In this document: in pieces, positions 1-64,000 of the stretch
Layout: each line of letters starts with the position of its first letter
Numbering within the stretch: position 1 is the first letter of the stretch
Assembly (NCBI GenBank): GCA_964016885.1
Contig: OZ024740.1
Coordinates: 296,794,001 to 296,858,000 of the forward strand
Length of the DNA: 64,000 bases
Direction of reading: 5' to 3'
Origin: Eledone cirrhosa
Lineage: Eukaryota
Notes under the pieces: generated by a model
What the model saw: the letters and a program-made list of their open reading frames with translations, nothing else
What the model was told of the DNA's origin: nothing
Database searches by the model: none
Made by a program: the position numbers and the translations under genes

Positions 1-404
1 GAAGATTCCAGTGTCATAGCAGTAAGGCGTAGGCTACTTACCTCAAAAGTTCATTCGCACTCTTTCCACTAAGTTACTCTTTCTCTCTATCCCTCTCGAT
101 GCAGTCCCTTGCGAATTTCTCACGTAGGCCTGGTGTAGATTTGCACCCAATCCATCTACCCGATGCACATGTCCGCTTTGTATGGCTTTTGGAGGAAGGA
201 GTGACCAGCAGTACGTTGTTCGGTATTATTACGTAAAGGTGTAGCAGAGAATCACGTGTGAACTAACAGCACGGGGGGAAACTGCTTACCTCGAAGATTC
301 ATCCACCATCGTTCTTGTCAATTCTCCGTTTAGTTGGTATTTGTTGGTCTACAGTTAAACGAATGGCGCACAAAGGGTCAATGTTTATTGGCAAGAAGTT
401 TTTT

Positions 405-580
405 TAATAATTGTTTCTACTTTAGGCACAAGGCGAGCAATTAACCAGTACATTACTGGTACTTTATTTCATCGACGCCGTAAGGATGAAAGGCAAAGTT
501 TACCTCGGCGGGATTTGAACTCAGACTGTAAAGGGACGTAACTATGCTAGAAAGCATTGCGTCCAACCCTCTACCGATAC
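405..580 (-). mobile_element. tRNA-derived SINE, 5'-truncated; one copy per array unit, with a second diverged copy near 8495-8610 and equivalents
   Basis: Reverse complement of the SINE at 63325-63510, including the B-box-like GAGTTCAAATCCC and the TTTGCCTTTCATCC body. Confidence 0.8.
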
Positions 581-616
581 TGTAATAAAAGACGGGTTAA
601 AGCGATCAATAATGTA

Positions 617-679
<63 letters not shown>

Positions 680-711
680 AATAACAAAGAACGCCTATAG
701 CATATGCATAT

Positions 712-769
712 CTTTACTTGCTAACATTGTTTCATCCGCACTATAAGTGGGACTCATCAGAGCATAAAG
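712..769 (-). ncRNA. Minimal type I hammerhead ribozyme (3' pLTR)
   Basis: Minus strand reads CUUUAUGCU-CUGAUGA-GUCCCACuuauaGUGcGGAU-GAAA-CaauG-UU-AGCAagUAAAG. Stems I and II pair and stem III is near-palindromic. Confidence 0.88.
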
Positions 770-1441
770 GTTAATTACATACCATACAAGCAATAACAAA
801 TCCAAGACATTGAAGAATGAAAAATAATAATAGACGATAAAGGATATTAAGGAAGTAAAAGTAAAAGTAAAGATAAGAATAAAAATAAAAATAAAAATAA
901 AAATAAGATAATAAAATAAACAATGAAAAATAAAAAAATGAAAAATAAGGGGTGCTATCAGTCACAGTTGGGCTGGGTGCTGTCAACATATAGTTACATA
1001 CAAGCATACACATGGATAAGAGAACAGACAAGAGTAGATGAGATAGATAGGATTAGGTAAGAGTAGGTAAAAAATAGGTGAAAAACAGACTTATAATATA
1101 TATAAGAAAATATAAAGAAATACATAACAAACTTACATATAAACTATAAAATATACAGATAATAGTGATACAGGGTAAGGAATGAGATAAAATAATATAA
1201 AATTAAAATTAAAATTATATAAAATAGAACATAATATAATATAATCATAAAATAAGATAAAATAAGGTAAACTAAAATAAAATAAAATAGACTAAATTAA
1301 AATAATATAATATAAGATATAATTAAATGTAATTAAATAAATAAATAAATAAATAAATAAAGTTAAATAAATAAATAAAATTAAAATTAAAAGTAAAATT
1401 AAATTTAAATAAATAAATAAATAAATAAGTAAATAAATAAG

Positions 1442-1476
<35 letters not shown>

Positions 1477-2897
1477 ATGGAATTAAATAAGTAAATAAAT
1501 AAAATTAGATAACATGAAATGAAATAAAATAAAATAAAATGAAATAAAGTAAATTGAGATAAGATATATATTTTTTTAGAATATATCTCCTGAATATATC
1601 AGGGGCCCACGAAGGCACTAATTGTCACAGTTATGTGTATCACTTGACCATTGCAAGGCAATGGAGGCGTCCCAGGTTGGGCAGTCTCAAAAGTTCACTC
1701 GAAAGTCGCGGGTGTGCATTCACACAGTTGAGCGGTGGGGTAATCACAAACCGGTTCACACCCGGGCAGGAGTCCAATGGTCAGAGAGAGGTGCATCGAA
1801 GGAAGGTAGGAGAATTCACGTGCATTAGCAAGCGAGGTGCAGGCGGGTTAGCCAAAGCAAGCAGACACTGTTGGAGCGCATACAAAAGATATATAAAAAG
1901 ACAGAAGATATATAAAAAATAGCTTCAAGAGCCATTAAGTCACCGCATTGGGACATCACAAGATTGTACACATCAATATGTTCAGCACGTATATGCACAT
2001 ATACACACCACATGCATATGCAGAGACGGTATACATATATATATATATTTTTTTTTATATACAGACATATACAACCACCTACACCCATACACATATAAAT
2101 GTATACACGGACACACACGCACACACACACAGCGTAGGACACCCGGGTCAAAGCTGATATTAAACACCGAAATACCACATTAGGCCAGACCCACCACCAC
2201 GGATAATACATTCAAAATAAATACATACGATGAGATGTAGTAAAATAAAGTTGAAATCCTACGGAGATAATCATGTCCGCACGTGCCATTGCCCGATTCA
2301 AGTGTACACAGACCGTTAGTAACTACGGAGGGCTATCGGGGCCAAAACGTTACTTTCGGGATCATAACAACGACCGTCAATATATGGAAGGCCGATCGTG
2401 CTAGAAAGACTACAACCCCGGGCAAGAGCTCCCAGAAGTCAGCCTGTAGATCTTAAACCACAGAATATGAGGGCAACACGTACATGCGCCACGTATCCAC
2501 TGCTTACGGCGGGATGGCACAGGTCCGCCCACAGTTACAGGCTAAATTTCTATTAGTGCAGCCTAAATCACAGTACACGCTTTACATAAATACATTACAT
2601 CACAACTCATGCGCATACAGAGGTACAGATCCACAAGATATACGTCAGGATAGACCCACCAATGCACCAATGGTGGGTAGGCGAGCGTGGATGGGTTACA
2701 TCCGCTGTGCCAAACAGGGGTGCTTATTAACATACACCCCCACTCACCTGTACACCCCAATATCCAGATCAATATCCTCCCACAGGCATACGTATACATT
2801 CACCGACTCATATACATAGACGACCAACAATAGGAGACAGTTACACACAATCAGAGACAGTTACACAAGACAGCCCAACTGGAGGAATAAGGAAGTG

Positions 2898-5388
2898 CTA
2901 GCTAACAGGTTTAAAGTAGAAGAAAGAGCTTAATATTCGGTGGGGGCAAGAGGAAAATATTTCAGACTTTCTATTTAGTAGAGGGCATTTAGCAAATATA
3001 ATAGAGTGGGATTCGGCAAGGCATAGGTTACATACTCTATTATGAGGAGTATATGGATGGGATTTAGCAACCTGCCGCCAAGTAAGTGTGTAATGTGTTC
3101 GTGCATTTTTTAAATTATGGACGTACGCTGACAAGGAGGTGGAGTTCCTCAGTTTATTATGTCTAAAAGTGCATTGGTGAGAGTTAAACCTGGTCTTAAA
3201 GGGGGGTGGAGGTTGATCCTATATAGGTCTTAGTGGACGCCGTAGTTACTACATCACACGCATAAACTATGTTTCTAACAAGGCAGAAACCATTCAGGGG
3301 GCAGCCTGAAGCCCTTCTACAGTTACAACCTCTGGTGATGCTATTCTCAGAATGATCACCACTTGTGTTTCTGCCCACTCTGTCCACTACCGTGTTTTCC
3401 CCTAGGCTTAGGTCGTCCAGGCCTTCTTTTATTTTCTTATTATTAGTAATGGCCAGATGAGAGGCCAGATTTTGGGTTGTAGAATACGAAAGTTTAACAA
3501 CATTCTTATTGAGGATAGAGTGGTACCTATTACCATGAGGGAAGTTCCTTTCTAACACAGAGAAGAAGGCCCTAGGAATATTTATAGCCACTTCAGAATT
3601 AAAAGGGGGGTTGAAGTATGTATTCAATCTTCTTCTATTCTTTTTAATCTTTCTATTTCCATCAGTATTATTAGCATTATTATTTCTACGGTTCCTATGC
3701 TCACCTAGTCTATGCGGGAAGCTGCGAGGCCTACCATTGCTATTACTTAGACTAATGGTGCCCTGCTGGTTCATTCCACCGGCATCTAGAAACCTCCCAT
3801 TCGCGACACCTCTATTGCTATTACTTAGACTAATGGTGCCCTGCTGCTTCATTCCACCGGCATTTAGAATCCTCCCATTCGCGACACCTCCATTACCAAT
3901 GGACATATTATGTGTTATAACAACACTGGTAGAGCTACTATTAGGACTATTATTTCCCTGGGTGTAATACAATTTGTCCCTAAAGCCGGATCTAGCTAAG
4001 GCATCATTATAGTAATCAGCCTGCGAGTCAAACGCCTCCTCACTATGTGAGAGTGAACTTATTCTGTTAGATACGCCCTTCAGTATACCGCTGATGACCG
4101 ACCTAGGGTGGTTAGAGTTGGTATTCACGTAAGTCTGCAATTCATTAGGCTTATGGTACGGTGTGTACGTATGGTTATCCAAGTCCAATGTAACATCCAG
4201 GAAGTTTACAGTTCTATCATTTATATCCATAGTAATGGATAGGTTAAATGTTTTAAAAAACTATGCAGCTTTTTCCTAATGCGCACTATATTATACTTAC
4301 TAGTATCTATGGAGAGTAGGGCGTCATCCCGGTACAACCCGCCCCTAAGGAAAGGGAAGTTACTATGCAGTTCATTGAGGAGGTATAGCCCAACTAAGTC
4401 GGTGACTTGAGCAGAGTCACTCGACCCCATAGTAATGTCAAAATTATCAGGTGTGTTTTTTCTCGTCCATAGATTATCCTCAAACATGATAATGGTTTTA
4501 CGTGCAGCGAGAACAATATCTATCTGTGGCCTTGTAATTGCCCCCCTCTGCATGGCTAGGATGAGGGCCTTATTGAGGATAATAGGAGATATAGATGTAT
4601 AATAAGCATCAATATCAAATTGGATGAATTTGAGTGAGTCACGACCACAATCCGTAGAGAACCACGTAATGACCTCACTAGTGTTACCCCAAAGCTCAAG
4701 GAAAGTTTTTTCTCTAACCAGGGGAATAACGCTATCCAAGATTCCCTTACTAATAATCCCCAGGTCAGACTTGGAGGGGCAGATAAGCCTAACTGAGGGT
4801 CTGCTAATAAAATCTTCCTTGTGGTCCTTGAGGGTGAATCTAGGCTGCTTGGGGTAATAAGGCTGAGTGTGTTTATCCAGACCTAGTTTTACCACTATGT
4901 TATACCCCTCCAGATTAATATTATCTAAATTACTCTGCGTTGTTTTTTTGTAGTTCCTATGTAGTTCATTATAAATGAAGCCTCGATAGGTTTTATAATC
5001 CATACTATATAAGTTTTTAGTTTTGTCAGAGGGGACCAGAATGGATTTATTATCCCTAAAGTCCCTAACGATTGAAGTTAGTTTACTCTGAAATTTATTG
5101 GTACATCTAGATTTTTTATATCTAATATTCCTAACAAGGGATAATAGCTCACTTTCGAAGTTATCCAACAGGCTATTATGCGGGGGGCTCCTATAGGTCT
5201 TAAATCCATAATTATTAAAACTACGCCTCTCTTCAGGGCTATCATACTTCTTATCAAAATGGAACGCACGCCACCGAACACGTTTTACGAATGAGTTTAT
5301 GCTAGTTATCAGTGATTTCTCATATGAGATTTTAGGGGGGGGGGGGAATATTCTTCAAGGAAATGGGTAAGTATGTCTTTGTTAGCAT
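2898..5388 (-). CDS. PLE reverse transcriptase-GIY-YIG endonuclease, broken by three single-base homopolymer frameshifts
   Basis: Motifs MLTKTYLPISLKNIP, RVRWRAF, LVPSDKT, TLKDHK, FIQFDIDAYY, FDITMGS, GLYRDDAL, NFLDVTLD, SNHP, FNPPF, CNCR..CPLNGFC, IVY...YIGST, CNLCLAE, LLNRKSE..SCPH. Confidence 0.9.
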
Positions 5389-5590
5389 ACTGCTTGATAA
5401 TATACAAGGACACAAATCCGCGTATATCAAAGTTTAAGCTCAACCAGTGGGAGCCGTATAGTATACTAGAGAGAGGATCAGGGGTGTATAACACTCCACT
5501 TATCCAGCAGGCAGTATAAGGTTAGCTCAATGTCTGAGGACAGAGCCGTGATATAATAAATAACAAAGAACGCCTACAGCATATGCATAT

Positions 5591-5648
5591 CTTTACTTGC
5601 TAACATTGTTTCATCCGCACTATAAGTGGGACTCATCAGAGCATAAAG
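5591..5648 (-). ncRNA. Minimal type I hammerhead ribozyme (5' pLTR)
   Basis: Same 58 nt as 712-769. Confidence 0.88.
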
Positions 5649-6737
5649 GTTAATTACATACCATACAAGCAATAACAAATCCAAGACATTGAAGAATGAA
5701 AAATAATAATAGACGATAAAGGATATTAAGGAAGTAAAAGTAAAAGTAAAGATAAGAATAAAAATAAAAATAAAAATGAAAATAAAAATTGCCCGGGGTT
5801 GTAGTCTTTCTAGCACGATCGGCCTTCCATATATTGACGGTCGTTGTTATGATCCCGAAAGTAACGTTTTGGCCCCGATAGCCCTCCGTAGTTACTAACG
5901 GTCTGTGTACACTTGAATCGGGCAATGGCACGTGCGGACATGATTATCTCCGTAGGATTTCAACTTTATTTTACTACATCTCATCGTATGTATTTATTTT
6001 GAATGTATTATCCGTGGTGGTGGGTCTGGCCTAATGTGGTATTTCGGTGTTTAATATCAGCTTTGACCCGGGTGTCCTACGCTGTGTGTGTGTGCGTGTG
6101 TGTCCGTGTATACATTTATATGTGTATGGGTGTAGGTGGTTGTATATGTCTGTATATAAAAAAAAATATATATATATATGTATACCGTCTCTGCATATGC
6201 ATGTGGTGTGTATATGTGCATATACGTGCTGAACATATTGATGTGTACAATCTTGTGATGTCCCAATGCGGTGACTTAATGGCTCTTGAAGCTATTTTTT
6301 ATATATCTTCTGTCTTTTTATATATCTTTTGTATGCGCTCCAACAGTGTCTGCTTGCTTTGGCTAACCCGCCTGCACCTCGCTTGCTAATGCACGTGAAT
6401 TCTCCTACCTTCCTTCGATGCACCTCTCTCTGACCATTGGACTCCTGCCCGGGTGTGAACCGGTTTGTGATTACCCCACGGCTCAACTGTGTGAATGCAC
6501 ACCCGCGACTTTCGAGTGAACTTTTGAGACTGCCCAACCTGGGACGCCTCCATTGCCTTGCAATGGTCAAGTGATACACATAACTGTGACAATTAGTGCC
6601 TTCGTGGGCCCCTGATATATTCAGGAGATATATTCTAAAAAAATATATATCTTATCTCAATTTACTTTATTTCATTTTATTTTATTTTATTTCATTTCAT
6701 GTTATCTAATTTTATTTATTTACTTATTTAATTCCAT

Positions 6738-6772
<35 letters not shown>

Positions 6773-7452
6773 CTTATTTATTTACTTATTTATTTATTTA
6801 TTTATTTAAATTTAATTTTACTTTTAATTTTAATTTTAATTTTAATTTTATTTATTTATTTAACTTTATTTATTTATTTATTTATTTAATTACATTTAAT
6901 TATATCTTATATTATATTATTTTAATTTAGTCTATTTTATTTTATTTTAGTTTACCTTATTTTATCTTATTTTATGATTATATTATATTATGTTCTATTT
7001 TATATAATTTTAATTTTAATTTTATATTATTTTATCTCATTCCTTACCCTGTATCACTATTATCTGTATATTTTATAGTTTATATGTAAGTTTGTTATGT
7101 ATTTCTTTATATTTTCTTATATATATTATAAGTCTGTTTTTCACCTATTTTTTACCTACTCTTACCTAATCCTATCTATCTTATCTACTCTTGTCTGTTC
7201 TCTTATCCATGTGTATGCTTGTATGTAACTATATGTTGACAGCACCCAGCCCAACTGTGACTGATAGCACCCCTTATTTTTCATTTTTTTATTTTTCATT
7301 GTTTATTTTATTATCTTATTTTTATTTTTATTTTTATTTTTATTCTTATCTTTACTTTTACTTTTACTTCCTTAATATCCTTTATCGTCTATTATTATTT
7401 TTCATTCTTCAATGTCTTGGATTTGTTATTGCTTGTATGGTATGTAATTAAC

Positions 7453-7510
7453 CTTTATGCTCTGATGAGTCCCACTTATAGTGCGGATGAAACAATGTTA
7501 GCAAGTAAAG
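7453..7510 (+). ncRNA. Minimal type I hammerhead ribozyme (inverted arm)
   Basis: CTTTATGCT CTGATGA GTCCCACTTATAGTGCGGAT GAAA CAATG TT AGCAAGTAAAG on the + strand. Confidence 0.88.
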
Positions 7511-8180
7511 ATATGCATATGCTATAGGCGTTCTTTGTTATTTATTATATCACGGCTCTGTCCTCAGATATTGAGCTAACCTTATACTGCCTGCTGGATA
7601 AGTGGAGTGTTATACACCCCTGATCCTCTCCCTAGTATAATATATATATATATATATACAGAGATACATATATATATATATATATACGTGTGTGTATGTA
7701 TGCATATATATATGTTTGTGTGTCTGTATGTATGTATGTGTATGTGTATGTATGTATGTATGTGGATAAGGGAGCTTATAGATAGGACAACACACGCTGT
7801 CTTTTCGTAGGTTAAGTTTTTAATTAATTTTTGTATTTTGAAACATCAAAATACAACAATTCTTTGGTCACTGGACTCGGGAATGTCATGACAGAAGTTT
7901 GTGGAAGTTACACAAATATTTTCGTATATTTTACCAGGGCAATCCTTATTTATATTTTACATTTTACATTTACTTACATCTCAAAATAACATGGCTAAAA
8001 AAAATTCAAATTTTGCAAAGAGAAGAAAACTGAACTACATGCATCTCACTGCCCCCCCCCTCCCCCCCATCGCCACCACTATTACGTGTACACTCTCTCC
8101 CTACCACCACATTTACATTTACACACCCTATCTAGACTAAAGTTACCGACCTGTTGTCCAACACTCTACTCTGTGTTGAA

Positions 8181-8211
<31 letters not shown>

Positions 8212-8729
8212 GTGTATGTATACGTGTGTATATACATCACTCAGTCAAACAACCTGATTTCAACCCAAATATCTACAACAACAACACCGGCACTAATGTT
8301 TACAGCAACAACAGCTTCATGATGAATTGAAATGAACATTTACAACAACCACAGCGGCATCAGACGATAAGAAAAAACAACAAAAAACAAAAAAACTCAA
8401 AATATCAAAACACACACACACAACACAACAACAACATCAACTGCCACCACCATCACCACCACCAGCGACCGGGCCTTAAGAAAACAACAAATTTAATAAT
8501 AATAATTGTTCTGCTTTTGTGCATTACTGGTGCTCTCTTTTGTTGACTCCGTGAGGATGAAAGGCAAGGTTGACATCGGCGGGATTTGAGCTCAGAGAGT
8601 GGAGAGCCATTGCTTCATGCTGTAAAGCAATTATAATAATACTGAACTGTAACACGAACGGCTTCAACTATACGAACTCTTGAAAGTCAACAGTTGACAT
8701 AATCTTGCAATCTTGTATCAGTAATGACG

Positions 8730-8786
<57 letters not shown>

Positions 8787-9736
8787 ATATAAATTAGCGA
8801 GAATCGTATTTCGGCTTAGGAATTAACTAAAAACAACTTCCAAGATGTGTGGCAAGCGCTCAATGATTCAGATGAACCAGAGCTACAACATACGTTAAAG
8901 GCCAAACACACTAAGACGATGGTTAAACAATCATCCTCACTGCCGTAAAAACGACCAAGTAATTCGGGTCAAACCAATAAAAATATATGTGATTGAAAAT
9001 TTACCCAGACCCCTGGATGATTGGTAAAATCCAGCTTTTGGGTTTCTGCGACTTCTAACTCAAGTACTGTCCGCTTACAGAAATAATGTTAGGCTTCTGG
9101 TAAGATGTTTGAACAAGGAAGCCACTTTTTCAACATGTATTAGTTCGAGTGCTAATTTAAGGAATGACCGTTACCGACGCCACGTGGGGCTCGGCAAGGC
9201 AGGCAATCCTTATTTTAGGCGGATGAATTCAGTATGTGTATAAAATTGCAAGAATGCAAAACATCACATATATGTGTGTGTGTGTAAGTGAGTAGCGTGT
9301 GTGTGTTTGTATGTATGTATGAGTGTTGGTGTCTGCGCGCGTATGTATGTGTGTGTGTGCGCGTGTGTGTATATCGTAGGTATAAGTGTCAATAAGTGAG
9401 TTTTTTTGTTTTTTTATGCGCGGGGACAGAAATAATCGGACTGGATGCCCGATCACGCAGTTAAACCACTGGGAGTGAGGAGCCCCTAGCACTTGTCAGG
9501 GCATTCTTCTAGGAGAAGGCATCTCAGGAAACTGGGTTTATTCCGACATAAAACCTGCGGCTCAGTAGTTACCGATGATGTTGATCTTTTCTTCTTTTCG
9601 GGTTATAGCTACTGTCGCTCAGGGAGTGGGTTTGGCTCAGGGCACAGTCTTTCCTCACTTTAAAAATATTCGTCACGCACAGGCATTGCACGATTGCATT
9701 AATTAATAATTATTAATAGTGTATTACTGGTCTCCT

Positions 9737-10030
9737 TGACGGAGCTGCAGTCCTGGGTCAGAAAAAGACCGAGGGATAGCGCTTGGAAACTGGAATATCT
9801 TTAGGCGCTCACTGCCCTCTGCCAGCTGGGCACCAGTATCGGTGGAACATCCACCTCGGCGTTCTATAGAGGACTAGTGGAGGGGAAGAGCGACGACGTT
9901 CTCGGAGAGATCCTGGGCGTCGAAGAAGATCAGCAGTTTGCTCTCTTCCGGAGAACTTTCAGCCCAGGTCCTATGGATAACTTCCAAAAATCCCTGGCCT
10001 GTCAGTGCTACCGGGGAGCGCTGCCAGTTC
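9737..10030 (+). pseudogene. Tx1/L1-like ORF2 C-terminal fragment, present in every array unit (the 129-aa MTELQSW ORFs)
   Basis: Near-identical to the reverse complement of 47630-47903. Truncated after YRGALPV, shortly before the Helitron 3' end. Confidence 0.85.
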
Positions 10031-10923
10031 TTTTTTTCTCTTTATTTATAACTAGCAGTGTATCCCGGCATTGCATGGGTAGTAGCACCTCCAATGAGAA
10101 ACCTTTATTTGTGAGTGCCTGTTAAAAACTCACGAAAATATACTGATAGGAAAGTTGTTTTATTTTGAGAAAATTGAGAAGTTGAAAGTACAATTTAACT
10201 GTCTACGTGCATTGTTCATGGCAATATTCTTGAGCCCCTTCTTTTCATACTCCTCTGTTGGGCCTTTTGGAGTAAATGTGAAAGAGAAATTCACAGGTTA
10301 AGTTGGCAGAAGATTCCAGTGTCATAGCAGTAAGGCGTAGGCTACTTACCTCAAAAGTTCATTCGCACTCTTTCCACTAAGTTACTCTTTCTCTCTATCC
10401 CTCTCGATGCAGTCCCTTGCGAATTTCTCACGTAGGCCTGGTGTAGATTTGCACCCAATCCATCTACCCGATGCACATGTCCGCTTTGTATGGCTTTTGG
10501 AGGAAGGAGTGACCAGCAGTACGTTGTCCGGTATTATTACGAAAAGGTATAGCAGAGAATCACGTGTGAACTAACAGCACGGGAGGAAACTGCTTACCTC
10601 GAAGATTCATCCGCCATCGTTCTTGTCAATACTCCGTTTAGTTGGTATTTGTTGGTCTACAGTTAAATGAATGGCGCACAAAGGGTCAATGTTTATTGGC
10701 AAGAAGTTTTTTTAATAATTGTTTCTACTTTAGGCACAAGGCGAGCAATTAACCAGTACATTACTGGTACTTTATTTCATCGACCCCGTAAGGATGAAAG
10801 GCAAATTAACCTAGGCGGGATTTGAATTCAGACTGTAAAGGGACGTAACTATGCTAGAAAGCATTGCGTCCAACCCTCTACCGATACTGTAATAAAAGAC
10901 GGGTTAGAGCGATCAATAACGTA

Positions 10924-10973
<50 letters not shown>

Positions 10974-12023
10974 CACAGATACATATATATATATATATGT
11001 GTGTGTATGTATGCATATATATATATGTGTGTGTGTCTGTATGTATGTATGTGTATGTGTATGTATGTATGTATGTGGATAAGGGAGCTTATAGATAGGA
11101 CAACACACGCTGTCTTTTCGTGGGTTAAGTTTTTAACTAATTTTTGTATTCTGAAACATCAAAATACAACAATTTTTTGGTCACTGGAGTCGGGAATGTC
11201 ATGACAGAAGTTTGTGGAAGTTACACAAATATTTTCGTATATTTTACCAGGGCAATCCTTATTTATATTTTACATTTTACATTTACTTACATCTCAATAT
11301 AACATGGCTAAAAAAAATTCAAATTTTGCAAAGAGAAGAAAACTGAACTACATGCACCTCACTGCCGCCCCCACAATTACGTGTACACTCTCTCCCTACC
11401 ACCACATTTACATTTACACACCCTATCTAGACTAAAGTTACCGACCTGTTGTCCAACACTCTACTCTGTGTTGAATGTGTGTGTGTATATATATATATAT
11501 ACATGTGTATGTATATGTGTGTATATACATCACTCAGTCAAACAACCTGATTTCAACCCAAATATCTACAACAACAACACCGGCACTAATGTTTACAGCA
11601 ACAACAGCTTCAGAATGAATTGAAATGAACATTTACAACAACCACAGCGGCATCAGACGATAAGAAAAAACAACAAAAAACAAAAAAACTCAAAATATCA
11701 AAACACACACACACAACACAACAACAACATCAACTGCCACCACCATCACCACCACCAGCGACCGGGCCTTAAGAAAACAACAAATTTAATAATAATAATT
11801 GTTCTGCTTTTGTGCATTACTGGTGCTCTCTTTTGTTGACTCCGTGGGGATGAAAGGCAAGGTTGACCTCGGCGGGATTTGAGCTCAGAGAGTGGAGAGC
11901 CATTGCTTTATGCTGTAAAGCAATTATAATAATACTGAACTGTAACACGAACGGCTTCAACTATACGAACTCTTGAAAGTCAACAGTTGACATAATCTTG
12001 CAATCTTGTATCAGTAATGACGG

Positions 12024-12096
<73 letters not shown>

Positions 12097-14233
12097 AATT
12101 AACGAGATTCGTATTTCGGATTAGGAATTAACGAAAAACAACTTCTGAGATGTGTAGCAAGCGCTCAATGATTCAGATGAACCAGTGCTACAACATACGT
12201 TAAAGGCCAAACACACTGAGACGATGGTTAAACAATCATCCTCACTGCCATAAAAACGACCAAGTAATTCGTGTCAAACCAATAAAAATATATGTGATTG
12301 AAAATTTACCCAGATCCCTGGATGGTTGGTAAAATCCATCATTTGGGTTTCTGCGACTTCTAAATCAAGTCCTGTCCACTTACACAAATAATGTTAGGCT
12401 TCTGGTAAGATGTTTGAACAAGGAAGCCACTTTTTCAACATGTATTAGTTCGAGTGCTAATTTAAGGAATGACCGTTACCGACGCCTCGTGGGGCTCGGC
12501 AAGGGAGGCAATCCTTATTTTAGGCGGATGAATTCAGTATGTGTATAAAATTGCAAGAATGCAAAACATCACATATATGTGTGTGTGTGTGTAAGTGAGT
12601 AGCGTGTGTGTGTTTGTTTGTATATATGAGTGCTGGTGTCTGCGCGCGTATGTATGTGTGTGTGTGCGCGTGTGTGTATATCGTAGGTATAAGTGTCAAT
12701 AAGTGAGTTTTTTTATTTTTTTATGCGCGGGGACAGAAATAATCGGACTGGATGCCCGATCACGCAGTTAAACCACTGGGAGTGAGGAACCCCTAGCCCT
12801 TGTCAGGGCATTCTTCTAGGAGAAGGGATCTCAGGAAACTGGGTTAATTCCGACATAAAACCTGCGGCTCAGTAGTTACCGATGATGTTGATCTTTTCTT
12901 CTTTTCGGGTTATAGCTACTGTCGCTCAGGGAGTGGGTTTGGCTCAATGCACAGTCTTTCCTCACTTTAAAAATATTCGTCACGCACAGGCATTGCACGA
13001 TTGCTTTAATTAATAATTGTTAATAGTGTATTACTGGTCTCCTTGACGGAGCTGCAGTCCTGGGTCAGAAAAAGACCGAGGGATAGCGCTTGGAAACTGG
13101 AATATCTTCAGGCGCTCACTGCCCTTTGCCAGCTGGGCACCAGTATCGGTGGAACATCCACCTCGGCGTTCTATAGAGGACTAGTGGAGGGGAAGAGCGA
13201 CGACGTTCTCGGAGAGATCCTGGGCGTCGAAGAAGATCAGCTGTTTGCTCTCTTCCGGAGAAATTTCAGCCCAGGGCCTATGGATAACTTCCAAAAATCC
13301 CTGGCCTGTCAATGCTACCGGGGAGCGCTGCCAGTTCTTTTTTTCTCTTTATTTATAACTAGCAGTGTATCCCGGTATTGCATGGATAACAGCACCTCCA
13401 ATGAGAAACCTTTATTCGTGAGTGCCTGTTAAAAACTCACGAAAATATACTGATAGGAAAGTTGTTTTATTTGGAGACAATTAAGAAGTTGAAAGTACAA
13501 TTTAGCTGTCTACGTGCATTGTTCATAGCAATATTCTTGAGCCCCTTCTTTTCATACTCCTCTGTTTTGGCCTTTTGGAGTAAATGTGAAAGAGAAATTC
13601 ACAGGTTAAGTTGGCAGAAGATTCCAGTGTCATAGCAGTAAGGCGTAGGCTACTTACCTCAAAAGTTCATTCGCACTCTTTCCACTAAGTTACTCTTTCT
13701 CTCTATCCCTCTCGATGCAGTCCCTTGCGAATTTCTCACGTAGGCCTTGTGTAGATTTGCACCCAATCCATCTACCCGATGCACATGTCCGCTTTGTATG
13801 GCTTTTGGAGGAAGAAGTGACCAGTAGTACGTTGTCCGGTATTATTACGAAAAGGTGTAGCAGAGAATCACGTGTGAACTAACAGCATGGGAGGAAACTG
13901 CTTACCTCGAAGATTCATCCACCATCGTTCTTGTCAATTCTCCGTTTAGTTGGTATTTGTTGGTCTACAGTTAAATGAATGGCGCACAAAGGGTCAATGA
14001 TTATTGGCAAGAAGAGTTTTTTAATAATTGTTTCTACTTTAGGCACAAGGCGAGCAATTAACCAGTACATTACTGGTACTTTATTTCATCGACGCCGTAA
14101 GGATGAAAGGCAAAGTTAACCTTGGCGGGATTTGAACTCAGACTGTAAAGGGAGGTAACTATACTAGAAAGCATTGCGTCCAACCCTCTACCGGTACTGT
14201 AATAAAAGACGGGTTAAAGCGATCAATAACGTA

Positions 14234-14307
<74 letters not shown>

Positions 14308-14807
14308 TACATATATATATATACGTGTGTGTATGTATGCATATATATATATGTGTGTGTGTCTGTATGTATGTATGTGTATGTGTATGTGTATGTATGT
14401 ATGTATGTGGATAAGGGAGCTTATAGATAGGACAACACACGCTGTCTTTTCGTGGGTTAAGTTTTTAACTAATTTTTGTATTTTGAAACATCAAAATACA
14501 ACAATTTTTTGGTCACTGGACTCGGGAATGTCATGACAGAAGTTTGTGGAAGTTACACAAATATTTTCGTATATTTTACCAGGGCAATCCTTATTTATAT
14601 TTTACATTTTACATTTACTTACATCTCAATATAACATGGCTAAAAAAAATTCAAATTTTGCAAAGAGAAGAAAACTGAACTACATGCATCTCACTGCCGC
14701 CCCCACAATTACGTGTACACTCTCTCCCTACCACCACATTTACATTTACACACCCTATCTAGACTAAAGTTACCGACCTGTTGTCCAACACTCTACTCTG
14801 TGTTGAA

Positions 14808-14838
<31 letters not shown>

Positions 14839-15356
14839 GTGTATGTATATGTGTGTATATACATCACTCAGTCAAACAACCTGATTTCAACCCAAATATC
14901 TACAACAACAACACCGGCACTAATGTTTACAGCAACAACAGCTTCAGAATGAATTGAAATGAACATTTACAACAACCACAGCGGCATCAGACGATAAGAA
15001 AAAACAACAAAAAACAAAAAAACTCAAAATATCAAAACACACACACACAACACAACAACAACATCAACTGCCACCGCCATCACCACCACCAGCGACCGGG
15101 CCTTAAAAAAACAACAAATTTAATAATAATAATTGTTCTGCTTTTGTGCATTACTGGTGCTCTCTTTTGTTGACTCCGTGGGGATGAAAGGCAAGGTTGA
15201 CCTCGGCGGGATTTGAGCTCAGAGAGTGGAGAGCCATTGCTTTATGCTGTAAAACAATTATAATAATACTGAACTGTAACACGAACGGCTTCAACTATAC
15301 AAACTCTTGAAAGTCAACAGTTGACATAATCTTGCAATCTTGTATCAGTAATGACG

Positions 15357-15533
<177 letters not shown>

Positions 15534-17675
15534 GTATATATTAATTAACGAGATTCGTATTTCGGATTAGGAATTAACGAAAAACAACTTCTGAGATGTG
15601 TAGCAAGCGCTCAATGATTCAGATGAACCAGTGCTACAACATACGTTAAAGGCCAAACACACTGAGACGATGGTTAAACAATCATCCTCACTGCCGTAAA
15701 AACGACCAACTAATTCGTGTCAAACCAATAAAAATATATGTGATTGAAAATTTACCCAGATCCCTGGATGGTTGGTAAAATCCAGCATTTGGGTTTCTGC
15801 GACTTCTAACTCAAGTACTGTCCGCTTACAGAAATAATGTTAGGCTTCTGGTAAGATGTTTGAACAAGGAGGCCACTTTTTCAACAAGTTTTAGTTCGAA
15901 TGCTAATTTAAGGAATGACCGTTACCGACGCCTCGTGGGGCTCGGCAAGGCAAACAATCCTTATTTTAGGCGGTTGAATTCAGTATGTGTATAAAATTGC
16001 AAGAATGCAAAACATCACATATATGTGTGTGTGTGTAAGTGAGTAGCGTGTGTGTGTTTGTTTGTATGTATGAGTGCTGGTGTCTGCGCGCGTATGTATG
16101 TGTGTGTGTGCACGTGTGTGTATATCGTAGGTATAAGTGTCAATAAGTGAGTTTTTTTGTTTTTTTTATGCGCGGGGACAGAAATAATCGGACTGGATGC
16201 CCGATCGCACAGTTAAACCACTGGGAGTGAGGAACCCCTAGCCCCTGTCAGGGCATTCTTCTAGGAGAAGGCATCTCAGGAAACTGGGTTAATTCCGACA
16301 TAAAACCTGCGGCTCAGTAGTTACCGATGATGTTGATCTTTTCTTCTTTTTGGGTTATAGCTACTGTCGCTCAGGGAGTGGGTTTGGCTCAGGGCACAGT
16401 CTTTCCTCACTTTAAAAATATTCGTCACGCACAGGCATTGCACGATTGCTTTAATTAATAATTATTAATATTGTATTACTGGTTTCCTTGACGGAGCTGC
16501 AGTCCTGGGTGAGAAAAACACCGAGGGATAGCGCTTGGAAACTGGAATATCTTCAGGCGCTCACTGCCCTTTGCCAGCTGGGCACCAGTATCGGTGGAAC
16601 ATCCACCTCGGCGTTCTATAGAGGACTAGTGGAGGGGAAGAGCGACGACGTTCTCGGAGAGATCCTGGGCGACGAAGAAGATCAGCTGTTTGCTCTCTTC
16701 CGGAGAACTTTCAGCCCAGGGCCTATGGATAACTTCCAAAAATCCCTGGCCTGGCAGTGCTACCGGGGAGCGCTGCCAGTTCTTTTTTTCTCTTTATTTA
16801 TAACTAGCAGTGTATCCCGGCATTGCATGGGTAATAGCACCTCCAATGAGAAACCTTTATTTGTGAGTGCCTGTTAAAAACTCACGAAAATATACTGATA
16901 GGAAAGTTGTTTTATTTTGAGAAAATTAAGAAGTTGAAAGTACAATTTAACTGTCTACGTGCATTGTTCATGGCAATATTCTTCAGCCCCTTCTTTTCAT
17001 ACTCCTGTTTTGGCCTTTTGGAATAAATGTGAAAGAGAAATTCACAGGTAAAGTTGGCAGAAGATTCCATGGTTATAGCAGTAAGGCGTAGGCTACTTAC
17101 CTCAAAAGTTCATTCGCACTCTTTCCACTAAGTTACTCTTTCTCTCTATCCCTCTCGATGCAGTCATTTACGAATTTCTCACGTAGGCCTGGTGTAGATT
17201 TGCACCCAATCCATCTACCCGATGCACATGTCCGCTTTGTATGGCTTTTGGAGGAAGGAGTGACCAGCAGTACGTTGTTCGGTATTATTACGAAAAGGTG
17301 TAGCAGAGAATCACGTGTGAACTAACAGCACGGGAAGAAACTGCTTACCTCGAAGATTCATCCGCCATCGTTCTTGTCAATTCTCCGTTTAATTGGTATT
17401 TGTTGGTCTACAGTTAAATGAATGGCGCACAAAGGGTCAATGTTTATTGGCAAGAAGATTTTTTAATAATTGTTTCTACTTTAGGCACAAGGCGAGCAAT
17501 TAACCAGTACATTACTGGTACTTTATTTCATCGACCCCTTAAGGATGAAAGGCAAAGTTAACCTCGGCGGGATTTGAATTCAGACTGTAAAGGGACGTAA
17601 CTATGCTAGAAAGCATTGCGTCCAACCCTCTACCGATACTGTAATAAAAGACGGGTTAAAGCGATCAATAACGTA

Positions 17676-17734
<59 letters not shown>

Positions 17735-20700
17735 ATGTATGCATATATATATATGTGTGTGTGTCTGTATGTATGTATGTGTATGTGTATGTATGTATGT
17801 GGATAAGGGACCCTATAGATAGGACAACACACGCTGTCTTTCCGTGGGTTAAGTTTTTAATTAATTTTTGTATTCTGAAACATCAAAATACAACAATTTT
17901 TTGGTCACTGGACTCGGGAATGTCATGACAGAAGTTTGTGGAAATTACACAAATATTTTCGTATATTTTACCAGGGCAATCCTTATTTATATTTTACATT
18001 TTACATTTACTTACATCTCAATATAACATGGCTAAAAAAATTCAAATTTTGCAAAGAGAAGAAAACAGACAAATGAACTAGATACATCTCACTGCCCCCC
18101 TCCACCACAATTACGTCTACACTCTCTCCCTACCACCACATTTACATTTACACAGGTCATTACCCTATCTAGACTAAAGTTACCGACCTGTTATCCAACA
18201 CTCAACTCTGTGTTGAATGTGTGTGTGTATATATATATATATGTGTGTATGTATATGTGTGTATATACATGACTCAGTCAAACAACCTGATTTCAACCCA
18301 AATAACTACAACAACAACGGCACTAATGTTTACAGCAACAACAGCTTCAGAATGAATTGAATTGAACATTTACAACAACCACAGCGGCATCAAACGATAA
18401 GAAAAAACAACAAAAAACAAAAAAAACTCAAAATATCAAAACATACACACACAACACAACAACAACATCAACTGCCACCAACATCACCACCACCAGCGAC
18501 CGGGCCTTAAGAAAACAACAACTTTAATAATAATAATTGTTCTGCTTTCGTGCATTACTGGTGCTCTCTTTTGTTGACTCCGTGGGGATGAAAGGCAAGG
18601 TTGACCTCGGCGGGATTTGAGCTCAGAGAGTGGAGAGCCATTGCTTCATGCTGTAAAACAATTATAATAATACTGAACTGTAACACGAACGGCTTCAACT
18701 ATACGAACTCTTGAAAGTCAACAGTTGACATAATCTTGTAATCTTGTATCAGTAAGACGGTAATATATATTTATATATATATATATATATAAATTAGCGA
18801 GAATCGTATTTCGGCTTAGGAATTAACTAAAAACAACTTCTGAGATGTGTAGCAAGCGCTCAATGATTCAGATGAACCAGAGCTACAACATACGTTAAAG
18901 GCCAAACACACTGAGACGATGGTTAAACAATCATCCTCACTGCCGTAAAAACGACCAAGTAATTCGTGTCAAACCAATAAAAATATATGTGATTGAAAAT
19001 TTACCCAGGCCCCTGGATGATTGGTAAAATCCAGCATTTGGGTTTCTGCGACTTCTAAATCAAGTACTGTCCGCTTACACAACTAATGTTAGGCTTCTGG
19101 TAAGATGTTTGAACAAGGAAGCCACTTTTTCAACATGTATTATTTCGAGTGCTAATTTAAGGAATGACCGTTACCGACGCCTCGTTGGGCTCGGCAAGGG
19201 AGGCAATCCTTATTTTAGGCGGATGAATTCAGTATGTGTATAAAATTGCAAGAATGCAAAACATCACATATATGTGTGTGTGTGTAAGTGAGTAGCGTGT
19301 GTGTGTTTGTTTGTATGTATGAGTGCTGGTGTCTGCGCGCGTATGTATGTGTGTGTGTGCGCGTGTGTGTATATCGTAGGTATAAGTGTCAATAAGTGAG
19401 TTTTTTTGTTTTTTTATGCGCGGGGACAGAAATAATCGGACTGGATGCCCGATCACGCAGTTAAACCACTGGGAGTGAGGAGCCCCTAGCCCTTGTCAGG
19501 GCATTCTTCTAGGAGAAGGCATCTCAGGAAACTGGGTTAATTCCGACATAAAACCTGCGGCTCAGTAGTTACCGGTGATGTTGATCTTTTCTTCTTTTCG
19601 GGTTATAGCTACTGTCGCTCAGGGAGTGGGTTTGGCTCAGGGCACAGTCTTTCCTCACTTTAAAAATATTCGTCACGCACAGGCATTGCACGATTGCATT
19701 AATTAATAATTATTAATAGTGTAATACTGGTCTCCTTGACGGAGCTGCAGTCCTGGGTCAGAAAAAGACCGAGGGATAGCGCTTGGAAACTGGAATATCT
19801 TCAGGCGGTCACTGCCCTCTGCCAGCCGGGCACCAGTATCGGTGGAACATCCACCTCGGCGTTCTATAGAGGACTAGTAGAGGGGATGAGCGACGACGTT
19901 CTCGGAGAGATCCTGGGCGTCGAAGAAGATCAGCTGTTTGCTCTCTTCCGGAGAACTTTCAGCCCAGGGCCTATGGATAACTTCCAAAAATCCCTGGCCT
20001 GTCAGTGTTACCGGGGAGCGCTGCCAGTTCTTTTTTTCTCTTTATTTATAACTAGCAGTGTATCCCGGCATTGCATGGGTAATAGCACCTCCAATGAGAA
20101 ACCTTTATTTGTGAGTGCCTGTTAAAAACTCACGAAAATATACTGATAGGAAAGTTGTTTTATTTTGAGAAAATTAAGAAGTTGAAAGTACAATTTAACT
20201 GTCTACGTGCATTGTTCATGGCAATATTCTTGAGCCCCTTCTTTTCATACTCCTCTGTTTGGGCCTTTTGGAGTAAATGTGAAAGAGAAATTCACAGGTT
20301 AAGTTGGCAGAAGATTCTAGTGTCATAGCAGTAAGGCGTAGGCTACTTACCTCAAAAATTCATTCGCACTCTTTCCACTAAGTTACTCTTTCTCTCTATC
20401 CCTCTCAATGCAGTCCCTTGCGAATTTCTCACGTAGGCCTGGTGTAGGTTTGCACCCAATCCATCTACCCGATGCACATGTGCGCTTTGTATGGCTTTTG
20501 GAGGAAGGAGTGACCAGCAGTACGTTGTCCGGTATTATTACGAAAAGGTATAGCAGAGAATCACGTGTGAACTAAAGGCACGGGAGGAAACTGCTTACCT
20601 CGAAGATTCATCCGCCATCGTTCTTGTCAATACTCCGTTTAGTTGGTATTTGTTGGTCTACAGTTAAATGAATGGCGCACAAAGGGTCAATGTTTATTGG

Positions 20701-20925
20701 CAAGAAGTTTTTTTAATAATTGTTTCTACTTTAGGCACAAGGCGAGCAATTAACCAGTACATTACTGGTACTTTATTTCATCGACCCCGTAAGGATGAAA
20801 GGCAAAGTTAACCTCGGCGGGATTTGAACTCAGACTGTAAAGGGACGTAACTATGCTAGAAAGCATTGCGTCCAACCCTCTACCGATACTGTAATAAAAG
20901 ACGGGTTAAAGCGATCAATAACGTA

Positions 20926-20983
<58 letters not shown>

Positions 20984-23900
20984 TACATATATATATATAT
21001 ATGTGTGTGTATGTATGCATATATATATATGTGTGTGTGTCTGTATGTATGTATGTGTATGTGTATGTGTGTGTATGTATGTATGTATGTGGATAAGGGA
21101 GCTTATAGATAGGGCAACACACGCTGTCTTTTCGTGGGTTAAGTTTTTAACTAATTTTTGTATTTTGAAACATCAAAATACAACAATTTTTTGGTCACTG
21201 GACTCGGGAATGTCATGACAGAAGTTTGTGGAAGTTACACAAATATTTTCGTATATTTTACCAGGGCAATCCTTATTTATATTTTACATTTTACATTTAC
21301 TTACATCTCAATATAACATGGCTAAAAAAATTCAAATTTTGCTAAGAGAAGAAAACAGACAAATGAACTAGATACATCTCACTGCCCCCCTCCACCACAA
21401 TTACGTCTACACTCTCTCCCTACCACCACATTTACATTTACACAGGTCATTACCCTATCTAGACTAAAGTTACCGACCTGTTATCCAACACTCAACTCTG
21501 TGTTGAATGTGTGTGTGTATATATATATATATGTGTGTATGTATATGTGTGTATATACATGACTCAGTCAAACAACCTGATTTCAACCCAAATAACTACA
21601 ACAACAACGGCACTAATGTTTACAGCAACAACAGCTTCAGAATGAATTGAATTGAACATTTACAACAACCACAGCGGCATCAAACGATAAGAAAAAACAA
21701 CAAAAAACAAAAAAAACTCAAAATATCAAAACATACACACACAACACAACAACAACATCAACTGCCACCAACATCACCACCACCAGCGACCGGGCCTTAA
21801 GAAAACAACAACTTTAATAATAATAATTGTTCTGCTTTCGTGCATTACTGGTGCTCTCTTTTGTTGACTCCGTGGGGATGAAAGGCAAGGTTGACCTCGG
21901 CGGGATTTGAGCTCAGAGAGTGGAGAGCCATTGCTTCATGCTGTAAAACAATTATAATAATACTGAACTGTAACACGAACGGCTTCAACTATACGAACTC
22001 TTGAAAGTCAACAGTTGACATAATCTTGTAATCTTGTATCAGTAAGACGGTAATATATATTTATATATATATATATATATAAATTAGCGAGAATCGTATT
22101 TCGGCTTAGGAATTAACTAAAAACAACTTCTGAGATGTGTAGCAAGCGCTCAATGATTCAGATGAACCAGAGCTACAACATACGTTAAAGGCCAAACACA
22201 CTGAGACGATGGTTAAACAATCATCCTCACTGCCGTAAAAACGACCAAGTAATTCGTGTCAAACCAATAAAAATATATGTGATTGAAAATTTACCCAGGC
22301 CCCTGGATGATTGGTAAAATCCAGCATTTGGGTTTCTGCGACTTCTAAATCAAGTACTGTCCGCTTACACAACTAATGTTAGGCTTCTGGTAAGATGTTT
22401 GAACAAGGAAGCCACTTTTTCAACATGTATTATTTCGAGTGCTAATTTAAGGAATGACCGTTACCGACGCCTCGTTGGGCTCGGCAAGGGAGGCAATCCT
22501 TATTTTAGGCGGATGAATTCAGTATGTGTATAAAATTGCAAGAATGCAAAACATCACATATATGTGTGTGTGTGTAAGTGAGTAGCGTGTGTGTGTTTGT
22601 TTGTATGTATGAGTGCTGGTGTCTGCGCGCGTATGTATGTGTGTGTGTGCGCGTGTGTGTATATCGTAGGTATAAGTGTCAATAAGTGAGTTTTTTTGTT
22701 TTTTTATGCGCGGGGACAGAAATAATCGGACTGGATGCCCGATCACGCAGTTAAACCACTGGGAGTGAGGAGCCCCTAGCCCTTGTCAGGGCATTCTTCT
22801 AGGAGAAGGCATCTCAGGAAACTGGGTTAATTCCGACATAAAACCTGCGGCTCAGTAGTTACCGGTGATGTTGATCTTTTCTTCTTTTCGGGTTATAGCT
22901 ACTGTCGCTCAGGGAGTGGGTTTGGCTCAGGGCACAGTCTTTCCTCACTTTAAAAATATTCGTCACGCACAGGCATTGCACGATTGCATTAATTAATAAT
23001 TATTAATAGTGTAATACTGGTCTCCTTGACGGAGCTGCAGTCCTGGGTCAGAAAAAGACCGAGGGATAGCGCTTGGAAACTGGAATATCTTCAGGCGGTC
23101 ACTGCCCTCTGCCAGCCGGGCACCAGTATCGGTGGAACATCCACCTCGGCGTTCTATAGAGGACTAGTAGAGGGGATGAGCGACGACGTTCTCGGAGAGA
23201 TCCTGGGCGTCGAAGAAGATCAGCTGTTTGCTCTCTTCCGGAGAACTTTCAGCCCAGGGCCTATGGATAACTTCCAAAAATCCCTGGCCTGTCAGTGTTA
23301 CCGGGGAGCGCTGCCAGTTCTTTTTTTCTCTTTATTTATAACTAGCAGTGTATCCCGGCATTGCATGGGTAATAGCACCTCCAATGAGAAACCTTTATTT
23401 GTGAGTGCCTGTTAAAAACTCACGAAAATATACTGATAGGAAAGTTGTTTTATTTTGAGAAAATTAAGAAGTTGAAAGTACAATTTAACTGTCTACGTGC
23501 ATTGTTCATGGCAATATTCTTGAGCCCCTTCTTTTCATACTCCTCTGTTTGGGCCTTTTGGAGTAAATGTGAAAGAGAAATTCACAGGTTAAGTTGGCAG
23601 AAGATTCTAGTGTCATAGCAGTAAGGCGTAGGCTACTTACCTCAAAAATTCATTCGCACTCTTTCCACTAAGTTACTCTTTCTCTCTATCCCTCTCAATG
23701 CAGTCCCTTGCGAATTTCTCACGTAGGCCTGGTGTAGGTTTGCACCCAATCCATCTACCCGATGCACATGTGCGCTTTGTATGGCTTTTGGAGGAAGGAG
23801 TGACCAGCAGTACGTTGTCCGGTATTATTACGAAAAGGTATAGCAGAGAATCACGTGTGAACTAAAGGCACGGGAGGAAACTGCTTACCTCGAAGATTCA

Positions 23901-24215
23901 TCCGCCATCGTTCTTGTCAATACTCCGTTTAGTTGGTATTTGTTGGTCTACAGTTAAATGAATGGCGCACAAAGGGTCAATGTTTATTGGCAAGAAGTTT
24001 TTTTAATAATTGTTTCTACTTTAGGCACAAGGCGAGCAATTAACCAGTACATTACTGGTACTTTATTTCATCGACCCCGTAAGGATGAAAGGCAAAGTTA
24101 ACCTCGGCGGGATTTGAACTCAGACTGTAAAGGGACGTAACTATGCTAGAAAGCATTGCGTCCAACCCTCTACCGATACTGTAATAAAAGACGGGTTAAA
24201 GCGATCAATAACGTA

Positions 24216-24273
<58 letters not shown>

Positions 24274-27200
24274 TACATATATATATATATATGTGTGTGT
24301 ATGTATGCATATATATATATGTGTGTGTGTCTGTATGTATGTATGTGTATGTGTATGTGTGTGTATGTATGTATGTATGTGGATAAGGGAGCTTATAGAT
24401 AGGGCAACACACGCTGTCTTTTCGTGGGTTAAGTTTTTAACTAATTTTTGTATTTTGAAACATCAAAATACAACAATTTTTTGGTCACTGGACTCGGGAA
24501 TGTCATGACAGAAGTTTGTGGAAGTTACACAAATATTTTCGTATATTTTACCAGGGCAATCCTTATTTATATTTTACATTTTACATTTACTTACATCTCA
24601 ATATAACATGGCTAAAAAAATTCAAATTTTGCTAAGAGAAGAAAACAGACAAATGAACTAGATACATCTCACTGCCTCCCTCCACCTCAATTACGTCTAC
24701 ACTCTCTCCCTACCACCACATTTACATTTACACAGGTCATTACCCTATCTAGACTAAAGTTACCGACCTGTTATCCAACACTCAACTCTGTGTTTAATGT
24801 GTGTGTGTATATATATATATATATATGTGTGTATGTATATGTGTGTATATACATCACTCAGTCAAACAACCTGATTTCAACCCAAATATCTACAACAACA
24901 ACACCGGCACTAATATTTACAGCAACAACAGCTTCAGAATGAATTGAAATGAACATTTACAACAACCACAGCGGCATCAAACGATAAGAAAAAACAACAA
25001 AAAACAAAAAAACTCAAAATAACAAAACATACACACACAACACAACAACAACATCAACTGCCACCACCATCACCACCACCAGCGACCGGGCCTTAAGAAA
25101 ACAACAACTTTAATAATAATAATTGTTCTGCTTTCGTGCATTACTGGTGCTCTCTTTTGTTGACTCCGTGGGGATGAAAGGCAAGGTTGACATCGGCGGG
25201 ATTTGAGCTCAGAGCGTGGAGAGCCATTGCTTTATGCTGTAAAGCAATTATAATAATACTGAACTGTAACACGAACGGCTTCAACTATACGAACTCTTGA
25301 AAGTCAACAGTTGACATAATCTTGTAATCTTGTATCAGTAATGACGGTAATATATATTTATATATATATATATATAAATTAGCGAGAATCGTATTTCGGC
25401 TTAGGAATTAACTAAAAACAACTTCTGAGATGTGTAGCAAGCGCTCAATGATTCAGATGAACCAGAGCTACAACATACGTTAAAGGCCAAACACACTAAG
25501 ACGATGGTTAAACAATCATCCTCACTGCCATAAAAACGGCCAAGTAATTCGGGTCAAACCAATAAAAATATATGTGATTGAAAATTTACCCAGACCCCTG
25601 GATGATTGGTAAAATCCATCATTTGGGTTTCTGCGACTTCTAAATCAAGTACTGTCCGCTTACACAAATAATGTTAGGCTTCTGGTAAGATGTTTGAACA
25701 AGGAAGCCACTTTTTCAACATGTATTAGTTCGAGTGCTAATTTAAGGAACGACCGTTACCGACGCCTCGTGGGGATCGGCAAGGGAGGCAATCCTTATTT
25801 TAGGCGGATGAATTCAGTATGTGTATAAAATTGCAAGAATGCAAAACATCACATATATGTGTGTGTGTGTAAGTGAGTAGCGTGTGTGTGTTTGTTTGTA
25901 TGTATGAGTGCTGGTGTCTGCGCGCGTATGTATGTGTGTGTGTGCGCGTGTGTGTATATCGTAGGTATAAGTGTCAATAAGTGAGTTTTTTTGTTTTTTT
26001 ATGCGTGGGGACAGAAATAATCGGACTGGATGCCCGATCACGCAGTTAAACCACTGGGAGTGAGGAACCCCTAGCCCTTGTCAGGGCATTCTTCTAGGAG
26101 AAGGAATCTCAGGAAACTGGGTTAATTCCGACATAAAACCTGCGGCTCAATAGTTACCGATGATGTTGATCTTTTCTTCTTTTCGGGTTATAGCTACTGT
26201 CGCTCAGGGAGTGGGTTTGGCTCAGTGCACAGTCTTTCCTCACTTTAAAAATATTCGTCACGCACAGGCATTGCACGATTGCATTAATTAATAATTATTA
26301 ATAGTGTATTACTGGTCTCCTTGACGGAGCTGCAGTCCTGGGTCAGAAAAAGACCGAGCGATAGCGCTTGGAAACTGGAATATCTTCAGGCGCTCACTGC
26401 CCTTTGCCAGCTGGGAACCAGTATCGGTGGAACATCCACCTCGGCGTTCTATAGAGGACTAGTGGAGGGGAAGAGCGACGACGTTCTCGGAGAGATCCTG
26501 GGCGTCGAAGATCAGCTCTTTGCTCTCTTCCGGAGAACTTTCAGCCCAGGGCCTATGGATAACTTCCAAAAATCCCTGGCCTGTCAGTGCTACCGGGGAG
26601 CGCTGCCAGTTCTTTTTTTCTCTTTATTTATAACTAGCAGTGTATCCCGGCATTGCATGGGTAATAGCACCTCCAATGAGAAACCTTTATTTGTGAGTGC
26701 CTGTTAAAAACTCACGAAAATATACTGATAGGAAAGTTGTTTTATTTGGAGACAATTAAGAAGTTGAAAGTACAATTTAGCTGTCTACGTGCATTGTTCA
26801 TAGCAATATTCTTGAGCCCCTTCTTTTCATACTCCTCTGTTTTGGCCTTTTGGAGTAAATGTGAAAGAGAAATTCACAGGTTAAGTTGGCAGAAGATTCC
26901 AGTGTCATAGCAGTAAGGCGTAGGCTACTTACCTCAAAAGTTCATTCGCACTCTTTCCACTAAGTTACTCTTTCTCTCTATCCCTCTCGATGCAGTCCCT
27001 TGCGAATTTCTCACGTAGGCCTGGTGTAGATTTTCACCCGATCCATCTACCCGATGCACATGTCCGCTTTGTATGGCTTTTGGAGGAAGGAGTGACCAGC
27101 AGTACGTTGTTCGGTATTATTACGAAAAGGTGTAGCAGAGAATCACGTGTGAACTAACAGCACGGGGGGAAACTGCTTACCTCGAAGATTCATACGCCAT

Positions 27201-27508
27201 CGTTCTTGTCAATTCTCCGTTTAGTTGGTATTTGTTGGTCTACAGTTAAATGAATGGCGCACAAAGGGTCAATGTTTATTGGCAAGAAGTTTTTTAATAA
27301 TTGTTTCTACTTTAGGCACAAGGCGAGCAATTAACCAGTACATTACTGGTACTTTATTTCATCGACGCCGTAAGGATGAAAGGCAAAGTTAACCTCGGCG
27401 GGATTTGAACTCAGACTGTAAAGGGACGTAACTATGCTAGAAAGCATTGCGTCCAACCCTCTACAGATACTGTAATAAAAGACGGGTTAAAGCGATCAAT
27501 AATGTATC

Positions 27509-27554
<46 letters not shown>

Positions 27555-28066
27555 GATACATATATATATATATATGTGTGTGTATGTATGCATATATATA
27601 TATGTGTGTGTGTCTGTATGTATGTATGTGTATGTGTATGTATGTATGTATGTGGATAAGGGAGCTTATAGATAGGACAACACACGCTGTCTTTTCGTGG
27701 GTTAAGTTTTTAACTAATTTTTGTATTTTGAAACATCAAAATACAACAATTTTTTGGTCACTGGACTCGGGAATGTCATGACAGAAGTTTGTGGAAGTTA
27801 CACAAATATTTTCGTATATTTTACCAGGGCAATCCTTATTTATATTTTACATTTTACATTTACTTACATCTCAATATAACATGGCTAAAAAAAATTCAAA
27901 TTTTGCAAAGAAAAGAAAACTGAACTACATGCATCTCATTGCCCCCCCCCCCCCCCCGCCACCATGATTACGTGTACACTCTCTCCCTACCACCACATTT
28001 ACATTTACACACCCTATCTAGACTAAAGTTACCGACCTGTTGTCCAACACTCTACTCTGTGTCGAA

Positions 28067-28109
<43 letters not shown>

Positions 28110-28625
28110 ATGTATATGTGTGTATATACATCACTCAGTCAAACAACCTGATTTCAACCCAAATATCTACAACAACAACACCGGCACTAATGTTTACAGC
28201 AACAACAGCTTCAGAATGAATTGAAATGAACATTTACAACAACCATAGCGGCATCAGCGATAAGAAAAAACAACAAAAAACAAAAAAACTCAAAATATCA
28301 AAACACACACACACAACACAACAACAACATCAACTGCCACCAACATCACCACCACCAGCGACCGGGCCTTAAGAAAACAACAACTTTAATAATAATAATT
28401 GTTCTACTTTCGTGCATTACTGGTGCTCTCTTTTGTTGACTCCGTGGGGATGAAAGGCAAGGTTGACCTCGGCGGAATTTGAGCTCAGAGAGTGGAGAGC
28501 CATTGCTTTATGCTGTAAAACAATTATAATAATACTGAACTGTAACACGAACGGCTTCAACTATACGAACTCTTGAAAGTCAACAGTTGACATAATCTTG
28601 TAATCTTGTATCAGTAATGACGGTA

Positions 28626-28662
<37 letters not shown>

Positions 28663-30795
28663 AATTAACGAGATTCGTATTTCGGATTAGGAATTAACGA
28701 AAAACAACTTCTGAGATGTGTAGCAAGCGCTCAATGATTCAGATGAACCAGTGCTACAACATACGTTAAAGGCCAAACACACTGAGACGATGGTTAAACA
28801 ATCATCCTAACTGCCATAAAAACGACCAAGTAATTCGTGTCAAACCAATAAAAATATATGTGATTGAAAATTTACCCAGATCCCTGGATGGTTGGTAAAA
28901 TCCAGCATTTGGGTTTCTGCGACTTCTAAATCAAGTACTGTCCGCTTACACAAATAATGTTAGGCTTCTGGTAAGATGTTTGAACAAGGAGGCACTTTTT
29001 CAACAGGTTTTAGTTCGAGTGCTAATTTAAGGAATGACCGTTACCGACGCCACGTGCGACTCGGCAAGGCAGGCAATCCTTATTTTAGGCGGATGAATTC
29101 AGTATGTGTATAAAATTGCAAGAATGCAAAACATCACATATATGTGTGTGTGTGTAAGTGAGTAGCGTGTGTGTGTTTGTTTGTATGTATGAGTTCTGGT
29201 GTCTGCGCGCGTATGTATGTGTGTGTGTGCACGTGTGTGTATCTCGTAGGTATAAGTGTCAATAAGTGAGTTTTTTTGTTTTTTTTATGCGCGGGGACAG
29301 AAATAATCGGACTGGATGCCCGATCGCACAGTTAAACCACTGCGAGTGAGGAACCCCTAGCCCCTGTCAGGGCATTCTTCTAGGAGAAGGCATCTCAGGA
29401 AACTGGGTTAATTCCGACATAAAACATGCGGCTCAGTAGTTACCGATGATGTTGATCTTTTCTTCTTTTGGGGTTATAGCTACTGTCGCTCAGGGAGTCG
29501 GTTTGGCTCAGTGCACAGTCTTTCCTCACTTTAAAAATATTCGTCACGCACAGGCATTGCACGATTGCATTGATTAATAATTATTAATAGTGTATTACTG
29601 GCCTCCTTGACGGAGCTGCAGTCCTGGGTCAGAAAAAGACCGAGGGATAGCGCTTGGAAACTGGAATATCTTCAGGCGCTCACTGTCCTCTGCCAGTTGG
29701 GCACCAGTATCGGTGGAACATCCACCTCGGCGTTCTATAGAGGACTAGTGGAGGGGAAGAGCGACGACGTTCTCGGAGAGATCCTGGGCGTCGAAGAAGA
29801 TCAGCTCTTTGCTCTCTTCCGGAGAACTTTCAGCCCAGGGCCTATGGATAACTTCCAAAAATCCCTGGCCTGGCAGTGCTACCGGGGAGCGCTGCCAGTT
29901 CTTTTTTTCTCTTTATTTATAACTAGCAGTGTATCCCGGCATTGCATGGGTAATAGCACCTCCAATGAGAAACCTTTATTTGTGAGTGCCTGTTAAAAAC
30001 TCATGAAAATATACCGACAGGAAAGTTGTTTTATTTGGAGAAAATTAAGAAGTTGAAAGTACAATTTAGCTGTCTACGTGCATTGTTCATAGCAATATTC
30101 TTGAGCCCTTCTTTTCATACTCCTCTGTTTTGGCCTTTCGGAGTAAATGTGTAAGAGAAATTCACAGGTTAAGTTGGCAGAAGATTCCATGGTCATAGCA
30201 GTAAGGCGTAGGCTACTTACCTCAAAAGTTCATTCGCATTCTTTCCACTAAGTTACTGTTTCTCTCTATCCCTCTCGATGCAGTCCCTTGCGAATTTCTC
30301 ACGTAGGACTGGTGTAGATTTGCACCCAATCCATCTACCCGATGCACATGTCCGCTTTGTATGGCTTTTGGAGGAAGGAGTGACCAGCAGTACGTTTTTC
30401 GGTATTATTACGAAAAGGTGTAGCAGAGAATCACGTGTGAACTAACAGCACGGGAGGAAACTGCTTACCTCGAAGATTCATCCGCCATCGTTCTTGTCAA
30501 TACTCCGTTTAGTTGGTATTTGTTGGTCTACAGTTAAATGAATGGCGCACAAAGGGTCAATGTTTATTGGCAAGAAGTTTTTTTAATAATTGTTTCTACT
30601 TGAGGCACAAGGCGAGCAATTAACCAGTACATTACTGGTACTTTATTTCATCGACCCCGTAAGGATGAAAGGCAAAGTTAACCTCGGCGGGATTTGAATT
30701 CAGACTGTAAAGGGACGTAACTATGCTAGAAAGCATGGCGTCCAACCCTCTACCGATACTGTAATAGAAGACGGGTTAAAGCGATCAATAATGTA

Positions 30796-30828
<33 letters not shown>

Positions 30829-30833
<5 letters not shown>

Positions 30834-31024
30834 ACCCAGTAAGACCCCGACAGTTGAGCTCAAGCCGTTTCGACGGCTAATTCTGGACGTCCAGAATTAG
30901 CCGTCGAAACGGCTTGAGCTCAGCTGTCGGGGTCTTACTGGTTCCTATTACCCACTCTACTATCTCAAGTATTGAGTACTTTGGTGCGTTATGGTCCACC
31001 TGGTTCCTTACCACATTTCCTTCG

Positions 31025-31026
<2 letters not shown>
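30829..31026. mobile_element. Fold-back PLE pLTR fragment in (TA)n: ~60-bp inverted arms plus ~78-bp tail, with the 3' half of a hammerhead
   Basis: Palindrome centred on CTGGAC|GTCCAG (30888/30889). The right arm has GAAA-CGGCT tgagctc AGCTG-TC-GGGG. Absent from the other units. Confidence 0.75.
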
Positions 31027-31063
<37 letters not shown>

Positions 31064-31563
31064 TACATATATATGTGTGTGTATGTATGTATATATATAT
31101 GTGTGTGTGTCTGTATGTATGTATGTGTATGTGTATGTATGTATGTATGTGGATAAGGGAGCTTATAGATAGGACAACACACGCTGTCTTTTCGTGGGGT
31201 AAGTTTTTAATTAATTTTTGTATTCTGAAACATCAAAATACAACAATTTTTTGGTCACTGGACTCGGGAATGTCATGACAGAAGTTTGTGGAAGTTGCAC
31301 AAATATTTTCGTATATTTTACCAGGGCAATCCTTATTTATATTTTACATTTTACATTTACTTACATCTCAATATAACATGGCTAAAAAAATTCAAATTTT
31401 GCAAAGAGAAGAAAACTGAACTACATGCATCTCACTGCACACCCCCCCCCCCCCGCCACCACAATTACGTGTACACTCTCTCCCTACCACCACATTTACA
31501 TTTACACACCCTATCTAGACTAAAGTTACCGACCTGTTGTTCAACACTCTACTCTGTGTTGAA

Positions 31564-31594
<31 letters not shown>

Positions 31595-32115
31595 GTGTAT
31601 GTATATGTGTGTATATACATCACTCAGTCAAACAACCTGATTTCAACCCAAATATCTACAACAACAACACCGGCACTGATGTTTACAGCAACAACAGCTT
31701 CAGAATGAATTGAAATGAACATTTACAACAACCACAGCGGCATCAAACGATAAGAAAAAACAACAAAAAACAAAAAAACTCAAAATATCAAAACACACAC
31801 ACACAACACAACAACAACATCAACTGCCACCACCATCACCACCACCAGCGACCGGGCCTTAAGAAAACAACAAATTTAATAATAATAATTGTTCTGCTTT
31901 TGTGCATTACTGGTGCTCTCTTTTGTTGACTCCGTGGGGATGAAAGGCAAGGTTGACCTCGGCGGGATTTGAGCTCAGAGAGTGGAGAGCCATTGCTTTA
32001 TGCTGTAAAACAATTATAATAATACTGAACTGTAACACGAACGGCTTCAACTATACGAACTCTTGAAAGTCAACAGTTGACATAATCTTGTAATCTTGTA
32101 TCAGTAATGACGGTA

Positions 32116-32150
<35 letters not shown>

Positions 32151-33067
32151 TAAATTAACGAGATTCGTATTTCGGATTAGGAATTAACGAAAAACAACTT
32201 CTGAGATGTGTGGCAAGCGCTCAATGATTCAGATGAACCAGTGCTACAACATACGTTAAAGGCCAAACACACTGAGACGATGGTTAAACAATCATCCTCA
32301 CTGCCATAAAAACGACCAAGTAATTCGGGTCAAACCAATAAAAATATATGTGATTGAAAATTTACCCAGACCCCTGGATGATTTGTAAAATCCAGCATTT
32401 GGGTTTCTGCGACTTCTAAATCAAGTACTGTCCGCTTACACAAATGATGTTAGGCTTCTGGTATGATGTTTGAATAAGGAAGCCACTTTTTCAACAGGTT
32501 TTAGTTCGAGTGCTAATTTAAGGAATGACCGTTACCGACGCCACGTGGGGCTCGGCAAGGGAGGCAATCCTTATTTTAGGCGGATGAATTCAGTATGTGT
32601 ATAAAATTGCAAGAATGCAAAACATCACATATATGTGTGTGTGTGTAAGTGAGTAGCGTGTGTGTGTTTGTTTGTATGTATGAGTGCTGGTGTCTGCGCG
32701 CGTATGTATGTGTGTGTGTGCGCGTGTGTGTATATCGTAGGTATAAGTGTCAATAAGTGAGTTTTTTTGTTTTTTATGCGTGGGGACAGAAATAAACGGA
32801 CTGGATGCCCGATCGCGCAGTTAAACCACTGGGAGTGAGGAACCCCTAGCCCTTGTCAGGGCATTCTTCTAGGAGAAGGCATCTCAGGAAACTGGGTTAA
32901 TTCCGACATAAAACCTGCGGCTCAATAGTTACCGATGATGTTGATCTTTTCTTCTTTTCGGGTTATAGCTACTGTCGCTCAGGGAGTGGGTTTGGCTCAG
33001 TGCACAGTCTTTCTTCACTTTAAAAATATTCGTCACGCACAGGCATTGCACGATTGCATTAATTAAT

Positions 33068-33253
33068 TGTTTCTACTTTTGGCACAAGGCCAGCAATTAC
33101 CCAGTGCATTACTGGTACTTTATTTTATCGACCCCGTAAGGATGAAAGGCAAAGTCAACCTCGGCGGGATTTGAACTCAGATCGTAAAGGGACGTAACTA
33201 TGCTGGAAAGCATGGCGTCCGACCCTCTACCGATACTGCCAATCCACCGCCCT
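33068..33253 (-). mobile_element. Full-length tRNA-derived SINE, private to the last array unit
   Basis: Near-identical reverse complement of 63325-63510. Missing at the equivalent site in other units and at ~47930. Confidence 0.85.
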
Positions 33254-33591
33254 TAATAGTGTATTACTGGTCTCCTTGACGGAGCTGCAGTCCTGGATCA
33301 GAAAAAGACCGAGGGATAGCGCTTGGAAACTGGAATATCTTCAGGCGCTCACTGCCCTTTGCCAGCTGGGCACCAGTATCGGTGGAACATCCACCTCGGC
33401 GTTCTATAGAGGACTAGTGGAGGGGAAGAACGACGACGTTCTCGGAGAGATCCTGGGCGTCGAAGAAGATCAGCTGTTTGCTCTCTTCCGGAGAACTTTC
33501 AGCCCAGGGCCTATGGATAACTTCCAAAAATCCCTGGCCTGTCAGTGCTACCGGGGAGCGCTGCCAGTTCTTTTTTTCTCTTTATTTATAA

Positions 33592-34685
33592 CTAGCAGTG
33601 TATCCCGGCATTGCATGGGTAATAGCACCTCCAATGAGAAACCTTTATTTGTGAGTGCCTTTATTTGTAGCTGTCTACGTGCATTGTTCATAGCAATATT
33701 CTTGAGCCCCTTCTTTTCATACCCCTGTTTTGGCCTTTTGGAATAAATGTGAAAGAGAAATTCACAGGTTAAGTTGGCAGAAGATTCCATGGTCATAGCA
33801 GTAAGGCGTAGGCTACTTACCTCAAAAGTTCATTCGCACTCTTTCCACTAAGTTACTCTTTCTCTCTATCCCTCTCGATGCAGTCCTTTACAAATTTCTC
33901 ACGTAGGCCTGGTGTAGATTTTCACCCAATCCATCTACCCGATGCACATGTCCGCTTTGTATGGCTTTTGGAGGAAGGAGTGACCAGCAGTACGTTGTTC
34001 GGTATTATTACGAAAAGGTGTAGCAGAGAATCACGTGTGAACTAACAGCACGGGAGGAAACTGCTTACCTCGAAGATTCATCCGCCATCGTTCTTGTCAA
34101 TTCTCCGTTTAGTTGGTATTTGTTGGTCTACAGTTAGATGAATGCCGCACAAAGGGTTAATGTTTATTGGCAAGAAATGCAACTGGGCTGGCTTGCCTCG
34201 CTTATATTATATATTAAAATAACAGATTAAAGTTTAAGCATAGAATCGCTGCTTTCACCCTTAACGGGGTCATCTGAAACTAAAAAAATCAATCTGTGAA
34301 CGCAGAAGTAAATATTTCGAAAAACGTTGCCACCGAAGGAAAACAGGAAGACGATACTTTGGTTCGTGAAGACGTTCCCTGGCAATGAAGGGAAATAGCA
34401 AACATAATACGTCATCAATGTTCGTCAGAATGTCGTAATGCAGACAGATAGGCATACAGACAGATATTATAAGAGTGCGACGGAGATGGATAACCGGCGC
34501 CTAACACCCATCTAACAACAGAAAATTGAAAAATAAAAGCTGCAGTTAATATCTTTAGACCGCAAGGAATATATAAATGCAAGTTTAAGAATATATAAAT
34601 ACAATCGGAGTAGAAATGTGGATTTGTATAGACTTTACAAAAATGAGGACACGCACACGGATGACTACAGTTTTCTATATATAGA
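33592..34685 (-). mobile_element. Non-autonomous Helitron (~1.1 kb)
   Basis: Minus strand starts A|TCTATATATAG and ends with the hairpin CCCATGCAATGCCGGG followed by ATACACTG-CTAG|T. This gives 5'-TC, 3'-CTAG, an A|T insertion site and no TSD. Confidence 0.75.
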
Positions 34686-34942
34686 TTATTAGTTGTAGTT
34701 ATATTAATTAATTATTAATTCATTTGTATGTAAGCAAAGTATTATGTAATCTCTCACACTAAAAAAGGGTAAAAATTAATAAAATATATATTTCTAAGAA
34801 ACAGCAAATATATTTTCCCCATAGCTATAGTGACAACTAGTGAGGCAGTCTACTATCTAAACAGCTGCTTGACAACATATCACAGATTTTGAGTTTACTC
34901 TTACCAGTTATCTCATTATTTTGCAGCGTGAAGTTTGAAAAC

Positions 34943-35105
34943 ATGTTGCTCACTGATATTTTTATATTACTTACAATTTTCTGCTGTTCTTTTTATATAC
35001 TACTCAAATATTCGAAATCATTGACAGACTTTAGGCACTTACCATACATGAAAAGTTGGTTGCCTTTAATTGGAGATATACCTAAACTACTTGGAGCAAA
35101 TAAAG
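34943..35105 (+). CDS. Probable first coding exon of a microsomal cytochrome P450
   Basis: MLLTDIFILLTIFCCSFYILLKYSKSLTDFRHLPYMKSWLPLIGDIPKLLGANK has a signal-anchor, basic stretch and P..LPLIG hinge. Acceptor TTTTGCAG ends at 34926, and a phase-1 donor G|GTAAAT follows at 35106. No downstream exon identified. Confidence 0.6.
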
Positions 35106-35748
35106 GTAAATGTTTCACATATTAATTTACTGAATATGTCCATGGAGGTAAATATGTAAACTTCACTCTATCCTCCAGTTAAGCTCTAAGTCAGCACTAA
35201 TTGAACAGACCTCTGTTCAAAATCATTCCAGACATTATCATACCATCTTTTAGTTTAGTCTGCCCACACCTAACTTTGTTTCTCTATAATTTTCTCCATA
35301 ATTCAATTTCTACATACAATTTTCAAAGTGTAGATTATGATTAGTGAATTTTTAAAATTCTTTCATTACCATATATAGTTCCATTTATTAATATTTTCCT
35401 TTACTGAATACTTTCAATTTGTAGTCTAAACATAAACTGGAAAATGTTTTCAGTCATACCTCCCATTATCATTGTGTTAATGAATGATATCATTCTGGAT
35501 AATGTAGTCTTTTCTATAATTATTAATTGTGAAAAATATATTCATAATATTTTTATTTCATCAATATAATCATTATCTTGAAAATGCTAATCAGTTATCA
35601 TGAGCAGTTTTCAGGTTTTAATAAACACTGTTGTGTTTTGTATAGTTTACACTGCATTATCAGAAGTGTATGTAAACACTTTAGTCTGATACAAACCTGA
35701 TACCTTTAGTTGCACAGAGACTGTGACAAACCCATTAATATGTAATGT

Positions 35749-36354
35749 CAGCTAATTTGCCACAGCCTCTGATGAATGTATCACTGATGAATGTATCTCA
35801 GCAAATTTGCCACAGCCTCTGATGAATGTATCTCAGCTAATTTGTCACAGCCTCTGATGAATGAATCACTGATGAATGTATCTCAGGAAATTTGTCACGG
35901 CCTCTGATGAATGTATCACTGATGAATGTATCTCAGCAAATTTGTCACAGCCTCTCATGAATGTATCACTGATGAATGTATCTCAGGAAATTTGTCACAG
36001 CCTCTGATGAATGTATCACTGATGAATGTATCTCAGCAAATTTGTCACAGTCTCTCATGAATGTATCACTGATGAATGTATCTCAGCAAATTTGTCACAG
36101 CCTCTCATGAATGTATCACTGATGAATGTATCTCAGGAAATTTGTCACAGCCTCTGATGAATGTATCACTGATGAATGTATCTCAGCAAATTTGTCACAG
36201 CCTCTGATGAATGTATCACTGATGAATGTATCTCAGCAAATTTGTCACAGCCTCTCATGAATGTATCACTGATGAATGTATCTCAGGAAATTTGTCACAG
36301 CCTCTGATGAATGTATTACTGATGAATGTATCTCAGCAAATTTGTCACAGCCTC
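35749..36354. repeat. 50-bp minisatellite, ~12 copies
   Basis: Unit CAGCAAATTTGTCACAGCCTCTGATGAATGTATCACTGATGAATGTATCT, period 50. Confidence 0.95.
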
Positions 36355-36616
36355 AAAACGTATCTCAGAAATATTAGAAAACACTTTGTTACACATTTGC
36401 TTCATACAACAGATGCTACTGAAAAAGGCAAACCATGTTATTTGATGTTACCCACATGTGTTTGTACAGAATATGGAAATACATTATAATATTTTCCCAC
36501 AAAGCTTTTGCTTTAGTTTCCTACATGTTACACATTTCATGATCAATGAGTTACTATGTATTTCTTTGTCAACCTTTATTATACAACAAATGATTTCTCT
36601 TAGCAAATGGCCGTCA

Positions 36617-37545
36617 ATGATACCTGTATGTGAAGTGTGATGTTTTATGGTAGTGAGATATACAGTCTATGATGTCTGTATGTGAAGTGTTATGTTGTAT
36701 GGTAGTGAGATATACAGTCTATGATGTCTGTATGTGAAGTGTGATGTTGTATGGTAGTAAGACATAGAGTTTATGAGACCTGTATGTGAAGTGTGATGTT
36801 GTATGGTAGTAAGACATAGAGTTTATGATGTCTGTATGAGAAGTGTGATGTTGTATGGTAGTGAGATATACAGTCTATGATGTCTGTATGTGAAGTGTGA
36901 TGTTGTATGGTAGTGAGATATACAGTCTATGATGTCTGTATGTGAAGTGTGATGTTGTATGGTAGTGTAGTAGTGAGATATAAACTCTATGATGTCTGTA
37001 TGTGAAGTGTGATGTTGTATGGTAATGTAGTAGTGAGATATACAGTCTATGATGTCTGTATGTGAAGTGTGATGTTGTATGGTAGTGAGATATACAGTCT
37101 ATGATGTCTGTATGTGAAGTGTGATGTTGTATGGTAATGTAGTAGTGAGATATACAGTCTATGATGTCTGTATGTGAAGTGTGATGTTGTATGGTAGTGA
37201 GATATACAGTCTATGATGTCTGTATGTGAAGTGTGATGTTGTATGGTAGTGAGACATACAGTCTATGATGTCTGTATGTTAAGTGTGATGTTGTATGGTA
37301 GTAAGACATAGAGTTTATGAGACCTGTATGTGAAGTGTGATGTTGTATGGTAGTAAGACATAGAGTTTATGATGTCTGTATGTGAAGTGTGATGGTGTAG
37401 AGTAGTGAAACATGCAGACTATGATGTCTGTATGTGAAGTGTGATGTATGGTAGTGAGATATACAGTCTATGATGTTTGTATGTGAAGTGCGATGATGTA
37501 TGGTAGTGAGACATACATTCTATGCTGTCTGTATGGTAGTAAGAC
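36617..37545 (+). repeat. ~52-bp minisatellite (~17 copies) derived from RTE coding sequence
   Basis: Unit TATGATGTCTGTATGTGAAGTGTGATGTTGTATGGTAGTGAGATATACAGTC encodes SVMLYGSE. Confidence 0.9.
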
Positions 37546-38540
37546 AAAATTGTAAAGGAGGGCTTACCATGAGAGTTACTGTATGCAGACGATCTGGTGT
37601 TAATGGCAGAGAGTGTGGATGGACTGAAAGAAAAGATGAATAGGTGGAAGGAATGTTTGGAGGCAAATGGTTTGAAGGTGACAATTGCAAACAAAGGTGA
37701 TGGTAAGTGCTAAAACATTTAGTGAGATAGAAAATACAAGAATGTGACAGTATGTGGTGTGCAGGAAAGGAATTGGAATGAACTTAATTAAATGTATTAT
37801 AGGCATTGGGTGAATACATAAAACAAATGTGGTGAAGCTATTATTAAATAATATAACAGCTACATTTAAGTGTAAACTGTGTATGGAGGGAGCTACAGAT
37901 ATCCTGCTTGTTATTTGGAATAGTGTAAAGGTAGAAACTGTGAAAACAGTTTGTTACCTTGGAAACATGTTGAATGGAAAAGGAGGATCAGACTTGGCAA
38001 CAACATCGCGATTGAGATGTATATGGAAGAAGTTTTAGGAATTGAGTAGCATGATATTGAAGAGAGGAATGTCTCTGAAACTGAAGGGAAAAGTGTATGC
38101 TGCATGACAAGAAGTTCTATGACTTATAGGAGCAAGACTTGGGTGATGAATGTGGAGCAGCAAAGGAGAGTGGAAGGAATGGAAATAAGAATGGTTTGGT
38201 GGATGTAAAGTATCCCTGAAAGTGAGGAAGATAAACAATGAATAGCAGATAATGATGGGAGTAGAGCCTGTGGTGAATGTTTTTAAGAAAAATGGATTGA
38301 GATGGTTGGATCCGTGTGGAGTAAAGATGGAAATGGCTGGATGAGAAAAATGATTAAAAGGAATTTAGAAGAATGCAGAGAAAGTGGAAGATCAAGAAAA
38401 ATATGGCTGGAGATCTTAGAATAGGAAATAAAAGCCAAGAATTTGATGAAGGGAAATGTAGACCAATAGAGCAAAATATAGAAGATTGCCACGAGGCTAG
38501 CAAGGCTAGTTCATTTTTAGCAGATGAAATGATCTTTAAA
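37546..38540 (+). mobile_element. Degraded RTE-clade LINE 3' fragment
   Basis: GLP*ELLYADDLVLMAESVDGLKEKMNRWKECLEANGLKV, CYLGNML, WKKF, LKLKGKVY. Many stops and frameshifts. Confidence 0.85.
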
Positions 38541-39124
38541 ACACTTTTTTGTTGTATGTAATTTTTGCAATTACACTATTTCTTTCTTAAATATTTTAGC
38601 AGGTCAAAAATATTATACTGAATTGTGAAGGGGGTATGTAATTTCATGTAATCATTGCACAACATTTACTAGGCGGCATAAAAGTTTATATAAGCATGAT
38701 AAAATGTTGTAATTGGCTGTAATTTTACAATCTGTTGGCAACATTTTGAACATGAATTATAAACAATTTCTAATCTCAACATAATCGTCATCATAATATC
38801 TATATATATAAAACTGTTGTTGTCTGTGTGTGTCCTCATTTTTGCAAAGTCTATACAAATCCATATTTCTACTCGGATTGACTTCAAACTTGTATTTATA
38901 TATTCCTTGTGGTCTAAAGATACTAACTGCAGCTTTTATTTTTCAATTTTCTGTTGCTAAAGGGGAGTTAAGTGCCGGTTATCGATCTCCGTCGAGCCCT
39001 TATAATATCTGTCTGTATGTCTGGTTGTCTGCATAACAATATTATGACGAACACGTCACTGCTGACGTATTATCTTCGCTACATTCACACACACACACGC
39101 ACACACACGCACCACACACACACG

Positions 39125-39166
<42 letters not shown>

Positions 39167-39269
39167 AGCACATATACATATATATACACATATACACATA
39201 TAAATATACACATACAAATATATGTATATATACACACACAAATATATATATATATATATATATATACAT

Positions 39270-39532
39270 TTCCTTGAGCAAGACACTTTATTTCACATTG
39301 CTCCAGTTTACTCAGCTGTAGAAATGAGATGATAGGGACTGGGGTCCATATCATCCCACTGCAAAGTGGTCGTGGAGGTGCCACGGCAAAAAAGCAGCAC
39401 CCAGCCCACACAGTAAATGAGGTTGGTGTTAGGAAGGGCATCCAGCTGTAGAAATCAAGCCAGAATCAGTTCCCGTCCCACCCTTGCAAGCAGGGAAAAA
39501 GCGGACGTAAAATGAAATGATGATGATGAATG
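39270..39532 (+). mobile_element. SINE remnant with an RTE-like 3' tail ending in (TGA)n
   Basis: TCCTTGAGCAAGACACTT...CTCAGCTGTAGAAATG body, GTTAGGAAGGGCATCCAGC...GGACGTAAAA tail and GATGATGATG end. Confidence 0.65.
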
Positions 39533-39599
39533 ATACACATGATGGCTGCCCCCTCGTTATCGAGTATGGCCATTGAACGAGAAAAAAAATATATATATA

Positions 39600-42500
39600 T
39601 TAATAACAATAATAATGATTTCATTTATTAGCCACAAGGGCCGATATGTAGGGGAAAATACAAAGACAGGGACAGTGGGGGTTTACAATAAGGTCGAGTA
39701 AAAGTGCACAATGGCAAGACTAATTTAACAATGAAAATATAAAAAATATAAAATAAACTATGCATAAATATAACAAAATAAATTCCCCGATAGGAGGTGG
39801 ACGACTCTGGGGTGACTCGGGTACCCCACCAATCCTGAACGACCCTGCGCTTCTAGGGCACCCAGGGAGAGCACCCCTCTCTTCAAGTTAGCTAGCCTAT
39901 AGGCGCATGGTCAGAGTAGGCCCATTCACACGAGCCATTCTCGCCACATTCACCCACCTTTTAGCAAATGTACTGGGGGGCAGCACTTCTCTCTCCACCC
40001 TCATCTTCCTTTCCAGGTGAAACTTGAAGAAGTTGATGAGGGATTGGCCGAAGAGAAAAGTATCTGTCTTCAGTCCTTTTAACCTGGTCCACCATACAAC
40101 CTCTTTGGCAACTGCCACCAGACAGAGGGACATTTCCTGCTCTTCCTGGCCTGGCGGTGGATCGATCTTCACTATGGACACGGCCGATAGCCGGATTCGT
40201 TCCACACGTGAGAGTAGCTGTTCGACATAACTCCACAAGTCAGTAATGCACGGACATTGGTCAAGTGCGTGCAGAACGGTTTCGTTGTTCTGTGCGCATC
40301 TTGGGCAGGTCCGTCTGACAGCACTTCCGTGCCTGTAGAGTTTATCCCGAACCGGCAGTCCCCCCCCCCTCCCGGTGGCACTACCAAGCGAGGGATTTCT
40401 GGAAATTGTCCATCGTCCCCGGCTCAAAAGTCCTCCGGTACAGACTGGTCAGTTCTACTTCGTCGAGGCCCAAAGCTCCGAGTGCGTCATCGCACTTGCC
40501 CACCACTAATCCTCTATAGAACTCGAGAGTGGAAGTTCCACTGATCGCATTGCCCGCTTGCTAGAGGGCAGTGAGTGCCTGGCAACATTCCAGGTGCCAG
40601 TCACCCAGTCTCGGTCTCTTCTTGACTCAGGACTGCAGTTCAGTCAAAGAAATGAGCTGCAGAAAGGCCCGTCTGATAAACGGCGACCACACCTGTTCAC
40701 CGTTGAGGTAATATATCTGGAGATGTCGCAGCCTCAACGCATGTCTGCGCATCATTAGCCACGGCATGCCCAGCCCTCCGCGTAGAGGGTGCTGGAAGCA
40801 GATGGACCGCCTCCCAACGGAACTTTTCCCCTCCACAAGAATTTGAAGAGGAGCCGTTCCAACTTGACGAGGCGCGGACGGGGCAAGGCACGACGGCCAG
40901 GCGGTAGTAGATGACGGACGCGATGTACGCATTCGCCACCTCCGCGCGACCTTTCAGTGATAGCTTCCCTCCAGCCCATTTTTGGGTGAGACTGGCTACT
41001 CTGCTCGTTACCTCGTCCTAATTCTTTTCCACCTAGAGGTCTGGTCCGAACCAAACGCCGAGCAACGTTACCGGTCCGTCCGTCCAGCGCCCCACGACGC
41101 TGTTGGACGGCATGGGCTTGCCTCTCCAGGTTCCGAGCTGCAAGCCCACCGACTTTTCCGGGTTAAGTTTGGCTCCTGTCAACCTTTCATATTCCTTCAA
41201 TAAGGTGCCGACCACCTCGATTTCTGAGGTGTTCGACACCATCACGGTGATGTCGTCCGCATAAGCTGACACCGCCTTTCCACGTCCCGGTTCGAGCGGG
41301 ATGCCCTGCAACAGCTCCAGCTTCCGCAGTAAAGGCTCGAGAGTCAATACGTACAGAAGGGAAGAGAGAGGACACCCTTGACGGACCGATCGGGAGAGCC
41401 AAAATGGTTCCGAGAGGTGGCCATTAACCTTGACCACCGAGCGTGTGCCGCTGTGCATTGCAGCGATCCAGCTTCTAAAGACAGGGCCGAAACCAGCTGC
41501 TTTGAGGACAAACTTCAGATACCGATGGTCGACCCTATCGAATGCTTTCGATTGATCTAAATTGATCAGTGCCCCACCGAAGCCAGGTTTACACCCTACC
41601 CTCTCTATGATGTTTCGCATGAGGTGCAGATTGTCGTGTATGGACCTGGCTGGGATTGCGCAAGTTTGCGCCTCCCCAACCAAATCCTCGACGACAAGCG
41701 CTAATCTCTTTGCTAACACCTTGGCCAAAATCTTAAACTCTGTGTTGAGCATAGTTATGGGCCTGAAGTTGTCTAATGTATCCCTCTTGTTCTCGTATTT
41801 CCTTATCAGCGTCACCACTCCCCTGCTCACAGAACTGGGAATACTCCCATTCTGCTGTCAGTTGCAGTAGAGTGCTTCGAAAAGTTCGAACAAGTCTGGC
41901 ATATTTACGTAAAGCTCGTAGGGCAGGCCATCCAAACCGGGTAACTTGCGCCTCATGCAGCCGACAAGGGCGTCCTGAATTTCGGCTGAAGTAATCGGCC
42001 TTTCGCAGCGCTCAGCGTCGACCGTCGAGATGCGCGGCAAGCCGTCAAGGTAGGGACTGAAATCTGCTACTCTCTCTGACTCGCCACTCTCCCCGAACAA
42101 CCTAGCAAAGTGCTGGCGAAAGGCCTCACACATCTGCTTGGAATCGCTTATCTCGTGTCCGTCTCGGTCCGCCAAAGACTGAATTGTGGTTTTATTACCA
42201 CGCTGCGCCTCCTCCACGCGGGCCCATCGAACAGCTTTGGTTCCCTCGTTTCTCAGCGCATGCGCCTTAGCTCTGACAATGCAACCTTCGTGTTTGGCAT
42301 TGAAGAAATGGTCTAATGCCATTCTCGCCGCTAGCACGTCAGTTGCAATGCCACTACAAATAGCCTCGTCTAACTTATCTACCAGCTCTCCCTCCTTTCT
42401 ATTTTTCTCTAGCGCTAGTTCTTTGCTGAACTCTATCGAAGTTACTCTAATCTCTCTTTTGAGAGCCCCCACCATCTGTTGTTGATGATCCCCCTGTCAA

Positions 42501-43258
42501 CTTTTGCTTAACTAAATTGTTGACTCGGTCCCTGTAAGCCTTACGTACCGGAAATGACATGTTCAACTTCCAGTAACCCGGTCCTAACCTACGCGTTTTA
42601 TCTAGGTCGACCGTACAGATCACAAATTTACCAGCTCCCCCTCCTTTCTATTTTTCTCTAGCGCTAGTTCTTTGCTGAACTCTATCGAAGTTACTCTAAT
42701 CTCTCTTTTGAGAGCCCCCACCATCTGTTTTTGATGATCACCCCTGTCAACTTTTGCTTAACTAAATTGTTGACTCGGTCCCTGTAAGCCTTACGTACCA
42801 GAAATGACATGTTCAACTTCCAGTAACCCGGTCCTAACCTACGCGTTTTATCTAGGTCGACCGTACAGATCACAAATTTGTGATCTGAATAGGCGACCAT
42901 TTTAAAAAGTGGGCAGCCCACACTATTTCTATCTATTTTCCTAATGAAGATCCTGTCTATATACGATCTAGACGACCCCATTCGGTTGGTCCATGTCCAC
43001 ATTGGCACATTGGGGAAATCTAGTCGATACCTGTCAGACAGTTGGAACTGGCTGAGTAGGTGCTTGAGGCTTTTTCACCCCCGCTCCTATCGGCTACTCC
43101 CACACAATCCCAGCGTGCGTCTAAGATGCCATTCCAGTCACTCGCTAACAGTAAAGGGCGAGACGTACCCAGAAATGTCTCCAGGCGCCTAAAGAAGTCC
43201 GGTCGTCCGGTCCCTGTAGGGGCGTAGACAGCCAGCAGTCTAAAGGCACCACCTTCGC

Positions 43259-43260
<2 letters not shown>
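39600..43260 (-). mobile_element. Tx1/L1-clade LINE, 5'-truncated and frameshifted (APE endonuclease part, RT, C-terminal Cys domain, (ATT)n tail)
   Basis: VYAP, SYIDRIF, SDH, GYWKLN, PGLDGLPYE, NFRPITMLN, LDQSKAFDRV, VRQGCPLS, AYADDIT, GGLGMP, CPRC..ETVLHAL..CP. Confidence 0.92.
42381..42879. repeat. ~249-bp internal tandem duplication in the Tx1 ORF
   Basis: CCAGCTC.CCCTCCTTTCTATTTTTCTCTAGCGC...CACAAATTT occurs at ~42382-42629 and ~42631-42879. Confidence 0.9.
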
Positions 43261-43291
<31 letters not shown>

Positions 43292-43419
43292 CTTTCTTTA
43301 TTAACCACAAGGGTTTACATAAAGTAGACATTAAGGACAGTACAGGACAATACAGGACGGTACAAATGGGCATTTCTGCGTGTAAAATAACAATAATAAT
43401 AATAATAACAATAATAATA
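43261..43419 (-). mobile_element. Short Tx1 3'-tail fragment between (AAT)n tracts
   Basis: TTTCTTTATTAACCACAAGGG matches the Tx1 termini at ~39618 and ~46856. Confidence 0.65.
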
Positions 43420-46400
43420 GTTCGAATAACGGTGAAGTGGAGACTGGAATGTCATGTGACAGACTCTCACCCAGCAGGTGCTCCTTGGCTCAGCAGCAGG
43501 AACCTGGCTGTCAACCAAATACTGCTGGTGTCGGAGGAAGAAGAGGAAGGAAAGGGACCAGAACCAACTGGACGAAAGAATTGAATAGAACTGTTATGCA
43601 ATGTTACCTGAAGAGTAACCCCAAGGAAAAAGGCTATAGGAAACAGATGCACAACATCTGGAACTAGATTGGTCTATTTAAATTAGATGAACAAAAATTG
43701 GCCGGGCAGGCTCGGGTAATAAGAAGTAATGGGTGGATAAGCGAGCTGGAACTGGAGGAACTGAGCAGAGAGAGTAGGTTGGAAATGGAGAGTGGAGTAT
43801 TCCAGGCAAACGAGCCAGTGGGAAATGAAGGTGAAGAGGTTGAGGGAACGGAGGAACCATCCGAAGCAGACAATGATCTGAATGCTGAAATAAATAATAC
43901 CTGGAACAGAGATACGGCCATTGAGGAGATGAATTCTGACGGGCTAGGACAAGAGTTGGTTGATATCCTAAACTTAGTGGTAGATGAAATGAACAATGAT
44001 AGTGGGAGACCTATGAACGTAAGATTTGTAGACAGGAAAAAGTTAAAAGAAACAACAGCTAAGGTAAACAAAGTCATCCCATACCTTGAGGCTAGGAGCC
44101 TTCACCAGTGCAACAATATCCTCAAAGCAACAGCAAATGCGGTGAGGAAATTACTTGGCATAAAAACGAGAGGAAACAACAAACAAGAAAGATCAGAACC
44201 TTGGTGGAAGAAACGACTGAATGGTCAAATCAGGGAAATGAGAAATGACATTGGAAAGCTTGAGTCCCTACTGAATGGGACACTAAAAAACATAGACACT
44301 AAAAATAGATTGGAAATAAAGTACAAAACTAGGAGGAAAAAGCTAAATATTATCATAGAAGAACTGAAGCAACGCATTGTAGCAAAGAGTGCAAAAATTA
44401 GGCGATACGAGAGCAGAGTCAGTCAGTATAGACAGAACCGCATGTTTGACAACAACCAGAAGATGTTGTTTGGACAGCTTGAAGGGAAAGAAAGAGGCAA
44501 CGACTTGATCTCTGAGGCGGAACAAACTAAGACATTCTGGAGAGGAATATGGGAGCAGGATGTTAAACATAATGACCAGGCAGTGTGGATTAGGAGATAA
44601 TTGAACAGGCACACCAACAAACTGATTTGAGTATCACAGTTGAAACTCTAAAAAACTAACCAACAGGAAATCACCAGGCCCAGATGGTGTGCAGAGGTAT
44701 TGGATTAAAAATATAACATCCCTCCACCCGAAACTGACAACCATGTTCAATGACTGCTTGATGTCAGGTGAGGTACCAGAGTGGTTGACAAAAGGTACCA
44801 CAGTTCTGGTAATGAAAGACCGAATCAAGGGTAATGATGTTACCAACTATAGACCTATCACATGTCTGTCCGTAATGTGGAAACTGTTGACAAGAATAGT
44901 GTCTGAGGAAATCTACCATCACCTGCACACAAACAACTTGTTACCGGACGAACAGAAAGGATGCCGAAAGAAGTCCCGTGGTAGAAAGGACCAGTTACTT
45001 ATTGATAAGATGGTAATGAGGAATTGCAAGAGGAGACACATCTTGCAATGGGATGGATAGACTACAAAAAGGCATTTCACATGGTGCCTCATTCTTGGAT
45101 CACCAAAAGCCTAGAGATCTTCAGGGTGGCAGATAACATCAGACAGTTGTTGAGCAAAAGTATGAAGTCCTGGAAAACGGAGTTAACATCAGCTGGAGAA
45201 TCCTTGGGAGGCGTGAAGATCAAGAGAGGTATCTTCCAGGGAGATAGTCTGTCCCCTCTGTTGTTTGTTCTTGCCCTGATGCCCCTGACCATTATACTGC
45301 GAAAAGTGAGAGCAGGATACAAGTTGGGAAAGGGAGAGCTTACCATCAATCACCTCCTCTTCATGAACGATCTTAAGCTCTCCGGGAAGAGTGAGAAGGA
45401 GTTGGATGTGGTTGTTGACACTGTCCGTATTTTCAGCAATGATATATGTATGCAATTTGTTATTAGTAAGTGTGGAGTCCTTGTGATGAAGAGGGATAAA
45501 TTGAGCAGACGGAATCCAGGTACCAACAGGTGAAATGATAAAGGAAATTGACACTGAAGAAGGATACAAGTATTTGGGTGTTCTGGAGGCTGATGACATC
45601 AAGAACAAAAAAATGAAGGAATTGATAAGATCTGAATACATTCGGAGAATAAGGAGCGTATTAAAGTCACATCTGAACAGTAGGAATGCCATAAGTGCAG
45701 TAAATTCCCGAGCTGTGAATGTTGCTGAGCAAAAAGAAATGGATAGGAAGACTAGGAAGCTATTGGTTATCTACAACATGTTCCACAAGAGGAGTGATGT
45801 CCATAGACTCTACTTAAGGAGATCTGAAGGTGGAAGAGGTCTTATCAGCATAGAGGACTGTGTTCAGATGGAGAAAAACAACCTACACAAATACATGACC
45901 GATAGTAAGGAGCCAATGCTCAGAATTGTACTGAAGGAGAGGACAATAGACCAGGGGATGTCCAAGGAGGAAATAACAACAAGGAGAAAGAGCAGCCTTC
46001 ATGAAAAATCCCTTCCTAGTACCTTCTTTGAGAAAACGGAATTCAGAGATCCACAGACATGGAACTGGTTGAAAAGAGGAGACCTTAAAAAGGCTACAGA
46101 AGGAATGATAATGGCTGCGCAAGAGCAGGCCCTCAAAACGAAGTGACTGAAACACCATTTTTACAAGGAGGAGGCTAGCCCACTGTGCAGAATCTGTGGA
46201 GAGAGAGAGAGGAGACTGTGGCTCACATTGTATCCGAGTGTAAACACCTAGCCCAGACTCACTAGAAAGGCTGGAGACATGATGTGATGGGCAGGGTGAT
46301 CCACTGGCACCTATGCAAAGTAAACACTTTACCACATTCTGATAAGTGGTATGAGCATAAACCAGAGTCGGTGATAGAAAACGATCAGGTGAAGGTGCCG

Positions 46401-46830
46401 TGGGATTTTAGGATACAGACGGACAAGAAACTGGAACACAATAGACTGACCTGGTGGTTTTGGACAAGGAAAAAAGATCATGCCTGATTGTGAATGTGGC
46501 CTGCCCATTCGACACGAGAGTGCAAGAGAAGGAGAGGGAGAAAATTAACCGATACCAAGACTTAAAGTGGGAGGTAAAAAGATTTGGAACTGCCATGAGG
46601 TCAAAGTGGTCCTGATTGTCATAGGCGCACTAGGTAATATCTCAAGGAGTTTCCAGGGTTGGTTAAAGAAAATTGGCCCCGCCCCGCTTTTTGGAACACT
46701 TCAAAAGGCATGCTTGATGGGAACAGCAGGAACCCTCCGATACGTCCTGAATATCTGAGGCTGCAGGTAGTGGCTTGATATTCATTTCAACAAACTTTCC
46801 AGTTAAATAACATCAATGACTGAGACTCAA
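43420..46830 (+). mobile_element. Dong/R4-clade non-LTR retrotransposon (RT plus restriction-like endonuclease), degraded, in (TAA)n
   Basis: PWWKKRL, KSPGPDG, NYRPITCLS, EQKGCR, WIDYKKAF, GIFQGDSLSPLLF, INHLLFMNDLKL, YKYLG, CRICGE..ETVAHIVSEC, RHD, WDFRIQTD, VACP. AAT repeats on both flanks. Confidence 0.88.
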
Positions 46831-46852
46831 ATAATAATAATAATAATAATAA

Positions 46853-47915
46853 TGATTTCTTTATTGGCCACAAGGGCTGACATCAGGAAAAATATTGCAG
46901 ACGGCACAGGACGGTATGATATGGGTTTTGTGCGTGTAAATATTTTTATTATTTATATAAGAAAAGAAAAAAAAGACATAGAAACATATATATATATATA
47001 TAAACAATAAAAATGAAAATTGAAACAATGAAAAATTCCCCAATAGGGGGGAAACTTCCGAGGGTTACTCGTGGCGAAAACCACACAAAATACCATCGCC
47101 ACCCTGACCACCAGGGCAAGCGCCCTCTCTCAATTTTTCCATTTCTCAAACTACAGACGTATATTCAGAGCGGTCCCGATCACTCGGACCATTCTCGCTA
47201 CATTCACCCACCTTTCAACAAACTTGCTAGAAGGCAGCACTTGCCTCTCCACCCTGATTTTCCTCTTCAAGTGAAACTTGAAAAAGTTAATTAGGGATTC
47301 GCCGAAGAGGAAAGTGTCTGTCTTTAACCCTTTCAACCTTGTCCACCACACAATCTCTTTCGCCATGGCCACCAGACAGATGAAAACCGCCTGCCCTTCC
47401 TCCTCGAAGGAAGACGGCGAGACCATCTGCACAATGGACTCAGTCGATAACCGGATCAGTCCTACACTCGACAGTAATTGTTCGACATAGCTCCACAAGT
47501 CAGCAATGCTCGGGCACTGAAGGAGTGCGTGCACGACTGTTTCGTCGCTCTGCGCGCATCTCGGACAGGCTCGGCTGACGGCACTTCCATGCCTGTAGAG
47601 CTTATCTCGAACTGGCAGCGCTCCCCGGTAGCACTGCCAGGCCAGGGATTTTTGGAAGTTATCCATAGGCCCTGGGCTGAAAGTTCTCCGGAAGAGAGCA
47701 AACAGCTGATCTTCTTCAACGCCCAGGATCTCTCCGAGAACGTCGTCTCTCTTCCCCTCCACTAGTCCTCTATAGAACGCCGAGGTGGATGTTCCACCGA
47801 TACTGGTGCCCAGCTGGCAGAGGGCAGTGAGCGCCTGGAGATATTCCAGTTTCCAAGCGCTATCCCTCGGTCTTTTTCTGACCCAGGACTGCAGCTCCGT
47901 CAAGGAGACCAGTAA
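46853..47915 (-). mobile_element. 5'-truncated Tx1/L1-like LINE 3' end (250-aa C-terminal ORF fragment plus 3' UTR)
   Basis: ORF 47151-47903 is homologous to 39897-40640 (CPRCAQSDETVVHALLQCP) and has the same tail. Confidence 0.9.
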
Positions 47916-48131
47916 TACACTATTAATAATTATTAATTAATGCAATCGTGCAATGCCTGTGCGTGACGAATATTTTTAAAGTCAGGAATGACTGTGCACT
48001 GAGCCAAACCCACTCCCTGAGCGACAGTAGCTATAACCCGAAAAGAAGAAAAGATCAACATCATCGGTAACTACAGAGTCGCAGGTTTTATGTCGGAGTT
48101 AACCCAGTTTCCTGAGATGCCTTCTCCTAGA

Positions 48132-48900
48132 TCGGGATGACTTCTAACAGTTTTAAGACTCGCTGGTACGCCCATACACATTCGTTCCGGCGCCCAGACA
48201 AATCTAATCAAACTACACTCGCCGCCCACATCTGGCACCTTAAAAGGAACTCCATCCCCTTCAAGACCCAATGGAGGCTACTCCAGAGAGCGCGATCCTA
48301 CACGGGAGGCCATAATTGCTGTGACCTCTGTATCTCCGAGAGCTATGAGATTCTATTCGCCAAAGGCCCTCTCCTCAACAAGATCTCGGAACACTCCCCC
48401 AATTGCATGCACAAGAACTATGCAAATTACAAAAACTACAGAACCACCCGGCTCCCCGACTGCCCCCCCCCCCCATATCACCACCCCACCCCCGTCCCCC
48501 ATCCCACTTCTGTCCCTCCATCTCTCATTATTACCTTCTTTCCTCCCCTCTATCTCTCATTATTACCTTTTTTCCTCCCCTCCAGGTCTTATATATTGTG
48601 TTGTATGCCTCTGAGTAAGGTTCCGTGGCCGCACACACAAATTCACGTATATAGCTGCTCATGTATGCATACGTGCAGTTATGAACTGCTGCACGCACAC
48701 GTTCGAGATTAATTTATTTATCTATTTATTTGTATATTTATTTATTTATTTATTTATTTATTTAGTTACTTTATTTATTTATTTATCTATTTATTTATTT
48801 ATTTATTTATTTATTTGCTTGTTTATTTGTTTATCTGTTTGTTTGTTTGTTTGTTTGTTAACTCATTCATTTATTTATTTATTAATGAGTGAGTGATTGG
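48132..48900 (+). mobile_element. 5'-truncated Naiad-like PLE fragment (GIY-YIG C-terminal half plus 3' UTR with (ATTT)n)
   Basis: IGMTSNSFKTRWYAH...LAAHIWHLK...CDLCISE...LLNKISE..CMHK aligns with the other two PLE ORFs. The right boundary is uncertain. Confidence 0.85.
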
Positions 48901-49177
48901 GTAATGAATAGATAAAAGATAAAAGATAGGTAACGAATAGTGAATGGTAAATAGTAAATAATAAATAGTAATTAATTACTTGATGATAATATTAATAACT
49001 TAGTAGTGATATTAATTATTTTAATCTGGCTCAGTTTATAATTTGTCCCACTACCTTTTCCCAATATATTATAGATACTTGTATGTGTACGAACGAGTGC
49101 GTGTATGTGTATATGTGTTTATGTGTACATATTTGTATGTATGTATGTATATGTATGCGGGTGTGCTTGTATATGTG

Positions 49178-49244
<67 letters not shown>

Positions 49245-49732
49245 AAATGTGTGTAATCCTTGGTACAGTTAGGTATATTAAGACAGGGGTGAAGAAAAAA
49301 TGGCTTCACTTGTGCTTTCAACAAATTTATTTTCTTCACAAAATCCAAAAAGAATGTTTCTTAAAAAAAATTATTTTATAAATTAAGTTGTTGGTTGTTG
49401 GTTAGGTCTTAGGACACACACACATACACACACACACACATATATGTATGTGTGTGTGTGTGTATGCCTCTCTCTTTATATGTGTATATATATATATAGA
49501 TGTATGTGTGTATGTGTGTGTATGTATGCATGTGTGAACGGAGGGGTATATATACGGACATATGTATATGTGTGTGTGTGTGCGTGTGTGTGTGTACACA
49601 CGTGCGTGTGTGTGTGTGTGTGTGTATGTGTGCGTGTATGTGTGTATATATGTATATTTAGTTATGTATCTTTATGTGTGTATATGTATGTATGTGTATG
49701 TAGGTATATGTATGTATATATGTATATATATA

Positions 49733-51102
49733 TATATGATTTTTAATGCAATGAAATATCTATGATCGTCGGCAAATCACTGATGAGGGACTTATTTTAT
49801 TACATGTTATCCATGTGCAACCAGCAGTATTCTTCTCCCCATTTTTTCACATATATATGTGTGTGTATGTGTGTATATGTATATATGTGTGTATGTATGT
49901 GGTTTTGTGTGTGTGTATGTATGTGTATGTATGTATGTGTGTGCATATGTATGTATATGTATGTATAGTATAGTTTATACCGAGAGACATACATACATGT
50001 ATGTGTGTATATATGTATGTGTAGATATATATGTATGTATGTGTATATATATATATATGTGTGTGTATGCAATTATATATGTGTGTGTATGTGTATGCGT
50101 GTGTATGTGTATATTTGTGTGTATGTGTTTTTCCTTGTGTGTATATATATGTGTATATATGTATGTATATATATATATATATATATTTCCTCACACTTCC
50201 ACTCACTCACTGTTTCTCCTCTTCTCACTTCACCCCGTTCGTGACGAAAACATTTTCTCTCTTTCTCACATTTGGATTCGTTCCCGAAAGGTCTTTTTTC
50301 TAAGCCCTCATATATTCACCTAGCTTATGCTAACATAATAACTATGAAGCTTGTTCCCTTCCTTCTACGGTTAGCTCTCCTCTTTGTTGTTATCTTGTCT
50401 CACTAGCTTTACGCGTTTTAATTGTCCTAATAACTTAATTTAGTTATTATTGCACCGACGTGAGGTATATGATTTTTAATGCAATGAAATATCTATGATC
50501 GTCGGCAAATCACTGATGAGGGGCTTATTTTATTACATGTTATCCATGTGCAACCTGCAGTATTCTTCTCCCCATTTTTTCACATATATTTACCTAAACT
50601 GCGATTCTGTTTTTTTCTCTCTCTCTCTCTCTCTCTTACTGCTCCCTCGTTCTCTCTGTTTCTCCTACTTTCTTTCGCCCCCTCTGTCATGTCAGTTAAC
50701 TCTTCCTCACACTTCCACTCACTCACTCACTGTTTCTCCTCTTCTCACTTCACCCCGTTCGTGACGAAAACATTTTCTCTCTTTCTCACATTTGGATTCG
50801 TTCCCGAAAGGTCTTTTTTCTAAGCGCTCATATATTCACCTAGCTTATGCTAACAGAATAACTATGAAGCTTGTTCCCTTCCTTCTACGGTTAGCTCTCC
50901 TCTTTGTTGTTATCTTGTCTCACTCACTTTACTCGTTTTAATTGTCCTAATAACTTAATTTAGTTATTATCGCACCGACGTGAGGTATATGATTTTTAAT
51001 GCAATGAAATATCTATGATCGTCGGCAAATCACTGATGAGGGACTTATTTTATTACATGTTATCCATGTGCAACCTGCAGTATTCTTCTCCCCATTTTTT
51101 CA
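49733..51102. repeat. ~520-bp tandem repeat (about 2.5 copies, the first interrupted by microsatellite) in TA/TG repeats
   Basis: TATATGATTTTTAATGCAATGAAATATC occurs at ~49733, 50466 and 50986. TTCCTCACACTTCCACTC occurs at ~50187 and ~50703. Confidence 0.9.
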
Positions 51103-51194
51103 TATATATATATATGTGTGTATAGGTATGCATATATATATATATATGTGTGTGTAAGTGTTTATGTATGTGGTTGTGAGTATGTAAATATATT

Positions 51195-51408
51195 TGATTC
51201 TTTCCATTCTACAAAAACACTCTGGCCACCTGTGGTTTGTATGTTAACTTAACCACTCACCTCAGTCTGTGCCATGATTCGGTCTTGTTTATCTTCTATT
51301 ACCAACCCACCTAAAAAAAGTTCCTACTATATATCTGTTGAATTACTATTCTTTGGGTTTTTATTTATTTATTTTTATTTATTTATTCATTTATCTATTT
51401 ATTCATTT

Positions 51409-51439
<31 letters not shown>

Positions 51440-51801
51440 TTTTATTTACTTATTTATATATTTACTTTTTCTTTTTTTTTTCTTTTCCTTTTATTTCAAA
51501 AAAGCACTCTGGCTAATTGACCACTCCCCAAAGCAAAAACGGCCTGTGCCATGTTGTGGTCCTGTGTATCTAAATACCATCCTACCCCAAAAATCCCCCC
51601 CTCCAGCCACGACCCCTCCCTTACCACTACCTAAATGTATAAATACCAGAACTTAATATGACACCCAGCTTCCTGAAGATTTCATCTGAATGAAACAGTA
51701 CTAGTCCTGTAGAAGCTCCTTCTATACAATAAATATATTTTACTCTGCCATGTATTGAGTACCTTACTTACTGTGGTTAGCCCGACTCAACCCGGGACCT
51801 A
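51195..51801 (+). mobile_element. Solo PLE 3' UTR/pLTR fragment
   Basis: (ATTT)n tract, then a hammerhead, AATAAA at 51728, and an end in (TA)n. Confidence 0.65.
51667..51717 (+). ncRNA. Type I hammerhead ribozyme
   Basis: AGCTTC-CTGAAGA-tTTCAtcTGAAt-GAAA-CAG tactagtc CTG-TA-GAAGCT, with a perfect 6-bp stem I and a GUA cleavage triplet. Confidence 0.88.
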
Positions 51802-51823
51802 CGTATATATATATATATATATA

Positions 51824-54272
<2,449 letters not shown>

Positions 54273-54331
54273 ATATATATATATATATTTTTATGAAAGT
54301 AAACCAAAGAAGCCTTCAATACATCAAAAGT

Positions 54332-54385
54332 CTTTATTAGCCAACAATGTTTCGTCCTATTAAGGACTCATCAGGGCAATTAAAG
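54332..54385 (-). ncRNA. Minimal type I hammerhead ribozyme (3' pLTR of element 2)
   Basis: Minus strand reads CUUUAAUUGCC-CUGAUGA-GUCCU uaau AGGAC-GAAA-CauuG-UU-GGCUAAUAAAG. Confidence 0.9.
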
Positions 54386-56220
54386 CTATAAGAAACACTA
54401 TCGGCCAATACAAGCCAAAAAACTCAGAAGAATATGGAGTGTACAAATTTTAAAGCATAGGAAAATATCAAGTAAAAATTGCTAAGGAAGTGAATAAAAT
54501 TTTGAACCATATTACAAATATAGTCCAATGCAAAAACTAAAGCTAAACAAAGGTGGTATTATAGAGCGGGAATTATTGCACTATATATAATATAATATAA
54601 TTGATAATAATAATAATAATAAAATTATTAAAAGGCCCAATATATACATATATATATATATATACATATGTACACACATATACATATATATCAATACACA
54701 TTTCCAAGCACAGACTAACCCTTATTAAGAGTTTATATATAAATAAGAATAATAATAAGAAGAAGAAAAATAAAGATAAAAATAAAGATAAAAATATAAT
54801 ACATATATTATTTACAGTATAAAATGAAGAATAAATGATTAAAAGTAAACATATAATACATATTAAAACTATATAATTATATAATAGATAATCTCCGGTT
54901 AATTTGTACAAACAATATAAATGTTACAATAACGCTATAATAATAATATTATAATATAATGGCATATAACTTAACAAATCATATAGAGTTACAGACCGGG
55001 TGAGAAAAATATTGTACAGAACTAAATTATGTTGGAAAAATTATGTTGGAAAAATATCAAAATAGGTATACATCTGTATACATATGTTGGTAGATATACT
55101 AATTCTCTATATTTATCTCCAAATTATTTGTTGAACAAAACTTGCCGAAATTACTACTATCGTTCATGGTAGTAGTTAGGCTCTTGTCTTATTACCACTC
55201 CAAGAAAAACAGATGGAGGTCAAATTTCTATACAATAGGTGTAAATAAATATTATCCAAACATTACAAAAATTATAAAAATACAAACATATTACAGAATT
55301 TACAAAATTAACATAACATAATGGTACATTTAATAATCGGTAAATAATATAGATCAGTAGTACGTTTACAAAGAGTGGAATGATATAAAACTTCAATATA
55401 AAATATTGAACATAGTATAATATACATAATTACGTGGTTGGTGGAGAGACATTTGTGAATAAGTGAATGAGAACCAGACAGAAAACTACGCACGGTAGTA
55501 TAAATATATAAATAAAATCAACCGGAAATCGAAAAACAAAAACAAAAGTATTTACTTAGGTGTCACATGCAGTTAAGTAAAAAATTTAGGAAACAAACCC
55601 GGATAAATGACTAGAAAACCCCATTAAATTAATTAATATTGAAAGTATCTAAAATACATAATAAGTCAATACAAAATTAGCTATGGTTTAAGTAATCAAA
55701 ATCTCTAAATTTTAAGATATGACTATAAAAACATCTGGAAAAGGATGAAATATTCAACTATCAGTTGAATAACGTTATCTACTAAACAGACTTTAAATAG
55801 AATTATGGTAGGCCAATGGGGACAGAAAAAGAAATGTATGAAGGATACGAAGGAGCATAAAATCATAATCAATATACTGTATAATACAATAGAAAGAAGC
55901 ATAAAAGGGAATAGAATATAATTATAGTATATTTGAAGGGGCGAATGACAAGTGTGTGTGTGTGGGAGGGGGGGGGGGGTTAGTTATCCAAAGAAGAATC
56001 CAAATAAAATAAAATAATATAAAATAAAATATATAATCTGATATAAACTCTTAATGTGTTAATAGTGAAAATATAATATTTAAGAAGATAGATATGGTAT
56101 GGTACCCAAAAGACTATGAAAGCTAGAATGAAAAGCTGTTAAAAACCAATAATAATAATGATGATAATGATGGTGGTAAACAAAATGAATCTAAACTAAA
56201 AAGATAAGGGAATATAGCGG

Positions 56221-58892
56221 CTAATGGATACAATTTACACTACTAGAACCTTTAGGTTTATAATAAAAGTAAGAATTTGAAATGGCGTGGGGGCAAGAAG
56301 AGAATATCTCGGACTTTCTATTAAGTAAGGTTTCCCTAGAGAAAATTATAGAGTGGGTCTCAAGGATACAGAGATTACAAAATTTAGTATGCGTTGAAAG
56401 GTTATTAGAGCGTGCCACTATACGCCAATTAAGGCTATATGGTATATTAGCCCCCTTAAGATCCCAGATATGGTGTGCTAGAGAAGTAGAATTCTTAAAC
56501 TTAACATGTTTAAAATTAGAGATATGAGGATTAAACCTAGTCTTAAAAGTGTTAGATGTAGAGCCTATATATGTGCTATTAGAGGAATTGGTTTTAACTA
56601 CACAAGCATAAACGATGTTCTTAGAGAGGCAGTTACCGTTCAAAGGGCAGTTAGAACTCACTCTACAGTTACACTTCCGGGTGCTATTGATCGGCTGAAG
56701 TAGTGATGCATCACACGTAGGGTTACTATGAGATAAGGTCTGCTCAGGAGGTAAGGTGTTTATGGATCTATTCAGACTAGTAGTACGTAGAGAGGAGTAT
56801 CCATCCCTAATTTTTCCATTGTTAGTGCTAGCTAAATGAGAATTAATATTAGGGGTGGTAGAGAATGAAAGTTTAATCACATTTTTATTAAAAATACTAT
56901 GGTATTTATTAGTAGGAGGGAAATTTTTCTCTAAGATAGAAAATAAAGACCTAGGGATGTTAGTTAATACTTCCTGATTATATAGCGGGTTAAAATAAGT
57001 ATTTAGTCTCCTTCTATTTTTATCCTTACCAACTCTACCGTTATCTAATATCCCCTAATTAACATTTGGGTTACTATAAGGACTAGTTAAAACCACATTA
57101 TTAGAATCAGCCGAAACTCCATTAAGTCCCTTTCTGTTTCCACCATCATTATATCTGCTGATATCTGGAAACATATCAAAAGGATTAGGGCTATTAATAG
57201 GATCAGTAGAAACAACTCTATTAGAATTAGATTTAGCAAAAGCATTACCACTAAGTGAGCGCTCAGAGGGCTCGACTTGATTCCTAGAAGTATTAGATTC
57301 CCTATTACGAGTCCAGTGGCTTAATTTATGGATGGGTTCAGATACACCTATGTAATTTCTATGATTCTTATGCTTTCTACTCCCATTCATGGCCATATTA
57401 TGGGATATTATGTTATTATTACTATAAGTAAGCGGAGATTTTCTAAGGTTACTATTATTATAATGTATTTTACCAGAGTAACCGGAATTAGCTAGGGCAT
57501 TATTATAGTACTCTGCATGTGCATTAAATGTTCCTACGTCCTTGGAGAGTGTGGAAATCCTATTAGATACACCATTAATTATAGAGCCTATCATAGATTT
57601 GGGGTGGTTAGAATTGGGACTAACATAAGAGAGTATTTCATTAGGCTTATGGAAGGGTTTAAAACTATTAGTGACCAAGTCCAAAGTCACATCTAAAAAG
57701 TTGACCGCTCTATCGTTTCTATCTATCGTGATTGAAAGGTTATAGCTTTTAAAAAAACTTATAAAGCTTCTTCTTATTATGCTCGACGTTGTTGGTGCTA
57801 GAGTTAATCACAAACACTGCATCGTCACGATAAAGTGCGCCTTTAAGGTGCGGAAAGGTAACTTATAGTTTATTTAGGATCAGTTACCTGGGCCGAATCA
57901 CTCGAACCCATTGTAACGTCGAAATTGTTGGGCGTGTTTTTACGGGTCCAAAATGTACCCTCAAAATAATGATAGTTCTACGGGCTGCTAATATAATATC
58001 TACCTGTGATCGTGTAAGGCTGGACACTCTCATGGCCAACATTAAGGCTTTGTTAAGGAGGATGGGTGAAATCGATGTGTAGTAGGCATCAATATCGAAC
58101 TGGATAAACCTACTAGATTCAAGTTTATCAATACCAGTGAACCAATCTATAACCTCCTTAGTGTTCCCCCATAGGTTAAAATTAACCTTCTCCCTAACAT
58201 CTGGTATAATAAGGTCAAGGATTTTTTTACTAATTATGGCTATATCGGACTTGGAAGGACAGATGAGTCTAACAGAGGGATTACTAATGAAGTCTACCTT
58301 ATGATCCTTAAGAGTAAATCTCGGTTCCCTAGGGTAATATGGCTGGGTATACTTATCGAGGCCAAGGTCCGAGACTATCTTAAGACCCTCACTATTGATA
58401 TGGTTCAAATTATCCTGCGTAGTCTTTTTATAGTTTCTATGCAGCTCCTTATAAATAAAATCACGGTAAGCACTGTAATCCATAGAGTATAGATTCTTAG
58501 TATTATCAGCCGGGACAAGAATATACTTATTCGCTCTAAAACCCTTAACAATATTTTTAAGTCTAGACTGGAACTTGTCAAACTTATTATAATTTCCATG
58601 TCTATTATATGGCCTATACTTAATATTTTTGACAAGGGAAAGTAAGTCATTTTCAAAATTATCCAATAGAACATTATGTGGTGGGCTCTTATAAGATTTG
58701 AAGCCAAAGTTATTGAAATGAGTTCTATGCTTGGGGTCAGTCATATTCCTATTAATATCATAGTGGAAAGCACGCCATCTAATCCTTTTTACGAAGGAGT
58801 TAACACTAGCAATTAAGAGTTTTTCATAAGTATTTCTAGAGGGGGTGGGAATATTCTTCAGAGATAAAGGCAGGTAACTCTTTTGTTAGCAT
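56221..58892 (-). pseudogene. PLE RT-GIY-YIG ORF with frameshifts, a small deletion after SDSAQVT and an in-frame TAG at 57055
   Basis: SLKNIP, RIRWRAF, TLKDHK, FIQFDIDAYY, LYRDDAV, NFLDVTLD, CNCR..CPLNGNC, IVY..YIGST, CNLCILE. Confidence 0.9.
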
Positions 58893-59105
58893 ACTGTCAA
58901 ATATATATAAAGGCCAAAACACCAGTATATAGGAGGAAGCTCAACCAGTCAGGAGCAGTAACAAGAATTTAAAATACTAGAGTGTGTTGGAGTTACACAC
59001 CCTCTTCGTATTATAGAAATGACAGTAAAAGTATAGCTCAATGTAATTAAACAGAGCCGAAGAATTATGAAAGTAAACCAAAGAAGCCTTCAATACATCA
59101 AAAGT

Positions 59106-59159
59106 CTTTATTAGCCAACAATGTTTCGTCCTATTAAGGACTCATCAGGGCAATTAAAG
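59106..59159 (-). ncRNA. Minimal type I hammerhead ribozyme (5' pLTR of element 2)
   Basis: Identical to 54332-54385. Confidence 0.9.
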
Positions 59160-59179
59160 CTATAAGAAGCACTATATAT

Positions 59180-59801
59180 ATATATATATATATATTACCG
59201 TCATTACTGATACAAGATTACAAGATTATGTCAACTGTTGACTTTCAAGAGTTCGTATAGTTGAAACCGTTCGTGTTACAGTTCAGTATTATTATAATTG
59301 CTTTACAGTTGACTTTGCCTTTCATCCTTACGGGGTCGATAAAATAAAGTACCAGTAATGCACTGGGTAATTGCTGGCCTTGTGCCTAAAGTAGAAACAA
59401 TTATAATTGCTTTACAGCATCGAGCTATGGCTCTCCACGCTCTGAGCTCAAATCCCGCCGAGGTCAACCTTGCCTTTCATCCCCACGGAGTCAACTAAAG
59501 AGAGCACCAGTAATGCGCAAAAGCAGAAAAATTATTATTATTAAAGTTGTTGTTTTCTTAAGGCCCGGTCGCTGGTGGTGGTGATGGTTGTAGCAGTTGA
59601 TGTTGTTGTTGTGTTGTGTGCGTGTGTGTGTTTTGTTATTTTGAGTGTTTTTTTTGTTGTTGTTTTTTATCGTAAGATGCCGCTGTTGTTGTAAATGTTC
59701 ATTTCAATTCATTCTGAAGCTGTTGTTGCTGTAAACATTAGTGCCGGTGTTGTTGTAGATGTTGGGGTTGAAATCTGGTTGTTTGACTTAGTGATGTATA
59801 T

Positions 59802-59820
<19 letters not shown>
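59180..59820 (-). repeat. Diverged inverted copy of part of the array unit (equivalent to ~8210-8735)
   Basis: TATTACCGTCATTACTGATACAAGATT... and GGCCCGGTCGCTGGTGGTG... are reverse complements of unit sequence. Confidence 0.9.
59309..59399 (+). mobile_element. 5'-truncated SINE with an 18-bp target-site duplication
   Basis: ATTATAATTGCTTTACAG at 59291-59308 and 59400-59417 flanks the SINE 3' half. Confidence 0.85.
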
Positions 59821-59878
<58 letters not shown>

Positions 59879-60772
59879 AGTATGTATGTATACGTACATA
59901 CATATATGTATACAGACGTACAGTAGCATGCATATATATATATATATATATATATACATACATACAGGTACACATACATATATGCACGCATCAGTTTAGC
60001 GGACGCTTATTATAACGCCGCTTTGTTCGTTTGTCAACAAACTGAACAGCCTGAATTTATACCATACGGTGTTAAGGCAACCACGTCACCTTTTTGTTCA
60101 ACACTGACACAGGAACGATGTACTAGTTTCAAGCTTGTTAGCTATCATCAGCACCGTTTACCCATCTGCCAGATAGTTGAACGTTCGAAAGTATATACTT
60201 TCCTTATGAAAATTAACGGCTGAGCAGCCTAATTTGCATATTGAGTGAGTTAAATCGGTCAGGCATACCGAAAACGATAAGTTGAAAAAAAAATGAAAGT
60301 AAGTGCCATACTAAGAGTGAGAAATGAAATTTCGTTTTCATTTTTTTTTCAACTGGATTATTATTGTAGAAGTATACACGTCGTAGGGATTTTTGTTCCC
60401 GTAAGTTTGCGATTTGTGTACAGTTCAATTGCAAACGTATCTTTAAAAAATTATATTGTTTTGTTTCTAAACACACCCCACTTCTCTTGAAGTGGTCGAA
60501 ATTAATTGTTATTTAGCCTTCCTGGGCGAAATTCCAATTTGAACTTTGCATTTAGCAAATACGCCCCCCAAGAAAAATGGCGTCATTCAAAAAACCCATC
60601 TCTCTGCCATGTATACACTGCTGTCGTCGTCGTCGTCGTTCTTTCGGTGGCTGTCGCTGTTCGGTGGTTACCGTTCTGTTGTTTCGATTCATTGATATGC
60701 TCTGGGCTGGATTTTGGTGTTGCTTTCTCAAGGCACCGATGAGGTCATAGCTGTTGCATAACAGTTATCACT

Positions 60773-60814
<42 letters not shown>

Positions 60815-60821
<7 letters not shown>

Positions 60822-61052
60822 AGCTTTCACTGTATTTTTGACTAAAGAAATTTTAGCCTGATAATGGGGTTTAGAACCTCAGATAAATGGAAGAAGATGA
60901 GTATTGACGTACATGGGAGTCAATACTCATCTTTTTCCATTTATCTGAGGGTTCTAAACCCCATTATCAGGCTAAAATTTCTTTAGTCAAAAATACGGTG
61001 AAAGCTATTCTATTTTCTAATTTCAAACCTGCTCACTGTTTCAAAACATACT
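60815..61052. repeat. ~95-bp-arm palindrome plus ~40-bp tail inserted in (TA)n
   Basis: AGAATAGCTTTCAC...GAGTATTGAC pairs with GTCAATACTC...GTGAAAGCTATTCT, with a ~10-nt spacer near 60909-60918. Confidence 0.9.
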
Positions 61053-61659
61053 TATATATATATATACTGTAGTAAAAGTTTGGTAGAAATATCCAAGAGT
61101 AAAAGCATTTAGTCCATAGGACGAGTTTAATATAAATAATTATAACAAGGGTATAAATAGTTACTTAAGTTTCGTTGGGTTCTGGACCCCAACTCATTAA
61201 GTCTGTCATAAGAAAAATTAAAAAATAAAGATGGCCCTGTTGTTGTTGACAGTGGTGGTGTTGTTGTTGACAGTGGTGGTTCTGCTGATGTTGAGAAGCT
61301 GAAGGGTTCAGAATCTAGAGCTCACATTGTATACCAATGGATTAAACCATTAGGCAACATCTTGTCAGCACCATATAGTTTAATCAGGTTAATAAGGAAT
61401 TATTTGTTTGATGGGTATAAGAGCTATCAGTCAATGTTTTCTTCTTCTTTTTCCACTCTTCCTGAGAGGGTTGTGAGGGCAGAGTCCTTAAACACTCCTT
61501 TTAACAGGTCCTGTAAGAAGCAGGGCCTCCAAGAGAAATTTTGCAAGGTGGTACAAGACCCCTTAGAAGTTACATGGTTGCTATGGGGCCTTCATAGCTC
61601 TTGGGCCCCAGAACAAAATACCGGATGGACGCCCCTCTCCCATAGGCCCTGATAAGAAG

Positions 61660-63290
61660 CTACTGTCTGCAACTGATCTGGCTGGATCCCCAAGTAAGAC
61701 CAGCCAAGCTGAGGGATATTATCCAACCATCTTGCTCAGGTTCTACCCCAGGGTCTCTTGCTGGTTGGTTTTGCCTGTAAAATCTGTCCAGCAATTCTTG
61801 CCTCAGACATTCTAACCACGGGCCCATAGTATCGCAGCTGTGAAATTTCAATTCAGAGAAGTAGCAGCTCTACAGGGAGTGACTCTCTGATCCCTGAGCT
61901 ATGCACTTTATCAAGTAACGTTACTCCAAAGACACTTCAGAGGAATCCTATTTCGGCCACTTGAATTTGTTATCATATTCTTTTGTCATTACCTAAGATT
62001 CATGACCATAGGTAAGGGTTGGCATGAAAAGCGAATTGAAGACAGCAAGTTTGGCTTTTACGCCTACCTCCCTTCTGATTACTGTATACTAAAGCTGGAG
62101 CATTACTGCACCAGTTTTTGCAATTCTTGCACTTAATTCAGCCTCCTGCTTTCTATCACTCCTGAACACAGCCCCAAGGTACTTGAAATTCTCTATCTGC
62201 TTCAGTGGAACTCCAGTCATATGTAGCATGCACTGTGCAGGCTTCCTTGAGAGGAGGACTGTCTCAGTTTTCACAGCACTGATTTTCATCCAGCCATGCA
62301 GCATTCGGCATCAAACCTATTGAGTGCAAGTCAAAAATCATCTTCTGTCAAATTAAGTAACACCATGGTGTCTGCAAATTCCAGCCGACTGATTTTAAAC
62401 CCACCAGTCATGATATCACTTCTAACCCAGCTGCATATGTCAATCATGTTCATGAAAATAATGAACAGGAGAGGTGATAGTATGCACCCTTGGTGGAGTC
62501 TGACTCCCACATTGAATGGTTTCGATTTAGCACCATTTATTTAAACACAAATACTCAGGCATTCATATAGAAACAGCAGGGTACTAAGAAGCTGACCATC
62601 AATCCCATACTCCTGCAGAACCTTCCACAGTATGTCCAGAGGAATTCAATCATATGCCTTTCCAAGGTTGACAAAACAAGAATATACTCCCACAATTTCT
62701 CAAAAACCTGCCGCAGTGTCCACACTATTCATCAGCTAGCTTGGACTCAATAATCTCCTTGCATCTCTTTGCCAGATACATGGCATATACTTTACCAGGG
62801 AGGCTTAATAAGGAGATCCCTCTGTCATAGGAATAATTTCTCTTGTCTCCCTTTTTGAAAATTGGGATTATCACTCCGAATTACCATTGCTTATGTGCCT
62901 TTCCAGAGATCCATGCCACTGGGAACACATGAGTCAGCCAGAGAATACCTTCTTTATTTAAGGCTTTTAACATCTTGGGGTGGATTTCGTCTTACCCAGC
63001 AGTCTTGCCACATTTGAGCTCTTTAACTGCTCTTGTGACTTCAACTCCCAAGAAATTAGTTGTCGCTCCAAGATGCACCTTATTTACATCAGAAGATGCT
63101 GTTGTGATTGGGTTTGGAAGATTAGCAAAGTATTCTCTCTACCTCATGAGGATACATCTTTCTGAAGAGAGGAGAACCCCAAATACATTCTTGATAGCAG
63201 GTGTGTAGGAGGGCTTCTTATTAGAGGCAGCCTTTACTCCCCTCATTGCAGCTATGTCACTGGGTTGTGGAAGTCTTCTAAGGAGCTATA
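61660..63290 (-). mobile_element. Degraded RTE-clade LINE
   Basis: RGISLLSLPGKVYA, LGKAYD, QGCILSPLLFIIFM, MKISAVKTETV, FKYLG on the minus strand, with many disruptions. Confidence 0.85.
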
Positions 63291-63324
63291 TAAATATATA
63301 AATATATATAAATATTGTTATTTA

Positions 63325-63510
63325 TAGTGGATTGGCAGTATCAGTAGAGGGTCGGACGCCATGCTTTCCAGCATAGTTACGTCCCTTTACGATCTGAGTT
63401 CAAATCCCGTCGAGGTTGACTTTGCCTTTCATCCTTACGGGGTCGATAAAATAAAGTACCAGTAATGCACTGGGTAATTGCTGGCCTTGTGCCTAAAGTA
63501 GAGACAGTTA
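63325..63510 (+). mobile_element. tRNA-derived SINE
   Basis: A-box-like TGGCAGTATCAGTAG, B-box GAGTTCAAATCCC, and a body shared with 33068-33253. Confidence 0.85.
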
Positions 63511-64000
63511 TTTATATAAATATTGATAAAGCTTTCTCTCAAATAACTATCAATTTATCTTTTCTATATCTTGTTCTTTTTTCTGTTCCCTCTTCAATAT
63601 TATTTAGCCTTTTTTATGTATTTCCACTTACTCTTATAGCTTTCAGTAAAAATTGTATACTTTATGGAACAAGTAAATTCATATCATTTGTGATTTGATG
63701 AGTTGCTTATTGTCCACAAAGCTTGAATAACTCTTATAACAGAATACTGTTCACAGATCTGGAACAGTGTTACTGTTACATAAACAAACATCCCAAAGAA
63801 ATATATTCTATTACTTACACACCAAAACACAACAATTTATAGCTCACAGATATGCTGACTCCTTTATTGAACAACTTTATAACTATTACAATGACCCCTG
63901 TTTCTCTGAATCACTGCCACCAAGGCTTACTCTATACTCCATGCTCTCTTTACTCAAAATGTCTTTCCCACTGTAGATAATCTCCCTCCCCACAAAAGTC

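Follow-up and report, generated by a model that had tools for sequence, protein, structure and literature searches.

A duplicated leader hairpin lies just downstream of two 3' end sites in Hydra-clade PLEs of Eledone cirrhosa

The window analyzed here is a stretch of 64,000 nucleotides of the Eledone cirrhosa genome (contig OZ024740.1 of GCA_964016885.1), and it contains two PLEs, called element A and element B. Element A is double-ended and consists of a direct and an inverted arm, and element B is a single-ended insertion. Their features are as follows, the two end sites being described further below:

672-5785 (-), direct arm of element A; its 3' end meets (TA)n at site 1 (672-676)
5789-7644 (+), inverted, 5'-truncated arm of element A; its 3' end meets (TA)n at site 2 (7636-7644)
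2898-5388 (-), ORF of element A, RT followed by GIY-YIG, broken by frameshift; ATG at 5388-5386; RWR, DKT, YRDD, CxCx5C and CxxC/CxH read from the translation
5598-5643 (-), minimal type I hammerhead of element A: stem I UGCU/AGCA, CUGAUGA, GAAAC, GUU
719-764 (-) and 7458-7503 (+), further hammerhead copies of element A, read from the sequence
54291-59172 (-), element B; its 3' end is at site 1, with 54291 corresponding to template position 59065
56221-58892 (-), ORF of element B, frameshifted; motifs as in A, except DNT for DKT
59114-59151 (-), minimal type I hammerhead of element B; second copy at 54340-54377 (-)

In the translations of both elements an RT with YRDD precedes an endonuclease (EN) with VYAC..YIG, i.e., the EN is C-terminal, and no N-terminal EN is present. 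Both contain RWRAF, with DKT in A and DNT in B. The linker reads CNCRRASGC in A and CNCRVSSNC in B, which corresponds to CxCx5C, a CCHH motif is absent, and CNLC..E..N..CPH provides CxxC and CxH around a conserved E and N. Both also have a hammerhead in the pLTR and are inserted in (TA)n. The account of the Hydra clade in the main text of Craig et al. 2021 (PMC8557442) lists RT followed by GIY-YIG, RWK-type and DKT motifs, a CxCx5C linker without CCHH, a canonical hammerhead, (TA)n targets, an inverted 5'-truncated arm and a usual length below 3 kb. Judged by domain order, motifs, hammerhead and target, A and B are Hydra-clade PLEs and new members of this known clade. They differ from the usual length given there, as they are about 5 kb long with long AT-rich 3' regions. 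The earlier note had labeled them Naiad, an identity that was given up because Naiad elements have an N-terminal EN, a CxC domain and no canonical hammerhead, whereas the C-terminal EN and the hammerheads place A and B in the Hydra clade. Pfam matched no family on the protein pieces of A and B or on two full-length homologs (five proteins), and Rfam at gathering score gave no match in the window, the minimal hammerheads and the hairpin motif included. In both elements a long insert rich in Asn and Ser lies between RT and EN (A, 3734-3894 (-); B, 57055-57594 (-)); generic Hydra proteins lack it, and in element A it contains a 78-bp duplication.

About 50 nt after the hammerhead, the leaders of both elements contain a first hairpin (hairpin 1, HP1), and a second one (hairpin 2, HP2) follows. 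These and related features of the window are:

5524-5547 (-), HP1 of A, GGCUC-UGU-ccucag-ACA-UU-GAGCU
59035-59058 (-), HP1 of B, stem identical to HP1 of A, loop uuaauu
7554-7577 (+), HP1 copy within the "tail" of the inverted arm of A; stem kept, with G-U in the upper stem
5437-5455 (-), HP2 of A, second copy of the HP1 motif
58938-58956 (-), HP2 of B
30832-31026, double-ended inverted mini-insert of another family, 195 bp in (TA)n
30954-30977 (+), hairpin of this mini-insert, ACUC-UAC-loop-GUA-UU-GAGU-ACUUU, base pair 1 being A-U instead of G-C
51742-51760 (+), hairpin of a further family, ACUC-UGC-cau-GUA-UU-GAGU-ACCUU; hammerhead core upstream at 51673
8858-8883 (-), motif-fitting hairpin, 67 nt before a (TA)n junction; array copies at 18858, 22148 and 25443

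On re-reading, the sequences and coordinates that the earlier note had given for HP1 and its copy, including the G-U pair, were exact, and the second hairpins reported for both elements are present. In the folded leaders the lower stems of the A and B hairpins pair with a probability of 0.73-0.99. The two leaders had been described as divergent; they are identical at 195 of 273 nt, and, thus, the comparison of A with B alone is weak and could not by itself show selection. The pattern GCTCY-N4-25-RTHGAGC matches the window nine times, compared with 0.57 expected matches, and none of 100 shuffles reached nine, four of the nine being copies of one site in a 3.3-kb array. The hairpin at 30954-30977 was matched by the motif model R2 outside of its training set (E 0.02); R2 ranks its five training sites 1, 2, 4, 8 and 11 among 22 matches at E<=10, and, therefore, the short model alone is not specific. 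The hairpin at 8858-8883 is likely to be the decayed end of another family; no intact hammerhead was seen upstream of it.

The start codons of both elements carry a motif, CAGTATGCTAACAAA, which had also been claimed as conserved. It is indeed present at 5392-5378 and 58896-58882, but it was found in none of the 78 metagenome loci described below and in none of 138 loci of the other families of this genome. As a conserved signal CAGUAUGCUAACAAA was rejected, as its conservation ends with families A and B.

Several further features of the window were observed. A tandem array of about eight copies of a 3.3-kb unit, about 95% identical and composed of host sequence, microsatellites and transposon scraps, extends from 7636 to 33067; a match to the unit is also found at 1-683, which flanks element A, so that A sits in or beside the array. 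Two minisatellites with units of 50 bp and 52 bp are located at 35740-37535, and broken LINE-type ORFs of two lineages lie on both strands at 39897-47906. An endonuclease fragment of a further Hydra-like family (48137-48712 (+)) is followed by (ATTT)n and by (TA)n at 49184, with no hammerhead seen at the end. A tandem duplication of about 515 bp with CTGATGAG and CGAAAAC words at 49733-51112 is possibly a degenerate hammerhead-bearing repeat.

The 3' ends of the arms were located on the template of element A, and two sites were found:

5551-5556 (-), end site 1, UUAUAU; the base that is matched last lies 4 nt upstream of GCUC; 19 of 20 site-1 ends are here
5456-5461 (-), end site 2, UACUAUA, 1-4 nt before GCUC; 23 ends

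The direct arm of A (672-676) ends at template position 5551, just before HP1, and the inverted arm (7636-7644) at template position 5457, just before HP2, with the HP1 copy at 7554-7577 about 60 nt inside the arm. The claim that the element's 3' end lies a few nt before each hairpin thus holds for 5524-5547 and 59035-59058, but not for 7554-7577. Further copies were collected with queries upstream of both hairpins, and the resulting end counts of families A and B are lower bounds, because pure-TA flanks may have collapsed: in family A 19 of the 43 ends were 4 nt before HP1, 23 were 1-4 nt before HP2, and one was elsewhere; in family B (52 ends) 24 were 5-9 nt before HP1, 19 were 6 nt before HP2, five were scored 12-15 nt before HP2, and four were others. 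Four of the five with the larger distance have junction mismatches and are truly at 6-8 nt, and one is not in TA. The ends of family D are 2-3 nt before its own hairpins, three ends of families F/G (rows F and G2) are at 6-8 nt, and the family at 51600-51805, of which the window element ends in (TA)n at 51805, i.e., at site 2, has ends 3-8 nt before HP1 or 4 nt before a variant HP2. The same placement was seen in the metagenome loci with both forms (L163, L182, L183, L200, L209).

Genomic 3' ends thus cluster about 2-9 nt upstream of HP1 or HP2, usually at UAU. At least six families show this tracking of both hairpin copies to a few nt, and the expectation that termini are fixed relative to the hairpin was borne out in families A, B, D, F/G and the 51600-51805 family. 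TAT was found within positions -11 to -2 of 41 of 51 hairpins, with a peak at -3 to -5, compared with 7-20 in five control windows, and most junctions show TA-type microhomology of 1-6 nt. Outliers are five ends 8-20 nt short of site 1 (L063, L072, L285, L290, L291) and one that is 3 nt into HP2 (L279). A signal at the level of the target DNA was rejected, because no end includes the hairpin next to it; this hairpin must, therefore, act on the template. One locus (L164:440-477) has a (TA)n tract exactly at site 2 in an otherwise read-through leader, as if the end and the remaining leader had been rejoined, or as if the leader itself had been a target.

HP1 and HP2 have the same layout: their 5' side is GCUC, and their 3' side consists of a 2-nt bulge and GAGC. 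Read in this way, they are two copies of one motif, i.e., GCUC, upper stem, 2-nt bulge, GAGC and ACUYU. The earlier note had treated them as two separate hairpins; both are real, but they are one motif that is duplicated, with an end site for each copy. A profile of 19 homologous proteins yielded 78 metagenome loci, which were grouped into 60 families at a nucleotide cut of 75%. In the genome of the window, family D retains open reading frames of 709-713 aa. In the loci that retain the leader a common order recurs, namely hammerhead, about 50-85 nt, HP1, 36-79 nt, HP2, 5-58 nt and ATG. The strict hairpin was found in 28 of the 60 families and both hairpins in 20. Beyond the strict 28, three were found with a motif model (L179, L192, L204), two have UCUC/GAGA and three are irregular (L162, L173, L222), and many contigs are without leader.

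Covariation was analyzed with one hairpin per class and family. The resulting set of 54 hairpins represents 31 families, among them A, B and D of this genome. At the register with a 2-nt bulge the upper stem, taken as the four positions above GCUC, was paired in 153 of 187 cells, compared with 92.8±5.5 (maximum 114) in 20,000 column shuffles, and the registers 0, 1, 3, 4 and 5 gave only 29-47%. The covariation across families that the earlier note had envisaged was, thus, found. All four Watson-Crick types were seen at each of the upper-stem pairs 2-4, the bulge was UU in 33 hairpins, UC in 12, UA in seven and different in two, and the 3' flank was ACUYU. A pair count on 75 distinct rows gave 97.5% paired and 53 double-sided changes, compared with 17.5 after shuffling, and slid registers gave 11-52%. 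By class, the signal was strong for HP1 (96 of 107 cells versus 62.1 in shuffles); for HP2 (57 of 80 versus 49.1±2.8, maximum 60) the upper stem is weakly supported beyond the first C-G pair, and the firm core is GCUC-C..G-UN-GAGC-ACUCU. The first upper pair differs between the classes, being C-G in 24 of 26 HP2 and U-A in 19 of 28 HP1. In 15 independent family pairs 12 cells had changed on both sides and were paired, and eight had changed on both sides with a mismatch. G-U outnumbered A-C in the upper stem by 15 to 6, a modest strand signal.

The invariance of the lower stem is partly by construction, as the strict set was selected on GCTC...GAGC. Compensated lower stems were found as UCUC/GAGA in both hairpin copies of L169 and L170 (outside the strict set), as ACUC/GAGU in the two window families at 30954 and 51742, as GCAC/GUGC in one read-through copy (L340) and, by eye, as GCCC/GGGC in Hydra-1_Crog. 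Two variants of HP2 were observed. In families F and G (L309-L334) 65-70 nt are inserted between GCUC-C and G-UN-GAGC, so that the hairpin loop can be very long, and family D has the minimal form C-UUCG/CUCG-G. The hairpin has a resemblance to the histone 3' stem-loop (GGCUC/GAGCC); this candidate was rejected, because the latter needs a 6-bp stem and a 4-nt UUUN loop, and here the upper stem and loop range from about 6 to more than 60 nt and a 2-nt bulge is present.

By eye the motif is also present in four of the six new consensi published for the Hydra clade, these four being from coral, sea cucumber and copepod (Hydra-2_Amil, Hydra-1_Ajap, Hydra-2_Ajap, Hydra-1_Crog). The consensus of Hydra-1_Amil stops before the motif position, and in Hydra-1_Obim the motif is not clear by eye. 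The consensus breaks 2 nt before a hairpin in Hydra-1_Ajap and 6 nt before one in Hydra-1_Crog. Across the sequences compared, the motif is real and general in the Hydra clade. The words "hairpin" and "stem-loop" do not occur in the main text of Craig et al. 2021 (PMC8557442), and a literature search, with older subscription papers and figures outside its reach, found the motif described nowhere. PLEs were already known to have two start sites and a tail on one side only; this search did not, however, find a description of a covarying hairpin that is present in two copies with one at each site, of the UAU offset or of the nearly strict pairing of one end of each kind.

This pairing was seen in double-ended inverted insertions. 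One end at or near site 1 and one at or near site 2 were present in 49 of 51 cases, i.e., in 15 of 15 of family A, 20 of 20 of family B and 14 of 16 of family D (binomial p=6e-13 against 0.5). Single-ended copies use both sites (12 of 30 at site 1, 18 at site 2), so that an independent choice would give about half mixed pairs. The two exceptions, which pair like with like, both belong to family D (L302 with 2+2 and L304 with 1+1), and in six of the 49 mixed inserts one end was 8-20 nt off the usual base. The pair count left out L270 (the far end is from another family), L272 (a short inverted piece without end), the facing ends of L296/L126 (two separate inserts), the D loci without a second end found (L288, L294, L296, L303, L307) and 30 single-ended A/B loci.

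The window itself contains two examples of double-ended pairing, element A and the 195-bp insert at 30832-31026. In the latter the left arm stops 5-6 nt before the hairpin, and the right arm includes the hairpin and continues for about 50 nt beyond it. The majority of site-2 arms reach beyond site 1 and cover template that the site-1 arm also covers. Three short site-2 arms stop at the edges of HP1 (L240 at the 3' base, L286 at the flank edge, L276 at the 5' base), which is suggestive only. A comparison of arm with internal identity (one versus two RNAs) yielded too few differences, and one case was a truncation artefact.

Some inserts with related architecture were also observed. Fold-back inserts with a tail of 40-60 nt on one side occur in (TA)n at two places, at 53895-54270, which may hold a degenerate ACUC hairpin, and at 60815-61052, in which no hairpin was seen and which may belong to another PLE clade. 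In L270:1500-1760 (G000:C3:130237600-130237860) the end of another family is fused to a family-B arm; this end has a hammerhead-like core and a GCUC hairpin whose upper stem is 6 bp long, and a (TA)n junction follows after about 95 nt.

The choice of the start by PLEs, and why inverted arms carry a tail at one end only, is treated as an open question in passages of PMC8557442 and PMC11167929. The explanation that we favor, and consider rather probable, is that the hairpins set where the element RT starts inside its own RNA, with coupled twin priming. The hairpins are likely docking sites for the element RT, positioned downstream of the two fixed 3' ends. The earlier note had proposed that a cis RNA signal determines the position of internal initiation of reverse transcription; this fits the covariation and the end placement, the mechanism itself being inferred.

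In this mechanism a read-through transcript would carry the leader beyond the pLTR, and each hairpin would dock one RT-EN subunit of a dimer via the GCUC/GAGC stem, the U-N bulge and the ACUYU flank. The endonucleases would cut both strands of the (TA)n target, and each freed 3' end would pair, over 1-6 nt, with the UAU immediately 5' of its own hairpin before being extended. The HP2-primed end would copy HP1, which would give the one-sided tail of 57-100 nt, and joining of the two cDNAs would produce the inverted arm. Success of only one subunit would lead to a single-ended, 5'-truncated copy. Since the two arms have template sequence in common in most cases, a model with one RNA needs strand displacement. 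Binding, the dimer and the steps at the RNA level are postulated from the analysis. The most far-reaching version, to which we give a little less than an even chance, is that Hydra PLEs integrate by programmed twin priming: one RNA with two protein-binding hairpins and an RT dimer, of which each subunit would extend one end of a (TA)n double-strand cut from the UAU just upstream. This single design would account for the tail, the inverted arms and the internal initiation of PLEs, and the hairpin would be a portable 25-nt signal that lets any RNA be inserted.

Two other explanations are, to about the same degree, unlikely. The hairpins could direct RNA cleavage or the end of transcription just upstream, and two RNA species would then be copied by ordinary 3'-end TPRT. 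The fixed short offset between ends and stem, the self-cleaving hammerhead that is already in the leader and the observation that RNA-seq read ends of Poseidon PAc fall on its start sites (PMC11167929) are consistent with this. It does, however, leave the pairing of one end of each kind in 49 of 51 cases unexplained, PAc is reported to initiate internally regardless of the RNA 3' end (PMC11167929), the motif matches no Rfam family, and the UAU just upstream fits primer annealing. Alternatively, the hairpins could set the start, with each target end primed on a separate RNA and an asymmetric complex picking HP1 on one and HP2 on the other. The usual arm overlap would then be explained without strand displacement, and the different first upper pairs would allow the two copies to be told apart; on the other side, the distance from one start to the other stays within 57-101 nt, which would be expected if both sites are on one RNA, and several short site-2 arms stop at HP1.

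That the hairpins regulate translation of the ORF, as feedback by the element protein or via a host factor, and that the adjoining ends are coincidental, is very improbable. In all families examined the next ATG follows HP2 after 5-58 nt, and stable 5' leader hairpins can block scanning. The ends of at least six families, however, stay within a few nt of the one copy or the other, the distance to the ATG varies over that range, and none of 216 other loci has the start-codon motif. The option of translation control, which the earlier note had also offered, thus gained no support, as the distance is variable and the motif family-specific, and a secondary role of the hairpins in translation may exist. 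Least credible, and largely refuted, is that the microhomology of (TA)n with the TA-rich leader alone sets the ends and the hairpins serve something else. The 1-6 nt of microhomology at most junctions and the UAU enrichment agree with it, but the used sites are not the most TA-like ones: 34-102 of 209-223 leader positions score at least as high, and no end was found at the perfect TATATATA that leader B contains.

A short, clade-wide, covarying hairpin at a fixed offset to each end makes the choice of the start site by PLEs experimentally tractable, and it is possibly a minimal cis signal for RNA-templated insertion. The motif can also be used to find ends of Hydra families and non-autonomous passengers in assemblies. 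PLEs are the closest retroelement relatives of telomerase.

Structured RNA fixes the RT start in the hepadnavirus epsilon, in the R2 3' UTR and at the telomerase template boundary elements. The Hydra hairpin has no sequence match to these. In contrast to them, it occurs in two copies and is situated 3' of the putative start, and the end made there does not include it. In L1 twin priming both ends of the target break prime on the element RNA, which gives an inversion, and this is the likeness to the Hydra families. The second L1 priming occurs at random internal microhomology and the arms do not overlap, whereas both Hydra priming sites would be set by RNA structure and the arms usually overlap.

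The main text of the Hydra clade paper (PMC8557442) describes no leader motif, no two end sites and no rule of end pairing. Another related system is Poseidon PAc, for which Frangieh et al. 2024 (PMC11167929) state that RT has two internal start sites on the RNA, between which the genomic tail lies, that RNA 3' of the start is needed, that both strands are cut and extended, and that the protein is predicted to be dimeric; the start lies in a stem loop and is "not homologous" to the cut DNA. In the Hydra families analyzed here two genomic end sites likewise bound a one-sided tail. In contrast to PAc, the putative Hydra starts are within the untranslated leader, each on the 5' side of a sequence-specific hairpin that is present twice, with a tail of 57-100 nt and a short UAU microhomology.
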